64,000 nucleotides of DNA, from positions 60,342 to 124,341 of the forward strand of contig JACPBG010000002.1 of NCBI GenBank assembly GCA_016180435.1, written 5' to 3'. The position numbers and the translations under genes were made by a program. Source of the DNA: Candidatus Sungiibacteriota bacterium (GTDB lineage: Bacteria > Patescibacteriota > Minisyncoccia > Sungbacterales > HO2-52-23). Below are positions 1 through 64,000 of this stretch, piece after piece (within the stretch, counting starts at the first letter, position 1; each line of letters begins with the position of its first letter). The notes under the pieces are model-generated. The model searched no databases. It was not told the origin of the DNA and saw only the letters and a list, made by a program, of their open reading frames with translations.

Positions 1-2
1 TT

Positions 3-947
3 CCTAACCCGGATGTGATGTGTAACCGTCATATTAAGTTCGGGCTGTTTCTTAAACGTGCTCTGAAAGAGGGGGCGGATTTTATAGCGACCGGACACTA
101 TGTGCGCTTAAGCGCAAGAACTAAGAGCTTAGAACTTAGAACTAAGAAAAATCTGATGCTAAGTTCTAAGTCCTATATTCTAAGTTCTGCGGCCGATGCC
201 GCCAAGGACCAGTCCTATTTCCTTTGGACTCTTGCGCAAGACCAATTAAAACATTGTCTTTTTCCGATCGGGGAATACACTAAGCCCGCGGTACGGGAAA
301 TGGCGCGAAAATTCGGTTTGCCGGTTGCGGAAAAGCCGGATTCGCAAGGAGTGTGTTTTATCGGGGAATTTGACATGAAAGAATTTTTAAAAAAGCGGAT
401 TCCAGAATCGCGCGGACCGGTTGTGACAACCAGCGGCAAAAAAGTGGGGGAGCATGAGGGGCTTTCGTTTTATACCATTGGACAGCGACATGGGATGGGG
501 ATTGGGGGCCGCCCCGCAGAGCGGGGCGAGCCTCGCCCCAAAGGGGCGGGCGGGATTCCATATTATGTCGTGGCTAAGGATTTTAAAACCGACACGCTTA
601 TTGTCGGAGAGGGGCCTTATGACGAGAAATTATTCAAGAAAGAACTTATCGCCACAAATGTAAATTGGATTTTCGGGAAAGAGCCAAAATTACCTTTAAA
701 ATGCGAGGCGCGAATTAGGTATCGCCAGCCGTTACAACGCTGTCGCGTTGAAGCAAATAAAGAACTTAGAACTAAGAACTTAGAAAGAAAACTAAGTTCT
801 AAGTTCTATATGCTAAATGCTTGCCGCGTCAAAGTTATTTTTGATGCGGTACAACGCGCCGTAACTCCCGGCCAGTCAGTGGTATTTTATCAGGGAGATG
901 AAATGTTGGGGGGCGGAATTATTTACCCCGTTAGAGATGCGGAATAA
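3..947 (+). CDS. mnmA: tRNA-specific 2-thiouridylase MnmA, 5'-truncated by the window edge
   Basis: The frame is open from nt 3. It carries the motifs NPDVMCNRHIKF, ATGHY, KDQSYFL, GQRHGMGIGG and TPGQSVVFY. It contains four repeat-derived segments (see findings). Confidence 0.9.
   Translation, partial: PNPDVMCNRHIKFGLFLKRALKEGADFIATGHYVRLSARTKSLELRTKKNLMLSSKSYILSSAADAAKDQSYFLWTLAQDQLKHCLFPIGEYTKPAVREMARKFGLPVAEKPDSQGVCFIGEFDMKEFLKKRIPESRGPVVTTSGKKVGEHEGLSFYTIGQRHGMGIGGRPAERGEPRPKGAGGIPYYVVAKDFKTDTLIVGEGPYDEKLFKKELIATNVNWIFGKEPKLPLKCEARIRYRQPLQRCRVEANKELRTKNLERKLSSKFYMLNACRVKVIFDAVQRAVTPGQSVVFYQGDEMLGGGIIYPVRDAE
116..189. repeat. R1 heptamer palindrome (TTAGAAC)n ... (GTTCTAA)n, in-frame inside mnmA
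   Basis: The sequence is agcttagaacttagaactaag ... gctaagttctaagtcc..ctaagttct. Confidence 0.85.
508..557. repeat. R2 GC-rich palindromic element, in-frame inside mnmA
   Basis: gccgccccgcagagcggggcgagcctcgccccaaaggggcgggcgggattc. It is near-identical to 54571-54621. Confidence 0.85.
759..830. repeat. R1 heptamer palindrome, second in-frame copy inside mnmA
   Basis: agaacttagaactaagaacttagaa ... ctaagttctaagttcta. Confidence 0.85.
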
Positions 948-1029
948 AATAATGCTGGCGTGGATACATTTGATTGCGGAACAGATATTATTCAAAGTTT
1001 TATCTTGTACTAAATCTCTAACGACGGGG
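926..1029. repeat. R7 element with terminal inverted repeats CCCCGTTAGAG / TCTCTAACG(A)CGGGG, overlapping the mnmA stop
   Basis: The left end lies in the last mnmA codons (YPVRDAE*). The right end is at 1015-1029. Confidence 0.7.
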
Positions 1030-1096
1030 TTGACTCTTAAATCGGCTTATGCTACATTGCGTCCAGTACTTTAATTTATATACAGAGGATAAAGTC

Positions 1097-1723
1097 ATGG
1101 AAGAGAAGAAAAGCACTAACGTAAAGCGCGGAGAGTGGTTGAAATTTGCGTATGACGTCTTTCAGAAAGCTAAGGGGGAGGGCCTTCCTTTTATTTCTCC
1201 GTCCAGTTTTGTAACCAGGGTAACGGAGTTTGCGGGAAAGTCAGACCGGAATTATAAACATCTTTACCAGATTCCCGGGCTTAGGCGGGCTGTTGATTTT
1301 CTTTTGCAGTGCGGAGCAATTGAGCGCATAGAAATAGAAAAAGAAGAAGGTAATGCGCATGGTTTTCGTATTACCGCGAAAACTATTTTGCCTGAAGTGC
1401 TTGCGGCCGAGTTTAATTCTATACGGGTACAAAAGAAGACGCGAGCATCAGAGCAGACCGATTCTGAGGATGTTTCAACCTTAGAGCTTGTTGGTCAGGT
1501 GGTTCTGGAACTTGCAAAACTTGAAAAAGTAAGAGAAGAACGTCTTCAGGCGGCCGAAGATGCGGTTAGCAAGTTGCGTTCGGATGCGTCCGGTGCGCTG
1601 GCGTTATCTAGGCATGCCATGGAGCTCCGGCAGAATCTTGTTGACGCATTGCAGAAGTTGCGTGCGCAAAATTCATCCAGCCAACCCGTTGTAAAAATGC
1701 GGCGTGCGAGACAATCAGTATGA
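1097..1723 (+). CDS. hypothetical protein with a coiled-coil-like C-terminus
   Basis: ATG at 1097 follows GAGGA. The track start at 1049 has no RBS. The stop overlaps the sigma-factor start (ATGA at 1720-1723). I recognise no family. Confidence 0.5.
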
Positions 1724-3297
1724 GAATCAGATCACTTATCCGGGAGCCATCAGTTCAAGAACTAATCCGTCTTGCCGTACAGGACGGATTTATTACAAGA
1801 GAATATTTGTCCTATCTTCCTGTAAAAGTACTTTCTTGGGATGACGCACCCGGCGTTCTTGCTGATTTGCTTATTGGTGCGGCGTATCCATTCAAACTCT
1901 TGGATGTTAAAACAAATATACGGAAAGCGAGTGTTGATGTTTTTGACCGCGGGCCGTTACGCATACGAGATGATGATATATTGCCGGGCGGCGAAATTGA
2001 CTTTGAAGATGATGCAGAGGTTGAGCCGGAAGAAAATGATCTTCCAGGCAGTGCGGTTCCGAGCAAGAAGTCCGATGTTGAGTCCTATATTTTAATGCGA
2101 TATCTTACCGAGACCAGAAAAATTCCGCTTCTGAAAAGGGACGAAGAACTGCAAGGGTTTATGCAGTATGAAGAAGAAAAAGAGCGCCTGCTGCAGATCT
2201 TTCTGGAATTTGCGGAATTTCGCGAATGGGTGATTGGGCGAATTGAAAGTATTTATGTCCAAAGCGCGGTTCAAGACGAGGATGGCATTGAAACAGAGGA
2301 GGAAGAGGAACTCGACAAACCGGAGAAAAAATACGCCCCCATCCTTGATGCTTTTCGTTCCATTCATGATGAAATTATTCTTCTGGAATCAGGCGAACCA
2401 TATCCGGGCGCGCAAAAAAGCGTTTATGAAAATTTGCGTACTGCGGCAAAATTATTCGGGCAGTGCGGAATAAATCCGGATATGTTTGAGTTCGAAAATT
2501 GGGCGGTACGCCTTCCCGTGGATAAAGCGGCTTTTGACAGGGCCTATAAGGCCATGGTTTTGCGTAGAAATATGTTGGCCGAACCCAATGTCCGGCTGGT
2601 AATAAGTATTGCCAAGAAATACAAGCACGGAAGATTGTCGTTTCTGGATAGGATTCAGGAGGGAAATACGGGACTTTTGAAAGCCGTGGACAGGTTTGAA
2701 TATCAAAAGGGGTTTCGTTTTTCCACCTATGCTACCTGGTGGATTCGCCAGTCCGTTGATCGTGCGATTTACGATACCGGAAGCACCATCCGCATTCCCA
2801 TACATAGGCGGGAAGGCATGCGGAAAGTTTTTAAAGCCATAGAGAAACTTAAACGGCGCTACGGATATCAACATGAGCCGACCTTGAAAGATATAGCAAG
2901 ATTACTCGGATGGCCCGTTTGGGAAGTTCAGAAAAATATGAATATCGTCGGCGAGCCGTTAAGTCTGGATGTGGCCATAGGAGATTCGGGCGAAGATACG
3001 CTAGGGGATTTTCTGGCTGACGACAAAATTGATCGCCCGCATGATTCCGCAGATTGCGCAAACAGGAGGCAAAAACTGGACCGCTTTATTTCACGTCTTC
3101 CGCCGCGTGAAGAAATAATTGTGCGTTTGCGGTTTGGTTTCTCGTTTAGGGGCAAGCAGGAGCAGTGGACACTTGAGGAGCTGGGTAAAAAATTCGGAAT
3201 GACCCGTGAGCGCATCAGACAGCTTGAGGACAAAGGCATCCAGAAAATCAAAGATTTCATGCAAAAAGAAGGAATTCGCGAAGAAGATTTTTGGTAA
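1720..3297 (+). CDS. rpoD: RNA polymerase sigma factor, sigma-70 (RpoD-like) family
   Basis: Region 2 reads [17 protein letters not shown]. Region 4.2 reads [28 protein letters not shown]. It has a long acidic N-terminal region. Confidence 0.9.
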
Positions 3298-3407
3298 ATT
3301 TAAGACCGACAGTTCGGTCTTTTTTAATTGTCCTCGAGACGCCCTTGTATTTTATAGTAGATTATGGTAAGCTAATTTCAGTAAATTTCCAATCTGGGGA
3401 GATAAAA

Positions 3408-3914
3408 ATGCGCAGATCAAAGGTAAAGGTGGAGACGAAAAAGGTGAAGCACGAGTGGGGGAAAAATCGCATGGTGGTTTTGGAAGCTGGCGAGAATTTG
3501 GACCTCGGTAAGCTCTTTGAAAAGGACACTCTTGTGTCCCATGAGTATTGGGATTCGCTTAAAAGAAAAATGCAGCTTGATCCGGAAAAACAGCTTTTGT
3601 TTGCGGTGTTGGAAGACGCAGTGCATTGTTTTCAGAAATATATTAGTTTTTCCAGCCGGAGAGGCCGCACACTTTTTTTAGACGCCGATACCTGGATTCA
3701 GGAAAAAGACGCAAATGACCTGTTTTCGTTTGAGGGCGTTTGCGATCATCTCGGATTTGATGCGGATTATGTTCGGGAGGGTCTGAATCGTTGGAAAGAG
3801 CGGAATCGGTGTCCGGTAGAAATCCAGGTGAGCCGGAAAAGAAGAGGGCGTAAGCTGCGCGATCTTACGGTTTTTGAAGTATATGAAAAACCACCAAATG
3901 CGGCGGTTGTATAA
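3408..3914 (+). CDS. hypothetical protein
   Basis: ATG at 3408 follows GGGGAG. The 168-aa ORF matches no motif I recognise. Confidence 0.45.
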   Translation: MRRSKVKVETKKVKHEWGKNRMVVLEAGENLDLGKLFEKDTLVSHEYWDSLKRKMQLDPEKQLLFAVLEDAVHCFQKYISFSSRRGRTLFLDADTWIQEKDANDLFSFEGVCDHLGFDADYVREGLNRWKERNRCPVEIQVSRKRRGRKLRDLTVFEVYEKPPNAAVV

Positions 3915-3960
3915 TGCAGCCGTCTTTTTTTATCCCCGATTTTATGATATAGTGTGGACT

Positions 3961-5811
3961 ATGAATGCAGATGAATTACGTCAAAAATTCCTGGATTTTT
4001 TTGAGAAAAACGGACATACAGTTGTGCCGTCGTCCTCCCTGATTCCCGATGACCCGTCAGTTCTTTTAACAACCGCCGGCATGCAGCAATTCAAGCCATA
4101 TTATTCGGAGCTTGATCCGGAAAAAACTATACATCCGTCCCTTGGAAAACCGATTGGAAAAAATGTGGTATCCGTGCAAAAATCGTTTCGTACTTCGGAC
4201 ATTGACGAGGTGGGAGACGATTCCCATCTTACATTTTTTGAAATGTTGGGCAATTTTTCGTTTGGCGGATATTTTAAAAAAGAAGCGATTACATTTGCGT
4301 TTGATTTTATCACCAAGGAATTAAGAATTCCGATCTCTTTTGTAACTGTATTTGAGGGATCGCATGGTGTTGCCAAAGACGAAGAATCCCGCGCTATTTG
4401 GAAAAAACTTGGTGTTTCGGATGTGAGGGAGCAGGGGATTGAGGATGTGTTCTGGGGACCGACCGGATCAGCCGGACCATGCGGCCCCACCACCGAAATT
4501 TATTGCGAAAATGCGGCAGGCGGAAAAGCGGAAATTTGGAATATTGTTTTTAACGAATTTTATTTTCCCGGCTCGCGAGAGGAACTTTTGTCCGGTTCGT
4601 CCGGAAAATCGCTTGAGCGATTGAAAACTCCGGGCGTGGATACCGGCATGGGATTGGAACGCCTCGCGATGATTGCGCAGAACAAGAAAAATATCTTTGA
4701 GACGGATTTGTTTGTGCCTTTTTTCGAACTGTTGCCATCCGAATTGCCTGAACGCGAAAAAAGGATTATCGCGGATCATCTGCGCGGAGCCGTTTTTTTA
4801 ATAGCCGATGGTGTGCGTCCTTTGAATAAAGAAGCAGGATATATTTTGCGTCGTCTTATGCGACGAGCCTTAGTTTATGAATATAAATATAAAATTTCTC
4901 CGGAATTTTTCATCTCAATTATGGGTGAAACCATTTCTAATTATGGGAAATTTTATAGCCAACTTGTAAAGGAAAGTGAAAATATTCGGATAGAATTTGA
5001 AAATGAGCGAAAAAAATTTAGGAAATTATTACCTCACGGTTTGATACAAATAAATCATCACATTGCTTTAGATCAAGAGTTATTGAAAAAAGATTCTCCT
5101 AATATAAATAAGGAAAGGGCATTATCTGGTTTTCAGGCGGGTTTATTCGCATTTGATCTTTTTCAAGATTCCGGTTTTCCTACCGAAGTGAGTAAAGAGT
5201 TATTTGAACAAGCCAACTATGATCTTACTCGCTTTGAGGCGGGTGTCCTGGAGAAAGCTAAAAAACACCAAGAGATTTCGCGTCGGGGCACCGAAAAAAA
5301 ATTCGGGGGGCATGGATTATTGCTGGACACCGGGGAACTTAAAGCCGCGGATGAAAATGAATTAAAAATCGTAACGCGGCTCCATACCGCAACCCATATG
5401 CTCCAGCAGGCCTTGCGGGAGGTTTTAGGGCCGGACGTGCATCAGGCCGGATCGGACATTACCGTGGAGCGCACGCGGTTTGATTTCACGTTTCAGCGAA
5501 AACTGACTTCCGAGGAGATAAAGCAGGTGGAGGATTTGGTTAATCAAAAAATAAAAGAGGATTTGCCTATGCAAAAAAAAGTGCTTCCGAAGTCGGAAGC
5601 GGAAAAAACCGGCGCGCTTTATTTTTTCAAAGAAAAATATCCGGATCCGGTGAATGTTTATTTTATCGGGAAAGATTTGGAAAATGCTTGGAGCAAAGAA
5701 TTTTGCGGAGGTCCGCATGTAATGCATACCGGCGAGATCGGTAAATTTAGAATTGCTAAAGAAGAAGCAGTGGGGGCGGAAGTTCGTAGAATCCGTGCGG
5801 TTGTGGAATAA
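3961..5811 (+). CDS. alaS: alanine--tRNA ligase, short form (616 aa)
   Basis: The class II core shows FFEKNGH, LLTTAGMQQFKP, HLTFFEMLGNFSFGGYFK and GVDTGMGLERL. The editing domain shows HTATHML and CGGPH. The ORF ends right after the editing domain. Confidence 0.9.
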   Translation: MNADELRQKFLDFFEKNGHTVVPSSSLIPDDPSVLLTTAGMQQFKPYYSELDPEKTIHPSLGKPIGKNVVSVQKSFRTSDIDEVGDDSHLTFFEMLGNFSFGGYFKKEAITFAFDFITKELRIPISFVTVFEGSHGVAKDEESRAIWKKLGVSDVREQGIEDVFWGPTGSAGPCGPTTEIYCENAAGGKAEIWNIVFNEFYFPGSREELLSGSSGKSLERLKTPGVDTGMGLERLAMIAQNKKNIFETDLFVPFFELLPSELPEREKRIIADHLRGAVFLIADGVRPLNKEAGYILRRLMRRALVYEYKYKISPEFFISIMGETISNYGKFYSQLVKESENIRIEFENERKKFRKLLPHGLIQINHHIALDQELLKKDSPNINKERALSGFQAGLFAFDLFQDSGFPTEVSKELFEQANYDLTRFEAGVLEKAKKHQEISRRGTEKKFGGHGLLLDTGELKAADENELKIVTRLHTATHMLQQALREVLGPDVHQAGSDITVERTRFDFTFQRKLTSEEIKQVEDLVNQKIKEDLPMQKKVLPKSEAEKTGALYFFKEKYPDPVNVYFIGKDLENAWSKEFCGGPHVMHTGEIGKFRIAKEEAVGAEVRRIRAVVE

Positions 5812-5818
5812 AATATAA

Positions 5819-5843
5819 GCGTTGTCACGGACAGTGACAACGC
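5819..5843 (+). terminator. hairpin after alaS (10-bp stem, no clear U-run)
   Basis: GCGTTGTCAC-ggaca-GTGACAACGC. Confidence 0.35.
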
Positions 5844-6066
5844 GCAATCCTTTCGTAGCTTTCTTGACCTCCGAAGTTTTAACGAAGTAGGTAGCGAAGT
5901 CTGAATACGCCACCCGTCTGGCGTATTCAGAAAGAAACAAAAGCCCCGCGAATGCGAGACTTCTGCCTGATCTCAACGTAATACGAGATACAGGATTATC
6001 ACCTAATTGTATTGTAGCAGATCATAATATTCTGTCAATAGCGGGGCCTGTGGATATCCTTGAAGC

Positions 6067-6136
6067 GGTGGAGGTGCGGGGAATTGCACCCCGGAGATCA
6101 TGGGTGATAATCCTGAACTCGCACTACGCCACCCCC
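6067..6136 (-). other. tRNA(Ala)-acceptor-like element (not a canonical tRNA)
   Basis: The minus strand reads GGGGGTG...CGGGG-TGCAATT-CCCCG-CACCTCC-A-CC. This gives a 7-bp acceptor-like stem with a G3.U70 wobble, a T-arm-like hairpin and an A73-like base followed by CC. The D-arm region is aberrant. Confidence 0.3.
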
Positions 6137-6252
6137 ACCGCAGATTCAGAATATCAGGACGAGTGATTATTGTAAATAATTCCTGTGGCATTTCGAGTAG
6201 TGGGAAAAGTGTATGAAGTGTCATAGTGATTAAATGGTGTTAGAGTATACGT

Positions 6253-6597
6253 ATGTCTATAAAAATCATTAAAAACAAAATATTTAAATCCGAGCTTTCG
6301 GAAATTGCCCAAAATCAATTCGGCGATTTTGTGAAAGCTGTGGTGGACATAAAAAAAGGGATAATGGCAGTCGGCGGTGAACTTCATGCTGATGAAGAAG
6401 CCCTGCTTTTAGAAGATGGCTCCCGGCAAGAAAATTTGTGGGGCATAAATTTGTATCCGAATAAAACCGCCAAGGATCGGATTGAATTTAATTCCATGAT
6501 AAATGTCCGGCCGTCCCAGGGAAATCGTTCGCGAGGGGTGGAGAATCCGGATATTCAGGAGAAGATAAAAACAATAGTTAAAAAGTTAGTTTCTTGA
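6253..6597 (+). CDS. small conserved hypothetical protein (resembles DUF5674 as I recall that family)
   Basis: 114-aa ORF containing FVKAVVDIKKGIMAVGGELHADEEALLLEDGSRQENLWGINLYP. The family assignment is from memory only. Confidence 0.5.
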   Translation: MSIKIIKNKIFKSELSEIAQNQFGDFVKAVVDIKKGIMAVGGELHADEEALLLEDGSRQENLWGINLYPNKTAKDRIEFNSMINVRPSQGNRSRGVENPDIQEKIKTIVKKLVS

Positions 6598-6601
6598 TGC
6601 C

Positions 6602-6931
6602 ATGCCCTTAGTACATAAAAATTTAGCGCGCGGAGCATGGCATAAACTCTCTTTAATTGAGCAATTGGCAAATATAGGCAGTGAAATAAGCCGTGCCCGG
6701 AATTGGCAGAATAAGGATCAGGGTATTTTTGAAAATGCGGTGTTAAGGGCGCTTGAGCTTTTTGATCTGACCCTGGCTGATCCGCGCTGGCGCGGCCGGC
6801 TGCGAGAAATAGCGCGGACACGAGAAGTATTTTTGGATGCGTTATCCGGCGGCAAAGAATATCAAAGTTCGCTGGATGACCTGGATCGATATTTTCTAAG
6901 TTTTGCCTATTGCGCCCGTTTAAATTTATAA
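6602..6931 (+). CDS. hypothetical protein
   Basis: 109-aa ORF starting 4 nt after the previous stop. I recognise no motif. Confidence 0.4.
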   Translation: MPLVHKNLARGAWHKLSLIEQLANIGSEISRARNWQNKDQGIFENAVLRALELFDLTLADPRWRGRLREIARTREVFLDALSGGKEYQSSLDDLDRYFLSFAYCARLNL

Positions 6932-6957
6932 AAGAACGGCCATTTAATATAAAGCCA

Positions 6958-7491
6958 ATGATTCATTTCATCACCGGGAACAAGGATAAATTTGAGGAAA
7001 TAAAAGCGATTTTGCCCGAAATCGAGCGGATGAAAATTGATCTGCCGGAAATTCAGGAAATTGACGCCCATGAAATCATCCGGCAAAAATTAGAAAGCGC
7101 GCAAAAGCACGCCAAAGGCGAGTTTATGGTAGAGGACACCTCGCTTTATTTGGAATGTTTGAATGGTCTGCCCGGACCTCTGATAAAATGGTTTTTGAAA
7201 ACTATCGGCGTCGGGGGTTTAGCGGGCTTGGCAGAGAAATTGGAAAATACGAAAGCAGAAGCGAAGACCGTTATTGGATATATGAGTGGCAGTGGAGAAA
7301 TTAGATTTTTTGAAGGAATCGTAAAAGGACAGATTATTTCTCCGCGCGGGGAGAAACGTTTTGAGTGGGACCGGATTTTTAGGCCCGATGGTCATGATAA
7401 AACATTTGCCGAAATGGGAATGGAGGAGAAAAATAAGATCAGCATGCGCCGGATTGCGGTGAATAGATTAAAGAAGTTTTTGAAAGCGTAA
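6958..7491 (+). CDS. non-canonical purine NTP pyrophosphatase (HAM1/ITPase family)
   Basis: The N-terminus reads MIHFITGNKDKFEEI, followed by EDTSLYLECLNGLPGPLIKWF and the tail MRRIAVNRL. The ATG at 6958 avoids overlap with the upstream ORF. Confidence 0.8.
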   Translation: MIHFITGNKDKFEEIKAILPEIERMKIDLPEIQEIDAHEIIRQKLESAQKHAKGEFMVEDTSLYLECLNGLPGPLIKWFLKTIGVGGLAGLAEKLENTKAEAKTVIGYMSGSGEIRFFEGIVKGQIISPRGEKRFEWDRIFRPDGHDKTFAEMGMEEKNKISMRRIAVNRLKKFLKA

Positions 7492-7544
7492 GTGTACGAA
7501 TAATAAACGAATTACTTAACGAATTTGAACGAATCACGAATACA

Positions 7545-7595
7545 TAAATAATAAAAAGTGTAGAACCCCCGGGAGCACGAGGCTCGCGGGGGTTC
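7545..7595 (-). terminator. Rho-independent terminator (minus strand)
   Basis: GC-rich hairpin GAACCCCC...GGGGGTTC, followed on the minus strand by CTACACTTTTTATTATTT. Confidence 0.7.
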
Positions 7596-7746
7596 AACTT
7601 GGCTAGGCGTATTTCTACGCCGGCGCCGACGACCTAGGTTAACGCATTCAAATTAAACGCGTTTTTGGTCTTCACGTCATGGTTCCTCCTTTCTTTGGCC
7701 TCCACACGTCGTGTGGATAGGGTAACGATGACACTTCAAGAACCAT
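7596..7746 (-). ncRNA. candidate small RNA or leaderless micro-ORF transcript
   Basis: Consensus-like promoter upstream and terminator downstream. It contains AAAGAAAGGAGGAACC-ATG-ACG-TGA and several hairpins. No ORF of 60 aa or more. Confidence 0.35.
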
Positions 7747-7751
7747 TTTTA

Positions 7752-7779
7752 AGTATACTCTTCGTATATTTATTGTCAA
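7752..7779 (-). promoter_or_regulatory. sigma-70-like promoter (minus strand)
   Basis: TTGACA (7779-7774), 16-nt spacer, TATACT (7757-7752). Confidence 0.6.
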
Positions 7780-7844
7780 GTCGCATAAGAGGGGATAGCC
7801 CTGCTTTTTTGTTTACCCGCCTTACTATATAATAGAAATAAGCC

Positions 7845-9041
7845 ATGTTTTCTTTATTTAAAAACAGAAAAGCGCCCTTATACGCAGCTATAGACGTCGG
7901 ATCCCATGCGGTAAAAGCCGTTATTTTCGAGAAGACGCGGGATAAAAAAAATCCCAAGGTTTTGAAAAAAATAATCATGAAGCTGCCTCCGGCATTTGAG
8001 CCGATTCGAATGGTGCATAAGCTCCGGGAGATACTTTTCGTAGTGGTAAAGGAACTTGGGCGCATTCCGGAGAAATTGGTGATCGCGTTCGGGACATCTC
8101 TGGCCGCGCATACGTTTGAGGTCTGGAATGCGGGTACGCTGTCGGCGGAAGAGGTATCGGCCGAGGCACTTGGCCGTTTATTCAAAAGTATCGCCGATTC
8201 GCATATATCGGCCGGACGTTTTATTTTCGCCTATCCCATTGAGGCCTTGGTCAATGGATATACGGTTGCATATTTTAAAACCGGAAATTGGATTTCGGCG
8301 GGTCTTGGAAAAAACGGCGCGTCAGGCGAGATATTTAAAAAAATAGCATTGTATCCGGGCAGTGCCATAAGTTTTCGCGCCTTGATTCTCACTTGCGCTG
8401 AAGACGTGGGCGAGGGTCTGCTTAATTTAAAGAAAAGTTTCGGGGGCATGCCGATTGAGTTTATCCCCATATCTTTTGCGCATCAGCATGCCGCTACGCG
8501 GGTTTTGGGATATCGCGATGTCATGCTGATTGATATTGGCGGGGAAATGACGGTTTTGGCCGAGATTCAAGAATCCGTGATCGGCGAAATCGCTTCAATC
8601 GAGGTTGGCGGCAGGAATTTTGTACGCGGAATTGCGCGGGTAGCCGGGATTTCCTTTGATGAGGCCGAGGATTTGAAGCGCCAGTATGCCAGCGATCAAA
8701 TCAGCGAGGAGCGAAAAAAAATGATCCGCTCATTCATAGGGCAGGAAGCAGATTTTTGGAAAAAAAAGTTTTTGGAATCGCTGGATGCGTTTTATCGCCT
8801 CGGACCCCTGCCGCCCGAGGTCCTGCTTTTCGGAGGCGGCTCAAACCTGGAGGATATTGCCTCATATCTCCGCGAAGGCGGATGGCTGGAAGATTTTTCG
8901 TACGCGAAATCAGCTACGGTACGATTGATGCGCGGCTCCGATTTGTTCGATGGATCATCCCTGAAAGGTTTTTTACAGGGTCCGGATGAATTTGCTATAG
9001 GGTCGCTGATTCATTATGCGTTGGAAGAATCAAATCACTAA
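7845..9041 (+). CDS. actin-fold ATPase of the FtsA/PilM family
   Basis: Phosphate-1 motif AAIDVGSHAVKAV, then MLIDIGGEMTVLAEI and VGGRNFVRGIARVAGISFDEAEDLKRQY. No ftsZ gene is adjacent. Confidence 0.7.
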   Translation: MFSLFKNRKAPLYAAIDVGSHAVKAVIFEKTRDKKNPKVLKKIIMKLPPAFEPIRMVHKLREILFVVVKELGRIPEKLVIAFGTSLAAHTFEVWNAGTLSAEEVSAEALGRLFKSIADSHISAGRFIFAYPIEALVNGYTVAYFKTGNWISAGLGKNGASGEIFKKIALYPGSAISFRALILTCAEDVGEGLLNLKKSFGGMPIEFIPISFAHQHAATRVLGYRDVMLIDIGGEMTVLAEIQESVIGEIASIEVGGRNFVRGIARVAGISFDEAEDLKRQYASDQISEERKKMIRSFIGQEADFWKKKFLESLDAFYRLGPLPPEVLLFGGGSNLEDIASYLREGGWLEDFSYAKSATVRLMRGSDLFDGSSLKGFLQGPDEFAIGSLIHYALEESNH

Positions 9042-9052
9042 TTTTTGCGAAA

Positions 9053-10675
9053 ATGTATAAAAAAGTACCCACCGATGGAATTCGGAAAAAATCAAAACCC
9101 AATCGGCTGGAATCAATTCCGGTAGAGGATCCGTTTGTGGAGCCGTCCACCGAGTTGATACCCGCCGCCGTGCAGGAAAAAATCCAAGAAGGAGCGGAAG
9201 CGCTGGAGCGTTTTATGCGTAGAAAAAGCATGCCCGCTGCAGATATGGAGAGGGCCGAAGAAGAGGAGAATTCGGTTGCTCCGGAAGAGAATCCATCCGA
9301 AGGGATGGAAACCGTTTCCTCGCCCGAAGGAGAAATTTTGATCATTGAACCGCCCCCTGATCAGATAACTGTTACGGATGAAGATCAAGACGGCTGGAGA
9401 AAAATGCAGGTGATTCGCGGCTGGCTCGCGCGTGTCGCTATTTTGGTTTCTAAAAAATTCTTTACGCGCAGAAACGCCGAACCGGAAGAATCCCGGCCGA
9501 GCAATTTTATTTCCCAGTCCCGTAAGATAATGAGCATTAAGGGCGGGATAATAACGGGATTGGGGGCGGTAATAATTATTTTTATTCTTTTGTCCACGGT
9601 TTTTGCGCGGCTTACGGTGCATATATCGCCGCGGGCGGAGCAGATAAATATTCGCGATGTAACGGCTCTTTTTGATGCGTCAGTAGTCAAGCTTATGCCC
9701 GAAAAAAAAGTTATTCCGGCCGAACGGCTTGAATTCACCCGGAATATTTCCAAGGAATTTGAAACAACCGGCAAGGAACTTGTGGAAGAACGCGCCCGAG
9801 GAAAAGTAAAAATTTATAATCGTTTCAGTTCCTCACCCCAAGGGCTTATCGCCAATACAAGATTTCTAACCGATTCCGGAGTTTTGTATCGATTATCTTC
9901 GGCAGTTATTATTCCGGGCGCTAAAATAGAGAATGGATCAATTGTTCCGCAATTTATTGAGGCCGAACTGCTGGCGGATAGTGCGGGTACGGAGGCTAAT
10001 TTGGATGGCGAGATCCGTCTAAATATACCTGCTTTTAAAGGGGGGCCGAAGTATGATGGATTTTATGCTATGGCATCTGCCGGATTTTCCGGGGGGTTTG
10101 AGGGAGAGGCGCGGGTCATTTCGAAAGAAGATCTTTCGGCGGCTGAGAAAGCCGTTACCAAGACCGTTTTTGATGAACTGCGTGATGAGATGAAGCGGAA
10201 AATTCCACCAGAATTTAAATCTGTTGAGGAGTTTTCCGAAACAGAAATTACGAAAGTTGTCTCGCCGCAGGCGCGTATGCGGACCGAGAAGTTCGTAGTG
10301 GAAGCATCTGCCCGCGGGCGCGTACTTATTTTCCGCGAGCGCGACGTCCGTGATTTGGTGCGTTTCATTGTTATCGGAGATGATGCCTCCAAAAAATTGG
10401 TGGATCAATCCGCAGAATTAAATTATAGGATTCGCAGCGGAGATTTGAAGTCCGGTCGGGTTGAAGCCGTAATAAACGGAAAGGTTCGAACGGAATTTAT
10501 CATTCCGCGGGAATCTCTTGTACAGGATTTTCTGGCTAAAAAAGAGGGGACTATCGCCGAAATAATGAAGTCCCGAGCCGATATCGCCGGATTCCGTATA
10601 TCAATTTTCCCGCCGTGGCGGGCCAGCGCTCCCGGTAATCCGGATAAAATAAAGTTGATCGTGGAGGGACAATAG
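9053..10675 (+). CDS. membrane-anchored hypothetical protein (540 aa)
   Basis: The N-terminal region is acidic. There is one clear TM helix (IITGLGAVIIIFILLSTVFA) followed by a large extracytoplasmic domain. It starts 11 nt after the FtsA/PilM-like gene. Confidence 0.5.
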   Translation: MYKKVPTDGIRKKSKPNRLESIPVEDPFVEPSTELIPAAVQEKIQEGAEALERFMRRKSMPAADMERAEEEENSVAPEENPSEGMETVSSPEGEILIIEPPPDQITVTDEDQDGWRKMQVIRGWLARVAILVSKKFFTRRNAEPEESRPSNFISQSRKIMSIKGGIITGLGAVIIIFILLSTVFARLTVHISPRAEQINIRDVTALFDASVVKLMPEKKVIPAERLEFTRNISKEFETTGKELVEERARGKVKIYNRFSSSPQGLIANTRFLTDSGVLYRLSSAVIIPGAKIENGSIVPQFIEAELLADSAGTEANLDGEIRLNIPAFKGGPKYDGFYAMASAGFSGGFEGEARVISKEDLSAAEKAVTKTVFDELRDEMKRKIPPEFKSVEEFSETEITKVVSPQARMRTEKFVVEASARGRVLIFRERDVRDLVRFIVIGDDASKKLVDQSAELNYRIRSGDLKSGRVEAVINGKVRTEFIIPRESLVQDFLAKKEGTIAEIMKSRADIAGFRISIFPPWRASAPGNPDKIKLIVEGQ

Positions 10676-10736
10676 TTTGCCGCTTGACCTCCTAATATTT
10701 ATTTGTTAATATAGTTTATACGTTTTTATATACTGT

Positions 10737-10952
10737 ATGAAAAAAGAAAAAAATTATAAGGAGGGTATAGTCAATGAAAATTTACCGAACACGTTTTTTA
10801 AAGTTACGCTGGATGACGGCCGGGAAATTTTGGCCCACCTATCAGGAAAAATGCGCCTGAATTATATTAAAGTTCTTCCCGGGGACCGGGTGCGGATGGA
10901 AATGACGCCCTATGATGAGACTAAGGGGAGGATAGTACATCGCTTGAAATAA
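10737..10952 (+). CDS. infA: translation initiation factor IF-1
   Basis: 71 aa with [39 protein letters not shown]. Confidence 0.92.
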
Positions 10953-11080
10953 TTTCAATTTCAGACACGACTCAACCGCTCCGGCGGCGGTCTCGCTAAG
11001 GGTCGGACAAATTTTCGTCCCGATTGCGATCGGGATGATCCAAGCAAATTTGTCCTCCCATTGTCTGAAATTTAAATTAT
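10950..11080 (+). repeat. R3 structured intergenic element, copy 1 (infA-rpmJ spacer)
   Basis: Outer stem TTTCAGACA/TGTCTGAAA, P2 stem ACCGC/GCGGT, conserved CTAAGGGTCGG, P3 stem GGACAAATTT/AAATTTGTCC, conserved CCTCCCATTG. Confidence 0.8.
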
Positions 11081-11106
11081 TTCCTCGCTTATTTTTTAAA
11101 AAATGT

Positions 11107-11223
11107 ATGAAGGTACAAGCTTCCGTAAAACCAAGATGCGCCAAGTGTAAGACGGTCCGACGGAAAGGTCGGCTGTTTGTTATATGCCGCGTAAATAAGA
11201 AGCATAAGCAGAGGCAGGGATAA
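11107..11223 (+). CDS. rpmJ: 50S ribosomal protein L36
   Basis: [38 protein letters not shown]. The ATG at 11107 lies inside the longer track ORF. Confidence 0.92.
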
Positions 11224-11240
11224 GGCTCTTACGAGCCAGC

Positions 11241-11306
11241 ATCAAGAACTAAGATTTTAGAACTTAGCAAATTTTCTAAGTTCTAAGTTCTGGGTTCTAA
11301 GTTCTA
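11241..11306. repeat. R1 heptamer palindrome (rpmJ-rpsM spacer)
   Basis: aagaactaagattttagaacttag ... ctaagttctaagttctgggttctaagttct, then GTG. Confidence 0.85.
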
Positions 11307-11309
11307 TTT

Positions 11310-11696
11310 GTGAGAATTGTAGGTATTAACATTCCGGATAATAAAAAAATAGAATTTGCCCTCCCGTATATTTACGGGGTTGGTTTGCCGGCTGCGCGTA
11401 AAATTCTGCGCTCGTCCCAGGTTGATCCGCAAAAAACCGCAAAAGATCTGACTCCGCCGGAGATAAACCGCATTCGCGAGATTATTGAGCGAAATTATAA
11501 AATCGAGGGTGACTTGCGCCGCGATATCATGTTAAATATCAAGCGCTTGAAGGAGATTCAAACTTATCGCGGGGCGCGCCATATCCGCGGGCTCCCGGTA
11601 AGAGGCCAGCGAACCAAAACAAATTCCAGGACGCGCCGCGGCAATGTGCGTAAAACCATGGGATCGGGAAGAAAACCAGCAGCAAGCCCCACTTAA
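11310..11696 (+). CDS. rpsM: 30S ribosomal protein S13
   Basis: GTG start. The sequence shows RIVGINIPDNKKIEFALPYIYGVG and YRGARHIRGLPVRGQRTKTN. Confidence 0.92.
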   Translation: MRIVGINIPDNKKIEFALPYIYGVGLPAARKILRSSQVDPQKTAKDLTPPEINRIREIIERNYKIEGDLRRDIMLNIKRLKEIQTYRGARHIRGLPVRGQRTKTNSRTRRGNVRKTMGSGRKPAASPT

Positions 11697-11699
11697 AAT

Positions 11700-11786
11700 A
11701 AAGCACTTAGAACTTAGAACCTAGAACTTAGTAAATCTGCTAAGATCTAAGTTCTTGAATGCTAAGTTCTATGTTGCGAAGCAACA
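11700..11786. repeat. R1 heptamer palindrome plus GCGAAGC mini-hairpin (rpsM-rpsK spacer)
   Basis: agcacttagaacttagaacctagaacttag ... ctaagatctaagttcttgaatgctaagttct-atgttGCGAAGCaacat. Confidence 0.9.
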
Positions 11787-12230
11787 TTGGGTAAAAAGCG
11801 TATCATAACTAAATCTACCGAGTCATCCGAATCGAAAAAATCCGATAGCCAGCCGCCAGCCGGAATTTCGGTAACGCGGCGTGGCATACTGCGCGGTTGC
11901 GCTTATATTCAGGCAACTTATAATAACACCATTATTACCATAACCGACGAAAAGGGCGGCGTGATAGCGTGGTCTTCGGCCGGGTCCGTTGGATTTTCGG
12001 GAACCAAGAAAGCCACTCCGTTTGCAGCAGCGCGAGTCGCGGAATTCCTTGCTGAAAAAATGCGTAAAGCCGGTATTCAGGAGCTTATGGTTTTTGTAAA
12101 AGGGGTTGGATCAGGGCGTGATTCGGCGATTCGTGCGCTTGCCAATCAGGGGTTTGCCATTTCGCGCATCAAAGATATTACCCCCATCCCGCATAACGGG
12201 CCGAGACCCAGGAAACCAAGAAGAGTATAA
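11787..12230 (+). CDS. rpsK: 30S ribosomal protein S11
   Basis: TTG start directly after the GCGAAGC hairpin. The sequence shows [24 protein letters not shown] and [17 protein letters not shown]. Confidence 0.9.
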
Positions 12231-12323
12231 AGCACTTAGAACTTAGAACCTAGAACTTAGAATTTATAATTAAAGTATTTACTAAGTTCTAAATACTAAG
12301 ATCTAAGTTCTTTTGCGAAGCAA
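12231..12323. repeat. R1 heptamer palindrome plus GCGAAGC mini-hairpin (rpsK-rpsD spacer)
   Basis: agcacttagaacttagaacctagaacttagaa ... ctaagttctaaatactaagatctaagttct-tttGCGAAGCaa-ATG. Confidence 0.9.
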
Positions 12324-12944
12324 ATGCCAAAGGTATTAGAAAAAGTAGAAAGGCGTCTTGGCGAAAAACTCTTTTTAAAAGGGGATCGTTGCGCTGGGCC
12401 GAAGTGCGCGGCAGTTCGCCATCCGAGTCCTCCGGGGATTCACGGCAAAACCCGCCGTCGCGCTCCTTCGGAATTCGGACAATATCTGCAGGGAAAACAA
12501 AAGGTTCGTTTTCTGTACGGTCTTGACGATCGTGATTTAAATCGGTATGCTAAGAAAGCCGAATCAATGCGCGGCGCATTTGCCGCGAAATTTTTGCAAT
12601 TACTTGAGCGGCGTCTTGATAACGTGGTGTTTCGTTTGGGATTTACCGGGTCGCGCCGGTCAGCGCGCCAAGCCGTATCACACGGCCATATTAGGGTGAA
12701 TGGCCGGCGTGTCAGTGTGCCGTCGTATCAGGTTAAAATCGGTGAAGTTGTTTCCATAAATCCCGGCGCCCGGCAAAGTTCTCATTTTGCCGATTTGGAA
12801 CATCGCTTGAAAAAGTATACTCCGCCCGTTTGGCTCGCTTTGGAAAAGGATCAAGTTGCGGGCAAGGTTGTCGGGTCCGCCGAATCAGATATGTCCGGAA
12901 CGTCCGGCGAACTTATAAAAATAAAAGAGTTTTATTCGAGATAA
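12324..12944 (+). CDS. rpsD: 30S ribosomal protein S4
   Basis: The S4 domain reads LERRLDNVVFRLGFTGSRRSARQAVSHGHIRVNGRRVSVPSYQV. Confidence 0.92.
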   Translation: MPKVLEKVERRLGEKLFLKGDRCAGPKCAAVRHPSPPGIHGKTRRRAPSEFGQYLQGKQKVRFLYGLDDRDLNRYAKKAESMRGAFAAKFLQLLERRLDNVVFRLGFTGSRRSARQAVSHGHIRVNGRRVSVPSYQVKIGEVVSINPGARQSSHFADLEHRLKKYTPPVWLALEKDQVAGKVVGSAESDMSGTSGELIKIKEFYSR

Positions 12945-12954
12945 ACACTAGACA

Positions 12955-13074
12955 GTGATGCCAATCCGATGCGAATTTAATGCCAATTTGGCGAATTGCG
13001 AATGAATTTAAAGATTAGCAATTTGTAGATTAGCATTTTATTTGTAGATTTGCATCATTGCGTGCGAAGCATAT
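12955..13074. repeat. R4 palindromic element plus GCGAAGC mini-hairpin (rpsD-rpoA spacer)
   Basis: gtgatgccaatccgatgcgaatttaatgccaa...attagcaatttgtagattagca...tttgtagatttgcatcattgcgtGCGAAGCatat-ATG. Second copy at 29546-29671. Confidence 0.85.
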
Positions 13075-14043
13075 ATGAGTATTCCACTTCCTTTAGCACC
13101 GAAGGCCGTTAGCGAAGAAGGAAATCGCGCTGTTTTTGATATAGAGGGGCTTTATCCGGGTTACGGCCATACCATCGGCAACAGTATGCGCCGCGTTTTA
13201 TTGTCATCTTTGCGTGGCGCGGCTATAACGTCCGTAAAAATAGAAGGCGTTTCCCACGAATTTTCTACTATAGAAGGAATTATGGAAGATGCGGTGGAGA
13301 TCATTCTAAACTTGAAACAGCTTCGTTTTCGCTTATATCAGGAAGAACCGGTCATGATCTCTCTTTCGGTTAAAGGCGAGCGGGAAGTAATCGGCAAGGA
13401 CTTTAAACTCCCGTCACAGGTGGAATTAATCAATCCGGATTTGCATATAGCGACTATTTCGTCCAAAAAATCCGGTTTGAGCATGGAGGCCACTGTGGAG
13501 GCGGGCATGGGTTACATTCCGGTGGAGGAGCGCACCAAGGAAAAAGTTGAAATAGGCGTGATCGCTTTAGATGCCGCATTTTCTCCGGTTCGCTATGTAA
13601 ATTATGATGTAGAGAATATGCGAGTCGGAGATCGCACCGATTATAATCGTCTGCGCCTTACCGTTGAGACTGATGGCTCGATTACTCCGCGTGAGGCATT
13701 TTTGCAGGCGGCCAGTATATTGGTTGAACAATTTTCCGTTCTAATCAAGGAAATGGAATCAAGTTCGGTAGAAATTGCACCTTCCGAAGAATATGCGCGG
13801 GGCGTATCCGAAGAGGCGGAAAAATCCGCCGGAGGCGAGGAGGATACATCCAAAATGAAGCTGGATGATCTGAAGTTATCCGGGCGCACCTTGAATATTC
13901 TGAAAGAATCCGGTATCAAGACCGTGGGAGGCCTTTCGCGTAAAAAAGAATCGGCGCTTCGGGAACTTGAAGGGATGGGGGATAAAGGGATGCAGGAAAT
14001 AAAGAAAGCGCTTGGAAATTTTGGAATTACTTTGAAGCCGTAA
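13075..14043 (+). CDS. rpoA: DNA-directed RNA polymerase subunit alpha
   Basis: NTD motif GYGHTIGNSMRRVLLSS. CTD motif LSGRTLNILKESGIKTVGGL. It sits in the alpha-operon position. Confidence 0.92.
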   Translation: MSIPLPLAPKAVSEEGNRAVFDIEGLYPGYGHTIGNSMRRVLLSSLRGAAITSVKIEGVSHEFSTIEGIMEDAVEIILNLKQLRFRLYQEEPVMISLSVKGEREVIGKDFKLPSQVELINPDLHIATISSKKSGLSMEATVEAGMGYIPVEERTKEKVEIGVIALDAAFSPVRYVNYDVENMRVGDRTDYNRLRLTVETDGSITPREAFLQAASILVEQFSVLIKEMESSSVEIAPSEEYARGVSEEAEKSAGGEEDTSKMKLDDLKLSGRTLNILKESGIKTVGGLSRKKESALRELEGMGDKGMQEIKKALGNFGITLKP

Positions 14044-14054
14044 TATTATAAATC

Positions 14055-14194
14055 TTCGGCTAATTTGATTTCAGACACGACTCGGCGGCTCCGGCGGCCG
14101 CCTCGCTAAGGGTCGGACAAATTTTCGTCCCGATTGCGATCGGGACGATCCGAGCAAATTTGTCCTCCCATTGTCTGAAATCAAAATAGCCTCG
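14055..14194 (+). repeat. R3 structured intergenic element, copy 2 (rpoA-rplQ spacer)
   Basis: Same core as copy 1, but the P2 stem is changed to GGCGGC/GCCGCC. Confidence 0.8.
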
Positions 14195-14250
14195 ATTTAA
14201 TCCAAGCTAATTACGAATTCTAAAATTTCCAACGCTAACGATGAAAAAAT

Positions 14251-14595
14251 ATGAGGAAGTTGAAAAAAGGGAGAAAATTTGGGAGAGAACGGGATCAAAG
14301 GAGGGCGTTACTTAAAAGTCTCGCCTCCTCATTTTTTATTGCGGGACGAATGAAAACAACGGAAGCCAAAGCCAAAGAACTCCGCCCGTATGTCGAGAAA
14401 TTCATTACCCGAGCCAAGGATCCGACACTCGCAAATCGAAGATTCATGCTGCGTTTTTTTTCGAGCGCAATTGTTGATAAAATTATTAAGCGTGGTGAGG
14501 AAATGCGTGAGAGAGCCGGAGGATATACCAGGGTTATTAAATTGGGACAGAGAAAACGAGATAGCGCGAGGATGGCGATATTGGAATTTGTTTAA
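14251..14595 (+). CDS. rplQ: 50S ribosomal protein L17
   Basis: MRKLKKGRKFGRERDQRRALLKSL and GGYTRVIKLGQRKRDSARMAILE. Confidence 0.92.
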   Translation: MRKLKKGRKFGRERDQRRALLKSLASSFFIAGRMKTTEAKAKELRPYVEKFITRAKDPTLANRRFMLRFFSSAIVDKIIKRGEEMRERAGGYTRVIKLGQRKRDSARMAILEFV

Positions 14596-14667
14596 AGAAC
14601 TTAGAACTTAGAACTTAGAACTTAGATATCTACTAAGTTTTAAATGCTAAGTTCTAAATGCTATGCG
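14596..14667. repeat. R1 heptamer palindrome (rplQ-rplM spacer)
   Basis: agaacttagaacttagaacttagaacttag ... ctaagttttaaatgctaagttctaaatgct, then a hairpin around the ATG. Confidence 0.9.
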
Positions 14668-15009
14668 ATGGAGCATCGCATTGATGCAGCTAATCAAATA
14701 CTCGGACGTCTGGCAACTCGCGTTGCGGTTCTTTTGCGCGGTAAAGATCGGCCTGATTTTGATCCGGCGCGTTTTTCCGATAACAAGGTGGCGGTTCATA
14801 ATACCGATAAAATGCGCGTGACCGGAAAGAAGATGCCGCAAAAAAAATATCGGCGGCATTCCGGTTACCCCGGCGGCTTGAAAGAAGAAGCGCTTGAGCG
14901 CCTTTTCGCACGCGACTCGCGTGAGGTTTTGCGCCGCGCGGTTTTAGGGATGCTCCCGAAAAATCGCCTGCGCAGTAGATGGATAAAGAATCTGATACTA
15001 CGTAAATAA
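14668..15009 (+). CDS. rplM: 50S ribosomal protein L13
   Basis: IDAANQILGRLATRVAVLLRGK and YRRHSGYPGGLK. The in-frame ATG at 14668 is preferred because the track start at 14644 lies inside the repeat element. Confidence 0.85.
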   Translation: MEHRIDAANQILGRLATRVAVLLRGKDRPDFDPARFSDNKVAVHNTDKMRVTGKKMPQKKYRRHSGYPGGLKEEALERLFARDSREVLRRAVLGMLPKNRLRSRWIKNLILRK

Positions 15010-15027
15010 CAAATGGTAAATGGCAGA

Positions 15028-15062
15028 CAACTAACAACTAACAACTAACAACTAACAACTTA
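15028..15062 (+). repeat. tandem heptamer (CAACTAA) x5 in the rplM-rpsI spacer
   Basis: caactaacaactaacaactaacaactaacaactta. Confidence 0.85.
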
Positions 15063-15066
15063 GGGT

Positions 15067-15666
15067 ATGCCAAAGGCAATTAAGAAAAAAATAGAAAGTA
15101 AGCCCGTGGAAAAAGAAGCGGAAACGCCGAAAAAGAAAGTTGAAGAAAAAGAAAATAAGATTAAAACCGCGGTGAAAGTAAAAAAACCTTCTAAACAGGG
15201 GGCAGAAGTTCCGGCACAAGAAATCTCGTCAGGATTCTCGGAACATAAAACGGATAAAGCAGAAAAGCCCAAAAAACCGGAGCGTTATTTTGAGGCGGTG
15301 GGCAGAAGAAAAACCGCAGTGGCTCGCGTGCGGTTATTTACCCGGCCCGGGGACTTTACGGTAAATGGCAGGTTATACAGTTTATATTTTCCGACTTTAA
15401 CGCTCCAGCAAATTATTGAGGATTCGTTGAAGAAAATGAAGCTTTTGGGAAGATTCAGGGTGTCAATTAAGGTCTCCGGCGGAGGAACTCATGCCCAAGC
15501 CGAGGCCATTCGCCACGGACTCGCGCGCTGTTTGGTTAAATTCAATCCGGATTTTCGCAAGCGTTTGCGACGTGCCGGATACATTACACGCGACCCACGC
15601 GCCAAAGAAAGGAAGAAATTCGGCTTGAAAAAGGCGCGTAAAGCTCCGCAGTGGGCGAAGCGGTAA
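15067..15666 (+). CDS. rpsI: 30S ribosomal protein S9 with a Lys/Glu-rich N-terminal extension
   Basis: The S9 core starts at YFEAVGRRKTAVARVRLF and ends RDPRAKERKKFGLKKARKAPQWAKR. About 70 extra N-terminal residues are rich in K, E and P. Confidence 0.9.
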   Translation: MPKAIKKKIESKPVEKEAETPKKKVEEKENKIKTAVKVKKPSKQGAEVPAQEISSGFSEHKTDKAEKPKKPERYFEAVGRRKTAVARVRLFTRPGDFTVNGRLYSLYFPTLTLQQIIEDSLKKMKLLGRFRVSIKVSGGGTHAQAEAIRHGLARCLVKFNPDFRKRLRRAGYITRDPRAKERKKFGLKKARKAPQWAKR

Positions 15667-15807
15667 TTGCGCTCCCCAGACACGCTGTCTGCATCAATGT
15701 TTATGAGGATTTTTGAAAAACACGGGTTCACGACAAAAGTATGAGAAGCGCACAAATAGCACCGCATACGCGGCGTCTTCAGGGATTTGAAAATAACTGA
15801 ATTTGAA

Positions 15808-15845
15808 CAATAGCCGCGATGACCGCGGCTATTGTGTTATTATTA
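15808..15845 (+). terminator. Rho-independent terminator after rpsI
   Basis: CAATAGCCGCG-atgac-CGCGGCTATTG, followed by TGTTATTATT. Confidence 0.7.
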
Positions 15846-15897
15846 CTTCTATGTTACTATTATTTCGGTTCATTTTCATAAATTATGGAGGAAGCAA

Positions 15898-16932
15898 ATG
15901 AGTGATAGGAAAGCACCGTATGACACCAATGAAGGAATTCAGCGTGCCGTCAAAACGTTGCATAAACTTAACGAGTTGGTGGCGAATCGCCATAGGGCTG
16001 GGTATGAAAGACATGAACGACTCAAGGAATTCTATGTCCTTGGACGGTGGCGTACTGACTCTTGTGGCAATTTTGGAAAGATCATCTCTGAGTTTATCCC
16101 GAAATTAAAGTTCCCCCAGATCCCCGACGTTTTAACCAACGAAGAGTTTTGGGCATTCTTGGGGGCGCAAGGGCTTGATGTTGAGAAAACCTTTGTTTCA
16201 AGCGGAATGTCGAACGACCTACCGCCTGATGACATCGTATGTTGTGTTTGCCAGCAGTCGTGGACTATTGAAAATTGCCATGACGTAGTTATCACCCATC
16301 AGCATCAGGATTTTTCATTGTCAGAGTTCGTTGGGAGACAGCTTTGGGAGGTACAACGGGTATACGGTATGCGAATTGATGCTTGCTACCGTATGCAGCC
16401 AGACATTCTTATTCGTAACGATCGATTCATTGATCTACGTCCGGAGCCAGAATTTGAAACGCTCAAAAGGAATGAGCATGGATGGGTGGGCAAAGAAGAT
16501 GGAGTTACGGAAAACTATGTGATTCAGTCAGGTGATGATGGGTTTTTCAACGTCTGGCATTTTCATCATCATGCGTGTAGTCGGAAAAAGCTCGAAGCTG
16601 ATATGCGGCAGCAATTCCGTGATGTACTCACAAAAGCGGGTTTTGCTAACACAATCCTCAAGTCAATTCCGAATCAGTATTGCCCATGTGAGCATTGTGC
16701 TCCGTGGTTCGTGGTACGGACTGAACATGGTACATTTACGATCGGATGGCGAAAGCGCGTCATCAATATCGATTGGAAGGCGACTGGTAAGAACTTTCTG
16801 CCGCTTTTCGACGATCAGGACGTTACGAAAGACAACCACTTGATTCATGCATGGGGTTACGAAAAAGCTACTGAATATTTTACGAGGATTAAGGGGTTTC
16901 TCATTCAGTCCGAGGCGTTAACTCAACGTTAA
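15898..16932 (+). CDS. orphan Cys/His-rich hypothetical protein (344 aa)
   Basis: ATG at 15898 lies 7 nt after GGAGG. The protein has clustered Cys/His motifs (CCVCQQ, HFHHHAC, CPCEHC). The gene is bracketed by terminators at 15808-15845 and 16938-16968. Confidence 0.55.
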   Translation: MSDRKAPYDTNEGIQRAVKTLHKLNELVANRHRAGYERHERLKEFYVLGRWRTDSCGNFGKIISEFIPKLKFPQIPDVLTNEEFWAFLGAQGLDVEKTFVSSGMSNDLPPDDIVCCVCQQSWTIENCHDVVITHQHQDFSLSEFVGRQLWEVQRVYGMRIDACYRMQPDILIRNDRFIDLRPEPEFETLKRNEHGWVGKEDGVTENYVIQSGDDGFFNVWHFHHHACSRKKLEADMRQQFRDVLTKAGFANTILKSIPNQYCPCEHCAPWFVVRTEHGTFTIGWRKRVINIDWKATGKNFLPLFDDQDVTKDNHLIHAWGYEKATEYFTRIKGFLIQSEALTQR

Positions 16933-16937
16933 ACAAG

Positions 16938-16968
16938 ACTGCCTGGCTCTGCCAGCAGTTTTTATTTT
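16938..16968 (+). terminator. Rho-independent terminator after the Cys/His-rich ORF
   Basis: ACTGCCTGGC-tct-GCCAGCAGT, followed by TTTTATTTT. Confidence 0.7.
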
Positions 16969-17136
16969 CAAAAACCTAAAGTCCACCACGCCTCAAAGCA
17001 TTGCAGTGGGCGAAGAGATAGACTAGCTTTCGTATGTTGACCCCAAAGACCGAACTAAAAAGTTTGGTCTTTTGGGTGAGGGGTAGGCGGGGAAGACCGA
17101 AATATTCTTGAGTCTTGGGTGGGGAAAAGCCCCTAC

Positions 17137-17190
17137 TTGACAAATTACCGGGATTCCCGGTAAGATTAATTTAATATCTAATTCCCGGTA
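17137..17190 (+). promoter_or_regulatory. promoter with an embedded 19-bp perfect palindrome (operator-like) plus a third half-site
   Basis: TTGACA (17137-42), 18-nt spacer, TAAGAT (17161-66). The palindrome TTACCGGGA-T-TCCCGGTAA spans 17145-17163. A further TTCCCGGTA lies at 17182-17190, just before the ATG at 17194. Confidence 0.6.
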
Positions 17191-17193
17191 TTT

Positions 17194-18156
17194 ATGAAAA
17201 TATATCTTCCCCATAGTGCATTTTTAGGGAATATTGATCCATTCCTGGCGGCCTTTGACCCTAGCCATAAGGAAAAGCTCGAAATTACCGCTAATAAAAA
17301 TTGGATTTTTGTTCACCCCGTTGTATTAGCAATGGTAGCGGCGTTAGGTTTAACAGTTTATCGAAAAAATATTAAATGTGAAAAGATAGTGGCACGTTCG
17401 GGTCACTACCTTGAAAGGATGGGTTTATTCAAATTTCTTGATATTAAATCAGGGATGAAGATAACCGAACACGATCCATCGGGGCGATTCGTTCCACTAA
17501 CACAGATAAAAACCTCTGAACAACTCACAAAGTTTCTAACCGAAATGATTCCACTGCTTCATTTAGAACCTCGACATGCCGAACCAATCAAATATATTAT
17601 TAGTGAATTGGTGAGAAACGTGTTAGAGCACGCTCGTGCACCACAAGGAGCTATCGTATCTGCTCAATATCATGCAAAAAATAAAACAATTCGCATAGGA
17701 ATAGTTGATCGTGGTAGTGGTATAAAAAGCACAATTAATCAATCATGGGATGCAAGTAATGATCTTGAGGCTATTAAGTTGGCACTTATGCCGGGAGTTA
17801 CAGGAACTACAAAAAGAGAAGGCGGAACAGAACAAAATGCTGGAGCAGGTTTATTTTTTATTAAATCAATTGCTTATGTGAATCGTAATTTTTTTATGAT
17901 CTATAGCGGAAACGCAATGTATAAACTTCTGAAAAGAAGTGGCGCTAAAAAAATTATGCTTCATGCTAACCCCAATCTTGACAGACACTCAGAAAGAAAT
18001 AACTTACCTTATTGGGATGGTACGGCGGTGGGTGTAGATATTTCTTTAGATACTACACAAGAATTTACTGCACTTCTTGATCTTATAAGAGATACTTACT
18101 CGGAGGCAGTTAAAGAGCGTAAGCGTAATAGATATAAAAGGGCTAAATTTATTTAA
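17194..18156 (+). CDS. GHKL/Bergerat-fold ATPase (HATPase_c-like), with no DHp/HisKA domain
   Basis: N box is ELVRNVLEHA, G1 box is VDRGSGI and G2 box is GAGLFFIKS. The unrecognised N-terminal region is about 120 aa. It resembles anti-sigma serine kinases (SpoIIAB/RsbW type). Confidence 0.7.
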   Translation: MKIYLPHSAFLGNIDPFLAAFDPSHKEKLEITANKNWIFVHPVVLAMVAALGLTVYRKNIKCEKIVARSGHYLERMGLFKFLDIKSGMKITEHDPSGRFVPLTQIKTSEQLTKFLTEMIPLLHLEPRHAEPIKYIISELVRNVLEHARAPQGAIVSAQYHAKNKTIRIGIVDRGSGIKSTINQSWDASNDLEAIKLALMPGVTGTTKREGGTEQNAGAGLFFIKSIAYVNRNFFMIYSGNAMYKLLKRSGAKKIMLHANPNLDRHSERNNLPYWDGTAVGVDISLDTTQEFTALLDLIRDTYSEAVKERKRNRYKRAKFI

Positions 18157-18161
18157 ATATT

Positions 18162-18449
18162 ATGGTTACTATCGAACTTTTTCCCTTAGTGGGGGGCTTT
18201 GCGGAAAACAAGGATATTGCAAGAGACATAAGACGAGACCAAATTCTTCCAGCTCTGAAGAATGGAGAAAGTGTTGTCTTGGATTTTAGTGGCATAGAAT
18301 CTACAACACAATCTTTCGTTCACTCCTTAATTAGTGATGTAATGAGGGAATACGGGAGTGACGTTATGGATAAATTAGTATTTAAAAATTGCAGTGAAAC
18401 CATACAAAAAATCATCAGTATAGTTGTGGACTATATGCAGCAAACATAA
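18162..18449 (+). CDS. STAS-like small protein (DUF4325-like)
   Basis: 95 aa with VVLDFSGIESTTQSFVHSLISDV, resembling the STAS / anti-sigma-antagonist core. It starts 5 nt after the ATPase stop. Confidence 0.6.
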   Translation: MVTIELFPLVGGFAENKDIARDIRRDQILPALKNGESVVLDFSGIESTTQSFVHSLISDVMREYGSDVMDKLVFKNCSETIQKIISIVVDYMQQT

Positions 18450-18540
18450 TTTGTCTCAGTTAAAGACGTATTACGGTTCGCCCTGCGGAATTTTTTATAC
18501 GGACTTTTTATTTTCTCGCGTAAATTTTATTTGAAAAAAC

Positions 18541-18571
18541 GCGAAAATAAAATGTCATCCGAAAGGATGAC
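18541..18571 (-). terminator. Rho-independent terminator for 18591-19148 (minus strand)
   Basis: GTCATCC-tttc-GGATGAC, then ATTTTATTTT on the minus strand. Confidence 0.6.
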
Positions 18572-18590
18572 GTTTCTATATAGATACGCC

Positions 18591-19148
18591 CTAATGATAT
18601 GGAGAAAATGTCGCCTCTTTTAATCGCCAGTGTAATTTTATTCCCGCTTGATCTTCCGCAAAAATATCTTTCACGAAGTTGTCGAAACGAGCCGAGAATG
18701 GATACTTTTGCAAAGTAAGGTCGGCCAGAAGATGCAGCTTGTCTATCGGAAAGCGCTTCAGGCAAAATACATATGCCTCGGCAATGTCTGATCTTGAGCA
18801 TCCCTCGTCCCTTTCCCGCGGCCAGATACGATGCAGTACTGAAATCATCTTCAGTTTAAATTCGGAGTTTCCGAACCGCAAAAGAAAAAGAAGGAGCTGG
18901 CGGATTGTTCCTGCAAAAAAGATTTCCCAGCTCCTGCTTTTTCGTGCGGCTGAACCTTGTTTATAAAGACCCAATTTCCACCATAGTTCGGCGGGTCTGC
19001 TGTCCGGCATTTTCAGCACTTTCCATTGATATAACATCCAGTCAAGAACGCCGGGAACTGCAACCTCTTTTTGATAGCAGATTTTTTCTAAATCATGAAG
19101 CGCCAGTGGATACTTCTTTTTAAAAGTAGCACTTGTATGCCAAGGCAT
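18591..19148 (-). CDS. hypothetical protein (185 aa)
   Basis: Clean ORF followed by a terminator hairpin (18554-18571) and a T-run on the minus strand. I recognise no family. Confidence 0.5.
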   Translation of the reverse strand: MPWHTSATFKKKYPLALHDLEKICYQKEVAVPGVLDWMLYQWKVLKMPDSRPAELWWKLGLYKQGSAARKSRSWEIFFAGTIRQLLLFLLRFGNSEFKLKMISVLHRIWPRERDEGCSRSDIAEAYVFCLKRFPIDKLHLLADLTLQKYPFSARFDNFVKDIFAEDQAGIKLHWRLKEATFSPYH

Positions 19149-19274
19149 TTATTTATCTCCTATAGCTGGTATGAGCTTCACACAAGATAACAAAAAAACG
19201 TTATTTTGTCAATCTTGCAAAATAGTACAGATTATGCTATTTTAGTTTTAGTTCATTTTTCGCGTAGGTGCAAT

Positions 19275-19514
19275 ATGTCTAGTTGGCTGGATACGGAAAA
19301 AGGTCAAGAATTTTTCAAAAAAGCCTTTGAGGTTGCCGATTTGCCGGAGGTTGATGGAGATGTCTTGGAGCAAGGCACATACACCAACCGTCAAATCGCC
19401 GAAAAAGCCGGAAGCCCAGAAAAATTGCTGTCATTGCTTATGAATGTATCCGGTGATCGGGCGACGAAAAGATCGATCCTTAGTTTCGCCGTGGAAATGG
19501 ATTTAGAAGATTAA
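19275..19514 (+). CDS. small acidic hypothetical protein (79 aa)
   Basis: ATG at 19275 follows AGGTG. A terminator follows at 19530-19560. Confidence 0.35.
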   Translation: MSSWLDTEKGQEFFKKAFEVADLPEVDGDVLEQGTYTNRQIAEKAGSPEKLLSLLMNVSGDRATKRSILSFAVEMDLED

Positions 19515-19529
19515 GTTTAGTAAGTTTTA

Positions 19530-19560
19530 CCGCATGGTTTGCCCTGCGGCTTTTTTATTT
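19530..19560 (+). terminator. terminator hairpin between convergent genes
   Basis: CCGCATGG-tttg-CCCTGCGG (one mismatch), followed by CTTTTTTATTT. Confidence 0.6.
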
Positions 19561-21375
19561 AATAAACCGTTCCGCCTGCAGGGACCAAAGGCGTTTATAA
19601 ATTCCGCCGCGTGCGATTAAATCCAAATGTGTTCCTTCTTCCGCTATTTTTCCGCGGTCTATTACTATAATTCGATCCATCTGCATGATGGTGGAAAGGC
19701 GATGGGCAATTACGATCGCGGTTTTTTTCTTAAGCAAATTTTTTAAGGCATCCTGAATCAGCGCCTCTACTTCCGAGTCCAAACTTGAGGTTGCTTCGTC
19801 TAAAACCAAAATCGGCGTGTTGGCGAGGATGGCCCGCGCAATTGCTACTCTTTGCCGTTCTCCGCCGGAAAGTTTTACTCCGCGTTCTCCCACGTATGTG
19901 TCATAGCCATAAGGAAGCCGTGAAATAAATTCATGGCAGTGCGCTTTTTGGGCCGCATCCATGATCTCTTTTTCGGTCGCATTCAGGCGTCCGTAGCGTA
20001 TATTTTCGGTAAGGGTGCGGTGGAATAAAATGGTATCTTGCGGCACCAGCGCAACGGATGTGCGTATGCTGTCTTGCGTTACTTCGGCAATGTTTTGCCC
20101 GTCAATCATTATTTTTCCATTATTTATATCATGGAAACGCAAAAGAAGCGTTACCACCGTGGTTTTTCCGGCGCCGGATGATCCGACCAGCGCAATTTTT
20201 TCTCCGGGCTTGACGCGTAAACTGAAATTTTCAAGCACTTTGCGCTTATCATGAAATCCGAAAGTAACATTTTCAAATTCAACCATACCCCGGGAAACCG
20301 CAAGTTTTTTTGCGGAAGGCGCATCTTTTATATCCGGAGGTGTATTTAAAATTTCCACCATTTCAGCCGCATCGGCAAGCGACTCATAAACTCGGCGCAC
20401 CACCCGGCCAAAGTCCCAGATTCTGTGAAATAGCACGATCAAATACCCTTGAATCAGGGCAAAATCTCCGACGGTAACCTGGCCGCTTGACCAGAGCCGG
20501 ATCCAGGCATAAAACAAACCCACTTCAATTGCGATCATGAGAAGCGCTTGAATCCCGTCAGCTGCTTCTCCGATGCCCCATCCCCAAAAACGCAGGCGTT
20601 TTAATTCATTCATGACGTTACGGTAAATAGTTTTTTCATGATCATAATTGGAAAATAGTTTTATGGTAATGACGTTAGTCAGGGCGTCGGAAAGCGTTCC
20701 GGTTGCTTCCGAGTCCTTTTCGGCCCGGGCCCGGTCATATTTTAATTTCCAGCCCGCGATAAAATAATAGATGACTCCAAAGAGCAAAATCCAGATTGCC
20801 AAAGCAATTCCGAGGACGATGTGGCGTTTGAAAAGAACAATAAGTATCCCGGTAACTATGACAAAAAGCGGAATGATGCTGAATAAAATCTGATCGGTTA
20901 TCTCCTCAAACGAACGGGACAGGCGCGCCACCTTTCTTACCAGCGATCCGGTGAAATTGTTTGTAAAGAAGCGGTGCGAGTGCCCGAGTAGATTTGAGAA
21001 AGCGGTCAGGGACAGGTCATTCATCACGTTGGCCCGCATATATATATTTGCTATGCCGAACAGACGATGTATGGTCCAGCGCGATATTTCCAAAGCCGCG
21101 ATAATGCCGAGGATCCACATGAGTTGGCGGTTGATTTCTGCCGCTTGAAGCGCCGTATTCGTAACCGTGTCAAGAAACATTTTTAAGAACCAGGGCATGG
21201 TTACCGCAATAATCTGCATCGCGATTGCGGACAAGAAGACCACAATCGATGTCCCGGGATATTTTCGGGCGTGTTCCCAAAATACCCGCCATATCAGGCG
21301 AAGTGTATGGCGGTTTAATTCCGGCTTTTTTATTTTGGCGGATGCCAATTGCGTCATAACTCGATTTTTTTCCAT
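19555..21375 (-). CDS. ABC transporter, fused permease/ATP-binding protein (MsbA-like exporter)
   Basis: Walker A is GSSGAGKTT, the signature motif is LSGGERQRVAIARA and Walker B is ILVLDEATSSLD. The N-terminal half is a 6-TM-like domain. Confidence 0.9.
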   Translation of the reverse strand: MEKNRVMTQLASAKIKKPELNRHTLRLIWRVFWEHARKYPGTSIVVFLSAIAMQIIAVTMPWFLKMFLDTVTNTALQAAEINRQLMWILGIIAALEISRWTIHRLFGIANIYMRANVMNDLSLTAFSNLLGHSHRFFTNNFTGSLVRKVARLSRSFEEITDQILFSIIPLFVIVTGILIVLFKRHIVLGIALAIWILLFGVIYYFIAGWKLKYDRARAEKDSEATGTLSDALTNVITIKLFSNYDHEKTIYRNVMNELKRLRFWGWGIGEAADGIQALLMIAIEVGLFYAWIRLWSSGQVTVGDFALIQGYLIVLFHRIWDFGRVVRRVYESLADAAEMVEILNTPPDIKDAPSAKKLAVSRGMVEFENVTFGFHDKRKVLENFSLRVKPGEKIALVGSSGAGKTTVVTLLLRFHDINNGKIMIDGQNIAEVTQDSIRTSVALVPQDTILFHRTLTENIRYGRLNATEKEIMDAAQKAHCHEFISRLPYGYDTYVGERGVKLSGGERQRVAIARAILANTPILVLDEATSSLDSEVEALIQDALKNLLKKKTAIVIAHRLSTIMQMDRIIVIDRGKIAEEGTHLDLIARGGIYKRLWSLQAERFIK

Positions 21376-22460
21376 AATTTGTTTCTTCTTAAATATATGG
21401 ACCTTGGATAATCGGCGGCAGTCACCAGTTCATCAATTCTTTCACTGATCAGCTCGCCGGTATTTCTTCCTCCGCGTCCGTCAATCTCGGTAAAATATAC
21501 TCCGTCTTTGGTGAGCATGACAATATGAGCGTCGTCGTAATAATACCAGCGCGCATCCAGAATCGGTTCCTGCAGGGTTATAATCTGTTCTATTAGGCCC
21601 TTTTTTTGAAACGGCTGGTATTCATTATCCTGCAGCCATAATATTTCTATACTGTTTTCTTTTTTTAAGATAAGTTTTTCTCCTTCCGTATCAAATGAAA
21701 TTGCTTTAGCGCCTCCGGCCAGGGGTTTCAATTCATTGGTTTCACTTTCTATTATAAAAAGTCCTCCGCCGGCATCCAAAATCGCCAATTCGCTGCGCGG
21801 CGATATGAAAAATTGCGCCGGTATTTTGTCAGAAAGGAAAAATCCCGGTCGGCCCAGCGTTTCAATCATCCCGTTACTATTTAATTTTGCCGCAAAACCG
21901 GCTTCGGTAATAAAAAATATAGCGCCGTCGATATAGGCAAATGAATTCACTCCGGGTGTCAGCACGGTTGTCGTGGCGCGGCCGTTTAGCACGCGGTCTT
22001 CAACCAGATTGTTTTTTTTATCAAGCCGAATTTTACGCGCGGAAGTGGTAGTCGCCAATCCCAAAGATATGATTTCGTCGCGTGTTGCCGTGGCGGTCAT
22101 GACCGGTGAGGGGATCAGGATGACATTTCGTATTTCGGTTACGGCGGCTTTTTCCACGGTTACGGTTTTTGACCAAGGCCGGTAATTTTCCTTTTCCAGA
22201 CGTAGCAGATGTATGCCGGGCCTGATTTCGGTCAATAGCGCCCCGCCGGAAAAAATTGATGTCTCTTTCTGAAATTCGTTGTCCAGAAAAATTGAGATGC
22301 TTGCGATCGTGGATTTTATAAAAATACCGCCGCGCTGCTCCAGCGAGCGTGATGATAAATTGATCGTATAGCCGAGCGAATGAGCAATTACTATCGGCAA
22401 AAGCACGATAAATGCGGCCAGCAGGAGATAAAAAATTTTTTTTCTGGTTGCCAGCTTCAT
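21354..22460 (-). CDS. membrane-anchored protein with a PEGA-like domain
   Basis: N-terminal TM helix, then IFLDNEFQKETS...GIHLLRLEKENYRPWSKTVTVEKAAVTEI. The stop overlaps the ABC transporter start. Confidence 0.55.
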   Translation of the reverse strand: MKLATRKKIFYLLLAAFIVLLPIVIAHSLGYTINLSSRSLEQRGGIFIKSTIASISIFLDNEFQKETSIFSGGALLTEIRPGIHLLRLEKENYRPWSKTVTVEKAAVTEIRNVILIPSPVMTATATRDEIISLGLATTTSARKIRLDKKNNLVEDRVLNGRATTTVLTPGVNSFAYIDGAIFFITEAGFAAKLNSNGMIETLGRPGFFLSDKIPAQFFISPRSELAILDAGGGLFIIESETNELKPLAGGAKAISFDTEGEKLILKKENSIEILWLQDNEYQPFQKKGLIEQIITLQEPILDARWYYYDDAHIVMLTKDGVYFTEIDGRGGRNTGELISERIDELVTAADYPRSIYLRRNKLWKKIEL

Positions 22461-22517
22461 ACTTATATTGTAGCAATTTTGCGGGCGTTTGAAAATAACG
22501 CCTTTTCACGCTACGAT

Positions 22518-23831
22518 ATGTTTATGTCTGTAGATAAATTTATTATTAAGGGCGGTAAGCCGTTGGCGGGTGAGATTGAGGTACGCGGATCCAAAAATGC
22601 CGCGACCAAATTGATGATTGCCTCACTTCTTACGGATGAGCCCTGTGTTATTGAAAATGTCCCGCTGTCGCAGGATACGGATATTACTTCAGAACTTTGC
22701 GGGAAAATCGGAAGCAATGTGGAGCTTGATCGTGATTTACATGCGATTAAAATCCATACGCCGAAGGTCTTGCATCCGGTTGTGCCGGAATTATCGCGGA
22801 AAAATCGCATACCCGTACTGGCTATCGGGCCGCTTTTGCATCGTACGGGCATTGCGGAAGTACCGGTGCTGGGCGGGTGCCCGATCGGGCACCGTCCCAT
22901 AAATTTTCACGTCGAGGCATTGTCTAAAATGGGGGTAGAGGTTGAGCGCCGGCCGCAATCATATTTTGCCAAGACCTCGGAGATCCATGGAGCTGAAATA
23001 GACCTTCCGTTCCCGTCTGTCGGCGCTACCGAAAATATAATCTTATTTGCGGTACTTGCCCGCGGGAAAACATTGATCCGGAATGCGGCCGTGGAGCCGG
23101 AAATTTTCAATCTGGTTGAGATGCTTCGCGGGATGGGAGCTGAAATTCTTTGGAGATCTGACGAGAGGATCATAGAAATAGAGGGAGTAAGCCGGCTCCG
23201 CGGAGTTTCGATAGAAACAATTCCGGATAGGAATGAGGCGGTATCATTTGCCGTGGCCGCCCTGGCAACCGGCGGAGAGGTTTTTGTGCGCGGGGCGCGC
23301 GAGGATCATCTGAAATCATTTATTGCTAAAGCGGTTGATGCGGGGGGATCGGTCTTTGTGCAGGATGGCGGCATTAAGTTTAAAGCCGGTAAGCGGTATG
23401 GGCCGGTTAAAATTGAAACCTCGCCACACCCGGGATTTATGACTGATTGGCAGCAGCCGTTTTGCGTTCTCTTGACGAAGGCGGACGGAGAATCAATAAT
23501 ACATGAGACGGTTTATGAGGATAGATTTGGTTATGTAAAGGATTTGACCCGCATGGGGGCGCGGATTGAGGTATCGGATAAATGTTGGGGTGATATGAAA
23601 TGCCGGTTTGCGGGCGTCTCCGCCATGCATAGTATCAGTATTAACGGGCCATCCCGTCTTCATGGGACAGATATTACCATGATTGATATCCGCGCCGGCA
23701 TGGCGCATATCATTGCCGCGCTTTCCGCTGAAGGAGAGTCGGTTATTACGGGGATTGAACACATTGATAGGGGATATGAGAAGATTGAGGAGAGGTTAAG
23801 AAAATTAGGGGCGGAAATTAGGAGGGTGTGA
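22518..23831 (+). CDS. murA: UDP-N-acetylglucosamine 1-carboxyvinyltransferase
   Basis: FIIKGGKPLAGEIEVRGSKNAATK, then RAGMAHIIAALSAEGESVITGIEHIDRGYE. The in-frame ATG at 22518 is preferred over the longer track ORF. Confidence 0.9.
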   Translation: MFMSVDKFIIKGGKPLAGEIEVRGSKNAATKLMIASLLTDEPCVIENVPLSQDTDITSELCGKIGSNVELDRDLHAIKIHTPKVLHPVVPELSRKNRIPVLAIGPLLHRTGIAEVPVLGGCPIGHRPINFHVEALSKMGVEVERRPQSYFAKTSEIHGAEIDLPFPSVGATENIILFAVLARGKTLIRNAAVEPEIFNLVEMLRGMGAEILWRSDERIIEIEGVSRLRGVSIETIPDRNEAVSFAVAALATGGEVFVRGAREDHLKSFIAKAVDAGGSVFVQDGGIKFKAGKRYGPVKIETSPHPGFMTDWQQPFCVLLTKADGESIIHETVYEDRFGYVKDLTRMGARIEVSDKCWGDMKCRFAGVSAMHSISINGPSRLHGTDITMIDIRAGMAHIIAALSAEGESVITGIEHIDRGYEKIEERLRKLGAEIRRV

Positions 23832-23841
23832 TTATCGCTCG

Positions 23842-23964
23842 GCATTTCGTTTTCAAGACACGCAAATTTTTGCCAGCGCAAAAATTTGCTAAGGGTCGGC
23901 GAAGTTTTCCGCCAAAGGCGGAACCATGCAAACTTCGCCTCCCATTGTCTTGAAAACAAAATGC
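23842..23964 (+). repeat. R3 structured intergenic element, copy 3 (murA-mreB spacer), with compensatory changes
   Basis: Outer stem TTTTCAAGACA/TGTCTTGAAAA, P2 stem GCAAATTTTTGC/GCAAAAATTTGC, conserved CTAAGGGTCGG, P3 stem GGCGAAGTTT/AAACTTCGCC, conserved CCTCCCATTG. Confidence 0.8.
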
Positions 23965-24014
23965 TTCGCATAATTTCAATCTTTTGGTGAGAGGAGAGGA
24001 AAAGGAGCAATTTT

Positions 24015-25025
24015 ATGTTTATTAGAAAAATAGGAATTGATCTTGGCACTGCCAACACCTTGGTGTTTGTGCCCAAAAAAGGGGTGGTGGTGAATGAGCC
24101 ATCCGTGGTTGCGGTTTCCAAATACGAGAACGCGGTTTTGGCCGTGGGAAATGAAGCGCGGGATATGATCGGCAGAACACCCGAAACCATTGTGGCGTAC
24201 CGTCCTTTGCGGGATGGAGTTATTGCGGATTATCGCGTGACCGAGGCCATGTTGCGCTATTTTATTTCCAAAGCCAGCGGCCGGGTTCGGCTTTTTCGTC
24301 CGGAAGTAATGGTTTCGGTGCCGGCCGGAGTCACATCCACCGAGCGTCGGGCCGTGATTGAAGCTACGGTGCAGGCCGGGGCCAAGGCCGCTTATGTGGT
24401 AAAAGAGCCGGTGTTGGCCGCCATCGGCGCCGGAATCCCTATTAATGAGCCGGCCGGACATATGGTGGTGGATATTGGCGGAGGCACATCGGATGTGGCG
24501 GTTATTTCACTTGGCGGAATAGTGGCATCCACTTCGGTAAAAGTTGCCGGAAACAAATTGGATCAGGCCATTGCCGATTATATCAAGCGCCATTATAATC
24601 TTGCGATCGGCGACCGGACTGCGGAAAATATGAAAATAAAAATTGGGTCAGCCGTGCCTATGGATGATCCAAAAATGAAAATGGAAATCAAGGGGCGCGA
24701 TTTGATGTCCGGTTTGCCGCGCACCATAGAGATCCATTCTATGGAAGTTACCGAGGCGATTTCGGATGAGTTGGATGAGATAATCCATGCGGTAAAATCC
24801 GTTTTGCATGATACTCCGCCCGAACTCGCGGCAGATATAATGGACCGGGGAATTGTAATGACCGGAGGCGGATCGCTTCTGCGAAATATTGACGAGCTGG
24901 TATTTCAGGAAACCGGCGTGCCGGCGCATGTGGCGGATGAGGCGCTTTTATGCGTGGCCAAGGGCACCGGAATCGCTTTGGAGCATTTGGATGTTTATAA
25001 ACGCAGTATCATGTCTAAGCGGTAA
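24015..25025 (+). CDS. mreB: rod-shape protein MreB, paralog 1 (orphan, next to murA)
   Basis: IGIDLGTANTLVFV, VVDIGGGTSDVAVISLGG and IVMTGGGSLLRNIDELV. Confidence 0.85.
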   Translation: MFIRKIGIDLGTANTLVFVPKKGVVVNEPSVVAVSKYENAVLAVGNEARDMIGRTPETIVAYRPLRDGVIADYRVTEAMLRYFISKASGRVRLFRPEVMVSVPAGVTSTERRAVIEATVQAGAKAAYVVKEPVLAAIGAGIPINEPAGHMVVDIGGGTSDVAVISLGGIVASTSVKVAGNKLDQAIADYIKRHYNLAIGDRTAENMKIKIGSAVPMDDPKMKMEIKGRDLMSGLPRTIEIHSMEVTEAISDELDEIIHAVKSVLHDTPPELAADIMDRGIVMTGGGSLLRNIDELVFQETGVPAHVADEALLCVAKGTGIALEHLDVYKRSIMSKR

Positions 25026-25161
25026 AGCGCGGCTCCCTTGGTATATTACAGAAAAAAGACGCTCGCAGGGTGTTAAATCTTTAAATTCTTAAATTTTAGC
25101 GATCCCATTACTTACTGTTATAAAAAATAGTTCCCGAGTTAAGTTAAGGGACTACCCTTGA

Positions 25162-25812
25162 ATGATAATAAAAAAATTTTTACATTCCTGTATTTTACTT
25201 GAGGAACAAGGGCGAAGACTCCTTATTGACCCCGGTGATATGTCGTTTTTCGAGAAGAAAATATCACCCGAAGATATCGGTGGGGCGGATGTTATAGTTT
25301 TTACTCATAGGCATAGTGACCATTTAGATCTAGACATATTAAAAAAATTTTTAAGTTTGAAACAAGCTAAAATTTTGGCTCATGAAGAAATTGGTAAAAA
25401 ACTAAAGGAGTCGGATATTCCATACACATCGATATCTGCGGGTGAGACGAAAATAGTTGAAGGATTTACTATCGAAACAATTGAGGCGCCGCATGGACAT
25501 GGTTTAAGTGTGCCCTCGCCGTATAATCTCGGCTTTAAAATAGACAATGCATTTTTTCATCCCGGCGACTGTGTCTCGTTAGAAAACATTGAAACTAAAG
25601 TTTTGGCACTTCCCGTTATGGGTTCTTGGATGCGTTTTCCGGAGGCAGTATTATTTGCTAAACGAGTAAAGCCACAGTATGTAATTCCTATTCATGATGC
25701 ACTTATTGGGGACGTATTCATTGATAGGGTTTACGACTATTATCGAGGGCCATTAGAAAAAGACGGCATTTCCTTTTATCAGCTTGGATTAGATAATTCG
25801 CTTGAGATATAA
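25162..25812 (+). CDS. MBL-fold metallo-hydrolase
   Basis: HxHxDH motif (THRHSDHLD), with downstream His/Asp ligand positions. Confidence 0.75.
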   Translation: MIIKKFLHSCILLEEQGRRLLIDPGDMSFFEKKISPEDIGGADVIVFTHRHSDHLDLDILKKFLSLKQAKILAHEEIGKKLKESDIPYTSISAGETKIVEGFTIETIEAPHGHGLSVPSPYNLGFKIDNAFFHPGDCVSLENIETKVLALPVMGSWMRFPEAVLFAKRVKPQYVIPIHDALIGDVFIDRVYDYYRGPLEKDGISFYQLGLDNSLEI

Positions 25813-25909
25813 CCCCATGTCGCTAACATTAAATTGAATACTTGGAGAAAAGAATGGTTTGCTGAAGACAGCCGTCTTCGGTGGGTAGTATTAAAATATT
25901 TTAAATTTT

Positions 25910-26302
25910 ATGTCGCGTGAAGGATTACAACCAATTGTTCCGGAATCCAATCCGGCGGTTAAGAAATTAAGCCCGCATGAGATAAGTGCGCAAAAAGTGC
26001 GTAAAGAATTTAATGAGAACGTGCAAGATGTTTTACCGCTGGTTAAACGTGCGCACTCTTTGAAAGAGCTTTGGCAAGCAGTTGATACCATAGAAAAATG
26101 GAGGAGTGACGTAGATCTTGCCAAAGATCAGGGCCAAGATATACCAGATCCGCGCGAGGACGAACAAGTAATGAAAGAATATTTGCTTCGATATACGTCA
26201 GGACCGCATCGGGATATTTCTCCGATTTTTAAAGAAGGAAGAAATATATTAAAAGACGAAGTCGCGAAAAAAATTAAAGAACTGGGATTATCTGAGAAAT
26301 AG
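25910..26302 (+). CDS. hypothetical protein
   Basis: 130-aa ORF. I recognise no motif. Confidence 0.4.
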   Translation: MSREGLQPIVPESNPAVKKLSPHEISAQKVRKEFNENVQDVLPLVKRAHSLKELWQAVDTIEKWRSDVDLAKDQGQDIPDPREDEQVMKEYLLRYTSGPHRDISPIFKEGRNILKDEVAKKIKELGLSEK

Positions 26303-26322
26303 TCAAAGAATTCCTCAATTTT

Positions 26323-26703
26323 ATGTCTGGAGGAAATCCATTTAAAGGATTAAAACTTAAACCAGCGCAGGAGAAAGAAGAAGTTAAAGAACAACCGGCT
26401 CCGGCGCCGCGGATTATCACCAAGCCAAAAAAATATTTGGAATCCGTGGGCATTACTGATTATACCTACGAAGAAAAAGCGGACGGAGTGCATTTTTATA
26501 TTAAGTTGTCCCCGGAAGACATGGAGGAAAAAATAAAACAAGCTCGATATGTTATTAATGCGCCGCCGTTAACTCCATTTCAAAGAGAAAAGTTGTTGCC
26601 ATTTGTAAAATTGATGAAACAGGATAGGAAGCTTGATTGTAAAGTTTTAGACGGAAATGCGTCCCGTCCCAATTTATTGGAGGTAGTTGTCTTTAAAAAG
26701 TAA
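26323..26703 (+). CDS. hypothetical protein
   Basis: 126-aa ORF. I recognise no motif. Confidence 0.4.
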   Translation: MSGGNPFKGLKLKPAQEKEEVKEQPAPAPRIITKPKKYLESVGITDYTYEEKADGVHFYIKLSPEDMEEKIKQARYVINAPPLTPFQREKLLPFVKLMKQDRKLDCKVLDGNASRPNLLEVVVFKK

Positions 26704-26760
26704 ACCACCCGACTGGATGTCGGGCGGCGATATGATGGGAAAGGATGGCGGGTTTTGTGA

Positions 26761-27153
26761 TCACGAGGCGGTGATATTTAGAAAAAATCCGTCGGGATGA
26801 TGCGTGATAGAAAGACCCGGGCCAGTGGTGCGAAGGAAAAGGTTTCCTTCAAGATCGGGATTCTCGGCAAACGTTTTACGCGTTTTCCGTTCAAGCACTG
26901 GCAACCTGCATAGGTCTGGAATATCCAGGCCGGTAGCGCCATCTATCACGCTTAGATAGAAATCCGCACCATCCCTTTCTATCCGTATGTTCGCATCTCC
27001 ATCGGTAAAAATAGTGACTGCGTCTATACCTATTGTAGGAGAGAGCACGCGATGGAGTGATGTTGCGACCGCATCCGTTCCTCCCATCAAAACCAGTTGT
27101 CCGTCCTCGTCCTTAAACTGGGATAATATAGCCCTGAGATTTGTGAGATCCAT
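26761..27153 (-). CDS. hypothetical protein, paralog of 31390-31875
   Basis: ATG at 27153 follows AGGAGG. A consensus promoter lies upstream and a terminator downstream. It shares the motif TDGDAxIxIxR..FYxxVxD with the other paralog. Confidence 0.55.
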   Translation of the reverse strand: MDLTNLRAILSQFKDEDGQLVLMGGTDAVATSLHRVLSPTIGIDAVTIFTDGDANIRIERDGADFYLSVIDGATGLDIPDLCRLPVLERKTRKTFAENPDLEGNLFLRTTGPGLSITHHPDGFFLNITAS

Positions 27154-27186
27154 ATGTAAAAGTCCTCCTCTGACTAAGATACCCAA

Positions 27187-27215
27187 ATTATACTATAATA
27201 GTATTTAAAAGTCAA
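27187..27215 (-). promoter_or_regulatory. near-consensus sigma-70 promoter for 26761-27153
   Basis: Minus strand: TTGACT (27215-27210), 17 nt, TATAAT (27192-27187). It abuts the holB GTG start. Confidence 0.7.
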
Positions 27216-28199
27216 GTGATTATCGGGCACGAACGGCAAATTGAATATCTGGAAAAAATCATAAGACGCGGGCGCATGTCCCACGCCTATTTATTTTTTG
27301 GTCCGGAACATGTAGGAAAATTCGCATTAGCCAAGGAAATTGCGCGTGTTTTAATGTGCCCGAATAAGAATAAGATCGGCGATGCCGGAGACGGATGCGC
27401 GGATTGCCGTCAAATTGAACAGGATATTCATCCCGGCGTAATAATTCTTGATATTGAACACACTCTTGTCTCCAAGAAAGAAATTCGTAAAGACATTCCG
27501 ATTGAAGATATACGGGAACTGAAACGCCGATTTTCTTTTGCTCCGGAGCAAGGAAAGTGGCGGATCGCTATAATTAATGAAGCGGAGAAATTAAGTGCCG
27601 AGGCCGCCAATGCGTTTTTGAAATTATTGGAAGAGCCGGGAGCGCGGACTCTTTTTTTGCTGGTAAGTTCGACGTATGATTCGGTTTTGCCGACCATTGT
27701 TTCGCGCGCCGAGCCGCTTAGATTTTCTTTGGTGTCAGATGCGATTTTGCGTGAATTTTTAGAACAAAAAAAGATAAGTCAAGATCAACGGGAATCTATT
27801 TTGAAACTTGCGGCCGGGCGCTCCGGGATTGCCATAAGATCCGTCGAGGATCCGTCTTATTTCATAAAACAGAAAAAAATACGGGATGAAATTGAATCAA
27901 TCCTCTCGTGCAAAGATATTCCGTCGGCTCTGGCCCTTACCGAGCGGGTTGCCAAAGACAAGGAGATGTTGAAAACCGCGGCTGATTTTTTGATCCGTTC
28001 ATTGCGCGATAACATCATCGCAACCATTCTGGAGTCCAAGACGTATCATACCAAAGTGGGACGGCTTAAAGAGATCCACCGCATTCTTTCCATAATAGAG
28101 TCCACCAACGTCAATCCGCGTCTGGCTATGGATGTGATGTTGATGGAGGCGTTAACCACTAACAGCACGAACAGCTTTGTCTATGGGTTTAGGTTGTAG
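27216..28199 (+). CDS. holB: DNA polymerase III subunit delta'
   Basis: HAYLFFGPEHVGK, a Zn-module-like CPNK..C..C, and SRAEPLRF. The last ~14 codons and the stop lie inside a repeat element. Confidence 0.8.
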   Translation: MIIGHERQIEYLEKIIRRGRMSHAYLFFGPEHVGKFALAKEIARVLMCPNKNKIGDAGDGCADCRQIEQDIHPGVIILDIEHTLVSKKEIRKDIPIEDIRELKRRFSFAPEQGKWRIAIINEAEKLSAEAANAFLKLLEEPGARTLFLLVSSTYDSVLPTIVSRAEPLRFSLVSDAILREFLEQKKISQDQRESILKLAAGRSGIAIRSVEDPSYFIKQKKIRDEIESILSCKDIPSALALTERVAKDKEMLKTAADFLIRSLRDNIIATILESKTYHTKVGRLKEIHRILSIIESTNVNPRLAMDVMLMEALTTNSTNSFVYGFRL

Positions 28200-28274
28200 A
28201 TGCCGGTATGGCGGGAGGGTTTTAGGCATAAGGCCCTAAAACTAATACCCTAAAACCGGACCGGCTTCTAAAAC
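28157..28274 (+). repeat. R6 element, copy 1, overlapping the holB 3' end
   Basis: cactaacagcacgaacag...gggtttaggttgtagatgcc...gggttttaggcataaggccctaaaac...cttctaaaac. An inverted copy lies at 43143-43264. Confidence 0.85.
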
Positions 28275-28292
28275 ATACACCTCATAACAGTT

Positions 28293-29543
28293 TTGTTGGT
28301 GTTGTTTGCGAAATTGAGAATTTTACTTGCTATTTTAGTTGTTATACTTGTAATTGTCGTTGTCTTCCCGTTTGTTTTGAATATGGCAGGTTTATCTGCG
28401 CCGCAGTTTGCTTTCGTAGGAGATGCGGCAAGCGAACGCGCCGGTGAAGCCGGCATATGGCGTTCGGAAAACGGCGGCATATCCTGGAAAGAAATAAGAT
28501 TTCAAACCGGAGGCAACCCATTGCCGTTATCCATCCATGATTTGACGTTCCATCCCCATTATCGCGATACAGTATTGATGGGAACGCGGGGAAATGGACT
28601 TTGGAAAAGCGATAATAACGGCATGTCATGGAAAAGAATCAATGACCGCGCGGGTATTTTGCAAAATAATGCGGATATTTACGGGGCGGCAGTAAGTCCG
28701 GCAAGCCCCGCGGTTTGGTATGTGGCTGCATATCAAAACGGCCGCGGGGAAGTATTGAAGAGTTTGGACGGCGGATCAAGTTTTGCAAAGATATATCATT
28801 TAAACGGGGGCGGAATTCCGATTGTCGGCCTATTCGCATATGCCGATAATTCTGAGCGGGTTCTTATTGCTACGGCCAATGGCGGTTTTTTGCAGACAAG
28901 CGACGGAGGCGCAAGTTGGGGATCCGTTTCATGGAGTTCCGGAAATATTACAGCCATACGCGTGAACCCGGCAAACCCGGACGAAATAATTATTTGGATA
29001 GCCGGAGGTAAAATAATGCGCTCGCAAGATGGCGGCCTGACTTGGCGTAGTGTTAATTCACCGGACCGGGGCGAAACTTCCGGGATGTTTTCGTATAATG
29101 GTCCGCGCGTGGGACAAGAATCCGCCGGTTTGAGTACTGATTCCTTGCCGCCGGATAATTCATCCAAGCCGGGTTTTCAATTTGATCTTGGAGCGATTTT
29201 TTCACCCTTGAATAAGGGATCCGATGATTTTATAATAAGTCCATCGGATAGGAGAGCGCGTTATTTAAAATCCGGAAGTAATATTTATCGTTCGGGAGAC
29301 GGCGGCGGCTCATGGAATCCGGTCCACACCTCGCTTTCTCCGCGTACGCGTTTGGATGCGGTTGCCGTTGATCCGTTCAATGCTGATAATGTTTTTTTTA
29401 CAGCGTCCGGGGAATTTCATAAGAGTACGGATGGCGGCGCTACGTGGGAAATGCGCGATTTGCCGCCCAATATGAAGGGAAGAATTAGAATATTACGGAT
29501 AAGTACGCATAATCCAGAGATAATGTTTGCGGTGACACAATAA
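28293..29543 (+). CDS. membrane-anchored BNR/Asp-box repeat protein (beta-propeller-like)
   Basis: N-terminal TM helix plus at least 7 SxDxGxxW-type boxes (SENGGISW, SDNNGMSW, SLDGGSSF, TSDGGASW, SQDGGLTW, SGDGGGSW, STDGGATW). The start codon is uncertain. Confidence 0.7.
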   Translation: MLVLFAKLRILLAILVVILVIVVVFPFVLNMAGLSAPQFAFVGDAASERAGEAGIWRSENGGISWKEIRFQTGGNPLPLSIHDLTFHPHYRDTVLMGTRGNGLWKSDNNGMSWKRINDRAGILQNNADIYGAAVSPASPAVWYVAAYQNGRGEVLKSLDGGSSFAKIYHLNGGGIPIVGLFAYADNSERVLIATANGGFLQTSDGGASWGSVSWSSGNITAIRVNPANPDEIIIWIAGGKIMRSQDGGLTWRSVNSPDRGETSGMFSYNGPRVGQESAGLSTDSLPPDNSSKPGFQFDLGAIFSPLNKGSDDFIISPSDRRARYLKSGSNIYRSGDGGGSWNPVHTSLSPRTRLDAVAVDPFNADNVFFTASGEFHKSTDGGATWEMRDLPPNMKGRIRILRISTHNPEIMFAVTQ

Positions 29544-29545
29544 AA

Positions 29546-29671
29546 GCAGTGATGCCAATCCTATGCGAATTTAATGCCAAGCTGGCGAATTGCGAATAAT
29601 TATTAGCATAATTAGCAATTTGTAGATTAGCATAAGATTTGTAGATTTGCATCATTGCGGTGCGAAGCACA
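29546..29671. repeat. R4 palindromic element plus GCGAAGC mini-hairpin, directly upstream of frr
   Basis: Near-identical to 12955-13074. It ends ...catcattgcggtGCGAAGCaca-ATG. Confidence 0.85.
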
Positions 29672-30214
29672 ATGCTGGAGTTTAAAGTAAAACTTGAAAA
29701 AATAATTGAGCATCTCAAAACCGAGATCGCGTCTTTGCGCACCGGACGGGCAAGTCCGGCGCTGGTGGAGGATTTGGAAGTGGATTATTACGGCGCCAAG
29801 ACCCCGTTAAAAGCCGTGGCAGCAATTTCCTCTCCCGATGCTCGCCAGATTTTAATTCAGCCCTGGGATAAAAATGCGGTTCAGCCCATTGAGCGCGCGA
29901 TTCAGTCCTCGTCACTCGGGTTAAATCCTATTACGGATAAGGATTCCATCCGCCTTTCAATTCCTTCGCTTACCGAGGAGCGCAGAAGAGAGCTCACCAA
30001 AATTTTGGGGAAACACCTGGAAGAAGCGCGGATTGCGGTGCGGCGCGATCGGGAAGAAATGTTGAGAGAAATTGATAAACAGGAGAAAGACAAAAAAATT
30101 TCTGAAGATGAAAAATTCAGGCAGAAGCATGAAGCGCAGAAGATAATTGATGAGATAAATAAAAAAATAGAGGATATGGGGAAGGCGAAAGAGAAGGAGA
30201 TTATGACGGTATGA
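29672..30214 (+). CDS. frr: ribosome recycling factor
   Basis: LRTGRASPALVEDLEVDYYG, LGLNPITDKDSIRLSIPSLTEERRREL and RRDREEM. ATG at 29672. Confidence 0.9.
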   Translation: MLEFKVKLEKIIEHLKTEIASLRTGRASPALVEDLEVDYYGAKTPLKAVAAISSPDARQILIQPWDKNAVQPIERAIQSSSLGLNPITDKDSIRLSIPSLTEERRRELTKILGKHLEEARIAVRRDREEMLREIDKQEKDKKISEDEKFRQKHEAQKIIDEINKKIEDMGKAKEKEIMTV

Positions 30215-30229
30215 TGTATTTGCTTAGAT

Positions 30230-30410
30230 ATTTCAATTTTCAAACACGATTTGCTCGGAAACTACTTTTAAAAAACTTCGCGCCGACCCACCGTGTCGGC
30301 GCTCATCACGGGTCGGCCTCACTCGTTTCGCTTCGCTCAACACCGTGGCCGTTCGGCCTCCCAGTGTTTTTAAAAGCAGTTTTCCTCGCCTGCTGTATTG
30401 TTTCAGTTAA
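30230..30410 (+). repeat. R3-related element, expanded variant (after frr)
   Basis: Outer stem TTTTCAAACAC/GTGTTTTTAAAA, P2 stem GCGCCGAC/GTCGGCGC, core GGGTCGGCC...GGCCTCCCAGTG. Confidence 0.6.
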
Positions 30411-30532
30411 TTTTATTCAAGGGAGGTAGATGGGTTTGCTGAATGTAGCCGCCTGCGGCTTGTTTGTAATATTCAATAAATTATGATATTATATTTAGGT
30501 TGCCGCTATATGGGCGCAAAAGAGGAGGTTCT

Positions 30533-30961
30533 ATGTTAGGAACCGTATTTCTGCTTTTGGCTATTTATCAGATTAAGCACTTTCTTGCCGATTTCCCTTT
30601 ACAAACGGAATATATGTTGGGCAAATTTAAGGATGGCTGGGGGTTTCTGCCGCCTCTCTTGGCACATGCAGGCGTTCACGCGGTCTTTACCATAATTATC
30701 GTGGCATACTTTAGTGGATCATTATATTTGGCGTTCGCGTTGGGGGTATTTGACTTTGTCATACACTTTTTTATGGATAGAATCAAAGCCGGCGGTAAAT
30801 ATCTTGGCCGATATAAAGCGCTTACTGCCAAAGAATATATATTGGCAACTCCAAAACAAAAGCAACATAACAAATTCTTCTGGTGGTCATTGGGTTTGGA
30901 TCAAATGGTTCACCACTTTACACATTACACGATAATTGTTTGTATAATCACATTGCCATAA
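30533..30961 (+). CDS. small multi-pass membrane protein (DUF3307-like)
   Basis: ATG at 30533 follows GGAGG. The sequence shows QIKHFLADFPLQ and IHFFMDRIK. Confidence 0.5.
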   Translation: MLGTVFLLLAIYQIKHFLADFPLQTEYMLGKFKDGWGFLPPLLAHAGVHAVFTIIIVAYFSGSLYLAFALGVFDFVIHFFMDRIKAGGKYLGRYKALTAKEYILATPKQKQHNKFFWWSLGLDQMVHHFTHYTIIVCIITLP

Positions 30962-31004
30962 GCAATATGGTTTCTATTTTTTGTGTCGAATCAGATTCGG
31001 CACA

Positions 31005-31196
31005 TTTCATTTTAAAACACGTTCGGTTCGTTCAGCGACGAACCTCACTAAGCATCCGGCGATTCGCCGAGCACTCAATTTATCCCAAAATAGTTCCCGA
31101 GCCAGTCGAGGGACTACCTTTAGGGAAGTAAGTGTTGTAACAATAGGTTGAGTGTTCGGACCATGCCGAATCGCTTTCTGATTGTTTTAAAATCAT
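31005..31196 (+). repeat. degenerate R3-like element with an internal insert
   Basis: Outer stem TTTTAAAACAC/..TTGTTTTAAAA and a CTAAG box. The internal segment aaaatagttcccgag..gggactacc is also seen at 25124-25158. Confidence 0.45.
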
Positions 31197-31389
31197 ATTG
31201 CCTCAGACCGCATCGCTCGCTTAAAATTTTTACTCAATGAAGAAAAAAGGGGGTTTGCTGAATGTAGCCGCCTGCTTGTCTATCCGAAGTCGAAAGGCAT
31301 AGGAGGGCGGCGGCCTCTTATATAAAAATTCCACCCGACTGGATGCCGGGTGGCACATATTGATTGCGGCGGCGGAGGCGGGGAAACTA

Positions 31390-31875
31390 TTACTTCCAAG
31401 ACACGCTTGCGTTACAGCCGTAGCCAATCGCGCAACTGTAGGCCATCGCGGTTTTTGTATGGCTGAGAGAAATACTGTAATCTCTGGTGGCAAGTAGAAG
31501 AGAAATACCACGATCGTTAAGGAAGATTTTGAATGCATTCTCGACGTCCTCTGCTCCGCCTATATATGATTCTTTAAACGGGTGCTGTGTGCGGGCCGTA
31601 GAAATAACAGGCGGTTGGTCAAGGGGGAATATAGATTTTCCGTCTTCCTTGTTATCCACGGTTACATAGAAGAGCTCATCATCCCTGCGGATGATAGTGA
31701 TGTCGGCATCGCCATCCGTTACTAACTTTATTTTTGGCCTACGGAATCTGTTGTCGAGGAATTGCCTCAATTCCATCTGGCAGTTACCCCCAAATTGTGT
31801 CGGTTGATGACTGTTGTCACTGGTTATGGCCTCCAAAACGCGCATATTATTCAATCGCATGGCATCTAAATTCAT
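31390..31875 (-). CDS. hypothetical protein, paralog of 26761-27153
   Basis: AGGAGG lies 7 nt upstream of the ATG. It contains VTDGDADITIIRRDDELFYVTVDN and shares a near-identical terminator hairpin with its paralog. Confidence 0.55.
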   Translation of the reverse strand: MNLDAMRLNNMRVLEAITSDNSHQPTQFGGNCQMELRQFLDNRFRRPKIKLVTDGDADITIIRRDDELFYVTVDNKEDGKSIFPLDQPPVISTARTQHPFKESYIGGAEDVENAFKIFLNDRGISLLLATRDYSISLSHTKTAMAYSCAIGYGCNASVSWK

Positions 31876-31925
31876 AAAAGAACCTCCTAAATTTGATTAC
31901 ATCATCATAACAAATTTTAAATCAA

Positions 31926-32666
31926 ATGTCAATAGTTCGGAAAAAACAGCGGTTGGAGGAGATACTTATAGAAAAAGGATTGGCAACGGATAAAAAAGAG
32001 GCGTTTATTATGGTTACCGAAGGGAACGTGTTGGTGGACGGCGTTAAAATGGTTTCTCCGGCGCAGATGGTGAAGCCGGATGCGGAAATTAAAATTCGCG
32101 GCCATTTGCAATACGTGGGAAGGGGAGCGCTGAAACTTGCAGGCGCGCTGGAAAAATTCGGGAAAGACGTTTCCGGTAAAATTTGTGCGGACATCGGGTC
32201 GGCCACCGGAGGATTTACGGAGGTTTTGCTGCAGCATGGAGCAAAAAATGTCTATGCCATTGATACTGCCCAGGGAAAACTTGCGCCGAAACTTCGGGAT
32301 GATCCGCGTGTTTTCGTAATGGAGGGAATGGATGTGCGCGACATAAAAGAATTGCCTGAAAAAATTGATATCGCTGTAATAGATATATCGCTTATTCCGC
32401 TTGAAGGTATTTTGCCGTCAATCAAGAAATTTCTAAAGGAAGGCGGAGAAGTGATTGCGCTTTTCAAGCCGCAATATCAGACCCGCAACCCGAAATTATT
32501 GCGTCACGGTATCATAAAGGATGATGCGGCGCGGCAAGGGCTGCTGGATGATTTTGTCGTATGGGCAAAAGACAGCGGATGGGATATAATTGGACAAATG
32601 GTGTCGCCGATTAAAGGAGGAGAAGGAAATACGGAATTTTTGCTTCACCTAAAGCAAAAATTATAG
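31926..32666 (+). CDS. tlyA: TlyA-family rRNA 2'-O-methyltransferase
   Basis: An S4-like N-terminus (RLEEILIEKGLATDKKEAFIMVTEGNVLVDG) and a SAM-binding DIGSATGGFTEVLLQHGA. Confidence 0.85.
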   Translation: MSIVRKKQRLEEILIEKGLATDKKEAFIMVTEGNVLVDGVKMVSPAQMVKPDAEIKIRGHLQYVGRGALKLAGALEKFGKDVSGKICADIGSATGGFTEVLLQHGAKNVYAIDTAQGKLAPKLRDDPRVFVMEGMDVRDIKELPEKIDIAVIDISLIPLEGILPSIKKFLKEGGEVIALFKPQYQTRNPKLLRHGIIKDDAARQGLLDDFVVWAKDSGWDIIGQMVSPIKGGEGNTEFLLHLKQKL

Positions 32667-32738
32667 AATATTTAATTGCTCTAATTATTTTACTTGACCT
32701 GATAATTTTAAATTTTATGATTCTTAAAAACAATTTAT

Positions 32739-33056
32739 ATGCCTAAAGAAAATAAATTCAACAAGCCTTCAGAAGAAATCTTTCCCCGGCCTGAGAAGAA
32801 AGTGGTTTTTCTTATGAAACTAAGAAAAGAACTAAAAGTGTTTAGTGATTCGGTATTAGTAATCGATATGGCGAAATATAACGAAGAAAATAACCCACAC
32901 GGGGAAAGAGCAGACATAGCTGTATTGGTAAAGAAAAATCTTAAAGATGTAAAAGATTATCTTGAGGGCGAAGCTGGATTTAAAATAATAAGGGAAGGCC
33001 CAAGCCCAATATTTAGTAAAGATGATACTGCGTTTTGGCTCAAGATAACCGATTGA
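32739..33056 (+). CDS. hypothetical protein
   Basis: 105-aa ORF with AT-rich codons. I recognise no motif. Confidence 0.4.
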   Translation: MPKENKFNKPSEEIFPRPEKKVVFLMKLRKELKVFSDSVLVIDMAKYNEENNPHGERADIAVLVKKNLKDVKDYLEGEAGFKIIREGPSPIFSKDDTAFWLKITD

Positions 33057-33095
33057 AGTGCCGTATGGGCGGCTTCTATTTTAGTCGAAGTAATT

Positions 33096-34166
33096 ATGAT
33101 TACACTTATTCTTATTATTGTCGTAATTAGTATCCTCATTTTGGTCCACGAATGGGGTCATTTTTATTCGGCGCGGCGCCTGGGCATTAAAGTCGAGGAA
33201 TTCGGATTCGGGTTTCCGCCCAAAGTTTTTTCCCGTGTTAAAAACGGCATTACTTATTCTTTCAATCTTCTGCCTTTCGGCGGTTTCGTAAGGATTTTCG
33301 GGGAACACGGAGAAGGCGAAGGAGAAACGGATAGTTTTATTTCCCGCCCGCCCTGGCAAAGATTCATTATTCTGGGCGCGGGAGTATTTATGAATTTGGT
33401 GCTTGCCTGGGTATTTTTTAGCGCAGGCAGCGTTGCCGGGGTTCCGCGTCTTAGCGATGATGAAAATTTATCCGGCGTACCCGTGTCTATTATAGGGGTT
33501 ATGCCCGATTCTCCGGCTATGCAGGCCGGCATAAGATTTGGGGATGCGATTTTTGAACTGCGCTCGCGTGATATCTCGCTTCGGGTTGAGACGGAGGATG
33601 ATGTGCGGGATTTTGTTGCGGCATATCGCGGCGAGGAAATAACCATGGTACTTAAGCGGGGGAGCGAAATCCGCGAGGTATTTCTTAGGCCGAGGGTAAA
33701 TGTTCCGGAGGGAGAGGGGCCAATCGGAGTGGCGCTGGGCAGGATTGAATTTATAAAGACATCTTGGTATCTGGCGCCGATTGAAGGCGGGAGGGTTTTG
33801 GTCAGGACAGTGAGCGCGACTGTATCGGGTTTTTGGGAATTAATCAGGGAGCTTGCGGTATCCGGCCGGGCTCCGGTTGCGGTTTCGGGTCCGGTTGGGA
33901 TTTTTTTTGTGGCTGATGATACGCGCTCGCTCGGTGTTACTTACTTTCTGCAATTTATCGGGATTTTGTCGGTGAATTTGGCGATTTTGAATTTTTTGCC
34001 TATTCCGGCGCTGGATGGAGGCAGGGTGCTGTTTTTGGTGATAGAAAAAATAAAAGGCAGCCGCGTGGATCCCCGTGTTGAGAATATGATCCATGCCGCG
34101 GGATTTGTGCTTTTGGTGGTTCTTATGATTTTGGTGACGTATCGGGATGTTGTAAAGATTTTGTGA
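33096..34166 (+). CDS. rseP: site-2 (M50) zinc metalloprotease RseP-like
   Basis: HEWGHF (HExxH), a central PDZ-like segment and NFLPIPALDGG. Confidence 0.85.
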   Translation: MITLILIIVVISILILVHEWGHFYSARRLGIKVEEFGFGFPPKVFSRVKNGITYSFNLLPFGGFVRIFGEHGEGEGETDSFISRPPWQRFIILGAGVFMNLVLAWVFFSAGSVAGVPRLSDDENLSGVPVSIIGVMPDSPAMQAGIRFGDAIFELRSRDISLRVETEDDVRDFVAAYRGEEITMVLKRGSEIREVFLRPRVNVPEGEGPIGVALGRIEFIKTSWYLAPIEGGRVLVRTVSATVSGFWELIRELAVSGRAPVAVSGPVGIFFVADDTRSLGVTYFLQFIGILSVNLAILNFLPIPALDGGRVLFLVIEKIKGSRVDPRVENMIHAAGFVLLVVLMILVTYRDVVKIL

Positions 34167-34194
34167 TGGGAAAAATTGTATTTTGCTCGGCAAC

Positions 34195-34400
34195 ATTATT
34201 TTGAAACATTTTTATTCGCCCTGCAGCCATAAATTTTCCAGAACTCCTATTCGGACAAAAATAATCGCTTCATACCCCGCATTTTTTAACGGGCTTCGGC
34301 CGCTCCGGCGGCGGCCTGCAGGGTCGGCGACTCGCTCATGCGTAATCATACCGAACCTACGTTAATGGAAAATTTCCGGCAAACAGGGCTCGCTTTATTT
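34195..34400 (+). repeat. degenerate R3-like element (after rseP)
   Basis: It contains GGCCGCTCCGGCGGCGGCC-TGCAGGGTCGGCGA, matching the P2 stem and core of R3. Confidence 0.4.
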
Positions 34401-34467
34401 GATTTTTAGAATCAAATTGTCTCGTTGTAATTTTTCCTCATTGTGGAGTAGGGAGTTTGCTGAATGT

Positions 34468-34490
34468 AGCCGCGTTGCGCGGCTTTTTTA
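34468..34490 (+). terminator. Rho-independent terminator at the end of the GTTTGCTGAATGTAGCCGC box
   Basis: AGCCGCG-ttg-CGCGGCT, followed by TTTTTTA. Confidence 0.65.
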
Positions 34491-34500
34491 TTGATTTTTA

Positions 34501-34544
34501 AACTGTATCTAAAATTACGCTTAAGCGTAATTTTAGATACAGTT
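34501..34544. repeat. 44-bp perfect palindrome with no loop
   Basis: AACTGTATCTAAAATTACGCTT is immediately followed by its exact reverse complement. Confidence 0.9.
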
Positions 34545-34621
34545 ATTTCTGTGGAAAACTTTGGTTGAAAGTATTATGGGTGCGTGCTATTATCCTTTTC
34601 AGATCGTTGAGGAGTATTGAT

Positions 34622-34876
34622 ATGAAAGAACAGCCGAAGCAAATTCCGCATCCGAGAGACGGAAAAGTGTGGGTTAATGAGACAACCGAGGCTTGGCGTA
34701 AAGATGAGTGTTTGTGTCTGAACGGGTGTGCGAATATGAAACCCGGTCAGCCGGATCATTGCCAGATCGCCCAGCGTCTTTTTGATGCGTGCGTAGATGG
34801 GCGAGCGGCGCTTATGGTTACGCGCTGCGGTCTCTATAAGCCGGTCAAGGCGGACCCCGTGTTAACTTGTTCATAA
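34622..34876 (+). CDS. small Cys-rich hypothetical protein (84 aa)
   Basis: ATG at 34622 follows GAGGAG. The protein has 8 Cys by my count. Confidence 0.4.
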   Translation: MKEQPKQIPHPRDGKVWVNETTEAWRKDECLCLNGCANMKPGQPDHCQIAQRLFDACVDGRAALMVTRCGLYKPVKADPVLTCS

Positions 34877-34908
34877 AAAAAGCGGGCAGAAAATTCTGTC
34901 CGCTATTA

Positions 34909-35439
34909 TTATTTTACTTCAATTTGGATTTCATAAGAGAAGAGCACTTCCTCGCTCTTCACGACTCGGAAACGGATGACAGCATCTCCGAATGCCATCT
35001 TTTTGGAAATGTCGCCGGGTATCGAGATTGAATAATGGTTTTTTCCTCCATCGGTTTGAAAATCATCCCAAAGTATTCGCACTCGGTTTTCGTCGTTCTC
35101 TCCCTTTTCGATAACCTCGTGGAGAAATGTACATTTTTTTTCACTCCGGCGCGAACAAGGACTTTTTAAGCCGTCTCGGAGTGTGATTGCTATCCATACT
35201 CTGTATTCATCGCCGAGATATAAATATGTTTTGGGAAGTGGGGCGTGAATGAGGTGGATGGGTTGACTATTGCGGACTTGAAAATACCCATCCATCATCT
35301 GGAAAATGTATTGCTCTTGCGGTTTTTCTTGCGCAAGTGCTAAACGGAGTGTTAATTGTCCTGCAAACGCGAAGAGCGTAGAAATAAAGGCAAGTGCGAT
35401 TGAAAACCGATGCCATCGTAGAGTCAATTTTGTTTTCAT
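34909..35439 (-). CDS. secreted or membrane-anchored hypothetical protein
   Basis: The internal ATG gives MKTKLTLRWHRFSIALAFISTLFAFAG, which looks like a signal or anchor sequence. Confidence 0.45.
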   Translation of the reverse strand: MKTKLTLRWHRFSIALAFISTLFAFAGQLTLRLALAQEKPQEQYIFQMMDGYFQVRNSQPIHLIHAPLPKTYLYLGDEYRVWIAITLRDGLKSPCSRRSEKKCTFLHEVIEKGENDENRVRILWDDFQTDGGKNHYSISIPGDISKKMAFGDAVIRFRVVKSEEVLFSYEIQIEVK

Positions 35440-35603
35440 CTTTTTTCCGCCACGTGAAGGTACTATTGAAATGGTATGGCTGGGGATAAATAAAGTCAAA
35501 TACAAATACTTGCATTGTTAGTACAGTTATGCTATACTGTAATGTATAAGCTTAGTATTAAAACAATATAGGTCTTAGATATCAACATTTCTGTTGATGT
35601 TGA

Positions 35604-35705
35604 CCCCGTTAGAAAGAAACAAACATAGTAGTTCCAAAATTCCAAGCAATTTTTAACACAAGCCACGAATACGGCAATTAAAAACCTTTGTTTTTTTCTA
35701 ACGGG
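35604..35705. repeat. R7 element (CCCCGTTAGAAAG...TTTCTAACGGGG)
   Basis: About 20-bp terminal inverted repeats enclose an unrelated AT-rich core. Confidence 0.75.
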
Positions 35706-35723
35706 GTTGAAAGGCCATCCATA

Positions 35724-35834
35724 CTCCCAACTTTTTGCATCCGGAGTTTCAGCTTATGATTCAGCAATGAATTAAGACGCTAAAGGTATACGAAATCCTA
35801 CAGCAAATAGAGCACGGCTGCAAAAAGTTGGGAG
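35724..35834. repeat. 16-bp perfect inverted repeat enclosing 79 nt
   Basis: CTCCCAACTTTTTGCA (35724-39) pairs with TGCAAAAAGTTGGGAG (35819-34). Confidence 0.85.
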
Positions 35835-35869
35835 GACAAGTTTTAAGAGGAGCGAGGTCGTTAATAGTC

Positions 35870-35998
35870 AGAAAATTCGAAATTCGAATAATGAAATTCG
35901 AAACAAATCCCAAATCATAAATTCAAATGTTTCAAACGTTTAGAATTTAGAATTTTGATATTGTTTAGAATTTAGAATTTAGAGTTTCGGATTTAGTA
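35870..35998. repeat. R8 heptamer palindrome (GAAATTC)n ... (TTAGAAT)n
   Basis: gaaaattcgaaattcgaataatgaaattcgaaac ... gtttagaatttagaatttt..gtttagaatttagaatttagagtttcgg. Confidence 0.8.
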
Positions 35999-36003
35999 TT
36001 ATA

Positions 36004-36204
36004 GTGGCTTTTCAAGATCAACAGGGAGGATTCCAGGATGATCGCCCGAAATACGACATCACCTGTTCCAAATGTGGTAATCAAGGAACGGTTCCGTTCC
36101 CGCCCACACCGGGACGCGATGTCTTCTGCCGCGATTGTTTCCGTCAGAATAATCCGAATCCCCGCCGCGAATTTCGCGGACGCGGAGGATACGGATCAAG
36201 ATAA
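36004..36204 (+). CDS. small zinc-ribbon protein with a CxxC-x17-CxxC motif
   Basis: GTG start. The motif is CSKC-17 residues-CRDC, followed by an Arg/Gly-rich tail. Confidence 0.5.
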   Translation: MAFQDQQGGFQDDRPKYDITCSKCGNQGTVPFPPTPGRDVFCRDCFRQNNPNPRREFRGRGGYGSR

Positions 36205-36301
36205 ATCTAAAGGCCGGGCATTGTCCGGCTTTTAGATTTATCAATCTCTAAGTTCTAATCTCTAATTTCTAATAAAACACTAAAAATGTTATTATAGCAG
36301 A

Positions 36302-37531
36302 ATGCGTTACGATTATCTCATTATAGGCGGAGGCATTGCCGGAGTTACTGCGGCCGAAACTATCCGGGAGGAAGACGCCCAAGCCACTATTGCCCTTGTT
36401 TCGGAAGAAACGCATCCTTTGTATTCAAGAGTCATGCTGCCGCGCTATCTAAAAAGAAAAATCCAGCGTGAGCAGCTTTTTTTGCGGACCGAGCATCAAT
36501 TTACCCAAAAAAGCATTGATTTACGGCTGGCGCAGGAGGTTTCATTTGTTGATACTAAGCGCGGGGAGATCGGATTGGTGAACCGCGCGATTCTTGGTTT
36601 TAAAAAACTTTTGATCGCAAGCGGAGGCCGGGTAAAAAGCATTCCGGAGAATTTGCGCGGCGAATTTTCATACCGCCTGCAAACTCTTGAGGATGCCGAC
36701 CGGCTTTTTAAGAATTTATATAAAATCACAAGCCCGATCGTAGTCGGATCGTCTTTGATCAGCTTGGAATTATTGGAAATTTTTGCCGTTCACAAAACCC
36801 CTCCCGTAGTTTTGGTGCGCGGCCCGCATTTTTTTCGGGAATTTTTGGACGCATCCGGCGCTGAAATTCTTCATGCCAATTTCCGGGCACACGGCATTGA
36901 CGCGCAATATAATACGACCGTAACGTCGGCCGAACCGAAGGATAACATGCTTAAAGTGCTGACCAGCCGGTATAGTGAAATAATTTGCGATGCCATGGCG
37001 TTTGGCATAGGCATTGAGCGAAATATTGGATTTCTGCATGGATCAGGAATAGAATGCGGGAAGGCCGGCGTCAAAACCAATGAGTTTTTGGAAACAAATG
37101 CCGAGGGAGTTTTTGCCGCCGGGGATGTTGCGGAATTTCAGGATGTTATTTCGGGCAAGCAACACGTTGTCGGCACCTGGACCAATGCGTTTTTACAGGG
37201 CAAGTGTGCGGGCTTGAATATGGTCGGAAAGCGGGAAATATTCAAGCGTGTTTCCTCGTATTCCATAACCAATCTCGGATTTCACATTACGATACTGGGC
37301 GAATGCGATGGTGAAGGAGTAGAGGATATTATTCGGATTGATTCGGCGCACAGGCAATATGAGCGTTTTTTTCTCAAAGATGGAATTATCTGCGGCACGG
37401 CGCTTATCAATCGTTTTCCGGATAAGCCCATTTTGGCAAAACTTATTGAAACCAGAACTCCGGTTGGTGAATACGCGGAACAATTGCGTGATTTCAGATT
37501 TGACATCGGGAGTATTCCGGTGATACAATAG
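36302..37531 (+). CDS. FAD/NAD(P)-dependent pyridine nucleotide-disulfide oxidoreductase family protein
   Basis: The N-terminal dinucleotide fold is YDYLIIGGGIAGVTAAE, with a second Rossmann segment and AAGDVAEF. Confidence 0.8.
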   Translation: MRYDYLIIGGGIAGVTAAETIREEDAQATIALVSEETHPLYSRVMLPRYLKRKIQREQLFLRTEHQFTQKSIDLRLAQEVSFVDTKRGEIGLVNRAILGFKKLLIASGGRVKSIPENLRGEFSYRLQTLEDADRLFKNLYKITSPIVVGSSLISLELLEIFAVHKTPPVVLVRGPHFFREFLDASGAEILHANFRAHGIDAQYNTTVTSAEPKDNMLKVLTSRYSEIICDAMAFGIGIERNIGFLHGSGIECGKAGVKTNEFLETNAEGVFAAGDVAEFQDVISGKQHVVGTWTNAFLQGKCAGLNMVGKREIFKRVSSYSITNLGFHITILGECDGEGVEDIIRIDSAHRQYERFFLKDGIICGTALINRFPDKPILAKLIETRTPVGEYAEQLRDFRFDIGSIPVIQ

Positions 37532-37611
37532 TTTTAAATTCACGAATCTAGCCCGAATTTTATTCGCGAATATTCGCGAATTTAATTCGTGATTGATTAG
37601 CGAAAAATTTT

Positions 37612-38352
37612 ATGGACGACATTGAATCACAAAACGAAGTAAAAACAGATGATAAAAAAGAAAATACATTTTTAATTCCGGCGTCAATCATTGTGGCCGG
37701 TGTTCTGATTGCGTTTGCGGTCTTTTATTCCGGACGCGGAGGAAATATGGCACCGTCGCGTCAGCCATCCGCGGCAAATAACACAGCACCCGCGGCTCCG
37801 GTTATCTCGGGAGATTTGGCTGATGACGATCCCACGCTTGGCAATCCGGACGCCCCGGTTACCATGGTTGAATTTAGTGATTTTCAGTGTCCGTTTTGCC
37901 GTTCCATGTGGCGCAATATCCTGCCGCAAATAAAAGAAAATTACATAAAAACCGGAAAAGTTAAATTTGTATACCGTGATTTTCCGTTAACATCCATTCA
38001 TCCCGGAGCAGAACCAGCGGCTTTGGCCGGCGAGTGTGCGGATGAGCAGGGAAAATTCTGGACTTTTCACGATAAAGTTTTCGAGGAACAGGATAAAAAA
38101 GGGCAGGGAACAGTGGAATTTGGCGCAGCGGATCTGAAACAATGGGCGCGCGCGGCAGGTTTGGATGGAGTTCAATTTGATTCTTGTCTGGGTTCGCGCA
38201 AATATGCGGATGAGGTTGCAAAGGACTTGCAGGACGGGGTAGCCGCCGGAGTTACCGGCACGCCCGCGACCTTTGTGAACGGCCGTTTGATTTCCGGCGC
38301 CCTTCCGTATGCGCAGTTTGAAGCGATAATTGAGGAGGCGTTCAAGAGATAG
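37612..38352 (+). CDS. membrane-anchored DsbA-family thiol:disulfide oxidoreductase
   Basis: TM helix, then FSDFQCPFC (the CxxC active site) and GTPATFVNG. Confidence 0.75.
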   Translation: MDDIESQNEVKTDDKKENTFLIPASIIVAGVLIAFAVFYSGRGGNMAPSRQPSAANNTAPAAPVISGDLADDDPTLGNPDAPVTMVEFSDFQCPFCRSMWRNILPQIKENYIKTGKVKFVYRDFPLTSIHPGAEPAALAGECADEQGKFWTFHDKVFEEQDKKGQGTVEFGAADLKQWARAAGLDGVQFDSCLGSRKYADEVAKDLQDGVAAGVTGTPATFVNGRLISGALPYAQFEAIIEEAFKR

Positions 38353-38386
38353 AATTAATTGGGCAATGGTAATTTATCTGGTAACG

Positions 38387-38395
38387 TGATATAAT
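38387..38395 (+). promoter_or_regulatory. extended -10 promoter for hicBA, with leaderless geometry
   Basis: TG-a-TATAAT, then 6 nt (gggttt), then the hicB ATG at 38402. Confidence 0.5.
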
Positions 38396-38401
38396 GGGTT
38401 T

Positions 38402-38617
38402 ATGAAGAAAACATATTTTACATCAGTTATATGGAAAGAAGGAAAATATTATGTTGCCCAGTGTCTTAATATTGATGTATCAAGTTTTGGTAAAACCAAA
38501 CGTGAAGCTCTAAAAAATCTGGAAGAGGCAGTGGAACTTTATTTGGAAGATAAACCGATTCGCGTTCAACGTGTTGTTTCGCCGTCTATTGTGGTGAGAG
38601 AATTGCAATATGCCTAA
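38402..38617 (+). CDS. hicB: HicB-like antitoxin (N-terminal domain only)
   Basis: 71 aa with WKEGKYYVAQCLNIDVSSFGKTKREALKNLEEAVELYLE. It overlaps hicA by 8 nt. Confidence 0.7.
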   Translation: MKKTYFTSVIWKEGKYYVAQCLNIDVSSFGKTKREALKNLEEAVELYLEDKPIRVQRVVSPSIVVRELQYA

Positions 38618-38822
38618 GTTGTTTTCATCGCGGCGTGTCATTCAGGTCCTGGAGCGCCAGGGCTTTGTTTTTATTTCTCAACGGGGAAGTCACGCCAAAT
38701 ATCGCAAAACCGGTCCGCATACATTTACCGCGATTGTCCCTGTTGGGAAAAAGGAGATTCCACACGGAACTTTTCGTTCTATTGTACGCCAATCAGGATT
38801 ACAGGAGGAGAATTTTGAATAA
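38610..38822 (+). CDS. hicA: HicA mRNA-interferase toxin
   Basis: VIQVLERQGFVFISQRGSHAKYRK and KKEIPHGTFRSIVRQSGL. Confidence 0.8.
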   Translation: MPKLFSSRRVIQVLERQGFVFISQRGSHAKYRKTGPHTFTAIVPVGKKEIPHGTFRSIVRQSGLQEENFE

Positions 38823-40593
38823 AATTATAAGCAATCAAGAAACAAAAATCTGTCAAAATTGTAAAAACGAGTTCACCATTGAATCGGTTGACTTTGCATT
38901 CTACGAAAAAATCCGTGTGCCGCCGCCCACCTGGTGTCCGGAGTGTAGGATGGTGCGGAGGATGGTGTTTAGAAACGAGCGCAAACTTTTTCGCATAAAA
39001 AGCGCGAAATCCGGCAAAGAAATTTTATCGTTAAATCCGCCGGAAGCCGGTGTTGCGGTTTATGATGAAAAAGAATGGTGGTCGGATGATTGGGATGCCC
39101 GAGAATACGGGAGAGAATATGATTTCTCGCGGCCGTTTTTTGATCAGTTTTTCGAGTTGTCGAGGGTTGTTCCGCGTTACAGCCGCGATGTCCTGAATAT
39201 GGTCAATAGCGATTATTCCGCCAATGCCGCTGATCTAAAAAATTGTTACCTTTTGTTTAACTCAAATTACAGCGAGGATTCTTCATACGGAAACGCCGTG
39301 GATAAATCACATTTTTGTTTTGATAATTCGCATATTCAAAAATGTGAAAGATGTTACGAGTCATTTTGGCTGGCAAATTGTTACCAGACCCATTTTTCCT
39401 CCAAGTGCGAGGATTGCCAGAGTGTATGGTTCTCAAAAAATTTACGCGGATGCAGCAATTGTTTCGGATGCGTGAATCTGCGCGGGAAAAATTACTGCAT
39501 TTTCAACAAGCAATATTCCAAAGAAGATTATATCAAAAAGTTGGAATCGTTTTCTTTGCATACTTTTTCCGGAATCACGGCAGTAAAGAAAACGGCGCTG
39601 GATTTTTGGTTAAAATTTCCCAACAAATATATTGAGGGCGTTAAAAATCTAAATTCATCCGGGGAATATGTTACGCATTCCAAAAATGTGCATCATGGTT
39701 ATTTGGTGCGTGAAGGGGAAGATTTGCGCTATGTCCAGTATGTGCAGCTGCCGCCCTCTAAAGATCTGATGGATATAACTGTCGGAGGGAACGGCATGGA
39801 ATTATCATATGAAAATGCGACAAGCGGTTGGGGCAGGGTTTATAACTTGAAATTTTGTGCGGAATGCTGGCCGGAGGTTCGGGATATGGAATATTCAATG
39901 TTTTGTACCTCATCCTCCAATCTTTTCGGGTGCGTGGGTCTTCATAAAAAAGAATTTTGCATTTTAAATAGGCAATATACGAAAGAATCCTTTGACCAGC
40001 TCAAGATAAAGATTATTAAACATATGGATGAAATGCCATATGTTGATTCGCGCGGCCGGGCGTATAAATATGGGGAGTTTTTTCCGCCGGAATTGTCGCC
40101 GTTTGCCTATAATCAAACTATTGCCATTGAGCATTTTCCTTTAACCAAAGAAGAAGCCGAGAAAGCGGGGTACAGATGGCAGGAGCCGACAAGGCGCGAA
40201 TATGAAATAACCATGACTGTGGATGAAATTCCGGATTCGATCAGGGATATCCGCGAAGACATTCTAAAAGAAGTTATTCAATGCGCGAGTTGCAAACGGG
40301 CGTATCGCCTGATACGTTCCGAATTGGAATTTTTGAAGAAAGAAGGCATTCCGGCGCCCAGAGTTTGCATTGACTGCCGGCATGACGAGCGTATCAGCCA
40401 AAGAAACAAAGCAATTTTTTATTCGCGCCGATGCGCGTGCAGCGGCCAAAATTCCGGGAACGGGGCGTATAAAAATACTGCTACTCATTTCCATGGTCCA
40501 AATCAGTGCCTTAATGAATTTAAAACAAGTTATGCGCCGGACAGGCCGGAGATAGTGTATTGCGAAGCGTGCTACAATTCTGAAGTTGTATAA
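38815..40593 (+). CDS. large Cys-rich multi-zinc-ribbon protein, paralog P1 (592 aa)
   Basis: TTG at 38815 lies 4 nt after AGGAGGAG and overlaps the hicA stop by 8 nt. The N-terminus reads CQNC...FYEKIRVPPPTWCPECR, and the C-terminus has CASC...CIDCR and YCEACYNSEVV. Colinear with P2. Confidence 0.7.
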   Translation: MNKIISNQETKICQNCKNEFTIESVDFAFYEKIRVPPPTWCPECRMVRRMVFRNERKLFRIKSAKSGKEILSLNPPEAGVAVYDEKEWWSDDWDAREYGREYDFSRPFFDQFFELSRVVPRYSRDVLNMVNSDYSANAADLKNCYLLFNSNYSEDSSYGNAVDKSHFCFDNSHIQKCERCYESFWLANCYQTHFSSKCEDCQSVWFSKNLRGCSNCFGCVNLRGKNYCIFNKQYSKEDYIKKLESFSLHTFSGITAVKKTALDFWLKFPNKYIEGVKNLNSSGEYVTHSKNVHHGYLVREGEDLRYVQYVQLPPSKDLMDITVGGNGMELSYENATSGWGRVYNLKFCAECWPEVRDMEYSMFCTSSSNLFGCVGLHKKEFCILNRQYTKESFDQLKIKIIKHMDEMPYVDSRGRAYKYGEFFPPELSPFAYNQTIAIEHFPLTKEEAEKAGYRWQEPTRREYEITMTVDEIPDSIRDIREDILKEVIQCASCKRAYRLIRSELEFLKKEGIPAPRVCIDCRHDERISQRNKAIFYSRRCACSGQNSGNGAYKNTATHFHGPNQCLNEFKTSYAPDRPEIVYCEACYNSEVV

Positions 40594-40596
40594 TGA

Positions 40597-40723
40597 AAGC
40601 ACGCGGAGTCCCGCCTCAATTCAAGAATTGATTTTGTATATAGATGTAGTAAGCCGAAGGCGTTGCTGCGCTATGATCCTAATTTTACTGCTGACTTCGC
40701 ACGGAATTGAGGCGGACGAAAAT
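40597..40723. repeat. hairpin insert flanked by an imperfect 26-nt duplication of the P1 3' coding end
   Basis: Arms CCGCCTCAATTC (40611-22) and GAATTGAGGCGG (40704-15). The flanks are tgctacaattctgaagttgtataatga and tgctacaataatgaagtggtatgatg. Confidence 0.75.
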
Positions 40724-40750
40724 TGCTACAATAATGAAGTGGTATGATGT

Positions 40751-40779
40751 TTGACCGTTATATCTATGTTTGTTATTAT
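40751..40779 (+). promoter_or_regulatory. sigma-70-like promoter for the DUF2283/DUF4258 pair, with leaderless geometry
   Basis: TTGACC, 17 nt, TATTAT, 6 nt, ATG (40786). Confidence 0.6.
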
Positions 40780-40785
40780 TGAACC

Positions 40786-41013
40786 ATGGCTAATCATAAG
40801 CGACAATTTGTACATTATGATCCGGAGGCTGACGTTATTGCCATGTATAACGGTAAGGGGCGTGAAGAGGAGTTCGTGGAAGTGGCGCCCAATGTTTCTT
40901 TAGAATTAGACAAAAAAGGGTCGGTAATCGGTATTGAAATTTTGAACGCATCTAAAGTGTTGCGTCCTTTTTGGAACTCATTGCGTAAACGGCAATCTTC
41001 TTACATAAAGTAA
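40786..41013 (+). CDS. DUF2283-like small protein (putative antitoxin)
   Basis: YDPEADVIAMY and GSVIGIEILNASKVL. The next gene starts at the following nucleotide. Confidence 0.6.
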   Translation: MANHKRQFVHYDPEADVIAMYNGKGREEEFVEVAPNVSLELDKKGSVIGIEILNASKVLRPFWNSLRKRQSSYIK

Positions 41014-41304
41014 ATGGAAGTTCGCTACAGTCAACATCTTGAAATTCGTCTCACAATGCGCGGCATACCACACGAGTTGCCGCGCATTGTATATGAAAAT
41101 GCCAAGCGGCGGTTTCATGATACTGACTCGGATCTTGACATTGCGGTGCTGCGTACCGCTTTTTACGGACGGCAACGGGATGTTGTGGTTGCCTATCGTA
41201 TATATTCAGATTATGTTTTGCTGATTACTATCCACCCACTTAAAGAAGGACAATTCGAAAACCGGATTCGCTCTGGACGTTGGACGGAGATTCCATCGTT
41301 ATGA
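41014..41304 (+). CDS. DUF4258-like small protein (putative toxin)
   Basis: 96 aa with YSQHLEIRLTMRGIP and VVVAYRIYSDYVLLITIHP. Family recall is from memory. Confidence 0.55.
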   Translation: MEVRYSQHLEIRLTMRGIPHELPRIVYENAKRRFHDTDSDLDIAVLRTAFYGRQRDVVVAYRIYSDYVLLITIHPLKEGQFENRIRSGRWTEIPSL

Positions 41305-41376
41305 GTTGTGATGTAAAAGAATATTTACCCTCCCAAATTTTACAAAGTAAAACTTGGGAGGGCGGGCGAAAAAAAT

Positions 41377-43101
41377 ATGACACGACAATGCCAAAATTGT
41401 AACCAGAGCTTTGAAATTGCCCCCGAGGACCTTTCGTTTTACGACCGCATTCATGTCCCGCCGCCCACCTGGTGTCCAAGATGCCGGTTTCAGAGACGGC
41501 TCGCATTTTTTAATTTAACCGCGCTTTACAAGCGAAAATGCGATCTTTGCGGCGAGGAAAAAATTTCCATTTATCGTCCGGATGCGCCTTATAGAGTTTA
41601 TTGTCCGCCCTGCTGGTGGTCGGATAAGTGGGACCCTATGCAATATGGACGTGATTACGATTTTTCACGATCGTTTTTTGAGCAATACGCTGATCTTGTG
41701 CATGAGGTCCCGCACTGCGGCTTGGCAACTGACCATACGACGGTCATCAATTCAACCTATACCAATCACGCCGGAAATCTCAAAAATTGCTATTTGTTAT
41801 TCCAGGCGGATTTTAATGAGGACTGCGCGCACGGAGTATATGTTAAAAATTCAAGGTCCACGCTTGATTCCTCATTGATATTGAAATCCGAACTCTGCTA
41901 TGACTCCATGCACTCATATAAAAATAGCCATTGTGCGGGACTGCGAAGCCAGGTGACCAATTCGCTTGATTGTTACTTTCTCAAGGACTCATTTAATTGC
42001 CAGTATTGTTTTGCATCCGCCAATTTGCGAAATCGGAAGCATGTTATTTTTAATAAGCAATATTCTCCGGAAGATTATTTTAAGGAAATCGCGAGATGGG
42101 ATTTAGGTTCGTACGCCAAGTATCAAGAGATCAAATGTCTTGCCGAGGCGCACTGGAAAACTTTGCCGCCCAAGCCGCATATGGATGATTTTTCCGTAAA
42201 TTCATCGGGCAGCCATTACTTCCAGTGCAAAAACTGCAAGGATTGTTTTGAGGTGTGGGGCGAGGCCGAAGACAGTAAGTTTCTTTTTATGCTTTCCATT
42301 CCTCCGTTGAAAGATTGTTACGACGTATCAACCTGGGGCAATAATTTGCAGTTATCGTATGAATCATATGCAGTGGGCGAGCAGGGCGCCAATCTTAAAT
42401 TTTGTGCGGAGTCGGGTATCAATGCGCATTTACTGGAATATTGCAAGTTTACATTCGGAGGGGTGGAGGATTTCGGATGCGTTGGGTTGCGAAAGAAACA
42501 ATACTGTATCTTGAATAAACAATATACGAAAGAGGAGTATGAGAAAATGGTGCCAAAAATCAAGAAGCATATGGATGAAATGCCGTATATTTCAGAAATC
42601 CGAAATCCGAAGCACGAAATCCGAAAGATAATATATAAATACGGGGAATTTTTTCCGATAGAATTGAGTCCGTTTCCTTATAACGATACTGTGGCGCATA
42701 ATTTTTTCCCGCTTACCAAAGAAGATGCGTTGGCACGGGGATATAAATGGGGCGATAAAGAAAAAAGAGCTTATCCCATCACAATAAAGGCAAGCGATCT
42801 GCCGGATCATATCAAAGATGCGCCAGGTACCATTTTACAGGAAGTGATAGAATGTGTTGCATGCGGCCGGGGATTTAGAATCATTCCGATGGAGTTTAAA
42901 TTTTTACGAAAAATGAATTTGCCTTTGCCTCGGCAATGCCCGTTTTGCCGGATTGATGAGAAATTCACACTGTGGGTTAAAGATTTACGGGTTATCCCGC
43001 GGACGTGCGATAAGTGCGGCACATCGCTCACGACCAATTACACGCAAGAGGAAGCCCCTGTGATTTATTGCAAAGCATGCTATAATAATGAAGTAATATA
43101 A
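41377..43101 (+). CDS. large Cys-rich multi-zinc-ribbon protein, paralog P2 (574 aa)
   Basis: CQNC...FYDRIHVPPPTWCPRCR, a second knuckle CDLC...CPPC, central Cys-containing repeats, then C-terminal CVAC...CPFCR, CDKC and YCKACYNNEVI. About 33 Cys by manual count. Confidence 0.75.
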   Translation: MTRQCQNCNQSFEIAPEDLSFYDRIHVPPPTWCPRCRFQRRLAFFNLTALYKRKCDLCGEEKISIYRPDAPYRVYCPPCWWSDKWDPMQYGRDYDFSRSFFEQYADLVHEVPHCGLATDHTTVINSTYTNHAGNLKNCYLLFQADFNEDCAHGVYVKNSRSTLDSSLILKSELCYDSMHSYKNSHCAGLRSQVTNSLDCYFLKDSFNCQYCFASANLRNRKHVIFNKQYSPEDYFKEIARWDLGSYAKYQEIKCLAEAHWKTLPPKPHMDDFSVNSSGSHYFQCKNCKDCFEVWGEAEDSKFLFMLSIPPLKDCYDVSTWGNNLQLSYESYAVGEQGANLKFCAESGINAHLLEYCKFTFGGVEDFGCVGLRKKQYCILNKQYTKEEYEKMVPKIKKHMDEMPYISEIRNPKHEIRKIIYKYGEFFPIELSPFPYNDTVAHNFFPLTKEDALARGYKWGDKEKRAYPITIKASDLPDHIKDAPGTILQEVIECVACGRGFRIIPMEFKFLRKMNLPLPRQCPFCRIDEKFTLWVKDLRVIPRTCDKCGTSLTTNYTQEEAPVIYCKACYNNEVI

Positions 43102-43142
43102 ATAATTGCGAACAGCGCGAACCGAATTGTTATAGAGTGTAA

Positions 43143-43264
43143 GTTTTAGAAGCCAGTCTGGTTTTGGGGTATTAGTTTTAAGGCCTTATACCTAAAACCC
43201 CATGACTATACGGGCATCTACAACCTAAACCCATAGACAATTCAGATGTTAGTGCTGTTAGTGT
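43143..43264 (-). repeat. R6 element, copy 2 (inverted relative to copy 1)
   Basis: The reverse complement aligns along its whole length with 28157-28274, with scattered substitutions. Confidence 0.85.
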
Positions 43265-43276
43265 TTCATTAAATAT

Positions 43277-43510
43277 ATGGCTAATGTAAAAATCTATACC
43301 ACTCCATCCTGCGTTTACTGCAAAATGGCCAAGGAGTTTTTCAAAAATAATAATGTCGCGTATGAGGAAAAAAACGTGGCCCAAGATGCGGCGGCGCGGG
43401 ATGAGATGATTCAAAAATCCGGCCAGCTCGGGGTACCGGTCATAGACATTGACGGGAAAATTATCGTGGGATTTGATCAGCCGGAGTTAAAAGAAGCGCT
43501 TCATATATGA
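43277..43510 (+). CDS. glutaredoxin/NrdH-like small redoxin
   Basis: 77 aa with IYTTPSCVYCKMAKEFF (CxxC) and GVPVIDIDG. Confidence 0.7.
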   Translation: MANVKIYTTPSCVYCKMAKEFFKNNNVAYEEKNVAQDAAARDEMIQKSGQLGVPVIDIDGKIIVGFDQPELKEALHI

Positions 43511-44058
43511 GCGGCAAGATATTTTGGTTTATTATAGCGATTGTTATGGCCGCGGGGGTTGTTTATTATATTTTAAGCTGGCGCGGAGCGGTTGATATGC
43601 CTGTCCCTCCGACGGCTAAGCCAATGCCGGAATTAATCTTTAGCGATTATGAGGGGAAGATTGTTAATTTATCCGAATTTCGAGGCCCGCTTCGCTCTCG
43701 CGAAAGCGAGGCGAGCAAGCCGTTGATAATAAACGTCTGGGCTTCATGGTGTTCATATTGTAAAAAAGAATTATCGGATTTTGCCGTAATCCAGCAGGAA
43801 TTCGGTGAAAAAATCACGGTGATTGCGATTGATCGCAGAGAAACGCCCGAGGCCGTTAAAAAGTATTCCGATGATCTGGGCGTGACCGGAAAAATTATTT
43901 TACTGCTTGATCCGGATGATTCTTTATATAAAGCCATCAGTGGTTTTTCCATGCCCGAAACCTTATTTGTGGACCGTGAAGGATCTATTCGTTATCATAA
44001 GCGCGGCCCCATGGAGTTAGAAGAAATTAGAAGGAGGGCGCAGAAAATTTTATTATAA
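43507..44058 (+). CDS. membrane-anchored TlpA/ResA-like thioredoxin-fold protein
   Basis: TM helix, then NVWASWCSYCKKE (WCxxC). It overlaps the upstream gene by ATGA and contains a 30-nt in-frame repeat insert. Confidence 0.75.
   Translation: MSGKIFWFIIAIVMAAGVVYYILSWRGAVDMPVPPTAKPMPELIFSDYEGKIVNLSEFRGPLRSRESEASKPLIINVWASWCSYCKKELSDFAVIQQEFGEKITVIAIDRRETPEAVKKYSDDLGVTGKIILLLDPDDSLYKAISGFSMPETLFVDREGSIRYHKRGPMELEEIRRRAQKILL
43686..43720. repeat. R2b 30-nt mini-palindrome, in-frame in the TlpA-like gene
   Basis: ccgcttcgctctcgc-gaaa-gcgaggcgagc, translated PLRSRESEAS. The same arms occur at 63738-63767. Confidence 0.8.
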
Positions 44059-44076
44059 AAAGTAAGTATTAATGTT

Positions 44077-44835
44077 ATGGAAATAATTCGATGTCAAAAT
44101 AATATGGATGCGTTGCGGCGCGCTGGTAATGTGATCAATCTTTCTTTTGAATCCTGCGAGCCGAGTCCGGCGCTTTTTCTCGTATCCGGCGGGTCTGCTT
44201 TCCACTTGCTCAAAGGAATAAATATCGGGCATTTCGGCGCTCGTATAACCATAAGCGTTTTGGATGAGCGCTACAGTCCGGACATTTCTGCCAGTAATTT
44301 TTTGTCTCTGCAAAGTTCTTCATTTTATCTTCAAGCCCAGCAGGCCGGCGCCGTCTTTTTGCATCCCTGGGGCGGAAAGACCAATGATGTTATCGCTGAA
44401 GAATGGCGTCAGGGCAAGGTACTTGAGGGATTGCAGGAAAGCGTCCGTTCGTACGAATCAGAGCTTCGCGCTTGGAAAGAGGCGCATCCGGACGGGAAAA
44501 TTTTTGCAACGCAAGGCATTGGAAACGATGGACATACTGCTGGCATTCTGCCGTATCCGGAAAATCCGGCGTTATTTCATAAAATATTTGAGGACGGAGA
44601 AAAATGGGTGGCGGGGTATGATACCACGCCGCAAAAAAGTTTGACTCCTTTGCGTATCACTTTGCGCTTGCCTTTTTTGCGCAACGAAATTCACCAATCA
44701 ATCGTATATGTTGCAGGCGAGGACAAAAGAATTGCGCTTGAAAGAGTATTGCAAGATTCCGGATCGCTGGCTGAAACACCGGCGCGTATTTTGCGTGAGA
44801 TGAAAGATGCCCGCATATTCACCGATATTGCCTAA
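44077..44835 (+). CDS. 6-phosphogluconolactonase-like (NagB/Pgl sugar-phosphate isomerase fold)
   Basis: LVSGGSA, VLDERY, GIGNDGHTAGILP, RITLRLPFL and AGEDKRIALERVL. Confidence 0.6.
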   Translation: MEIIRCQNNMDALRRAGNVINLSFESCEPSPALFLVSGGSAFHLLKGINIGHFGARITISVLDERYSPDISASNFLSLQSSSFYLQAQQAGAVFLHPWGGKTNDVIAEEWRQGKVLEGLQESVRSYESELRAWKEAHPDGKIFATQGIGNDGHTAGILPYPENPALFHKIFEDGEKWVAGYDTTPQKSLTPLRITLRLPFLRNEIHQSIVYVAGEDKRIALERVLQDSGSLAETPARILREMKDARIFTDIA

Positions 44836-44838
44836 ATT

Positions 44839-46032
44839 ATGTCTAAAATATCCACTCCGGGGCTTATTATTTTAGGGATTGCGCTTATTGCTGGAAGCGC
44901 GTACTGGTTTTGGCTTGATGATATTAAGCCACGGCTTGCGGATAATGATAAAATTGTCTGTATTCAAGACGCTAAACTCTGCCCCGACGGTTCAAAAGTC
45001 GGCCGCACCGGCCCGAGTTGCGAGTTTGCGTCTTGCCCGCCGCCACCCGTAGACCCGTCAAAAATTAAGGTTGATGATCATCAAGATGATATTTCGTATC
45101 TGCCAAGTTCCATATCCGGCTGGAAAAAATATAAGAACGGCAAATATGGTTTTGAATTTGATCTGCCTGAAGAATGGAGTGTCAAAGATGCCACCGGTGG
45201 TTTGCTGTCAAAAGGTAGCACGGAAAAATTTTATACCGCTTCGCCCGTACCTTATGACCATATTTTCGCCGTTTTAATTAAAACGAAATCCGTAGAAGAA
45301 TTAATTCAGCCGTATAAAAATAATTTAAACGCCGATCTCAATCAAAAAATTTTAGGAATTGAAAATATCGAAAAATTCGGACACCATACCGTGAGATTAA
45401 GATTGCAAAATATAACTACGGGACAGAAATTTTCTGAATATTTCGTTCGGCCATTCGGGCATAATTGGACATTCATTATAATCGGCGAAGGTGACGTTAC
45501 GCATCCTTATCATGATGTCGGCAACGAAATTGTTAATACTTTTAAATTTGTTGAACCGATAGATACCTCAACCTGGAAAACCTATCGTAACGAAAAATAC
45601 GGGTTTGAGGTGAAGTATCCAAGAGAGTGGGGAGAGGTTAAATTTCAAGCATTTGATCGGCTTTCCGGAAGTTGTATTGCACAAGGGATTGTTATTCGCG
45701 GTTCATTTACAAATAAAAAATTAAATTATTTTTGTAGCGAGTCTTTAGATTACAAACCGTGCGGCGATAGAGGCGGCTCTGTTTGTGATATCAAGAACTT
45801 CACTATCGAGAACGGTCAAATAGCAGATAACTCAGGAGGTAAGTATGACATTCTAAAAAGCGTAAAAACCAGTTCCGCGGGCATTGAAGGATATATTTTT
45901 GTAGATCCATATGGAGATATAGTAGGAATCATTAAATTTACGCATGGCGAGCTAGGCACCATTTCTTTCGGTTCTTACGAAGATGTTTTAATTTTAGAAC
46001 AAATCCTTTCCACTTTTAAATTTTTGAAATAA
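44839..46032 (+). CDS. membrane-anchored hypothetical protein with an internal duplication
   Basis: N-terminal TM helix, then a Cys-containing linker. The module WKKYKNGKYGFEFDLPEEW recurs as WKTYRNEKYGFEVKYPREW. Confidence 0.5.
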   Translation: MSKISTPGLIILGIALIAGSAYWFWLDDIKPRLADNDKIVCIQDAKLCPDGSKVGRTGPSCEFASCPPPPVDPSKIKVDDHQDDISYLPSSISGWKKYKNGKYGFEFDLPEEWSVKDATGGLLSKGSTEKFYTASPVPYDHIFAVLIKTKSVEELIQPYKNNLNADLNQKILGIENIEKFGHHTVRLRLQNITTGQKFSEYFVRPFGHNWTFIIIGEGDVTHPYHDVGNEIVNTFKFVEPIDTSTWKTYRNEKYGFEVKYPREWGEVKFQAFDRLSGSCIAQGIVIRGSFTNKKLNYFCSESLDYKPCGDRGGSVCDIKNFTIENGQIADNSGGKYDILKSVKTSSAGIEGYIFVDPYGDIVGIIKFTHGELGTISFGSYEDVLILEQILSTFKFLK

Positions 46033-46041
46033 AGCGTCGGT

Positions 46042-46070
46042 TTGACGGAGAGCATTAAATTGTCTATTAT
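46042..46070 (+). promoter_or_regulatory. sigma-70-like promoter with leaderless geometry
   Basis: TTGACG, 17 nt, TATTAT, 6 nt, ATG (46077). Confidence 0.6.
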
Positions 46071-46076
46071 AAATAT

Positions 46077-46286
46077 ATGAATACGGTTACTATACCTAAA
46101 AAAGAATACTATACTCTTGTGAGTCGTCAGGAAAAGATGGAAGAAGAGCTGGACATTCTGAAGACAATGGTTCGCGCCGAAATAGATGAGGGATATATAC
46201 GTCCTACAATATTGCGCCGCTGGGAGCGAATCAGCCGTGACCTTGACCGTGGAAAAGGGCGCGTATTTAATTTTCATGATGTATGA
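46077..46286 (+). CDS. small hypothetical protein (69 aa), apparently leaderless
   Basis: The upstream geometry is TTGACG, 17 nt, TATTAT, 6 nt, then ATG. The 3' end overlaps the next gene by 11 nt. Confidence 0.45.
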   Translation: MNTVTIPKKEYYTLVSRQEKMEEELDILKTMVRAEIDEGYIRPTILRRWERISRDLDRGKGRVFNFHDV

Positions 46287-47247
46287 CTCCATTAAAAATT
46301 TTAATCAGCAGTTTCTGTTTGAGCCGAAAATTGAGAATAAGGCCTGTTTGGGAAAATATGGGTATTTTGTGATTGCCGGAATGGGCGGATCTGGTCTTGC
46401 GGCAGAACTTCTTTTAACTTATGATCCGGCATTGCCTGTTATCATCCATAAAGATTATGGCCTGCCGGAAATTGCAATTCGAGACAGAAAAAAAACCCTT
46501 GTTATCGTTGATTCTTATTCGGGCAATACCGAGGAGGCGCTGGATGCTTTTAGGACGGCTCGAGCGCGTGGTTTTCCACTTGCCGCAATCTCTATCGGCG
46601 GCAAGCTTTTGGATCTGGCGCGTAAATATAACGTGCCGTACGTGCAGATGCCGGATATCGGGATACAGCCGCGGATGGGCCTCGGATTTAATTTTGGGGC
46701 GCTTCTTAAAATAATACGAAAAGAGCAGGCACTGGCTGCAACCAATAAATTATATAATTTTATTAATGCGTCGTTTTATCGTACAAAGGGGATTGTCTTG
46801 GCAAAAAAATTACGAAAAAACGTTCCGATTATTTACGCTTCAATGCGTAACCGCGCAATAGGATATGCCTGGAAAATAAAACTTAATGAAACCGGGAAAA
46901 TTCCGGCATTTGCGAATGTTTTGCCGGAACTTAATCATAATGAAATGAATGGTTTTGACTCGGTTTCAAAAACGCGGGAACTCTCCAGTAATTTTCATTT
47001 TATTTTCTTAAAAGACACGAAGGATCATCCGCGGATTCAATTGCGTATGAAAGTGCTTGAGAAGCTTTATCGTAGCCGTAAGCTTCCGGTGGAAATAGTT
47101 CAGCTGGCCGGGCGCAACCGCGCCCATGCCGTTTTCTCATCATTGCTTCTGGCGGATTGGACCGCGCTTTTCTTGGCCGAATACTATGGCGTTGAACCGG
47201 AACAGGTGCCCATGGTGGAGGAATTCAAGATTTTAATCAGCGAATAA
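46276..47247 (+). CDS. bifunctional phosphoglucose/phosphomannose isomerase (SIS domain)
   Basis: GMGGSG, SYSGNTEE and PELNHNEMNG. The in-frame ATG at 46276 is preferred over the track start. Confidence 0.75.
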   Translation: MMYDSIKNFNQQFLFEPKIENKACLGKYGYFVIAGMGGSGLAAELLLTYDPALPVIIHKDYGLPEIAIRDRKKTLVIVDSYSGNTEEALDAFRTARARGFPLAAISIGGKLLDLARKYNVPYVQMPDIGIQPRMGLGFNFGALLKIIRKEQALAATNKLYNFINASFYRTKGIVLAKKLRKNVPIIYASMRNRAIGYAWKIKLNETGKIPAFANVLPELNHNEMNGFDSVSKTRELSSNFHFIFLKDTKDHPRIQLRMKVLEKLYRSRKLPVEIVQLAGRNRAHAVFSSLLLADWTALFLAEYYGVEPEQVPMVEEFKILISE

Positions 47248-47249
47248 CG

Positions 47250-47411
47250 AATTTTTAACTTGATAATTTCGATCAGCTTGCTGGTCGGTCATCATCGGTA
47301 GGTTCTCGACAGGCTCGAACAATATTTATAGTGAGCCGCGTCGAACTATTCTTCGAGCGAAGTCGAGAAGATACCTTTGATACCGACCTGCTTGCAGGTC
47401 GGAGGTTCATT
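47250..47411 (+). repeat. R5 long hairpin element, copy 1 (upstream of glgA)
   Basis: ttttaacttg.taatt.cga..agcttgctggtcggt...ggtaggttctcgac-aggctcgaacaatattt...ttcgagcgaagtcgagaagatacctttgataccgacctgcttgcaggtcggaggttcatt. Confidence 0.85.
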
Positions 47412-47425
47412 ACGGGAATAATTTT

Positions 47426-49030
47426 ATGAAATTTACCGATGATTTTATGGGATTTTTTGGGAAAAGACCTCGTTTAAAGGTTCTTTTTGTAACTTCCGAG
47501 GAAACGCCATTTGCCAAAGTCGGGGGTCTGGGCGAGATAATGTTTTCTTTGCCGAGAGCTTTAAATAAATTGGGGCATGATGCGCGGGTCATGATTCCGC
47601 GTTATGGCACGATTGAACGGCCTTTTCCCCCGTTTAGCATGGAATATGAAGGTCTGGATGTGCCTACGGCTCCGGAACAAAGCGGTACGCGCTTGATTTG
47701 TAATGTGCTTCGTTATGATCCGACGGATGATCCGCATGCTCCAGCCATCACTTATTTTTTGGAAAATAAAGAATATTACGAATTACGCTCCAATATTTAC
47801 GGATACAAAGACGATGCGGTGCGTTTTGCGCTTCTTGCGCGCGGTTGTCTGGAATTTTTAAATTCCGGAGGCGGCTGGCTGCCGGATGTTTTGGTGGCTA
47901 CCGACTGGATGACAGGTTTTTTGCCCAATTTTTTGGCGACGGATTACCGCGAATACAAAAAATTGCGGAAAATTGCCAGCGTATTTTCTATCCATAATTT
48001 GAATTCGCAGGGGCCGCAGGGCGATCATAGATTCGTTCCGGAATCCGATCTGGATAACGGCTATGGATCCATGCCGGATTTTTTTGATCCGCGCATGGAA
48101 AATATCAATGCGATGCGTCGCGGCATTCTGTATGCCGATGCCATCAATACGGTTTCGCAGAAATACGCGCAAGAGATTATGACCGAAGAATTCGGTGAGG
48201 GTCTGGATGGAATTTTGCGCGAACGGCGTGATCGCATTTTCGGAATTTTAAACGGGATTGATTACGAAACCAATAATCCGGCCTCCGATAATTATTTGGC
48301 CGCTAATTTTTCCGTAAAAAATCTGGAACGAAGAGGCGAAAATAAAATATATCTGCAGAAACATTTTGGTTTGCCGCAGGGTCAGCAGATTTTTTTATCC
48401 GGAATTGTCTCGCGGTTAACAAGGCAAAAAGGGTTCTCGTTATTTCCGCAGGTCATAGAATCTTTTCTCAAAGAAACTCGGTCGCAGATAATAATCATGG
48501 GTACGGGCGAGATTGAAATCATGACCTATTTTCAGGATCTTGAGAAAAAATTTCCGGATCAAGTAAGGGTGCGTTTGCAATTTGACGGAATATTGCCCCA
48601 TTTGATTTTTGCGGGAGCGGATGTGGTGTTGGTGCCTTCTAATTTTGAGCCCTCGGGTCTTACCCAGATGGAGGCCATGCGTTACGGAGCTATTCCGGTG
48701 GCGCGTCGCGTCGGGGGACTGGCCGATACAATTGAAGATTTTAATCCGGAAACCCTGGAAGGAACCGGTTTCCTTTTCGATGAATTTAATCCCATGGCAT
48801 TTTTGATCGCGCTTATACGTTCATTCGTAAATTGGAAGCATCATGCATCCTGGCGAAAGCTCCAATGTTCGGCCATGGAGAAAGATTTTTCCTGGGAAAG
48901 ATCGGCTAAGGAATACGAACGTCTTTTCTATCTTGCCGCGGATTTTCATGCCAGAAACGGCATAAAACCGCGTTATATTCCTTCGGATACTTCGCATCAC
49001 TTGACTCATGGCTTGAAGCCGGATTTATGA
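47426..49030 (+). CDS. glgA: glycogen/starch synthase (GT5)
   Basis: SEETPFAKVGGLGE (KxGGL), SRLTRQKG and PSNFEPSGLTQMEAMRYG. The exact start codon is uncertain. Confidence 0.85.
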   Translation: MKFTDDFMGFFGKRPRLKVLFVTSEETPFAKVGGLGEIMFSLPRALNKLGHDARVMIPRYGTIERPFPPFSMEYEGLDVPTAPEQSGTRLICNVLRYDPTDDPHAPAITYFLENKEYYELRSNIYGYKDDAVRFALLARGCLEFLNSGGGWLPDVLVATDWMTGFLPNFLATDYREYKKLRKIASVFSIHNLNSQGPQGDHRFVPESDLDNGYGSMPDFFDPRMENINAMRRGILYADAINTVSQKYAQEIMTEEFGEGLDGILRERRDRIFGILNGIDYETNNPASDNYLAANFSVKNLERRGENKIYLQKHFGLPQGQQIFLSGIVSRLTRQKGFSLFPQVIESFLKETRSQIIIMGTGEIEIMTYFQDLEKKFPDQVRVRLQFDGILPHLIFAGADVVLVPSNFEPSGLTQMEAMRYGAIPVARRVGGLADTIEDFNPETLEGTGFLFDEFNPMAFLIALIRSFVNWKHHASWRKLQCSAMEKDFSWERSAKEYERLFYLAADFHARNGIKPRYIPSDTSHHLTHGLKPDL

Positions 49031-49140
49031 TTCCTGATTGTACGTTAATAAAAATCACTCGAGCTTTCACGCGCGAGTGGATTTTGTTACCCAACATTAA
49101 TTTCGTATTTTTTACCCCGTCTCGATCGAGTCCGTTCTTT

Positions 49141-49398
49141 CTAAAACTTCTTTTTCTTATGAATAATTAGTTTCTGCTGGTGGGACAATTCTTGACGTAA
49201 AAGGGAATATTCCGATTCATCACTTAGCTGGCAAGTTGTATAAAATGCCCGCCATAGTTCGTCAATTGTAAACCCCACCAAAGGTGCTAGGCAAGAATAA
49301 ACAGTAGAGAATTTGCCTCGCTTTAATGCTTTTTCTGCTTTTCTCAGTGTTCTATTCGCTTGACTAGAAAATAGCCAGAAACGCACGGAATTCCACAT
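49141..49398 (-). CDS. small hypothetical protein
   Basis: 85-aa ORF. I recognise no motif and the RBS is weak. Confidence 0.3.
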   Translation of the reverse strand: MWNSVRFWLFSSQANRTLRKAEKALKRGKFSTVYSCLAPLVGFTIDELWRAFYTTCQLSDESEYSLLRQELSHQQKLIIHKKKKF

Positions 49399-49454
49399 AT
49401 GTACCTTGGGTGAAATATTGTACTACCTTTAATATACATAGCCATGTGTCATAG

Positions 49455-50735
49455 TCAAGTTTTTTTCTTCTCGAGGATGCGTTTCTTGATAAAACTCAAC
49501 AATGAATCCGGATTTTTTTGCTGAATCTCCGCAAGATCCCAATCAAATTTTCCGCGTACATGGCGTCTCGTATCGCGCGGTACTCCGATCGTGGTATCAT
49601 TTTTCATTCCAATCTCGTCTCCGTAGTAAATAATCTGGCACCCAGGCAGATTAAACAGAATATCGAATGCGGTTTTGATTTTTTCCGGATTTTTTTTGAA
49701 AATATCTGCGATCCGCATGGATATTCCGTTTTCTCCGCTTTTAAATACGAATTTCCGTTCCGGATCGCAATATGCCAAAAATTCCTTTTGTTCCGTTTCG
49801 GTCATGGAGCCGAAGGATAGCTGGTCGTGACTGCGCAAGAAAACCGCCCAGCGGCAGTTCATCGGAATATTTTCGGATGCATTTACGATATCTTTAATCA
49901 AAGAAGCGTCGTTTTTTAATGCGGCCAGAAAAATCCGTTCCGCCAGGGGAAAATTATACGCCAAGTGGCATTCGTCCCCGGTTCCGTCGCCGAAATATTT
50001 TTTAATTTCATATATGGAGTCATGCGCTTCTGCCAGAAGTATCGTGTGGGGAGCGATTTTTTCAAGATGCGCCCGGATTTGTTTCAAGACCGCATGCGTT
50101 TCGGGAAGTCCTTTAGCGGCGGCATTCTCCTTTTTGATAAGATATGGAGCGGCATCTAATCTGAATCCGCTAACGCCTAAATTGATCCAAAAGTCCATAA
50201 TTCCCGATATTTCCGAAAATACTTTTGGATTGTTCCAATTTAAGTCCGGTTCTTCTCCGTAAAATGTGGCAAAATAGTAATCATTTGTTGCCGGATTGTA
50301 TACCCAATTCCTGGATTTTAGATGCGGAAATGTGTTAATAGAATTTTTTAGTTCTTCTCCGGTGTCGGACCAAAGAAAAAAATCGCGTTTTGGGCCGATT
50401 TTTGAATCTCGCGCAGCTTTGAACCAGGGGTGTTCCTGCGATACATGGTTCAGCACCAAATCAAGAATTACGTGAATTCCGCGCTGTTTCGCTTCGCGTA
50501 TGAATAGTTCAAAATCCCGTAAGGTTCCGAGTCCCGGCCGGATATTCCGATAATCAGAAACATCATATCCGTCATCTACCATGGGAGACGGGTAATGGGG
50601 AAGAATATGGATAGCGGTTATGCCCAGGGTCTGAAGATAATCAAGGCGTTCAGCCAGGCCGCGGAAATTATCCGCGAATTTATCCACATATAGTTCATAG
50701 AAAATGGCCGATTGCCACCATTTTGTTGCCTTCAT
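49455..50735 (-). CDS. GH13 alpha-amylase-family glycoside hydrolase (catalytic domain only)
   Basis: DLVLNH, GFRLDAAPYL, LLAEAHD and FLRSHDQ, corresponding to conserved regions I-IV. Confidence 0.8.
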   Translation of the reverse strand: MKATKWWQSAIFYELYVDKFADNFRGLAERLDYLQTLGITAIHILPHYPSPMVDDGYDVSDYRNIRPGLGTLRDFELFIREAKQRGIHVILDLVLNHVSQEHPWFKAARDSKIGPKRDFFLWSDTGEELKNSINTFPHLKSRNWVYNPATNDYYFATFYGEEPDLNWNNPKVFSEISGIMDFWINLGVSGFRLDAAPYLIKKENAAAKGLPETHAVLKQIRAHLEKIAPHTILLAEAHDSIYEIKKYFGDGTGDECHLAYNFPLAERIFLAALKNDASLIKDIVNASENIPMNCRWAVFLRSHDQLSFGSMTETEQKEFLAYCDPERKFVFKSGENGISMRIADIFKKNPEKIKTAFDILFNLPGCQIIYYGDEIGMKNDTTIGVPRDTRRHVRGKFDWDLAEIQQKNPDSLLSFIKKRILEKKKT

Positions 50736-50783
50736 AATTCCATAGTATCACTATTTCAAAGTCCGCAAAATTAGGTGTATAAT

Positions 50784-50948
50784 AAAGACCTCCTGCATAA
50801 TAAGCTTTCGTGACGAAATTTCAGAATTTTGTGCGAAAACGGCGAAGCGCGAGGCGGCGTATATGGCATATATACGCCAACGAGCGATGAGCCGTTTGCA
50901 GCCAAAATTCTGAAATTGCAGTAGAAATGTTATTTTGCAGGAGGTCTT
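50784..50948. repeat. 165-nt imperfect palindrome between divergent GH13 and ROK-kinase genes; the right arm contains the ROK SD
   Basis: AAGACCTCCTGCA (50784-96) pairs with TGCAGGAGGTCTT (50936-48). Inner arms are aaatttcagaatttt/aaaattctgaaatt, aaacggc/gccgttt and ggcgtatat-ggc-atatacgcc. Confidence 0.85.
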
Positions 50949-51800
50949 ATGATTATGGCATATATTTTTTTTGATCTTGGAGGCACTAAAACCCGGATAG
51001 CTATATCTTCCGACGGAAAACGGCTTGGGAAAGTTAAAGTTATACCAACACCGCGCGATGCGAAGAGCGGTATTACGGTTTTAAAATCGGTCGCGGAAGA
51101 GCTTGCGGCCGGAAAGAGAATCAAAGCGATCTGCGGGGGAATCGCCGGCTCTTTTGACCGAAGAAAATCGGTAATCGTGGGCGGGGGACCGAATATCAAG
51201 GGGTGGATGGGCGCGCATTTGAAAGAAAAATTTGAGAAAGCATTTCATGCGCCGGTGTATCTGGAAAATGATGCGGCTTTGGCGGGTTTGGGAGAGGTAA
51301 AATTCGGAGCGGGTCAAGGAAAAGAAATCGTTGCATATATTACGGTAAGCACGGGTTATGGCGGGGCTAAGATTATAAACGGAATTATTGATCCGCATGC
51401 CCGAGGATACGAACCCTCATATGAAATTGTGAATGCCATGGCGTATCGTAAAAGTTGGGATGATACGCGCCTTCGTATTTATCTTTCCGGCAGCGGCATA
51501 AAAAAACGTTTTCATAAAGACCCCGCATTAATAAAAAGCCGGGCTATACAAGACGAGTTGGCGTGCTGGCTTGCGGTTGCTTTGAATAACGTAATTGTGT
51601 TCTGGTCGCCGGATGTTATTGTGGTCGGAGGGTCGGTGATGAATATTATTCCTATGGCGCGTGTACGGGCGCATTTGGATAAAATCTATCAGCGCATCTT
51701 GCCTCCGCCGCCTATAAAAAAAGCCGCTTTAGGCGACCTTGGAGGGCTTTATGGCGCGCTTATATATCTGCAGCAGCAACGTATGAAGAAAAATTTGTAA
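50949..51800 (+). CDS. ROK-family sugar kinase
   Basis: FDLGGTKTRIA, YLENDAALAGLGE and VVGGSV. Confidence 0.75.
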   Translation: MIMAYIFFDLGGTKTRIAISSDGKRLGKVKVIPTPRDAKSGITVLKSVAEELAAGKRIKAICGGIAGSFDRRKSVIVGGGPNIKGWMGAHLKEKFEKAFHAPVYLENDAALAGLGEVKFGAGQGKEIVAYITVSTGYGGAKIINGIIDPHARGYEPSYEIVNAMAYRKSWDDTRLRIYLSGSGIKKRFHKDPALIKSRAIQDELACWLAVALNNVIVFWSPDVIVVGGSVMNIIPMARVRAHLDKIYQRILPPPPIKKAALGDLGGLYGALIYLQQQRMKKNL

Positions 51801-51829
51801 AAAAAGATAACCCGTGATATTTTATATAT

Positions 51830-52465
51830 ATGGCAGACACTAACTTTTCAAAAGGAGAATTAAAGAAAATACGCGCCACAGACGCACTTAAAAGAAAGAA
51901 ACTAAAGCGAATTATTTGGATTATCGCGGTTGTGGTTGTATTGGCGGGCGGAATCTATTGGATTGTGCGTTATAATAAAGAAAAAAAGGCGAACCTTCCG
52001 GGTATATTTTATACAGATGTGGGGCAAGACCATATTGGATTAAATGATGCGCCGCCCAAGCCCTATAGTTCCAATCCACCCTCATCCGGCGGGCACTACG
52101 GCCAGTGGGCCAATTGGGGCGTGTATGATTATGAAGTGAATGATAAGATATTTATGCATAACCTTGAGCATGGGGGAATTTGGATCGCGTACCGGCCGAC
52201 CGTATCACCGCCAATTATTGATGATTTGAAGGGAATCGTAAAAGAGTTCGGCGGATCAAAATTAGTTATGGCGCCGCGCTCGGCTAATGATGCGGATATC
52301 GCAATTGTATCGTGGGCCAGAGTTTTTAAATTTGATGTATCAGGGAAAAATTTGACCGATTCGGAAAAAGAGCAAATTCGCGCATTTTATCGGGGATTTA
52401 AAAATCGAGGTTTGGAATTTGTGCCCGACACCATGCCGGGAGTTGATCCGAAGAGTATTCAATAA
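51830..52465 (+). CDS. membrane-anchored DUF3105-like protein
   Basis: TM helix, then PPSSGGHY and HNLEHGGIWIAY. Family recall is from memory. Confidence 0.5.
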   Translation: MADTNFSKGELKKIRATDALKRKKLKRIIWIIAVVVVLAGGIYWIVRYNKEKKANLPGIFYTDVGQDHIGLNDAPPKPYSSNPPSSGGHYGQWANWGVYDYEVNDKIFMHNLEHGGIWIAYRPTVSPPIIDDLKGIVKEFGGSKLVMAPRSANDADIAIVSWARVFKFDVSGKNLTDSEKEQIRAFYRGFKNRGLEFVPDTMPGVDPKSIQ

Positions 52466-52553
52466 AAGCACTTAGAACTTAGAACTTAGAACTTAGAAAA
52501 ATAACTAAGATCTAAGTTCTTAATGCTAAGTTCTACGTTGCCGAGCAACGTTG
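52466..52553. repeat. R1 heptamer palindrome plus terminal mini-hairpin (upstream of trxB)
   Basis: agcacttagaacttagaacttagaacttagaa ... ctaagatctaagttcttaatgctaagttct-acgttgccgagcaacgt. Confidence 0.9.
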
Positions 52554-52637
52554 TTGTATGACGTTATCATCATCGGCGGCCCGCCCCGATTTCTGTCGGG
52601 GCGAGGCTCGCCCACAACCTTATGTTATATGATGTAA
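52554..52637 (+). pseudogene. relic 5' end of trxB (LYDVIIIGG...) disrupted by a GC-rich element
   Basis: TTG-TTG-tat-gac-gtt-atc-atc-atc-ggc-ggc runs into the R2-like ccgccccgatttctgtcggggcgaggctcgccc and stops at 52635-37. It is out of frame with the real trxB start at 52622. Confidence 0.6.
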
Positions 52638-53593
52638 TAGTGGTGGGCGGCGGACCGGCCGCAGTTGCGGCGGCGGTTTATTGCGCGCGCAAACGCCTAA
52701 AGACCGTATTGATTACCGAATCATTCGGCGGGCAATCTATTGTTTCGGATGATATTCAGAATTGGATCGGCGAGCCGCATATTTCCGGTTTTGATTTGGC
52801 TAAAAAATTTGAAGATCATGTGCGAACATATCCTGATGTGGTTGATATTAAGATGCCGGAAAGGGCGATGGAAGTAAAATCAATTAAATGTACGGACGAC
52901 ACCCGCAACTGCGATTTTCAGGTAAAAACCGAGCAAGGGAATATATATGAAGGAAAAGCGGTAATTCTTACTGCTGGCGCGAGCCGCCGAAAACTTGGCA
53001 TACCCGGAGAGGAAAGGTTAAACGGCAAAGGAGTGGCGTATTGTTCAACCTGTGATGCTCCGTTATTCTCCGGCAAAAAAGTCGCGGTGGTGGGTGGAGG
53101 AAATGCCGGGCTGGAAGCGGTGATTGATCTTTTCCCTTATGCCGAGGAAGTTTATCTGGTGGAATACGGGGAGGCATTGAAAGGCGATCCGGTTACGCAG
53201 GAGGAAATTAAGAAAAATCCGAAATTAAAAGCAGTTATTTTGAACGCGCAAACATTAGAAGTGCTCGGTGATAAATTCGTGGCCGGATTAAAATATAAGG
53301 ATCGCATAACCAATGAAGAAAAGATTTTGGAGGTTGACGGGATATTTGTTGAAATCGGCTCGGTTCCTAACTCCGAAATGGTTAAAGGTTTGGTGGACTT
53401 GGATAAATACGGGCAGGTGGTTATTGATTCCAAGCACGCCTCCACCTCGCATCCGGGAATTTTTGCCGCCGGAGACATTACGGATGATCCGTATAAGCAA
53501 AATAACATCTCGGCCGGGGATGCGGTAAAAGCCGCTTTGGGCGCGTATAATTATTTATTGCAGAGAAAAAAAGAGAGTCCGGCGAGCGAATAA
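52622..53593 (+). CDS. trxB: thioredoxin-disulfide reductase
   Basis: YDVIVVGGGPAAVAAAVY, the redox-active CSTCDA, VVGGGNAGLEA and AAGDITD. Confidence 0.9.
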   Translation: MLYDVIVVGGGPAAVAAAVYCARKRLKTVLITESFGGQSIVSDDIQNWIGEPHISGFDLAKKFEDHVRTYPDVVDIKMPERAMEVKSIKCTDDTRNCDFQVKTEQGNIYEGKAVILTAGASRRKLGIPGEERLNGKGVAYCSTCDAPLFSGKKVAVVGGGNAGLEAVIDLFPYAEEVYLVEYGEALKGDPVTQEEIKKNPKLKAVILNAQTLEVLGDKFVAGLKYKDRITNEEKILEVDGIFVEIGSVPNSEMVKGLVDLDKYGQVVIDSKHASTSHPGIFAAGDITDDPYKQNNISAGDAVKAALGAYNYLLQRKKESPASE

Positions 53594-53612
53594 AAAATGG
53601 CATCAAGTGATG

Positions 53613-53966
53613 TTATTGATGCCGTATAGCCTTTTTTATCATTCGTTTATATCGCCAATACATTTTTGGTAGCTCATGGATATTAAACCAGTTAGGAGAT
53701 AGTCCTACCCTTTTTTGTTTTTGCTTAAGTAGCCCGCCTATAATTCTTACGACAAAACAGAATTCCTGGTCAGTTACATGGTCCACCCTATTAGATGTTT
53801 TAACTATTAATTCGGTTTCTTCTGCAAATTCTCTACAAGTTGCTGCATTGGCGTCTTCCCCGATTTTTAATTTACCGCCGGGCGGCCTCCATGATCCATT
53901 TTCGTAAATGAGCAAAACGTATTTTTTTTCTTTATCAAGGCAGATTCCTCTCGAACTGTTTTTCAA
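53613..53966 (-). CDS. NUDIX hydrolase
   Basis: The Nudix box reads GGKLKIGEDANAATCREFAEETEL. Confidence 0.75.
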   Translation of the reverse strand: MKNSSRGICLDKEKKYVLLIYENGSWRPPGGKLKIGEDANAATCREFAEETELIVKTSNRVDHVTDQEFCFVVRIIGGLLKQKQKRVGLSPNWFNIHELPKMYWRYKRMIKKAIRHQ

Positions 53967-54015
53967 TCCGGTCTCCTAGATGAACTGATAATAATTTTAT
54001 CATATTCATTGATTT

Positions 54016-55410
54016 ATGTCAACATTCTTCGAAAACACTAAAAAATTTATTGAAGACGCCGTGCGTATCGCCTATATTCCGGGCGATATTTTAGGACGTT
54101 TGGAAAAACCGGATAAAGTATTAGAATTTGAAATTGCGGTTGGTGATAACCCCGTTAGAGACCCGATGCCTATGGCATCGGCAGACGCCGAAGGGCGTCT
54201 TGTCTCTAACGGGGCGAGAAAATTTCAAGCATGGCGTGTCCAACATAATAACATCCTTGGTCCTTACAAAGGTGGAATCCGCTATCATCCGGATTCAAAT
54301 TTGGATGAGGTAAAAGCGCTGGCCTCTTTGATGACTTTGAAAACCTCCCTTGCCGGGATTCTTTTTGGCGGAGCTAAAGGCGCGGTAAGAGTTGATCCGC
54401 GTAAATTATCCCTGCAGGAATTGGAAGAATTATCGCGCATGTACGTCCGTGCAATTTGGCAAGAAATCGGGCCGGAAAAAGATGTTCCGGCGCCGGATGT
54501 CGGCACTACCCCGCAAATTATGGATTGGATGACGGACGAATATTCGAAACTCATCGGAAAATTGAGTCCGGCCGCCCAGCAGAGTGGGGCGAGCCTCGCC
54601 CAAAATGGGCGGGCGGGATTCACTGGAAAATCTATAGAAAAAGGCGGTTCCCGCGGCCGCGATATTGCCACCGGTTTTGGCGGGTATGTAATTTTGAGAG
54701 AATTTTTAAATCTAAGTTCTAAGTTCTTAGTTCTAAGTTCTGAATCGCAACTAGTGGTTGCGATTCAAGGTTTCGGTAATGTCGGCGCAAATATCGCTAA
54801 AATCTTATATGAAAAAGGATTTAAAATCGTGGCCATTTCCGATTCCAAGGGGGCGCTTTATGAGGAAGATGGCATTGATATTAAAAAAGTTTTGGATGTA
54901 AAAGAAAAAACCGGCATTATAGATCGCAACAAGTGCTATGCGGTTTCCGAGGAGCGGCTGGCATCCGGTACTCCCTGTCGCGAATTTACCAACGATGATT
55001 TATTGCAAATGCCGGTGGATATTTTGATTCCGGCTGCGCTTGAAAATGTTATCAATGAAGCGAACGCGGAAAAAATTAGAGCTAAAGTAATTTTGGAAAT
55101 GGCCAATGGTCCGGTTACTCCCGAAGCTGAAAAAATATTCACTAAGCGAGGAATTGAGGTGCTACCTGATATTTTAGCCAATAGCGGGGGAGTGGTTGGA
55201 TCGTATTTTGAATGGGTGCAAAATCGTAAAGGAGAGCAATGGAGCGAGGAGGAGGTGCTTGCGAAAATTGATGAAAAATTGACCGAGGCGTTTCAGAGTG
55301 TACAAAAAATTAAGGAGGAATGCAATGTTTCGTGGCGTATGGCATCATACGTACGGGCGATTAAGAGGGTTGCGGAAGGGAATAAAAATCCGCCTTTTGG
55401 GGCGGTATAA
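54016..55410 (+). CDS. gdhA: Glu/Leu/Phe/Val-family glutamate dehydrogenase
   Basis: GPYKGGIRYHP, GGAKGAV, QGFGNVG and ANGPVTPEA. It contains three repeat-derived in-frame inserts. Confidence 0.9.
   Translation: MSTFFENTKKFIEDAVRIAYIPGDILGRLEKPDKVLEFEIAVGDNPVRDPMPMASADAEGRLVSNGARKFQAWRVQHNNILGPYKGGIRYHPDSNLDEVKALASLMTLKTSLAGILFGGAKGAVRVDPRKLSLQELEELSRMYVRAIWQEIGPEKDVPAPDVGTTPQIMDWMTDEYSKLIGKLSPAAQQSGASLAQNGRAGFTGKSIEKGGSRGRDIATGFGGYVILREFLNLSSKFLVLSSESQLVVAIQGFGNVGANIAKILYEKGFKIVAISDSKGALYEEDGIDIKKVLDVKEKTGIIDRNKCYAVSEERLASGTPCREFTNDDLLQMPVDILIPAALENVINEANAEKIRAKVILEMANGPVTPEAEKIFTKRGIEVLPDILANSGGVVGSYFEWVQNRKGEQWSEEEVLAKIDEKLTEAFQSVQKIKEECNVSWRMASYVRAIKRVAEGNKNPPFGAV
54150..54214. repeat. 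R7-type element in-frame inside gdhA
   Basis: CCCCGTTAGAGAC-ccgatgcctatggcatcgg-cagacgccgaagggcgtct-TGTCTCTAACGGGG. Confidence 0.8.
54571..54621. repeat. R2 GC-rich element in-frame inside gdhA
   Basis: gccgcccagcagagtggggcgagcctcgcccaaaatgggcgggcgggattc. Compare 508-557. Confidence 0.85.
54709..54766. repeat. R1 right arm plus terminal hairpin, in-frame inside gdhA
   Basis: aatctaagttctaagttcttagttctaagttct-GAATCGCAAC-tagt-GGTTGCGATTC. Confidence 0.8.
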
Positions 55411-55415
55411 AAAAT

Positions 55416-55646
55416 TCAGAAAATCATGAGTATGACAACGGTCATAAGCGTGGCGATAAATGAAATTATAGCGCCATCTAAGGTGTAGTGAAAAAGATAG
55501 GGACGGGAAGGATCATAGGAAAGTAAATAGAAAAAATCTCCATGGAACCAAAGATAGGCATAAGCACCCCACATAAGGATGAATAGTACTGTTTCGCCCA
55601 CGGCTGCTGTTTGTTCTGAGTTAAATCTTTCTCCTTTTTCTTGCAT
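55416..55646 (-). CDS. small membrane protein
   Basis: 76 aa with two hydrophobic helices. Confidence 0.35.
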   Translation of the reverse strand: MQEKGERFNSEQTAAVGETVLFILMWGAYAYLWFHGDFFYLLSYDPSRPYLFHYTLDGAIISFIATLMTVVILMIF

Positions 55647-55749
55647 ATTCCAATTCTCTATTTTAGTGTGCTATAATTAAGAGTATATGAAACCTGTAAA
55701 AATTGCAATGTAATAAAATAATCCCGACTTTTCGGGATTTATATGCATA

Positions 55750-55986
55750 TTAATCTGGAGAAGGAGGATTTTTTGGATAGTATATATTGTCAGCCGAAAT
55801 GTGATCGATCAAAGCGATTAATCCGACCAGGATAAGGGCGACAATCAATGGAGAAATCCAGTCAAAATAAAACTCAATGTTTGCTGCAGCTTTTGCCCGG
55901 GAGAGTGCCGTAACGAAACCCTCTAATTTCTCGGTAGTTAAGCCCAAGAATATAAAAGTTCCAATCACAGTATATTTTGCTAACAT
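55750..55986 (-). CDS. small membrane protein
   Basis: The internal ATG (MLAKYTVIGTF...) avoids overlap with gap. It has two hydrophobic helices. Confidence 0.35.
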   Translation of the reverse strand: MLAKYTVIGTFIFLGLTTEKLEGFVTALSRAKAAANIEFYFDWISPLIVALILVGLIALIDHISADNIYYPKNPPSPD

Positions 55987-56023
55987 TGTGATACCTCTAA
56001 ATAAAGTGCTATAATTAGCATAT

Positions 56024-57034
56024 ATGAAACCCACAAAAATTGCAATAAATGGTTTTGGTCGCATCGGCCGCTCGTTTTTCCGGGATACGTTTGAATTGCC
56101 TGGATTGGATGTGGTTGCGGTAAATGATCTTACTGATCCAAAGACATTGGCATATCTTTTAAAATACGACAGCGTTTACGGCCGTTATTCCAAGTCCGTT
56201 GAGGCTAAAGATGGTCATTTTACCGTGGATGGGCAGGAGATAAAAGTATATGCGGAAAAAGATCCCGCGCGCCTGCCGTGGAAAGAACTCGGCATTGATA
56301 TCGTGGTAGAATCCACCGGTTTTTTTGCCGATGGCGCCAAAGCCAAAGCTCATTTGGATGCCGGAGCCAAACGCGTGGTTATAACAGCTCCGGCTAAAGG
56401 AGATGTGGTAACCGCGCTTGTAGGAGTTAATGATGACCGGTTTGACGGCAAAAATCCGATTACTTGCAATGCATCCTGCACCACTAATTCCGTGGCTCCG
56501 GTTATGCAGATTATGCTGGATAATTTCGGAGTGAAGCGCGCAGTAATGACCACGGTTCACGGATACACCGCGACCCAAAAATTGGTTGATGGGCCGGATG
56601 AAAAAGATCCTCGTCGGGGACGCGCAGCCGCGGCAAATATCGTGCCATCCACAACCGGTGCTGCCGAGGCGGTGATTAAATCAATTCCAGAATTGGAAGG
56701 AAAATTCCAAGCAGAATCTGTGCGCGTGCCGACAATTACGGGGTCCTTGAGCATTATGACGGTAATGACCGAGAAAAAGGCATCAGAAAAAGAAGTAAAT
56801 GACGTTTTTCGGAAATCCGCCCAAGACCCGCGCTGGTCAAAAATCTTGAAAGTTATCGAAGACCCGATTGTATCATCTGACATTATAGGCGAGCCGTATG
56901 GAGCGATTGTGGATTTGACACTTACTCGTACTCTCGGTGACGATCTTGTCAAAGTTTTTTCATGGTACGACAACGAAGCTGGCTACACCGCGACATTGGT
57001 GGAGCATGTGAGGAGGATTGCGGAAAATTTATAA
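56024..57034 (+). CDS. gap: type I glyceraldehyde-3-phosphate dehydrogenase
   Basis: INGFGRIGR, the active site ASCTTN and WYDNEAGY. Confidence 0.92.
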   Translation: MKPTKIAINGFGRIGRSFFRDTFELPGLDVVAVNDLTDPKTLAYLLKYDSVYGRYSKSVEAKDGHFTVDGQEIKVYAEKDPARLPWKELGIDIVVESTGFFADGAKAKAHLDAGAKRVVITAPAKGDVVTALVGVNDDRFDGKNPITCNASCTTNSVAPVMQIMLDNFGVKRAVMTTVHGYTATQKLVDGPDEKDPRRGRAAAANIVPSTTGAAEAVIKSIPELEGKFQAESVRVPTITGSLSIMTVMTEKKASEKEVNDVFRKSAQDPRWSKILKVIEDPIVSSDIIGEPYGAIVDLTLTRTLGDDLVKVFSWYDNEAGYTATLVEHVRRIAENL

Positions 57035-57081
57035 TTTTATGATTTATCGGAATAAAAATAGCTCCCGGGCGGGAGCTTTCG

Positions 57082-57471
57082 TTATGAAATTAGTTTCGGC
57101 TTAATGAGGCAGAAATGTCCTCCAATGCCGAAATATATAAATTCTTCTCCAAGTAGACGCGCAAGTTCGCTCAATTTTTGCCTAAGCGGCTCGACCCTAT
57201 CTTTGTTAACAAGATAAACCTCAAATAGGATAGAGGAGCGATTATAGTCGAGAATCGTCTCTTTGTTCATCCACACGTAAAATTCGCTGATTTTTGACTC
57301 TGAAAAGCAGCCAAAATTTAATGTGAGGTATTCTCTTAAGTCGTCTTCGACGTCTCTTCCATTCGGTAAAACTGCGCTAAGACAGAGAGTCGGAATAAGA
57401 AAAGTAGCAGTCCGACCGAGGTCTATAATCGTATATTCGTCATATTCAAATTCTCTCCAAGTGTTTTTCAT
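57082..57471 (-). CDS. hypothetical protein (129 aa)
   Basis: ATG at 57471 overlaps the stop of the upstream 66-aa ORF (ATGA). I recognise no motif. Confidence 0.4.
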   Translation of the reverse strand: MKNTWREFEYDEYTIIDLGRTATFLIPTLCLSAVLPNGRDVEDDLREYLTLNFGCFSESKISEFYVWMNKETILDYNRSSILFEVYLVNKDRVEPLRQKLSELARLLGEEFIYFGIGGHFCLIKPKLIS

Positions 57472-57668
57472 ATTAACCCCCCCCCGCATTCATTGAATAT
57501 GTGATTATTGTTGCACAGAAACGATCGAGCAAAATCCTCGCTTTCGGATAGATGGATGCTATGCAGTGCCGCTTCTGCAGCAAGTGCCCGAACTAGTGCT
57601 GGAAAAACTTTGGAATACAGCGCCAATTCGATCTTGTCGGCCTTTTTCTCTATTTCTTCAGGTTCCAT
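57468..57668 (-). CDS. small hypothetical protein (66 aa)
   Basis: Translationally coupled to 57082-57471. Helical, Ala-rich core. Confidence 0.35.
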   Translation of the reverse strand: MEPEEIEKKADKIELALYSKVFPALVRALAAEAALHSIHLSESEDFARSFLCNNNHIFNECGGGLI

Positions 57669-57785
57669 TATGCCTCCGATCTTTAATGGGTATTCGTGTA
57701 AAGGTTCAATTGTTGTACACTATATAATATATATTCTATTATGTCAATAGATTTAGATGTTTGGATATAATATAATCTTTATTAT

Positions 57786-59060
57786 ATGCGTCAGTCCATA
57801 TTATTTGGAAAAACGCTCCGTAAGGGGCCCAAAGACGAGATTTCAAAAAATGCCAACCTTTTGGTTCGCGGCGGTTTTGTGGCCAAAGAAATTGCCGGAA
57901 TATATTCTTTTTTACCGCTAGGTCTCCGGGTGCTTGATAAGATAGCCAGGATTATACGCGGAGAAATGAATGATGTTTTGGGAGCACAGGAGATTCTGAT
58001 GCCCGCACTCCACCCGATCGAGAATTACCAAAAAACCGGACGCGAAAAAATCGATGTGCTTTTTCACACGGAACTTGCATCAGGCGGCAAGTTGGTGCTT
58101 GGCCAAAGCCATGAGGAGATCGTGGTGCCCCTGGCAAAGCATTTTATTTCATCCTACCGCGATCTGCCGCTTGGGCTTTATCAAATTCAGACCAAATTTC
58201 GCAATGAACTTCGCGCTAAATCAGGCATGCTCCGCGGCCGCGAATTTATGATGAAAGATCTTTATTCATTTCATGCGGATGAAAATGATTTTGAAAAATA
58301 TTATGAGCGGGCGAAGATCGCATATAAAGATATTTTTGAAAAAGCCGGTTTAGGCGGACAAACCTATCTTACATTTGCCTCCGGCGGGACATTTTCCAAG
58401 TACTCCCATGAATTTCAGACCATAACCGAGGCCGGAGAAGACACCATTTATCTTTGTAAAGAATGTAAAATTGCGATAAATGACGAAATTATCGGGGAAC
58501 AGAAAAATTGCCCGCAATGCAATGCGCCTATAGCCAAATTATTGCAAGAAAAAGCAATCGAGGTCGGGAATATTTTTCCCTTAAAAACCAGATTTTCGGA
58601 CGCCTTTGGCTTGTCTTATATCGACAAATCAGGCCAGACGCATCCTGTGGTAATGGGATGCTACGGGATAGGATTGGGACGCGTTTTGGGCGCGATTGTA
58701 GAGGTACATAACGATAAAAACGGCATTATTTGGCCGGAAAGTGTGGCGCCGTATAAAGTGCATCTGATAGAACTTAGAACTAAGAATTTAGAACTTAGTG
58801 ATGATCCGGTACGCGGGGCAGCCGAAAAGTTATATAACCATCTGCTTGCTAAAGGAATTGAAGTGTTATACGATGACCGCGACGATAAAACAGCCGGAGA
58901 GAAATTCACGGATGCGGATTTGATAGGAATCCCGTGGAGAGTGGTTATTTCGGAGAAAACCGTTCAGCGAAATGCAATAGAAGTTAAAAAGCGTGATTCA
59001 CCCGGGAGTGAGTTGATGTCTGTGGTAAGTTTTCTCCAGAATTTAAAAGTAAAAATGTAA
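57786..59060 (+). CDS. proS: proline--tRNA ligase (no INS editing domain)
   Basis: Class II motifs RNELRAKSGMLRGREFMMKD and GCYGIGLGR, plus an anticodon-binding C-terminus. It contains a heptamer-repeat insert. Confidence 0.9.
   Translation: MRQSILFGKTLRKGPKDEISKNANLLVRGGFVAKEIAGIYSFLPLGLRVLDKIARIIRGEMNDVLGAQEILMPALHPIENYQKTGREKIDVLFHTELASGGKLVLGQSHEEIVVPLAKHFISSYRDLPLGLYQIQTKFRNELRAKSGMLRGREFMMKDLYSFHADENDFEKYYERAKIAYKDIFEKAGLGGQTYLTFASGGTFSKYSHEFQTITEAGEDTIYLCKECKIAINDEIIGEQKNCPQCNAPIAKLLQEKAIEVGNIFPLKTRFSDAFGLSYIDKSGQTHPVVMGCYGIGLGRVLGAIVEVHNDKNGIIWPESVAPYKVHLIELRTKNLELSDDPVRGAAEKLYNHLLAKGIEVLYDDRDDKTAGEKFTDADLIGIPWRVVISEKTVQRNAIEVKKRDSPGSELMSVVSFLQNLKVKM
58768..58800. repeat. R1 left arm in-frame inside proS
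   Basis: atagaacttagaactaagaatttagaacttag, translated IELRTKNLELS. Confidence 0.8.
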
Positions 59061-59147
59061 AAATAAAAATAACAATGTAAAATGACAAAATTTTAACATT
59101 TTGAACTTTCATTTTATATTTTAATATTTGTATTTTGTATTTGACAG

Positions 59148-60200
59148 ATGCTAAATAAATTATTCGGAAAATTTTCTCAAGATATTGGGATAGATCTCGG
59201 AACCGCTAACACCCTTGTTTATACCAAAGGGCGCGGGATTGTCATTAATGAGCCGTCAGTAGTCGCTGTTAACCAAAAAACCGGACAGATCGTGGCTATC
59301 GGAGAGGAGGCCAAACGTATGGTGGGACGCACTCCGGCGCATATTGTGGCAACCCGGCCATTGGTTGCCGGAGTTGTTTCGGATTTTGAGGTGACCGAGG
59401 AGATGCTTAAATATTTTATTCGCAAAGTTCATGAGAAAGTTTTTTCCGTATTCGCCCGTCCGCGGGTGGTTATAGGGATTCCGTCGGGCGTAACCGAGGT
59501 TGAGAAGCGCGCGGTTGAGGATGCGGCTAAAAACGCCGGCGCGCGCGAAGTATATTTGGTTGAGGAGCCGATGGCAGCGGCCATTGGTGTGCGGCTCCCC
59601 GTGCAGGAAGCGGTGGGTTCCATGATCGTGGATATCGGCGGCGGCACTTCGGATATTGCGGTAATTTCGTTGGGTGGGATCGTGGTATCCAAAGATTTGA
59701 AAATCGCCGGCGATAAGCTAAACGAAGATATAATCCGTTTTGCCCGGGATGAATATAAATTACTTTTGGGCGAGCGTACGGCCGAGGACATCAAGATTGC
59801 CATAGGATCAGCGCACGAACTTGAAGATGCGTTGGAAGCTCCCATGCGGGGCCGCGATTTGGTTACGGGCCTTCCGCGCGAAGTGATTGTGGATGATTCT
59901 GAAATACGCCGCGCCATACGCCACTCCATAAATATTTTAGTCAATTCCATCAAAGCTGCGGTGGAAGCAACTCCTCCGGAGCTTGTTGCCGATATCATGC
60001 ATCGCGGAATTTTGTTGGTGGGCGGGGGAGCGCTTTTGCGCGGACTGGACCGCCTGATACAGGATGAAACGCGAATTCCTGTGAAAGTTGCGGACGATCC
60101 GCTGACCGCAGTTGCGCGGGGCACTGGGATCATTCTTGAAGATATTGATGCCTTGCGCGAGGTTCTTGTCAGCACGGGTTATGAATCCGTACCGATATAA
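59148..60200 (+). CDS. mreB: rod-shape protein MreB, paralog 2 (in the mreBCD-mrdA operon)
   Basis: IGIDLGTANTLVY, IVDIGGGTSDIAVISLGG and ILLVGGGALLRGLDRLI. Confidence 0.9.
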   Translation: MLNKLFGKFSQDIGIDLGTANTLVYTKGRGIVINEPSVVAVNQKTGQIVAIGEEAKRMVGRTPAHIVATRPLVAGVVSDFEVTEEMLKYFIRKVHEKVFSVFARPRVVIGIPSGVTEVEKRAVEDAAKNAGAREVYLVEEPMAAAIGVRLPVQEAVGSMIVDIGGGTSDIAVISLGGIVVSKDLKIAGDKLNEDIIRFARDEYKLLLGERTAEDIKIAIGSAHELEDALEAPMRGRDLVTGLPREVIVDDSEIRRAIRHSINILVNSIKAAVEATPPELVADIMHRGILLVGGGALLRGLDRLIQDETRIPVKVADDPLTAVARGTGIILEDIDALREVLVSTGYESVPI

Positions 60201-60212
60201 AGTTTCTAAAAT

Positions 60213-60998
60213 ATGCATCGCAATACTTTATTGTTAAGATTCTTCGCGGCAGCCATCCTTATCGGGATGTTTATTTTTTTAGGGTGGACTTCAATCGGAG
60301 GATCTGTACGCGGCGGAATTATTTATATTCTCTCTCCTTTATTGCGCTTATCGCAAGAAATAGGGATAAGCGCCGGCTTTTCCTCTTATAGAATTTCTGA
60401 AGATATGGCCAAGGAACTGGCCGGAGAAAATCAGGAATTATCGTCGTTGCGCGTCGAGGTTGAGTTTTTGCGCAAAGAAAATGAGGATTTGCGTTCGGCA
60501 CTTGGATTTAAGAAAGAATCCGGCCTCAATCTTTTTCCGGCAGATGTTGTCAGTTTTGCCAATGAATTAGGGCGCGAATTTTTGATCATAGCTGCGGGTG
60601 GGGAGTTCGGCATCCGCGAAGGAGACATGGCAGTGACGGCTGACCGCGTATTGGTTGGCATGGTGCGCGAGGCGGATCAGGGGTTTTCAAAAATAGAGAT
60701 CGCTTCCAATCCGCTGATTTCGTATGAAGTTAGATTAGTTCCGCTCGGAATTCCGGCCATCGCCAAAGGCATGGGAGGACGCACGTTTTCGCTTGAACTC
60801 ATTCCGCAGGATGCCGCGGTTAAAAAAGGCGATCTGGTTGCAGTTTCGGTTCCGGGAACGGATGAGCAGCTGCTTTTGGCGGAAATTGCCTCTGAAAAGA
60901 TCCTATCCGGTTCTATTTTTCAGGAGGCGCGCGCAGTTATGCTTTTGCGCCCCGAATTTCTTGAATCCGTTTTAATCATTCGGTCTAAGAAACCATAA
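60213..60998 (+). CDS. mreC: rod-shape protein MreC
   Basis: N-terminal TM helix, a coiled-coil (ELSSLRVEVEFLRKENEDLR) and a beta-rich C-terminus. It sits after mreB. Confidence 0.65.
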   Translation: MHRNTLLLRFFAAAILIGMFIFLGWTSIGGSVRGGIIYILSPLLRLSQEIGISAGFSSYRISEDMAKELAGENQELSSLRVEVEFLRKENEDLRSALGFKKESGLNLFPADVVSFANELGREFLIIAAGGEFGIREGDMAVTADRVLVGMVREADQGFSKIEIASNPLISYEVRLVPLGIPAIAKGMGGRTFSLELIPQDAAVKKGDLVAVSVPGTDEQLLLAEIASEKILSGSIFQEARAVMLLRPEFLESVLIIRSKKP

Positions 60999-60999
60999 A

Positions 61000-61105
61000 C
61001 CCCGTTAGAACGGGCGTTCCGCGACCAGCTTATGTGAGCATTATATTACTCCCATCAGCTATTGCTATTTCCACCACTGACAGAGTCAGCGGTGTTCTAA
61101 CGGGG
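61000..61105. repeat. R7 element in the mreC-mreD spacer
   Basis: CCCCGTTAGAAC ... GTTCTAACGGGG, enclosing an unrelated core. Confidence 0.8.
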
Positions 61106-61114
61106 TAAAATAAC

Positions 61115-61702
61115 ATGAAGTCATCGCGTATAGTATTTATCATATTGAGTATTTTTGCGGCCGTGGTTATTGAACGGTCTATCGCCGGGAAAATCGCGCT
61201 ATTCGGAGTTCCGATTCCGCTTTCGGTATTTACAGTCGTTCTTTTGCTCTGGGGGTCTCGTGCCGCATTCCGGATTTGGCTTGCGGTGCTGGCCGGCATT
61301 TTTTTTGATGTGCTATCTATTTATCCCTGGGGGATGTTCACAATAAGTTTTTGTATTGCGGCGCTTGTAATAGGATTCTTGCAGCGCATTTTTGCTCCGG
61401 CATATATTTATCACACCGGGTTTTCGCTGCCGCTTTTTGGCGGATTCGGACCTGCCGGCGCCAATTCTGTTTTGCCGCAAATCATAGGAGCTTGCGTCGG
61501 GATTTTCATTGTTTTATTTTTTGTTTTTTGGGGAGGGATTTGGGTAGAATATGGCGTATCCGGTATTGCGCAAATTCATACAGGATTTTTACAGAGCGTT
61601 TTATCCGGAATTATCCTTTGGTCGGTTTTTATGCCCTTTTTTTCGATAGGCGGTCTGGCGATGGCGAGAAAATTTAGGAAATATTTATGGCGCACAAATT
61701 AA
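61115..61702 (+). CDS. mreD: polytopic membrane protein in the MreD position
   Basis: About 5 hydrophobic helices. It lies between mreC and the PBP2 gene and overlaps the PBP2 start by 16 nt. Confidence 0.45.
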   Translation: MKSSRIVFIILSIFAAVVIERSIAGKIALFGVPIPLSVFTVVLLLWGSRAAFRIWLAVLAGIFFDVLSIYPWGMFTISFCIAALVIGFLQRIFAPAYIYHTGFSLPLFGGFGPAGANSVLPQIIGACVGIFIVLFFVFWGGIWVEYGVSGIAQIHTGFLQSVLSGIILWSVFMPFFSIGGLAMARKFRKYLWRTN

Positions 61703-63606
61703 AAGACATAGACCCCGATGAAATTTTCGTGGATTCGGTCAGCGTTTTGCGCAGCGATGCGGTTGGCGAGGGGAGGTTGGAGCATCCCATAACGCATTTG
61801 GGGCAGCTTTTTTTTATCTTGACGGCCGGAGCTGTTTTGGGATGGATTTTGCTTCGTGCCTGGCAGATAGGGATTGTTCAGGGGGATGAATTTTTGAAAA
61901 AATCCAGGGAGAATAGGTTTTTTGCCCGTTCGGTCCTTTCTCCGCGCGGCGTAATTTTTGACAGATTTGATCGGCCGCTAGCGGAAAATCAGCCGTCTTT
62001 CGGGATATTTTTTAACCGCGATGAATTTTTGCGTTCCGGCGCTTCGCTTGACGATATATTGGAGCGCCTTGCCAATATTTTGGAATTGCCTAAAGATTTT
62101 TTTTATGAATCAGGTTTTCCGCGCGGCGGACAGAATTTTGTGTTTCCGCCCCGGATATTTTTCGGCAGTGAATTTTCTTCGGAAAGAATACTTTCCCGTG
62201 CGGTTTTGCTTGAAGATATTCCGGGGGTTGAAATTGCCGAAGGATATAAAAGGGCCTATGGAGATTCTCCGGCGTATTCTCATGTATTGGGTTTTGTGGG
62301 AAGCGTATCTCCGTCCGATCTTGCCGCTCGTCCGGAATTAAAAGGCGCCGCCATGGTGGGCAGGGGCGGCATTGAGGCGTTTTACGACCGGGAACTTCGG
62401 GGAAAAGACGGGAAAAAGATCATTGAAGTGGATTCTGCCGGCCGCGAGACGCGTTTTCGTTTGACCGAAAATGCGGTTGCGGGATCGGGTATTTCTCTTA
62501 CGCTTGACGGGGCGCTGCAGTCCTTTATTTACGACACTCTTATGCGCTATACCCTCCGTCAAAACGGGGCGGCTGTGGCGGCCTTGAATCCTAAAAACGG
62601 GGAAATTTACGCATTGGTAAGTTTTCCGGGTTTTGACTCAAACCGGATCGGGAACTCTATTTCGCAGAAAGAATTTAATGAGATAGCCGCCGACCCCTTA
62701 AAACCCTTCTTTAATCGGGCGATTTCCGGGGAATTTCCTTCCGGATCAGTCATAAAACCGATCATAGGAGCAGCGGCATTGAGTGAAAAAATCATAGATC
62801 CGCAAAAAAAAATTTATGACGAGGGTTTTATTGCAATCCCTAATCCTTATAAACCCGGCGAGCGGTCTATATTCGTCGATTGGCGGCCCCACGGCTGGAT
62901 AAATTTTTATGATGCGATCGCGCAATCCGCCAACGTTTATTTTTATATGATCGGCGGCGGATTTGAAAGTCAGCCCGGACTTGGCATTGAGCGGATAAAA
63001 AAATATGCAGAAATGTTTGGTTTCGGATCGCGGTTGGGTATTGATCTTCCCGGAGAGAAGAATGGTTTGATTCCGGATCCCGAATGGAAAAAGTTTAATG
63101 AGCCGGTAAATCCTATTTGGCGGGTGGGAGATACATATAACGTATCCATAGGACAGGGCGGAGTCCGGGTGACTCCTCTGCAGCTTACCTCCGCAATTTC
63201 CGCTATCGCCAACGGAGGCACTCTTTGGAGGCCGTTCCTTTTGAAGAAAATTTTTAATCAGGACGGAAGCGTTTTGGAAGAAAAAAGCCCCGAAATTATA
63301 CGTGATGAAATCGTGCCGGAAGATGTTTTGCGCGAAGTGCGTCGCGCCATGCGCCAAACCGTAACTTCCGGTACCGGGAGGATTTTACAGGAAGTTCCGG
63401 TTGCGGTTTCCGCCAAAACAGGCACTGCGCAATCGGGCGAAGGCAAAGTGCCTCACGCTTGGTTTACGGCTTATGCCCCTGCGGATGACCCGGAAATCGC
63501 CATTACCGTTATGGTGGAGCATGCTGGGGAAGGATCAACGGTGGCAGCTCCGATTACCAGGGATATTTTGAGGTGGTATTTTGAGAATAGGAAACAGGGA
63601 AACTAA
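61687..63606 (+). CDS. mrdA: penicillin-binding protein 2 (elongasome transpeptidase)
   Basis: N-terminal TM helix plus the motifs SGSVIKP (SxxK), VSIGQG and KTGTA. Confidence 0.85.
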   Translation: MAHKLKDIDPDEIFVDSVSVLRSDAVGEGRLEHPITHLGQLFFILTAGAVLGWILLRAWQIGIVQGDEFLKKSRENRFFARSVLSPRGVIFDRFDRPLAENQPSFGIFFNRDEFLRSGASLDDILERLANILELPKDFFYESGFPRGGQNFVFPPRIFFGSEFSSERILSRAVLLEDIPGVEIAEGYKRAYGDSPAYSHVLGFVGSVSPSDLAARPELKGAAMVGRGGIEAFYDRELRGKDGKKIIEVDSAGRETRFRLTENAVAGSGISLTLDGALQSFIYDTLMRYTLRQNGAAVAALNPKNGEIYALVSFPGFDSNRIGNSISQKEFNEIAADPLKPFFNRAISGEFPSGSVIKPIIGAAALSEKIIDPQKKIYDEGFIAIPNPYKPGERSIFVDWRPHGWINFYDAIAQSANVYFYMIGGGFESQPGLGIERIKKYAEMFGFGSRLGIDLPGEKNGLIPDPEWKKFNEPVNPIWRVGDTYNVSIGQGGVRVTPLQLTSAISAIANGGTLWRPFLLKKIFNQDGSVLEEKSPEIIRDEIVPEDVLREVRRAMRQTVTSGTGRILQEVPVAVSAKTGTAQSGEGKVPHAWFTAYAPADDPEIAITVMVEHAGEGSTVAAPITRDILRWYFENRKQGN

Positions 63607-63676
63607 AACACAAAACCCGTTAAGATAAATTCCTAATTATCTAATTGTCTAATTTCTAATAAAATGCCAAATTATA

Positions 63677-63847
63677 AAATTTTAACTTGCTAATTCCGAC
63701 TAGCTTGCTGGTTGGTTACAATTGGTAGGTTCTCGACCCGCTTCGCTCTCGCTCCAGCGAGGCGAGCAGGCTCGAACAATATTTTTCGAGCGAAGTCGAG
63801 AAGATACCTTTGATGATACCGACCTGCTTGCAGGTCGGAGGTTCATT
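63677..63847 (+). repeat. R5 long hairpin element, copy 2, carrying a nested R2b insert, itself nested in a (CTAATTT)-type hairpin
   Basis: Same sequence as 47250-47411, plus 30 extra nt (63738-63767). It is flanked by cctaattatctaattgtctaatttctaataaaat and attttattagatgaattagaaattagg. Confidence 0.85.
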
Positions 63848-63941
63848 TTAGGCCTTAGAAATTTTATTAGATGAATTAGAAATTAGGTGAATTTTGATTT
63901 ATTGGTTTTATAAGTATTTTATGTATTGTGTATATTACATA

Positions 63942-63970
63942 TTGACTTAAGATATGTCATAAGTTAGTAT
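63942..63970 (+). promoter_or_regulatory. sigma-70-like promoter for a gene starting at 63981 (cut by the window end)
   Basis: TTGACT, 17 nt, TAGTAT. An ATG lies at 63981 and the frame is open to the end of the window. Confidence 0.45.
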
Positions 63971-64000
63971 TATTTCTATCATGTCCGAATACCTTTCAGA

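Follow-up and report, generated by a model that had tools for sequence, protein, structure and literature searches.

A non-coding element with a conserved Y-shaped fold, R3, lies directly downstream of housekeeping genes in many Patescibacteria genomes

Many genomes of the ultra-small Patescibacteria (CPR) carry a non-coding element of 135-200 bases, here termed R3, which has a conserved Y-shaped fold and lies directly 3' of the stop codons of housekeeping genes. The fold is maintained by paired changes, and R3 copies are acquired, disappear or are replaced at the ends of genes, some being nested in others. We consider the chances about even that R3 comprises intergenic repeats that are non-coding, non-autonomous and defined by their structure, of the same kind as REP/BIME, Correia and ERIC, with a fold far more elaborate and more widely conserved than theirs. 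No paper describing R3 was found in the literature. A comparison with Rfam, proposed in an earlier note on this DNA, was run with Rfam 15, whose families include the hammerhead, twister, twister-sister, pistol, hatchet and HDV-like ribozymes and the r-protein leaders. It returned 0 matches at the gathering score over the whole window (the 64-kb stretch of Candidatus Sungiibacteriota DNA that was analyzed), and on both strands no match overlapped any R3 copy at E <= 10 (10900-14300) or E <= 1 (23700-31300).

R3 loci numbered 39 in genomes, 36 of which are Patescibacteria, and at least 120 in metagenomes, and R3 was absent from viral contigs. Clustering at 95% identity gave 111 clusters; at least 111 distinct copies are present in Patescibacteria genomes and groundwater metagenomes. 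Single genomes carry from several to over 20 copies; six were found in the window and 22 in 96 kb of GW2011_GWA2_45_30, every copy being intergenic. Among the paralogues of one genome the closest pair is 88% identical and the median identity is 69%; within-genome paralogues are old, and no burst has been recent.

All six copies in the window are on the plus strand and comprise three clean copies, two divergent subtypes and one remnant (Table 1). The three clean copies had been placed after infA, rpoA and murA in the earlier note, and both the locations and the gene names were right: the flanking genes, assigned from Pfam, are infA (10737-10952), rpoA (13075-14043), rplQ (14251-14595) and a gene for a MurA-type enzyme (22380-23831). 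The window contains four matches to the box pattern GGGTCGG-N(25-55)-CCTCCCA, where shuffled sequence would give 0.00, and the clean copies fold far better than their own shuffles (z = -8.9 to -10.9). Copy c1 (-62.3 kcal/mol, z = -8.9; model R1, 124.8 bits, E = 6e-32) has an outer stem that starts within the final codons and the stop codon of infA, and its 3' end is CCTCGCTTA. The core of copy c2, 14056-14194, folds at -73.1 kcal/mol (z = -9.1; R1 133.1 bits, E = 3e-34), and the extended fold reveals its helix P0, formed by TAAATC (14049-14054) and GATTTA (14194-14199). These two copies are 93% identical over 120 nt, yet their outer stems differ. Copy c3 (-64.2 kcal/mol, z = -10.9; R1 118.5 bits) has a P0 that overlaps the stop codon.

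Table 1. R3 copies in the window and the structural parts of copy c2.
Feature	Position	Strand	Context or description	Basis
R3 copy c1, type A	10946-11091	+	between infA and rpmJ	sequence, fold, model R1
R3 copy c2, type A, with extra outer helix P0	14049-14199	+	between rpoA and rplQ	
c2 outer stem P1, 5' arm	14058-14077	+	pairs with 14172-14191	folds; P1 pairs covary across copies
c2 CUCG/CUCG module and hairpin P2	14081-14105	+	GGCGGC / GCCGCC; conserved loop UCCNGCG	alignment
c2 junction box CUAA and GGGUCGG	14106-14116	+	GGG and GG pair with CCUCCC 14164-14169	alignment
c2 stem P3 around hairpin P3a	14117-14163	+	14117-14124 with 14157-14163; P3a 14125-14148	alignment
c2 conserved 3' bulge	14149-14156	+	(A/U)CC(A/G)(A/U)GCA, within P3	
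R3 copy c3, type A, long A+U-rich P2	23830-23975	+	between MurA-type gene and mreB; no CUCG module at P2 base	
R3 copy c4, subtype B	30254-30388	+	CUCAUCACGGGUCGGCCUC...GGCCUCCCAGUG; after frr	R1 41 bits, E = 9e-9
Fifth copy, subtype C	30999-31223	+	CACUAAGCAUCCGG...CUUUCUGAUUG, 3' tail CCGCATCGCTCGCTTA; after DUF3307 gene	sequence
Sixth copy, truncated remnant	34280-34345 (about)	+	5' half only (P2 and GCAGGGTCGGCGA); after site-2 protease gene	sequence

An "expanded variant" that had been marked at 30230-30410 proved to be a real member, c4, with narrower bounds. It belongs to a subtype that is conserved in other genomes (L141:270-403, L125:4669-4803, L162:7335-7486 and L165:1665-1801), and its flanks resemble a decayed type A shell. 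Two further members add to the original count of copies. The fifth copy scores only 17 bits with R1 because about 80 nt are inserted into its arm P3a; it aligns over its full length, outer stems included, to L145:1606-1739 and L183:299-428. The sixth copy aligns to L162:6843-6972 as far as GGGTCGGCGA and is divergent beyond.

R3 is an imperfect palindrome that, as a single strand, forms a Y, a three-way junction of 45 pairs. The outer helix P1, of about 20 bp, is often prolonged by P0, which can overlap the stop codon, so that the element is larger than the approximately 120 nt first proposed. The two arms are P2, and P3 with the inner hairpin P3a, and about 25 bases at the junction are near-invariant. 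Up to three nested modules have CTCG on both arms, each consisting of two pyrimidine mismatches between two Watson-Crick pairs. The P2, P3 and outer stems quoted in the earlier note are complementary as it stated, but the two boxes that it took to be single-stranded pair in part, GGG with CCC and GG with CC. The conserved terminal part is confined to the inner 4-10 bp or so of P1 (..GACA / UGUC..); outer P1 and P0 differ from one copy to the next unless both belong to one sub-family, for example L137/L140/L162 or subtype C.

Covariation was assessed in two sequence sets. In the first, 36 sequences chosen solely by the two boxes (three from the window and 33 from public Patescibacteria genomes), 36 of the 45 consensus pairs had changed on both sides, and 90.5% of the cells were paired, compared to 64.0% in shuffles (0 of 500 as high) and 37-50% with slid partners; the covariation score was 0.648 versus 0.175. 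The second, 34 distinct sequences largely independent of the first, gave 92.7% pairing, 38 of 45 pairs doubly changed and a score of 0.691 versus 0.182. Overall, slid controls paired at 31-50% and shuffles at about 63%. Stem P3 was 98.5% paired with 8 of 13 pairs covarying, and all seven pairs of P3a covaried. The junction boxes were invariant in 36/36 sequences, a set that had itself been selected on these boxes; variant subtypes carry paired changes within the junction box, e.g. GCAUCCGG/CCUCCUGA in L145:1606. Among 78 non-redundant sequences, the column pairs with the highest mutual information were overwhelmingly the predicted base pairs, and the remainder were the closing pair of the CUCG module or neighboring columns. 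This closing pair covaries (C-G in 44 versus U-A in 30), with YUCR at both positions in 66-67 of the 78 copies. The helices are kept by paired changes, above the level of shuffles and slid controls in both sets, and R3 is therefore a structure-constrained family rather than a set of decaying repeats, as had been argued from the window copies.

Occupancy of orthologous spacers varies among close relatives. The rpoA-rplQ spacer contains R3 in the window and in L168 (RpoA 91% identical), L169 (85%) and L166 (70%), and lacks it in L163-L165 (RpoA 84%; spacer of 66-67 nt) and L167 (66%). In L163 and L164 R3 is found behind rpsK instead, a position taken in the window by another type of hairpin. Subtype B at L141:270 is nested within a type A shell, insertions are found in P3a (the fifth window copy) and in P2 (L203), and L143:5755 is truncated, as is the sixth window copy. 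Subtype C copies that lie at non-orthologous loci of different genera (MurA 73% identical) share about 85-90% identity, a figure that covers the stems and the 3' tail. Of the three functions suggested earlier, these gains and losses at orthologous spacers, the nested and truncated copies and the cross-genus subtype give most support to a mobile element with structure-dependent transposition.

The strand signatures are DNA-like. Of 1578 cells, 28 contained G·U and 42 contained A·C mismatches, so G·U was no commoner and the pairs are strictly Watson-Crick; many paired changes are transversion swaps (CG/GC, AU/UA). The reverse complement was the more stable strand in 97 of 111 copies with DNA parameters, and with RNA parameters the sense strand was more stable in only 23 of 111 (the complement in 88). 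The signature of a structured RNA, in which G·U is tolerated far above A·C and the sense strand is the more stable, was thus absent from these copies. Copies antisense to genes were as well paired as sense copies (0.90 versus 0.91, p = 0.32). Inside the elements CTCG occurs 283 times versus 40 for CGAG, and about 47% of copies, versus 4.5% of background, have it at each end of the model match. The pairing pattern is DNA-like and gives no support to RNA as the selected molecule; of the earlier claim of selection on RNA (or single-stranded DNA) structure, the structural constraint holds and the RNA part is not supported.

Our preferred interpretation, to which we assign about an even chance, is that R3 is a REP/MITE-like, structure-dependent mobile element that is transcribed as an intercistronic hairpin within mRNA. 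It would be moved or copied at the DNA level via a folded single strand, with a trans-acting protein recognizing the invariant junction and the CTCG modules; this partner could be a site-specific recombinase or an HUH-type single-strand nuclease/transposase, by analogy with REP-RAYT, IS200/IS605 and attC-IntI. Because its ends pair, R3 would be tolerated between cistrons and then transcribed as part of the mRNA. Its helix of about 20-30 bp would serve as, or at least replace, the intercistronic hairpin of every spacer in these operons, which could hold back 3' exonucleases or offer a site to a double-strand RNase. From infA to rplM every spacer of the window holds some repeat or hairpin. None of the domains of a possible partner (transposase, integrase, HUH, reverse transcriptase) turned up in the window or in Pfam-scanned neighbors, and no RAYT gene was seen there, the ORFs between inverted R3 pairs included. 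The 1.26 Mb of fetched loci contained no split R3 (half-elements around an ORF) and no related autonomous element with R3 ends. Neither a clean empty site nor a variable target duplication was found, and the copy-specific duplication expected of a MITE is replaced by flanking direct repeats that are always CTCG/GCTCGCT, part of the element and not a free-standing target motif. Further observations weigh against mobility. Within-genome paralogues are old. Distant genomes carry R3 behind the same genes and the junction is invariant, which looks like long-term purifying selection for a function rather than mere parasitism. A role in the transcript would most simply account for the 5:1 sense bias and the tight stop-codon spacing.

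The main rival, which we regard as possible and distinctly less probable, is that R3 is primarily a cis-acting RNA, a 3'-UTR or intercistronic module that punctuates the polycistronic mRNAs of highly expressed genes. Its long outer helix would act as an obstacle to 3' exonucleases, or else as a substrate for a double-strand RNase such as RNase III, with the cleavage site marked by the symmetric CUCG/CUCG loops. A conserved RNA-binding protein would attach to the invariant junction, and copies would spread through recombination between spacers. R3 lies a median of 15 nt downstream of the stop codon, and with gene calls from a crude ORF picker, 45 copies in tandem contexts were sense and nine antisense (p = 7e-7), with 17 convergent and two divergent contexts, in keeping with such a module and also with the mobile reading. 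The argument from orientation made in the earlier note carries little weight inside the window because nearly all window genes are on the plus strand; the bias is real in this wider sample. The genes preceding R3 encode r-proteins, IF1, IF2, RRF, RpoA, RpoC, RecA, MetK and MurA, and the ends shared by distant genomes, with stems fully diverged and still paired, are those of rpsJ (three), rplK (two), frr (three, including L126 and L156), murA (two, including the orthologous MurA-type gene of L141, with a 73% identical protein) and rpoA (four). In relatives other hairpin families fill the same spacers, as though any hairpin suffices. The invariance of the junction across the group also favors a cis-acting RNA. 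However, G·U is not favored over A·C, the strand in gene sense folds less stably than its complement, and close relatives differ in occupancy. About one sixth of the copies are antisense to neighboring genes, and intact antisense copies occur within essential operons, e.g. just upstream of rpoC in L186. The mutual-information analysis of the 78 sequences found no pseudoknot or other tertiary covariation. An intrinsic (Rho-independent) terminator was rejected: no U-tract follows the stem, the 3' flanks having no consistent T-run, and a terminator scan of 10600-14800 called no site at any copy, promoter and terminator counts being at shuffle level.

It is very improbable that R3 acts as a catalytic or ligand-binding RNA, for example a new self-cleaving ribozyme, with the conserved junction as its active site. 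Covariation is strong, and size, a multi-helix junction with its near-invariant bases, and scattered multicopy occurrence in both orientations resemble the genomic behavior of twister and hammerhead. Against this, such RNAs do not typically have helices that are strictly Watson-Crick or a reverse complement that is the more stable strand, neither an Rfam match on either strand nor tertiary covariation was found, and there is no evident reason for a cleaving RNA to lie, in either orientation, inside essential r-protein operons. We think it just as doubtful that R3 is a non-mobile double-stranded or cruciform DNA site for a chromosome-organizing, topoisomerase or DNA-uptake protein, along the lines proposed for BIME-gyrase sites and DUS/USS pairs at gene ends; Watson-Crick-only pairing, preservation independent of orientation, a location 3' of highly expressed genes and invariant 10-12-mers fit such a site, but duplex binding needs neither covarying stems nor a three-way junction, nested copies, truncated copies and a strong bias to the sense orientation are unexpected, and R3 occurs about once per 10 kb, far below the density of uptake sequences.

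As a putative mobile element, R3 was compared with known systems. The REP/BIME repeats of Proteobacteria, with their RAYT (TnpA-REP) enzymes, are likewise high-copy extragenic imperfect palindromes at gene ends and in operons, co-transcribed, with covarying stems and a fixed short motif; a single-copy HUH enzyme probably moves them in the form of folded single-stranded DNA, and they became secondarily useful as mRNA 3' barriers. R3 has this placement but falls outside the REP definition, since REPs are simple hairpins of 20-40 nt with a 5' GTAG-type motif and are species-specific, whereas R3 is a three-way junction of 135-200 nt with nested CTCG modules, its tetranucleotide standing on both arms, and has one junction sequence across many Patescibacteria lineages. 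No RAYT-like gene was seen adjoining any copy. Correia (NEMIS, Neisseria) and ERIC/IRU (enterobacteria) elements measure 100-160 nt and carry long terminal inverted repeats; inserted between genes, they are transcribed with them as long hairpins that RNases cleave (RNase III in the case of Correia), and they are variably present among strains. Their terminal repeats are conserved, Correia has a TA duplication, and they lack a conserved junction inside the element. In R3, by contrast, the center is conserved, the outer stems vary and there is no variable target duplication.

Integron attC sites resemble R3 in lying directly after a stop codon, nearly always in one orientation, and in conserving structure rather than sequence through Watson-Crick-only helices; recombination acts on the folded bottom strand of their DNA, whose tip is sometimes branched. 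R3 lacks the R''/R' core sites (RYYYAAC / GTTRRRY) and ends in ..CTCGG.. and ..CCTCG(A/C).. with the inner stem GACA/TGTC. Instead of forming arrays, R3 is dispersed after infA, rpoA, murA, frr, rpsJ, rplK and others; unlike attC, it follows housekeeping genes inside r-protein operons and has a 25-base invariant center, and no integrase domain was found in the window or in Pfam-scanned neighbors. The IS200/IS605-derived palindrome-associated elements (PATEs) are non-autonomous, depend on single-stranded-DNA hairpins, make no target duplication, and have fixed border tetranucleotides and strand-specific insertion; they have two similar sub-terminal hairpins around a variable middle, whereas R3 has dissimilar arms, a conserved middle and end-to-end pairing. 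The inverted terminal repeat of adeno-associated virus is a T/Y-shaped single-stranded DNA three-way junction whose GCTC repeats are read by the HUH protein Rep, although it is eukaryotic and viral and forms the end of a linear genome. In several R3 copies there is GCTCGCTCACTAAGGGTCGG, whose AAV2 counterpart we take to be GCTCGCTCACTGAGGCCGGG, a short, low-complexity similarity that may offer a lead to how R3 works rather than mark a relationship.

The three copies of R3, an intergenic three-way junction element, that an earlier note had placed after infA, rpoA and murA were present where described. The pattern GGGTCGG-N(25-55)-CCTCCCA, which combines the two conserved boxes, matched four times in the window and never in shuffled sequences, and a common three-way junction was predicted for each copy, with fold z-scores between -8.9 and -10.9. 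Across 120 nt, c1 and c2 share 93% identity. A fifth copy, termed subtype C, carries an insertion of ~80 nt in the inner hairpin P3a, and a remnant represents the 5' half of R3. Nearly all window genes lie on the + strand, and every spacer of the window from infA to rplM contains some repeat or hairpin. The RpoA protein of the window is identical to one labelled Candidatus Sungbacteria (Parcubacteria/Patescibacteria lineage).

Positions in the window of R3 copies, their flanking genes and other intergenic or repeated features
Feature	Position	Remark
R3 copy c1 (type A)	10946-11091	after infA
R3 copy c2 (type A)	14049-14199	after rpoA
R3 copy c3 (type A)	23830-23975	after MurA-type gene
R3 copy c4 (subtype B)	30254-30388	after frr
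R3 fifth copy (subtype C)	30999-31223
R3 remnant	34280-34345
IF-1 gene	10737-10952	flanks c1
L36 gene	11107-11223	flanks c1, downstream side
RpoA gene	13075-14043	flanks c2
L17 gene	14251-14595	flanks c2, downstream side
MurA-type enolpyruvyl transferase gene	22380-23831	flanks c3
MreB gene	24015-25025	flanks c3, downstream side
TTAGAAC hairpins	116-188, 752-821, 11229-11305, 11693-11756, 12222-12311, 14595-14662, 52458-52534, 54711-54755, 58768-58804
Alpha_RBS match (sub-threshold)	11253-11339	spans hairpin and rpsM start
~110-nt repeat	12953-13062, 29547-29659	upstream of rpoA and of frr
GGGTTTGCTGAATGTAGCCGCC(TGC) motif	25855-25879, 30432-30456, 31251-31275, 34453-34477
44-nt palindrome	34500-34543
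52-nt repeat	507-558, 54570-54621
Paralogous ORFs	38635-40593, 41377-43101	652 and 574 aa

The consensus fold comprises 45 pairs in four helices, namely the outer stem P1, the hairpin P2 with the loop UCCNGCG, the helix P3, which opens with invariant GGG/CCC and GG/CC pairs linking the two boxes, and the inner hairpin P3a beside the conserved 3' bulge ACCAAGCA. Covariation was assessed in a first set of 36 sequences and in a second set of 34 distinct, mostly independent sequences. The proportion of paired cells was 90.5% and 92.7%, respectively, compared to 64.0% and 63.2% in shuffles (0 of 500 reached the observed value in either set) and to 37-50% and 31-49% with slid partners. Double changes were found at 36 and 38 of the 45 pairs, and the covariation scores of 0.648 and 0.691 compare with shuffled values of 0.175 and 0.182. 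In 78 non-redundant sequences, the top mutual-information pairs were overwhelmingly the predicted ones; one extra covarying pair (C-G 44, U-A 30) closes a small CUCG module at the P2 base, and mutual information revealed no pseudoknot or tertiary pairs in this set. The outer stem reaches ~20 bp, farther out than first drawn, and past an internal loop it is often extended by a helix, P0, that can take in the stop codon. These results confirm the original observation of R3.

Scanning a single genome of each species with the pattern TAAGGGTCGG-N(25-55)-CCTCCCATTG yielded 39 loci. Of these, 36 belong to Patescibacteria assemblies; the genome with the most strict matches, 14, is Parcubacteria GW2011_GWA2_45_30. 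The three remaining matches (L128, L130, and L144), being without flanking structure, were set aside as chance. The same pattern identified at least 120 loci in metagenome contigs. The strict pattern had no match in viral contigs, thus giving no link to phages; the 120 matches listed there for a loose box pattern were, on inspection, all chance or coding. A covariance model trained on 36 sequences detected significant copies in the window (4), in the genome loci (48), and in 100 metagenome loci (125), and the pooled matches form at least 111 clusters at 95% identity. The density of R3 is ~1 copy per 10 kb. Rfam 15 contained no match to R3, either at the gathering score or at permissive E-values, and no description of such an element emerged from literature searches on structured RNA, MITE, REP or RAYT elements of Patescibacteria/CPR or from one review. 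No Rfam family reached its gathering score anywhere in the 64 kb of the window, which therefore shows no tRNA, rRNA or riboswitch at this threshold. A sub-threshold match to Alpha_RBS, the S4-binding leader of the alpha operon (E = 0.008; 24.6 bits, where the gathering score is 38), may be just the conserved 5' coding sequence of rpsM.

Within R3, the tetramer CTCG (loosely YTCR) occurs on both helix arms at three nested places: at both ends of the model match, in inner P1, and at the P2 base. CTCG was counted 283 times on the sense strand of R3 compared to 40 for CGAG, and each match end carries it in ~47% of copies versus 4.5% of background windows. In the predicted fold, the module consists of C-G, U·C, C·U, and G-C, and the counterpart on the opposite strand would be tandem G·A flanked by a pyrimidine and a purine (pyrimidine-GA-purine), which is a stable motif in DNA and RNA alike. 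Long forms of R3 carry GCTCGCT on both sides of P0. As a candidate free intergenic target or promoter motif, GCTCGCT(TA) showed no enrichment away from R3, indicating that GCTCGCT is part of R3 rather than a target duplication.

The position of R3 relative to genes was assessed in 111 representatives using a simple longest-ORF gene picker. Tandem gene contexts contained 45 sense and 9 antisense copies (p = 7e-7), convergent and divergent spacers contained 17 and 2, respectively, and the upstream stop codon was a median of 15 nt away from R3. The genes located 5' of R3 are mostly core genes, encoding S10 (three genomes), L11 (two), RRF (three), and MurA (two), as well as L2, L3, IF-1, IF-2, RpoA, RpoC, RecA, and MetK, in addition to pilus and cell-wall genes. 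Antisense copies are real, high-scoring and located within operons, one of them 20 nt upstream of rpoC (L186), and helix integrity did not differ between orientations (paired fraction of 0.90 in antisense and 0.91 in sense copies).

With respect to its helices, R3 is Watson-Crick only, with G·U in 28 and A·C in 42 of 1578 cells; copies differ from one another in many places by transversion swaps, impossible via a wobble intermediate, and the reverse complement is more stable than the gene-sense strand in 88 of 111 cases under RNA parameters and in 97 of 111 under DNA parameters. These features agree better with a structure read as single-stranded DNA, or on either strand, than with a sense RNA. 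The earlier interpretation as a structured RNA family is partly supported: the structure is real, but the evidence does not single out RNA as its form, with G·U pairs no commoner than A·C and the reverse complement more stable. The sense bias and the proximity to stop codons, however, suggest that R3 acts in the transcript or is at least filtered there, and these DNA-like and transcript-like lines of evidence are at odds and not reconciled. The most likely mechanism, to which we assign roughly even chances, is that R3 would be a DNA element that moves or recombines by virtue of its structure and is carried in mRNAs as an intercistronic hairpin. Its main rival, a dedicated cis-acting RNA module, would account for the sense bias and the short distance to stop codons but fits the pairing, the transversion swaps and the strand stability less well, and we regard it as rather unlikely. 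A more speculative proposal, which we consider doubtful, is that R3 is the substrate of an unrecognised, structure-guided system specific to Patescibacteria. This system could be either an ssDNA transposition or recombination reading the three-way junction and the CTCG modules (as tandem G·A on the bottom strand), or a new functional RNA class, such as a ribozyme or a protein-guided "punctuation" module, cutting or capping cistrons in core operons, those for r-proteins among them, of organisms whose regulatory machinery is minimal. A terminator-promoter cassette is unsupported by simple consensus scans, in which sigma-70 promoters and terminators around c1 and c2 were at shuffle level. Replication strand was ruled out as the cause of the orientation bias, because R3 keeps the orientation of its neighbouring gene on contigs where this changes over a few kb (L125 and L143).

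Several observations bear on the proposed mobility of R3. Subtype B is kept in other genomes and, at L141:270, is nested within a complete type A shell. Alignments of the fifth window copy to L145:1606 and L183:299 extend across the whole element, covering its stems as well as its 3' tail, and both of these loci follow unrelated genes; the MurA proteins of the L145 genome and of the window are only 73% identical. The closest R3 paralogues in GW2011_GWA2_45_30 are only 83-88% identical, which counts against active transposition. No autonomous or split R3 with an ORF between its halves was found in 1.26 Mb of loci, where apparent orphan halves proved to be single-base core variants, and no transposase-like domain was detected in the window or in the scanned neighbour genes.

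We traced the alpha operon in relatives of the window via RpoA homologues (RpoA identity to the window in brackets). The window itself (100%) has R3 in the rpoA-rplQ spacer and after infA, and a TTAGAAC hairpin after rpsK. R3 also occupies the rpoA-rplQ spacer in L168 (91%), nearly identical to c2 and on a contig terminating within the element, in L169 (85%), where all stems differ and are still complementary, and in L166 (70%), which has two more copies, before rpsM and after rpsI. The spacer lacks R3 in L163 and L164 (84%; 66 nt), which have R3 after rpsK, in L165 (84%; 67 nt), which has subtype B after rpmJ and an unrelated A+T-rich hairpin after infA, and in L167 (66%), with no R3 or hairpin in the 9-kb region. 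These differences indicate that R3 occupancy is dynamic and that one hairpin family can stand in for another at a given spacer. The rpoA-rplQ spacers were too diverged for an empty-site comparison to define insertion borders.

R3 behaves most like REP/BIME, Correia, and ERIC elements; in some respects it also resembles the attC sites of integrons and the palindromic elements derived from IS200/IS605. However, it lacks the sequence and architecture features that define each of these, and is therefore filed as a distinct structured intergenic repeat element. It is set apart by the three-way junction, the nesting of its CTCG modules, and a junction whose sequence is conserved in many lineages of Patescibacteria. 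Patescibacteria represent a large share of bacterial diversity, with tiny genomes whose non-coding sequence is almost unexplored, and R3 accounts for an appreciable fraction of what little intergenic space they have, within the most conserved operons of the cell. Its covariation signal is among the strongest possible, yet it is absent from every RNA-family library searched. If mobile, R3 would imply a novel enzyme recognising a folded three-way junction and would also account for the breaks in assemblies of such genomes; if an RNA module, it would reveal how reduced cells divide polycistronic transcripts. In either case, the covariance model is a practical annotation marker for Patescibacteria genomes. 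Three public short-read contigs of 1.06-1.13 kb carrying this rpoA (L121-L123) stop ~30-60 nt past the gene, at about the R3 start, suggesting that R3 causes assemblies of such genomes to break up.

The motif GGGTTTGCTGAATGTAGCCGCC(TGC) falls 45-110 nt downstream of three R3-type copies, and related tails occur elsewhere, e.g., GCTCGCTTA-N(10-20)-CTTAATGTATCC in GW2011_GWA2_45_30; these sequences may belong to the 3' end of R3. At 34462-34490, the motif continues into a canonical hairpin and T-tract, and right after this terminator-like hairpin lies a perfect 44-nt palindrome (AACTGTATCTAAAATTACGCTT and AAGCGTAATTTTAGATACAGTT), a weak covariance-model match on both strands. The 52-nt repeat (GGCCGCCCCGCAGAGCGGGGCGAGCCTCGCCCC...) is G+C-rich in A+T-rich surroundings, its two copies being 92% identical. 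The adjacent large paralogous ORFs have common internal repeats (families D4, D10, and D18), and neither has a Pfam match. In L167, from the complete Sungiibacteriota genome CP066690, the interval between rplQ and rplM contains a GIY-YIG gene (5424-5696), and the ribonucleotide reductase gene preceding R3 in L124 (3909-7874) contains an intein bearing a LAGLIDADG domain. A second intergenic hairpin family, in which the heptamer TTAGAAC and its complement are repeated in runs, is located after rpmJ, rpsM, rpsK, rplQ, and other genes; the rpsK-rpsD spacer holds such a hairpin in the window and R3 in L163 and L164. Likewise, the ~110-nt repeat, a 94% identical pair in the window, is replaced by R3 in the pre-frr spacer of the syntenic locus L126.

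What the first reader, a model, noticed from the sequence alone, without database searches (positions are those of the whole stretch)
15670..19560. AT-rich accessory island inserted between the rplM-rpsI operon and an ABC exporter
- Everything between the rpsI terminator (15808-15845) and the convergent terminator at 19530-19560 is non-housekeeping and looks more AT-rich by eye.
- It holds five ORFs in four transcription units, each with its own terminator: the Cys/His-rich 344-aa orphan, the GHKL ATPase plus STAS-like pair, a 185-aa minus-strand orphan and a 79-aa acidic ORF.
- None has a recognisable housekeeping role.
- Islands of unrelated small units placed right after a conserved operon are typical for horizontally acquired conflict or defence cargo.
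- No integrase or tRNA gene marks the borders.
Basis: partly seen in the sequence, partly recalled or inferred. Interest (0 to 1): 0.55.

Follow-up and report, generated by a model that had tools for sequence, protein, structure and literature searches.

The report
Mosaic locus with kinase–STAS cassette
The supposed five-gene "island" after the ribosomal rplM-rpsI operon of this Sungbacteria genome is a patchwork of separate units, and only one 1.5-kb piece is clearly foreign: a widely transferred two-gene kinase/STAS switch related to the recently described CapKS/VapKSC phage-defence regulators, here without any recognisable output gene.

Summary
The ORFs and most terminators exist as described (the ORF3 terminator is weak), but this is not one AT-rich island. 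Only about 17,130-18,545 is compositionally foreign (GC 0.37 vs 0.445; ORF2 has the lowest GC3 of 69 genes).

- **ORF2+ORF3:** a self-contained cassette. ORF2 is a STAS+GHKL kinase homologous to VapK-type kinases. ORF3 is a 95-aa DUF4325 STAS protein homologous to VapS (PDB 9z7o). Its promoter carries the palindrome TACCGGGATTCCCGGTA. The same pair, at 65-76% identity and mostly with the same palindrome, sits in unrelated contexts in CPR bacteria, Omnitrophota, WOR-1 and a DPANN archaeon. Diverged copies occur on phages and plasmids. No PIN toxin, wHTH or downstream immune operon is present, so it is a new stand-alone variant.
- **ORF1:** not an orphan. It has 228 homologues, conserved CCHC residues and no known fold. 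It also follows rpsI in a distant relative, and a relic rpsI 3' end follows it here.
- **ORF4:** native composition, and linked to the ABC exporter in a sister lineage.
- **ORF5:** a real small-protein family, absent from that sister lineage.

The parts
15640..15665 (+). Functional 3' end of rpsI (codes ...KAPQWAKR*). First copy of a 26-nt direct repeat.
   Evidence: The 13-mer core GCAGTGGGCGAAG occurs only twice in 64 kb (expected 0.04).
15807..15835 (+). rpsI intrinsic terminator (12-bp stem followed by a T-rich tail).
15832..16963 (+). ORF1 unit (upstream leader, CDS 15898-16932, terminator). It encodes a 344-aa protein with invariant C115, C118, H224 and C227 (a CCHC pattern, possibly a zinc site), from a family of unknown function.
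16935..16962 (+). ORF1 terminator hairpin followed by UUUUUAUUUU.
   Evidence: conserved in L063.
16995..17021 (+). Relic rpsI 3' end (translates KALQWAKR*). Second copy of the direct repeat that brackets the ORF1 unit.
17137..17190 (+). Promoter of the kinase-STAS cassette (TTGACA-18-TAAGAT). The palindromic operator-like site TTACCGGGATTCCCGGTAA (17145-17163) lies between -35 and -10, with an extra half-site TTCCCGGTA at 17182-17190.
   Evidence: The same palindrome lies upstream of the homologous kinase gene in L054, L057, L076 and L077, and nowhere else in the 79 loci.
17194..18156 (+). ORF2, called 'K' here: a 320-aa kinase with an N-terminal alpha/beta domain (aligned to the STAS-type domain of VapK-like kinases) and a GHKL domain. 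It is related to VapK/CapK and to anti-sigma-factor kinases.
18162..18449 (+). ORF3, called 'S' here: a 95-aa single-domain STAS-like protein (DUF4325), homologue of VapS/CapS. It starts 5 nt after the ORF2 stop codon.
   Evidence: Pfam DUF4325 4e-16. Family profile hits PDB 9z7o_A 'Escherichia VapS' at E 1.3e-5. hhalign to the Deinococcus VapS-like protein gives 95.9% probability.
18543..18575 (-). ORF4 terminator (stem 18554-18571). This is the first sequence right of the cassette that is again homologous to the sister lineage, so it marks the right border of the insertion.
   Evidence: z -3.6. 32 of 33 nt identical to L064 3219-3251.
18591..19148 (-). ORF4: a 185-aa lineage-specific protein of unknown function with native composition.
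   Evidence: One homologue, 72% identical, lying next to the ABC exporter in L064-L067. Differences are enriched at third codon positions (38/28/65). GC 0.441.
19184..19212 (-). ORF4 promoter (TTGACA-17-TATCTT with TG), conserved in the sister lineage.
19275..19514 (+). ORF5: a 79-aa acidic protein from a small conserved family (motif LPEV..LE.GTYTN.QIAE...KRSILSFAV). The segment is absent from the sister lineage.
   Evidence: 32 homologues, alignment, no Pfam match. About 205 extra bp relative to L064/L065.
19530..19549 (.). Hairpin between the convergent ORF5 and ABC exporter genes.
   Evidence: minus strand z -3.0, plus strand followed by a U-run.
19555..21375 (-). ABC exporter (context only). 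It is part of the variable region, being absent from L063.

Best explanation
The interval is a mosaic at a recombination-prone spot downstream of rpsI. It is not one island.

**1. The foreign element (about 17,130-18,545)**
- This is a stand-alone two-gene cassette with its own promoter.
- Gene K (ORF2) is a STAS+GHKL Ser/Thr-type kinase homologous to VapK/CapK.
- Gene S (ORF3) is a single STAS (DUF4325) protein homologous to VapS/CapS.
- Proposed mechanism, by homology with CapKS/VapKSC (Chambers et al. 2026, PMC13373217), and inferred only: K senses a stress or infection signal such as single-stranded DNA. K then acts on S by phosphorylation or tight binding, which switches an output.
- The cassette carries no toxin gene, no wHTH and no downstream operon. 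It does carry a conserved palindrome inside its promoter. The most likely reading (inferred) is a self-contained, autoregulated toxin-antitoxin-like or abortive-infection switch, in which S restrains K and the K-S complex, or one partner, represses its own promoter.
- The cassette was acquired horizontally from a pool shared by CPR bacteria, DPANN archaea, other phyla, phages and plasmids.

**2. ORF1**
- ORF1 belongs to a widespread CPR-centred family of unknown function.
- It arrived or was replaced by recombination anchored in the rpsI 3' end, which left a relic rpsI tail.

**3. ORF4 and ORF5**
- ORF4 is a resident lineage-specific gene linked to the ABC exporter.
- ORF5 is a small-protein gene gained here or lost in the sister lineage.
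For: **Composition**
- Only ORF2 and ORF3 deviate in composition. The GC trough spans about 17,130-18,620.
- Homology to the sister lineage resumes at 18,543.

**Homology of the pair**
- ATP-binding motifs are invariant.
- The ORF2 family profile aligns with the kinase of a Deinococcus plasmid HTH/K/S/PIN operon at 97.3% probability over 223 columns, covering both domains.
- The ORF3 family profile hits solved VapS at E 1.3e-5 and the Deinococcus S protein at 95.9% probability.
- The functions of CapKS and VapKSC come from PMC13373217.

**Mobility**
- There are 3100 homologues, and the best 120 are 65-76% identical over about 93-100% of the query. They come from Omnitrophica, WOR-1, Curtiss-, Zambryski-, Pace- and Dojkabacteria, Nanoarchaeota and Diapherotrites.
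- K is immediately followed by S in 7 independent, unrelated contexts. One is an archaeal contig that carries Pus10.
- The pair occurs in a phage structural module, at a Streptococcus prophage end and on an Alicyclobacillus plasmid beside IS elements.
- PHROG families exist for K, for S and for a K-S fusion.
- The cassette has lower GC than its host flank in 10 of 11 loci.

**Autoregulation**
- The palindrome CCGGGAWTCCCGG lies within 70 nt upstream of K in the window and in L054, L057, L076 and L077. It occurs nowhere else in the 79 loci.

**Mosaic structure**
- L063 has rpsI-ORF1-DUF2238-...-murA.
- L064 has PEGA-ABC-ORF4.
- The ORF5 segment is absent in L064.
- A relic rpsI tail follows ORF1.
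Against: - The output of the K-S pair is unknown. No effector, DNA-binding domain or partner was found.
- The position that aligns with the phospho-acceptor Ser of VapS (S48) is an invariant Gln (Q50) in ORF3 and its close family. Only the flanking T49 and S51 are conserved. Phosphorylation of S is therefore not established and might not occur.
- Neither K nor S has a recognisable DNA-binding domain that would explain the conserved palindrome.
- No target-site duplication, inverted repeat or recombinase marks the cassette borders, so the insertion mechanism is unknown.
- Synteny rests on only two related lineages (L063 and L064-67). The metagenome scan that would have added more failed.
- The high identity of ORF1 to L063 could reflect strong constraint rather than transfer.
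Confidence: 0.7

Rival explanations
1. All five ORFs form one horizontally acquired defence or conflict island inserted between rpsI and the ABC exporter.
For: - The region is variable between relatives.
- It consists of several small independent transcription units.
- ORF1 has a patchy distribution with no conserved neighbours.
- A relic rpsI tail indicates a recombination event.
Against: - ORF1 and ORF4 have native GC and GC3.
- ORF1 sits after rpsI in L063 too.
- ORF4, its promoter and its terminator are syntenic with ABC-PEGA in a sister lineage that lacks K-S next to ORF4.
- None of the 47 ORF1 loci carries ORF2-5.
- None of the K-S loci carries ORF1, ORF4 or ORF5.
- PADLOC recognises no system.
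Confidence: 0.08
2. K-S is an ordinary host regulatory partner-switching module of the SpoIIAB/SpoIIAA or RsbW/RsbV type. It would control a host sigma factor or another host regulator, and would not be a mobile conflict element.
For: - The closest solved folds are anti-sigma-factor kinases.
- The S protein is a single STAS domain, like SpoIIAA.
- The flanks are often housekeeping genes.
Against: - No sigma factor or PP2C phosphatase gene accompanies the pair in any of 7 contexts.
- The pair is found at about 68% identity in an archaeal contig. From general knowledge, not tested here, archaea lack sigma factors.
- It is present in phages and plasmids.
- It is AT-rich relative to its host in 10 of 11 loci.
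- The genomic position differs in every lineage.
Confidence: 0.1
3. K-S is a trans-acting sensor and regulator like CapKS. Its target operon or effector lies elsewhere in the genome. The conserved palindrome would be the binding site of the pair, or of a host factor, and would also occur at the distant target.
For: - CapKS regulates adjacent immune operons through palindromic sites (PMC13373217).
- A conserved palindrome lies in the promoter.
- K-S-like regions are fused to the N-terminus of a DrmA model, which suggests use as a regulatory module.
Against: - S lacks the wHTH that gives CapS its DNA binding.
- The palindrome occurs once in the 64-kb window and only upstream of K in all loci.
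- The flanks are unrelated in every genome, so a co-transferred target is not evident.
Confidence: 0.12

Closest known systems
VapKSC toxin-antitoxin / anti-phage system (Chambers et al., EMBO J 2026, PMC13373217; VapS-VapC structure PDB 9z7o)
   Same: - K has the same two-domain build as VapK (N-terminal domain plus GHKL), with profile-profile homology across both domains.
- S is a DUF4325 STAS protein homologous to VapS.
- The genes are adjacent, in K-then-S order, and compact.
- The pair is mobile and AT-rich.
- An invariant aromatic residue (W37) aligns with W53 of a VapK-like protein, near the position reported for VapK F54 (the equivalence to F54 is inferred).
   Different: - There is no VapC/PIN gene in the cassette, and none was found in the window by tblastn.
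- S is 95 aa and lacks the C-terminal region that VapS uses to block VapC (residues 94-116 in the paper).
- The acceptor-Ser position is Gln in this family.
- The promoter carries a conserved palindrome, which is not described for vapKSC.
- The family is very large and tightly conserved in CPR and DPANN genomes.
CapK-CapS, 'controller of adjacent pathways' (same paper)
   Same: - It is a GHKL kinase plus STAS-protein pair.
- It has palindromic sites in its own promoter region, which suggests autoregulation.
- It is associated with mobile or immune contexts.
   Different: - CapK has an N-terminal HTH, and ORF2 has none.
- CapS is STAS-wHTH, and ORF3 has no wHTH.
- capKS precedes an immune operon. 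Here the next gene is convergent and native, and the flanks differ in every genome.
SpoIIAB-SpoIIAA / RsbW-RsbV / SiaB-SiaC partner-switching modules
   Same: - The partner is a single-domain STAS protein.
   Different: - There is an extra N-terminal domain and a basic C-terminal extension on K.
- No sigma factor or phosphatase gene is adjacent.
- The pair occurs in archaea, phages and plasmids.
- The canonical phospho-Ser position is not conserved.
Type II toxin-antitoxin modules
   Same: - It is a two-gene operon with a palindrome overlapping the promoter.
- It is promiscuously transferred, AT-rich, and present on phages and plasmids.
   Different: - Toxicity and antitoxin function were not tested.
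- No GHKL-kinase toxin is known to me (own knowledge).
- Neither protein has a recognisable DNA-binding fold.

Membership tests
VapKSC | Kinase with CapK-like STAS and GHKL domains | tested here: met
   hhalign of the ORF2 family against the kinase of a Deinococcus HTH/K/S/PIN operon gives probability 97.3%, E 1.9e-11, over 223 columns spanning both domains. The GHKL fold and ATP-binding motifs are present.
VapKSC | STAS-domain partner homologous to VapS | tested here: met
   The profile of ORF3 homologues hits PDB 9z7o_A 'Escherichia VapS' at E 1.3e-5. It matches the Deinococcus VapS-like protein at 95.9% probability.
VapKSC | Absolutely conserved Ser/Thr at the phospho-acceptor position of the STAS domain | tested here: inconclusive
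   The aligned position is an invariant Gln (Q50) in ORF3 and 7 close homologues. T49 and S51, on either side, are invariant in that family. More distant K-S pairs have Ser at the canonical position.
VapKSC | C-terminal region of S that inhibits the toxin | tested here: not met
   ORF3 is 95 aa and ends with the STAS domain. The Deinococcus VapS-like protein extends about 25 residues further. The VapS C-terminal region is residues 94-116 according to PMC13373217.
VapKSC | Adjacent VapC-like PIN toxin gene | tested here: not met
   The five ORFs have no PIN domain. tblastn of a VapC-like protein against the window finds nothing meaningful. No PIN gene follows S in 7 contexts.
VapKSC / CapKS | Kinase activated by single-stranded DNA | not testable with these tools
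   The only indirect evidence is that invariant W37 aligns with W53 of the VapK-like protein, near the reported VapK F54.
CapKS | N-terminal HTH on the kinase | tested here: not met
   Pfam finds only the HATPase domains. The AF2 model starts directly with the alpha/beta domain. The alignment to the VapK-like protein starts at residue 7.
CapKS | STAS-wHTH repressor | tested here: not met
   ORF3 is 95 aa and contains DUF4325 only.
CapKS | Located directly upstream of an immune operon | tested here: not met
   The downstream gene is the convergent native ORF4. Downstream genes differ in every locus: FtsK, Gmad2, TGT, an Emfourin-like gene and others.
SpoIIAB/SpoIIAA-type partner switching | Anti-sigma-factor-type GHKL kinase fold | tested here: met
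   [not shown]
SpoIIAB/SpoIIAA-type partner switching | Cognate sigma factor and/or PP2C phosphatase in the module | tested here: not met
   None is adjacent in any context. The pair is also present on an archaeal contig.
Classical genomic island | Integrase, tRNA/tmRNA target and flanking direct repeats around the whole interval | tested here: not met
   The window has no tRNA gene and the ORFs have no integrase domain. The only significant repeat, the rpsI tail, brackets ORF1 alone.
Classical genomic island | Deviant composition across the island | tested here: not met
   Only ORF2 and ORF3 deviate.
DISARM (DrmA) | DrmA helicase core | tested here: not met
   ORF2 and ORF3 match only positions 34-248 and 323-389 of the 1750-position DrmA model. 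No helicase is present.

The most novel reading that the evidence does not exclude
The 320-aa kinase plus 95-aa STAS pair may be a complete, self-contained two-gene switch that works in both bacteria and archaea. In this reading the GHKL kinase itself is the effector or toxin. The STAS protein, with Gln at the canonical acceptor position, is a pseudo-substrate antitoxin. The complex represses its own promoter through the conserved TACCGGGATTCCCGGTA palindrome, and an infection signal such as ssDNA releases the kinase. This would be a new class of kinase-based abortive-infection or TA module, and it would be abundant in CPR and DPANN genomes, which have few known defence systems.
Probability: 0.25. 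Interest if true: 0.7.

Novelty: new variant of a known kind. Interest (0 to 1): 0.45.

Why it matters
- CapKS and VapKSC were described only in 2026 as DNA-damage-sensing kinase/STAS switches that control phage defence.
- This locus shows a much larger and very tightly conserved branch: at least 120 clusters at 65-76% identity, and 3100 detectable relatives. It consists of the kinase and the STAS protein alone.
- This branch keeps a conserved promoter palindrome even in an archaeal host.
- It is common in ultra-small CPR and DPANN genomes, and diverged relatives occur in phages.
- If the pair is autonomous, it is a minimal signalling or toxin module that works across domains of life.
- If it is not autonomous, its unknown partner must be a universally conserved cell component.
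- For genome annotation, the case warns that a run of unannotated small genes after a conserved operon can be a mosaic of native, recombined and foreign units rather than one island.

Tried and rejected
- **AlphaFold-database fold search:** not available.
- **ORF1 function:**
  - No Pfam, NCBIfam, PADLOC or PHROG match.
  - No PDB sequence match.
  - No viral fold match at E <= 0.001.
  - No recurrent neighbour in 42 loci.
- **ORF1 as a ribosome-linked gene:** rejected as a general rule. None of 47 genome loci has rpsI or rplM within 8 kb.
- **ORF2 and ORF3 against PDB by single sequence:** nothing found. The ORF2 family profile against PDB also found nothing.
- no meaningful alignment, so it was not used.
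- **Rfam on 15.5-19.7 kb:** nothing above noise.
- **Inverted repeats or target-site duplications at the K-S borders:** none found.
- **The hairpin at 17145-17163:** listed as terminator-like, and reinterpreted as the promoter palindrome.
- **ORF5 as an acyl-carrier-like protein:** the only lead was a weak hit to a multi-PP-binding protein, and ORF5 itself has no Pfam PP-binding match. Not pursued.

Full report
**Source and layout**

The window comes from a Candidatus Sungbacteria (CPR/Patescibacteria) genome. ORF1, ORF2 and ORF4 are 100% identical to NCBI proteins from such a MAG.

The gene order is:
- rpoA, rplQ, rplM and rpsI (15067-15666, +)
- ORF1 (15898-16932, +)
- ORF2 (17194-18156, +)
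- ORF3 (18162-18449, +)
- ORF4 (18591-19148, -)
- ORF5 (19275-19514, +)
- an ABC exporter (19555-21375, -)
- a PEGA-domain protein (21354-22460, -)
- murA and mreB

The same layout is found on 9 contigs from one set of sequencing runs, which represent the same population.

**Check of the observation**

The five ORFs and most of the terminators are real. The terminator after ORF3 is weak. There is no tRNA gene in the window and no integrase domain in the five ORFs.

The AT-richness is local.
- Among 69 genes called in the window, mean GC is 0.445 and mean GC3 is 0.439.
- ORF2 has GC 0.371 and GC3 0.262 (z -3.0, the lowest of all). ORF3 has GC 0.368.
- ORF1 (0.445), ORF4 (0.441) and the ABC gene (0.467) are typical.
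- In 100-nt windows the trough runs from about 17,130 to 18,620.

**Synteny**

*L063, a distant relative.* ORF1 is 78% identical, but RpsI is 61%, MreB 60%, RpoA 57%, MurA 54%, and L13 and L17 are 44%.
- Its order is rpsM-rpsK-rpsD-rpoA-rplQ-rplM-rpsI-ORF1-DUF2238-(445 aa, PEGA-like)-murA-mreB-holB.
- ORF1 therefore follows rpsI there too.
- ORF2-5 and the ABC exporter are absent.

*L064-L067, a sister lineage.*
- The order is PEGA (71%)-ABC (81-92%)-ORF4 homologue (72%), followed by a convergent Exo_endo_phos gene.
- The ORF4 promoter (TTGACA...TATCTT) is conserved.
- The ORF4 terminator is 32/33 nt identical.
- Homology stops at window position 18,543, which fixes the right border of the foreign segment.
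- About 205 bp holding ORF5 are missing from that lineage.

The interval therefore contains at least three histories.

**The foreign cassette (ORF2 = K, ORF3 = S)**

*K.*
- It has a GHKL domain with invariant N-box (E138, N142), DxGxG (D172-G176) and glycine-rich (G210-G219) motifs.

*S.*
- It is a DUF4325 STAS-like protein.
- A profile of S homologues hits one solved structure, 9z7o_A 'Escherichia VapS', at E 1.3e-5.

*Link to the literature.* That hit led to Chambers et al. 2026 (PMC13373217), which reports the following.
- CapK (HTH-STAS-GHKL) phosphorylates the repressor CapS (STAS-wHTH) when single-stranded DNA appears after DNA damage. This de-represses an adjacent immune operon.
- VapK (STAS-GHKL) phosphorylates the antitoxin VapS and so frees the PIN toxin VapC.

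*Direct comparison with a vapKSC-type operon.* A Deinococcus plasmid carries an HTH/ATP-binding/STAS-like/PIN operon of the vapKSC type.
- Its kinase aligns with the ORF2 family over both domains (97.3% probability, E 1.9e-11, 223 columns).
- The invariant W37 of ORF2 aligns with W53 of that kinase.
- Its STAS protein aligns with the ORF3 family (95.9% probability).

K and S are thus homologues of VapK and VapS.

**How it differs from the known systems**

- There is no PIN toxin.
- K has no HTH and S has no wHTH.
- S lacks the C-terminal inhibitory region.
- The next gene is a convergent native one.
- The residue aligned with the VapS acceptor Ser is an invariant Gln (Q50) in this family. It is flanked by invariant T49 and S51, so phosphorylation of S is unproven.

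**Mobility**

- K has 3100 detectable homologues.
- The best 120 are 65-76% identical over about 93-100% of the query. Where a source names them, they come from Omnitrophica, WOR-1, several CPR phyla, Nanoarchaeota and Diapherotrites.
- In 7 independent contexts K is immediately followed by a 95-96-aa DUF4325 gene. The flanks are unrelated and mostly housekeeping (FtsK, PheST/TGT, CysRS and others). One context is an archaeal contig with Pus10.
- A 46%-identical pair sits between head and tape-measure genes on phage contigs.
- Pairs about 30% identical (by K) sit at the end of Streptococcus prophages and on an Alicyclobacillus plasmid next to IS elements.
- PHROGs holds families for K (E 2.5e-25), for S, and for a K-S fusion.
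- One PADLOC DrmA model contains both K-like and S-like regions in its N-terminal part.
- The cassette has lower GC than its host flank in 10 of 11 loci.

**A conserved promoter palindrome**

- In the window, TTACCGGGATTCCCGGTAA lies between the -35 (TTGACA) and -10 (TAAGAT) elements. A further half-site lies 20 nt downstream.
- The same palindrome lies within 70 nt upstream of K in the WOR-1 locus, in two other bacterial loci and in the archaeal locus. Variants occur in two more loci.
- The 46%-identical phage version has a different palindrome around its -35 element.
- The pattern CCGGGAWTCCCGG occurs nowhere else in the 79 loci held.
- A site that travels with the cassette across phyla and domains implies a cassette-encoded DNA-binding activity, which would mean autoregulation. 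This is an inference, because neither protein has a recognisable DNA-binding domain.

**Most likely mechanism (inferred)**

K-S is a stand-alone, autoregulated stress or infection switch of the CapKS/VapKSC kind. With no separate effector, the simplest model is TA-like:
- S restrains K.
- The complex represses the promoter.
- A signal such as ssDNA releases K.

The alternatives are a trans-acting regulator or a host partner-switch. A sigma-factor target is unlikely because the pair also occurs in an archaeal genome.

**ORF1**

- It has 228 homologues at about 40-78% identity over nearly full length. They are mainly in CPR phyla. More diverged or partial matches occur in Clostridia, Polyangiaceae and Omnitrophota, and in MAGs labelled as archaeal.
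- C115, C118, H224 and C227 are invariant, a CCHC pattern that may bind zinc.
- No Pfam, NCBIfam, PADLOC or PHROG family matches it.
- It has no conserved neighbours and is next to rpsI only here and in L063.
- The ORF1 unit (15832-16963) is 75% identical in DNA to L063. Its protein is far more similar (78%) than the flanking housekeeping proteins (44-61%).
- It is bracketed by a 26-nt repeat. The second copy (16995-17021) reads KALQWAKR-stop, against KAPQWAKR-stop for the true rpsI end, and differs by synonymous changes.
- This looks like the scar of recombination anchored in rpsI (inference). The function of ORF1 remains unknown.

**ORF4 and ORF5**

- ORF4 is a real gene. Against its one homologue, differences by codon position are 38, 28 and 65, and 42 of the changed codons are synonymous. 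It has no detectable family.
- ORF5 belongs to a small family of about 75-aa proteins or C-terminal domains with a conserved LPEV..GTYTN..KRSILSFAV pattern and no Pfam match.

**Verdict**

- The noteworthy element is the K-S cassette, a new effector-less variant of a very recently described kind.
- The rest of the interval is ordinary lineage-specific variation.

Noticed in passing
window 25162-27186: A second low-GC patch holds an MBL-fold (Lactamase_B_3) gene with GC 0.376, two small ORFs with GC 0.39-0.41, and a fourth minus-strand ORF with GC 0.48. It lies between mreB and holB, which are adjacent in the relative L063. This looks like another small insertion.
   Followed up: partly
window 15067-15300: RpsI is 199 aa and has a Lys/Glu-rich N-terminal extension of about 75 residues before the S9 domain (Pfam match 79-199). 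The L063 orthologue is 138 aa.
   Followed up: no
window 18475-18513 and 19536-19560: Two similar terminator-like sequences (GGTTYGCCCTGCGG followed by a T-run, 18/21 identical) follow ORF3 and ORF5, and so bracket ORF4+ORF5. This may be chance or a shared terminator type.
   Followed up: no
L068 7001-8020 and L069 3828-4847: An identical Komeilibacteria ORF1 homologue, together with an adjacent HTH_38 (IS30-type HTH) gene and an acetyltransferase gene, occurs in two different wider contexts: Imm5-like/glyoxalase versus rpsB-tsf-pyrH. This hints that this small block moves.
   Followed up: no
window 1-64000: No tRNA or tmRNA gene is present in the whole 64-kb window.
   Followed up: no
PADLOC model PDLC02567 (DrmA) and phrog_5816: K-like and S-like regions occur fused in one phage protein family. 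They also occur in the N-terminal part of a DISARM DrmA model. This suggests the pair is reused as a built-in sensor or regulator domain.
   Followed up: partly
window 19275-19514; proteins P0243-P0263: The ORF5 domain also occurs as the C-terminal part of 120-210-aa proteins with unrelated N-termini. It also gave a weak hit to a protein made of five PP-binding (carrier-protein) repeats.
   Followed up: partly
window 16933-17193: The ORF1-ORF2 intergenic region folds much better than shuffled sequence (z -3.8). The fold combines the ORF1 terminator, a 12-bp hairpin at about 17045-17072 and the promoter palindrome. No Rfam family matches.
   Followed up: partly

What the first reader, a model, noticed from the sequence alone, without database searches (positions are those of the whole stretch)
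17137..18449. Stand-alone GHKL ATPase plus STAS-like (DUF4325-type) pair under a palindromic operator: a partner-switching-like module with no sigma factor or phosphatase
- The 320-aa protein has intact Bergerat ATP-binding boxes (ELVRNVLEHA, DRGSGI, GAGLFFIKS) and lacks a DHp/His phosphoacceptor domain. In this it resembles the anti-sigma Ser kinases SpoIIAB and RsbW.
- It also has an unrecognised 120-aa N-terminal domain.
- Five nt downstream is a 95-aa STAS-like protein (VVLDFSGIESTTQSF), the fold such kinases phosphorylate.
- No cognate sigma factor, PP2C phosphatase or HTH regulator is nearby.
- The promoter contains a perfect 19-bp palindrome plus a third half-site, implying tight repression by a factor encoded elsewhere.
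- To my knowledge this gene pair has no established function. Its position in an accessory island makes it a candidate conflict or stress-sensing system.
Basis: partly seen in the sequence, partly recalled or inferred. Interest (0 to 1): 0.65.

Follow-up and report, generated by a model that had tools for sequence, protein, structure and literature searches.

The report
Minimal stand-alone CapK/CapS-like kinase–STAS cassette
A 1.3-kb mobile two-gene cassette encodes a small protein kinase, its partner protein and its own conserved on/off DNA site; it is a stripped-down relative of a DNA-damage-sensing switch (CapK/CapS, VapKSC) described in 2026 that controls bacterial anti-virus defences, but it lacks any recognisable output part.

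Summary
At 17137-18449 there is a sigma-70-type promoter with a perfect 19-bp palindrome, a third half-site, a 320-aa GHKL kinase (K) and, 5 nt downstream, a 95-aa DUF4325/STAS protein (S).

The interpretation needs two corrections.
- **The pair has characterised relatives.** It is homologous to CapK/CapS and VapK/VapS (Chambers et al., EMBO J 2026). In those systems ssDNA activates a STAS-GHKL kinase, which phosphorylates a STAS partner. That de-represses immune operons or releases a VapC toxin.
- **The repressor is probably not encoded elsewhere.** The palindrome travels with the cassette. It is present in 74 of 87 non-redundant loci from many CPR phyla and from DPANN archaea. It carries 1.79 bits/nt against about 0.4 in the flanks, so the repressor is almost certainly cassette-encoded.

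The cassette is also not in an accessory island. It is a low-GC, 1.32-kb insertion among core genes. Across 90 loci no third gene is conserved next to it. Relatives of the pair also sit in phage genomes.

What is new is the minimal form:
- no HTH on either protein;
- no VapC and no regulated downstream operon;
- a clade-specific basic tail on K.

The DNA-binding subunit and the output remain unresolved. I file it as a new variant of a known kind, of moderate interest.

The parts
17133..18450 (+). The whole mobile unit: promoter/operator, K gene and S gene.
   Evidence: blastn of 16600-19100 against 102 related loci gives similarity that starts no further left than 17133 and ends no further right than 18450. 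GC is 0.35-0.39 here against 0.43-0.50 in the flanks.
17137..17166 (+). Sigma-70-type promoter: TTGACA (17137-17142), 18-nt spacer, TAAGAT (17161-17166).
   Evidence: The consensus scan matches 10 of 12 positions. The same TTGACA / palindrome / TAtAAT layout is seen in L001, L004, L009 and L011.
17145..17163 (.). Operator: perfect 19-bp palindrome TTACCGGGATTCCCGGTAA filling the promoter spacer.
   Evidence: It is unique in the window. It is present with at most 2 mismatches in 74 of 87 non-redundant loci and is perfect in 44. It carries 1.79 bits/nt against 0.36-0.50 in the flanks.
17182..17190 (+). Auxiliary operator half-site TTCCCGGTA, 28 bp from the right arm and 4 nt before the start codon.
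   Evidence: Auxiliary half-sites at about 27-28 or 37-39 bp recur in most loci.
17194..17514 (+). K residues 1-107: STAS-like N-terminal domain with invariant W37 (17302-17304).
   Evidence: The model shows a b-a-b-a-b-a-a-b pattern. hhalign against a Deinococcus VapK-like protein gives probability 97% and E 2.9e-11 over residues 8-249, with W37 aligned to its W53. That protein's N-domain passes the Pfam STAS threshold. Fold searches did not return STAS for this domain.
17515..18048 (+). K residues 108-285: GHKL (Bergerat) kinase domain. N box E138/N142/H146, G1 box D172-G174-G176, ATP lid 200-219, G2 box G217-G219.
18049..18156 (+). K residues 286-320 plus the stop codon: long basic C-terminal helix ...KERKRNRYKRAKFI (R309 and F319 invariant).
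   Evidence: The helix spans 294-315 in the model. The tail is present in this clade (window, L047, L016, P0121, P0140). It is replaced by an acidic-aromatic tail in VapK-like, Alicyclobacillus and GBS-phage K, and by a linker in K-S fusions.
18162..18449 (+). S: 95-aa DUF4325 STAS protein. Candidate phospho-acceptors are T49 (18306-18308) and S51 (18312-18314) in the invariant TQSFxH motif at the N-terminus of helix 2.
18477..18499 (+). Terminator-like hairpin plus T-run after S. It is local sequence, not part of the conserved block.
   Evidence: DNA similarity to other loci ends at 18450.

Best explanation
This is an autonomous, horizontally spread, self-repressed two-gene cassette. It is a minimal member of the CapK/VapK-CapS/VapS kinase-substrate family.

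**Shown or strongly supported by computation**
- K combines a STAS-like N-domain, a SpoIIAB-type GHKL Ser/Thr kinase with all ATP-binding residues intact, and a clade-specific basic C-terminal helix.
- S is a bare STAS domain. Its most conserved surface is the N-termini of helices 1 and 2, including T49-Q50-S51.
- K and S are an obligate, translationally coupled pair, and they are sometimes fused.
- A palindromic operator array fills the promoter and is inherited with the genes across Bacteria and Archaea. No other gene, and no second operator after S, is conserved.

**Inferred by homology to CapKS and VapKSC**
- K docks S and transfers phosphate to T49 or S51.
- K is switched on by single-stranded DNA bound between its STAS and GHKL domains, stacking on W37. 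The cassette therefore reports DNA damage or phage replication.

**Inferred from operator co-inheritance**
- The repressor is K, S or the K-S complex. The very basic K (pI 9.7) is a better candidate than the acidic S (pI 4.6).
- Phosphorylation of S dissolves the repressing complex and de-represses the cassette.

**Least certain step, my commitment**
- The cassette works in both domains of life without any conserved partner, and it behaves like toxin-antitoxin modules.
- I therefore take the output to be K itself. Once freed from S and over-produced, K would act as a growth-arresting or phage-blocking effector, in a TA/abortive-infection-like way.
For: **Family assignment**
- K against a VapK-like protein from a vapKSC operon (HTH gene, K, STAS-like, PIN) on Deinococcus plasmid P5: BLASTP 4e-9; hhalign probability 97.2%, E 2.9e-11. 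The match covers the N-domain and the kinase, with W37 aligned to W53.
- The S profile's best PDB hit is Escherichia VapS at E 0.0019. VapS phospho-site S48 falls on our residue 50, between invariant T49 and S51.
- hhalign of S against Deinococcus VapS gives E 2.9e-5.
- The mechanism of the family is taken from PMC13373217.

**Obligate pair**
- S is adjacent in 84 of 87 loci, with an ATGA overlap in 67.
- True fusions P0249, P0252 and P0259 keep the ATQSFIHA motif.
- PHROG phrog_5816 and the N-terminus of a PADLOC DrmA model both contain K followed by S.

**Autonomy**
- 540 neighbouring ORFs in 90 loci give no family present in more than 5 loci. Contexts are shown.
- DNA similarity is bounded at 17133-18450, and GC dips across the cassette.

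**Autoregulation**
- The operator is present in 74 of 87 loci, including archaeal ones whose promoters carry a TATA box.
- It carries 1.79 against about 0.4 bits/nt, while synonymous sites are saturated.
- A 46%-identical phage-borne cassette has a different inverted repeat at the same promoter position.
- Half-sites after S are at background level.

**Link to mobile elements and conflict**
- A cassette sits inside the structural module of a tailed phage.
- GBS temperate phages carry a K-S pair between lysin and integrase.
- A Francisella prophage has a DUF4325 gene next to the integrase (PMC7924643).
- An Alicyclobacillus plasmid carries a pair beside IS elements.
- The VapC clade PIN.4 is coupled to DUF4325 genes (PMC5499597).
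Against: - Neither protein has a recognisable DNA-binding domain, so the identity of the repressor is pure inference.
- The exact alignment column of the VapS/CapS phospho-serine is an invariant Gln in this clade. The acceptor (T49 or S51) is therefore not established.
- ssDNA activation was not tested and cannot be tested here.
- No toxicity or phage data exist for any KS-only pair. CapK is not reported to be toxic in E. coli.
- Fused K-S proteins fit poorly with a classical toxin plus labile antitoxin.
- The neighbourhoods show no enrichment of defence genes.
- Only 64 kb of the source genome could be searched for further operator copies, so a trans regulon is not excluded.
Confidence: 0.55

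Rival explanations
1. **Orphan sensor-regulator acting in trans.** The K-S pair senses DNA damage as CapKS does. Its phospho-switch controls genes or proteins encoded elsewhere in the genome, for example operator-bearing promoters or a VapC-like toxin bound by S.
For: In CapKS and VapKSC the K-S core always serves a separate output. PIN genes are common in these genomes, and one lies about 2 kb upstream in L056. Only 64 kb of the source genome could be scanned for operators.
Against: - S lacks both the wHTH of CapS and the C-terminal helix that VapS needs to inhibit VapC.
- There is no operator after S and no recurrent neighbour.
- Cassettes about 68% identical, with the same operator, occur in Bacteria and Archaea. 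That argues against dependence on a host-specific partner.
- The only other half-site in the window (20846) lies inside the ABC exporter gene and fits chance.
Confidence: 0.2
2. **The first reader's model.** This is a partner-switching module of the SpoIIAB/RsbW type. Its kinase sequesters a transcription factor such as a sigma factor encoded elsewhere, and its promoter is shut by an unlinked repressor.
For: The structural nearest neighbours of K and S are SpoIIAB/RsbW and SpoIIAA/RsbV. NCBIfam gives weak SpoIIAB and RsbW hits. In one distant KS locus (Alicyclobacillus pAACI02) a 92-aa sigma-70 region-4-like protein is encoded just upstream.
Against: - The scores are far below the SpoIIAB/RsbW equivalog cut-offs (21.9 against 135 bits).
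- No sigma factor or PP2C gene occurs in any of 90 contexts.
- The cassette is common in DPANN archaea, which have no sigma factors.
- The operator is co-inherited with the cassette, so an unlinked repressor would have to exist in all these hosts.
Confidence: 0.08
3. **S is the effector and K its neutraliser or activator** (type VII TA-like logic). The small acidic STAS protein, or its phosphorylated form, binds a universal cellular or viral component. K sets its activity by phosphorylation.
For: STAS domains are versatile binding modules: VapS binds VapC through its STAS domain. Kinase-as-antitoxin systems are known from the literature (my own knowledge, not checked here). The gene order, with the enzyme first and the small protein second, is compatible.
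Against: The conserved surface of S (N16-K17-D18, R24, T49-S51, H54) lies at the N-termini of helices 1 and 2. From my recollection of the published SpoIIAA-SpoIIAB complex, that is the kinase-docking face, which would leave no obvious second conserved interface. Fusion of S to K in cis fits a regulatory domain better than a free effector.
Confidence: 0.1

Closest known systems
VapKSC (VapK kinase, VapS STAS antitoxin, VapC PIN toxin); Chambers et al., EMBO J 2026, PMC13373217
   Same: - K has the VapK architecture, STAS-like plus GHKL with no HTH. It aligns to a VapK-like protein over both domains, including the aromatic residue equivalent to VapK F54.
- S, like VapS, is a DUF4325-type STAS protein encoded immediately after the kinase. 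VapS is its best PDB sequence match.
- The family's PIN partner clade was already noted as coupled to DUF4325 genes.
   Different: - There is no VapC or any other third gene.
- S ends at residue 95 and lacks the C-terminal inhibitory helix (VapS residues 94-116).
- The phospho-serine column is Gln, flanked by invariant Thr and Ser.
- K carries a basic C-terminal helix instead of an acidic-aromatic end.
- The cassette has a conserved palindromic operator in its own promoter.
CapK/CapS regulators of immune operons (same paper)
   Same: - A kinase gene is always followed by a STAS-protein gene.
- The kinase and STAS folds are SpoIIAB-like and SpoIIAA-like.
- Autoregulation works through palindromic sites whose half-sites are separated by 1 bp (the 'narrow palindrome'), with evidence for several cooperating sites.
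- The Trp in the kinase's STAS domain is conserved.
   Different: - K has no N-terminal HTH and S has no wHTH.
- The operator lies upstream of K rather than between K and S or after S.
- There is no downstream regulated operon and no operator after S.
- The half-site differs: TACCGGGA here against TTAA in CapKS.
- The hosts are mostly CPR bacteria, DPANN archaea and phages rather than Proteobacteria.
SpoIIAB-SpoIIAA and RsbW-RsbV partner-switching modules
   Same: They are the best structural matches for both proteins. The kinase phosphorylates a Ser at the N-terminus of STAS helix 2.
   Different: - There is no sigma factor and no PP2C phosphatase.
- K has an extra N-terminal STAS-like domain and a C-terminal helix.
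- Scores are far below the family cut-offs.
- The cassette occurs in archaea.
Type II toxin-antitoxin modules (for example HipBA-type kinase toxins)
   Same: - A two-gene, 4-nt-overlapping, self-repressed cassette with a palindromic operator in the promoter.
- Scattered single insertions among core genes, low GC, cross-domain horizontal transfer, and presence on phages and plasmids.
   Different: No toxicity has been shown. The small protein has no DNA-binding domain. The kinase fold is GHKL, not Hanks/HipA. Fused K-S forms exist.
DISARM DrmA (PADLOC model PDLC02567)
   Same: The first ~390 positions of this 1750-position model match K (positions 34-248, E 3.9e-14) and then S (positions 323-389, E 2.2e-5) in order. 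Some DrmA-like helicases therefore seem to carry a fused K-S module.
   Different: The window has no helicase, DrmB, DrmC or methylase. I did not retrieve an actual DrmA sequence with this N-terminus.

Membership tests
CapK/VapK-type kinases (PMC13373217) | GHKL kinase domain with an intact active site (CapK N218 equivalent) | tested here: met
CapK/VapK-type kinases (PMC13373217) | STAS domain N-terminal to the kinase domain | tested here: inconclusive
   - The N-domain aligns to that of a Deinococcus VapK-like protein, whose N-domain passes Pfam STAS at 23.3 against 22.6 bits.
- Relative P0259 gives a weak STAS_2 hit, and the secondary-structure order fits.
CapK/VapK-type kinases (PMC13373217) | Conserved aromatic residue in the STAS domain that stacks on ssDNA (CapK W68, VapK F54); activation by ssDNA | tested here: inconclusive
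   W37 is invariant and aligns to W53 of the VapK-like protein. An aromatic residue is nearby in all relatives aligned. I had no CapK or Escherichia VapK sequence, and ssDNA activation is not testable here.
CapK/VapK-type kinases (PMC13373217) | Kinase gene immediately followed by a STAS-protein gene | tested here: met
   The gap is 5 nt in the window. S is adjacent in 84 of 87 loci, with a 4-nt overlap in 67.
CapS/VapS-type STAS substrates | STAS fold | tested here: met
CapS/VapS-type STAS substrates | Absolutely conserved Ser/Thr at the start of STAS helix 2 (CapS S54, VapS S48) | tested here: inconclusive
   T49 and S51 are invariant and lie at the helix N-terminus. The column aligned to VapS S48 is invariant Q50 in both the HMMER and MAFFT alignments.
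CapKS regulator | wHTH DNA-binding domain on the STAS protein | tested here: not met
   S is 95 aa and consists of the STAS fold only.
CapKS regulator | Immune operon downstream under control of a second operator | tested here: not met
   No neighbour is conserved in 90 loci. Half-sites in the 300 bp after S are at background level: 10 of 75 loci have at least one, and 1 has two or more.
VapKSC toxin-antitoxin | VapC (PIN) toxin gene after the STAS gene | tested here: not met
   The next ORFs in the window have no Pfam or PADLOC hit and lie on the other strand. There is no recurrent PIN neighbour.
VapKSC toxin-antitoxin | C-terminal inhibitory helix on the STAS protein (VapS 94-116) | tested here: not met
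   S ends at residue 95, right after the last STAS helix.
SpoIIAB/RsbW partner switching | Cognate sigma factor and PP2C phosphatase in the operon or regulon; NCBIfam equivalog score | tested here: not met
   TIGR01925 scores 21.9 bits against a cut-off of 135, and RsbW scores 15.4 against 145. No sigma or PP2C gene was found nearby or in related loci. The cassette occurs in archaea.
Type II toxin-antitoxin module | Toxicity of one component, neutralised by the other | not testable with these tools
   Only the genomic behaviour is TA-like.
Type II toxin-antitoxin module | Autoregulation through a palindromic operator in the promoter | tested here: inconclusive
   The operator is present and strongly conserved with the cassette. 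Binding by K or S has not been shown.
DISARM | DrmA helicase, DrmB (DUF1998), DrmC and a methylase | tested here: not met
   Only the N-terminal ~390 positions of one PADLOC DrmA model match. The ORFs scanned around the cassette include no helicase or methylase.

The most novel reading that the evidence does not exclude
The K-S pair is a complete, self-sufficient two-gene immune or addiction system that works in both Bacteria and Archaea. The ssDNA-sensing kinase is itself the effector. Operator recognition is carried out by a previously unknown DNA-binding mode of a STAS-GHKL kinase, of its basic tail, or of the kinase-STAS complex, with no HTH involved.
Probability: 0.25. Interest if true: 0.75.

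Novelty: new variant of a known kind. Interest (0 to 1): 0.52.

Why it matters
- **Scale.** CapK/CapS and VapKSC were described in 2026 from a few hundred mostly proteobacterial loci, always with an attached output (a wHTH plus an immune operon, or VapC). This cassette shows the kinase-STAS core also exists as a very abundant stand-alone unit. The K search found 3100 clusters at 90% identity and 2025 clusters at 50% identity with E up to 1e-3, including fragments and more distant GHKL relatives.
- **Distribution.** Most of the named close homologues come from genome-reduced CPR bacteria and DPANN archaea, and relatives sit in phage genomes.
- **Open questions.** What is the output of a sensor with no visible effector? 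How is a conserved 17-bp palindrome read without a known DNA-binding domain, under both bacterial and archaeal promoters?
- **If it proves to be a defence or addiction module.** It would be one of the most compact such modules, at 1.3 kb, and one of the few found in CPR and DPANN organisms.
- **If it is only a regulator.** It gives a natural minimal system for dissecting the ssDNA-activated phospho-switch.

Tried and rejected
1. **N-domain as a DUF4325 duplicate.** hhalign of K residues 1-107 and 241-320 against the S profile found no similarity.
3. **K profile against PDB sequences.** Nothing significant was found.
4. **The palindrome as a marker of a wider regulon or a trans factor.** It gave 29 exact hits in IMG/VR contigs, none near a K or S gene.
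   - The hits I inspected looked like terminator-type hairpins after capsid genes, or coding sequence for GNPG/IPGIP repeats.
   - I rejected them as unrelated.
5. **N-terminal extensions as a CapK-like HTH.** In P0140, P0160 and P0215 the extensions are low-complexity translations of miscalled starts. The extensions of P0024 and P0094 are translated operator sequence ('GIPGI').
6. **P0132 as a K-S fusion.** It looks like a frameshift artefact. P0249, P0252 and P0259 are genuine fusions.
7. **dN/dS.** dS is saturated, so ratios are mostly undefined. I conclude only strong purifying selection and transfers that are not recent.
8. **Basic K tail as the sequence-specific reading head.** The tail is nearly the same in the phage cassette, which has a different operator, and it is lost in K-S fusions. 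It may instead dock S or bind DNA non-specifically. This is unresolved.
9. **Literature.** Searches for DrmA+STAS and for the GBS-phage pair found nothing relevant.
10. **Genome-contig scan.** With a single sequence it returned only 9 loci. The metagenome scan with the alignment was more useful.
Full report
**1. The observation**

- ORF K runs 17194-18156 (320 aa). ORF S runs 18162-18449 (95 aa), 5 nt downstream on the same strand.
- K matches Pfam HATPase_c_2 at E 1.6e-6, just above the curated cut-off. S matches DUF4325 ('STAS-like') at E 4.2e-16.
- The quoted Bergerat boxes are there. In an alignment of 33 homologues the key residues are invariant: E138, N142, H146, D172, G174, G176, G217, G219.
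- The promoter is TTGACA (17137-17142), an 18-nt spacer, then TAAGAT (17161-17166), matching 10 of 12 consensus positions.
- The spacer is filled by the perfect palindrome TTACCGGGATTCCCGGTAA (17145-17163). Its 17-nt core occurs once in the 64-kb window.
- A third half-site, TTCCCGGTA, lies at 17182-17190. The window holds four half-sites against 1.2 expected, and three of them are in this promoter.

**2. Structures**

*K.* An AlphaFold2 model (pLDDT 84, pTM 0.86) shows three parts.
- An N-terminal alpha/beta domain spans residues 1-107.
- A GHKL domain spans about 108-285, with a disordered but highly conserved ATP lid.
- A long basic C-terminal helix spans 294-315.

**3. Distribution and genomic behaviour**

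*Homologues.* K has 3100 homologous clusters at 90% identity with E up to 1e-3. In the 50% library it has 2025 clusters at E up to 1e-3, 413 at 1e-10 and 88 at 1e-30.

The best 120 are 65-76% identical over the full length, yet they come from very different lineages.
- The window's own protein is 100% identical to one from a Candidatus Sungbacteria MAG.
- Other bacterial sources are Omnitrophica, WOR-1, Curtiss-, Zambryski-, Pace-, Dojka-, Sacchari-, Berkel-, Roizman- and Levybacteria, and WWE3.
- Archaeal sources are Nano-, Aenigm-, Woese- and Pacearchaeota, and Diapherotrites.

dN is 0.17-0.25 while dS is saturated. This means strong purifying selection and transfers that are not recent.

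*Pairing and autonomy.* In every context examined the two genes are together.
- In 87 non-redundant loci S follows K in 84, and the genes overlap by 4 nt (ATGA) in 67.
- I clustered 540 neighbouring ORFs from 90 loci. No family occurs in more than 5 loci, so there is no conserved third gene.
- DNA similarity between the window and 102 loci starts no earlier than 17133 and ends by 18450.
- The window shows a GC dip to 0.35-0.39 over exactly this stretch.

*Setting in the window.* The surroundings are core genes, not an accessory island. FtsA, S4, RpoA, L17, L13 and S9 lie upstream. An ABC exporter, a PEGA protein, a MurA-like enzyme, MreB, an MBL-fold protein and HolB lie downstream.

**4. The operator travels with the cassette**

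- The same palindrome, TACCGGGA[A/T]TCCCGGTA, lies upstream of K in loci from unrelated phyla.
- Of 87 non-redundant loci, 74 have it with at most 2 mismatches within 140 bp of the start, 44 have it perfectly, and 72 have at least three half-sites. Background is 0.09 half-sites per 160 bp.
- Aligned on the palindrome, 44 distinct sites carry 1.79 bits/nt in the 17-nt core against 0.36-0.50 in the 25-nt flanks.
- Auxiliary half-sites, or a second palindrome, lie about 27-28 or 37-39 bp away.
- Even the subclade scored as 'no palindrome' (for example L005) has the two half-sites split apart.

The promoter context differs between the two domains of life while the operator stays the same.
- In bacterial loci the palindrome fills the TTGACA to TAtAAT spacer.
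- In archaeal loci (L010, L055, L056) a TTTATAAA TATA box sits between the palindrome and the start-proximal half-site.

A phage-borne cassette only 46% identical (L047-L049) has a different inverted repeat at the same promoter position: TACCCGTAGATCGTAT ... ATACGACCTACGGGTA, bracketing TTGACA. Nothing else is inherited with the operator, and the hosts span two domains. The protein that reads it is therefore most parsimoniously K, S or their complex. Half-sites in the 300 bp after S are at background level, so there is no second regulated promoter.

**5. What is known**

A full-text search found Chambers et al., EMBO J 2026 (PMC13373217) and its preprint. The paper describes two related systems.
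- *CapKS.*
  - CapK has the domain order HTH-STAS-GHKL, and CapS is STAS-wHTH. The genes are always adjacent and lie upstream of Bub, CBASS, Thoeris and other operons.
  - The CapS dimer binds palindromes in its own promoter and in the downstream promoter.
  - CapK is activated by ssDNA of about 20 nt, bound between its STAS and GHKL domains, and W68 is essential for this.
  - Active CapK phosphorylates CapS S54 on STAS helix 2. The dimer then falls apart and transcription is de-repressed.
- *VapKSC.*
  - VapK is STAS-GHKL, with F54 as the equivalent aromatic residue.
  - VapS is a STAS domain plus a short C-terminal helix. It is phosphorylated on S48 and acts as the antitoxin.
  - VapC is the PIN toxin. 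The system protects E. coli against phage Bas42.

**6. Homology tests against that family**

*S.*
- The S profile's best PDB sequence match is 'Escherichia VapS' (9z7o_A, E 0.0019), covering S residues 19-90.
- By hhalign, S matches the VapS of a bona fide vapKSC operon at E 2.9e-5. I found that operon, ordered HTH gene, K, STAS-like and PIN, on Deinococcus gobiensis plasmid P5.

*K.*
- K matches that operon's VapK-like protein at BLASTP 4e-9, and at hhalign probability 97.2% and E 2.9e-11, over residues 8-249. The match therefore includes the N-domain.
- Our invariant W37 (NKNWIFVH) aligns to its W53 (NMTWIDVN).
- The Deinococcus protein's N-domain passes the Pfam STAS threshold. This supports, indirectly, the STAS nature of our N-domain. 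The fold searches could not confirm it.

*The phospho-site.* The column of VapS S48 is occupied here by invariant Q50, with invariant T49 and S51 on either side. The motif (A/T)TQSF(I/V)H is kept even in distant single-chain K-S fusions. The acceptor is therefore probably T49, the helix N-cap, or S51, but this is not settled.

**7. How this cassette differs from the described systems**

- Neither protein has an HTH or wHTH.
- S stops right after the STAS fold, so it has no VapS-type inhibitory helix.
- There is no VapC and no downstream operon.
- The operator is upstream of K.
- K ends in a basic helix, ...RKRxxYKxxKF[ILKT]. This is shared by this clade, including the 46-53% relatives and P0121 and P0140.
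  - It is replaced by an acidic-aromatic end in the VapK-like, Alicyclobacillus and GBS-phage kinases.
  - It is replaced by a linker in K-S fusions.
- K is very basic throughout (pI 9.7, net charge +15), and S is acidic (pI 4.6).
- The two distant loci whose K has an acidic tail each have a separate small HTH gene just upstream. One is HTH_3-like, and the other resembles sigma-70 region 4. That suggests the DNA-binding role can be outsourced, and that in our clade it lies within K, S or the K-S complex. This rests on very few loci.

**8. Links to mobile elements and defence**

- Both window proteins hit one PADLOC model named DrmA. K matches model positions 34-248 and S matches positions 323-389. 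Some DISARM-type helicases therefore seem to carry a fused K-S module.
- PHROGs holds a K family (phrog_3364) and a K-S fusion family (phrog_5816), both of unknown function.
- A 46%-identical cassette sits between the head and tail genes of a tailed phage.
- Streptococcus agalactiae and S. dysgalactiae temperate phages (LYGO9, Javan39 and others) carry K homologues. In LYGO9, the one I inspected, a K-S pair sits between lysin and integrase.
- A Francisella prophage has a DUF4325 gene in the same kind of position (PMC7924643).
- An Alicyclobacillus plasmid has a pair beside IS elements.
- By contrast, the CPR and DPANN chromosomal contexts show no defence-island enrichment.

**9. Mechanism**

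*Shown by computation.*
- K is an intact SpoIIAB-type kinase with a VapK-like N-domain, and S is a STAS partner.
- The two are coupled and sometimes fused.
- The cassette is autonomous, and its promoter operator is under strong selection and co-inherited.

*Inferred by homology.* ssDNA binding near W37 activates K, which phosphorylates S at T49 or S51.

*Inferred from co-inheritance.* K, S or the K-S complex represses the promoter, and phosphorylation relieves the repression.

*My commitment for the missing output.* K itself is the effector, in a toxin-antitoxin or abortive-infection-like circuit.
- The reason is that the unit works across domains of life with no partner and has the genomic habits of TA modules.
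- This last step is weak. The main rival is an orphan sensor acting on targets elsewhere in the genome, which I could not exclude with only 64 kb of the source genome.
- The classical sigma-factor partner-switching model is unlikely because the cassette is common in archaea and never accompanied by a sigma factor or PP2C gene.

**10. Verdict**

It is wrong on the trans-encoded repressor and on the claim of no known relatives.

The cassette is a new, minimal, stand-alone and self-repressed variant of the CapK/CapS-VapK/VapS family. It is widespread in CPR bacteria and DPANN archaea, and relatives occur in phages. Two questions stay open: which subunit reads the operator without a known DNA-binding domain, and what the output is.

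Noticed in passing
window 15832-16932 (+), 18591-19148 (-), 19206-19514 (+): Three ORFs directly flanking the cassette have no hit in Pfam, NCBIfam, PADLOC or PHROGs. They are a 366-aa Cys/His-rich protein upstream, and 185-aa and 102-aa proteins downstream. They are not part of the conserved cassette block.
   Followed up: partly
window 17160-17193 compared with L010 (Nanoarchaeota) 7940-8000 and L055/L056: The window's promoter-proximal sequence (AATATCTAATTCCCGGTA) is nearly identical to that of a Nanoarchaeota locus (AATATCTATTTCCCGGTA). Archaeal loci keep the operator but place a TTTATAAA TATA box between the sites. This suggests CPR-DPANN cross-domain transfer with promoter retooling.
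   Followed up: partly
PADLOC model PDLC02567 ('DrmA', 1750 positions) against window K and S: K matches model positions 34-248 and S matches positions 323-389 of a single DrmA model. Some DISARM-type helicases therefore seem to have an N-terminal fused kinase-STAS module. No such protein was retrieved.
   Followed up: no
L139 (Streptococcus phage LYGO9, JX409894.1) 3387-4576; also Javan39, Javan132, phiGBSVK phages: Temperate phages of S. agalactiae and S. dysgalactiae carry K homologues. In LYGO9 the KS-only pair (298 aa plus a 99-aa DUF4325 protein, 7-nt overlap) lies between the lysin and the integrase, the usual place for lysogeny-expressed accessory genes. These are cultivable systems in which the pair could be tested.
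   Followed up: partly
L048 (IMG/VR contig 3300008474_000007) 8001-9250: A K-S cassette 46% identical to the window's sits between the portal, protease-capsid and head-tail genes and the tape-measure gene of a tailed phage. It has its own, different inverted repeat around the -35 box.
   Followed up: partly
L052 (Alicyclobacillus pAACI02) 79-357 and L050 (Deinococcus plasmid P5) 2512-2973: Distant K-S or K-S-PIN loci have a small separate HTH gene just upstream. One is a 92-aa sigma-70 region-4-like protein (Sigma70_r4_2, 6e-10) and the other an HTH_3-like protein. Their kinases end in an acidic-aromatic tail instead of the basic tail seen in the window's clade.
   Followed up: partly
L018, L027, L036 (IMG/VR): The same 17-nt palindrome occurs by itself just after a capsid-like gene in three related AT-rich phage contigs. 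It is probably a terminator or processing hairpin. It has no K-S genes nearby.
   Followed up: partly
P0024, P0094 (homologues of K): Their N-terminal extensions contain 'GIPGI...GIPGI'. This is the operator palindrome read as protein, so the start codons were called too far upstream in the source annotations.
   Followed up: yes
L055 751-2826 and 7807-8832: In one archaeal locus the cassette lies near an AAA_15/AAA_23 ATPase and a YhcG/DUF1016 nuclease-like gene, which are possible defence genes. This pattern was not seen in other loci.
   Followed up: no
window 17000-17130: The 200 bp between the upstream gene's terminator (16943-16955) and the cassette holds G-rich and hairpin-prone sequence, for example CAAAGACCGAACTAAAAAGTTTGGTCTTTTGGG and GGGTGGGGAAAAGCCCCTAC. 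Its role is unknown and it lies outside the conserved block. It could mark the insertion site.
   Followed up: no
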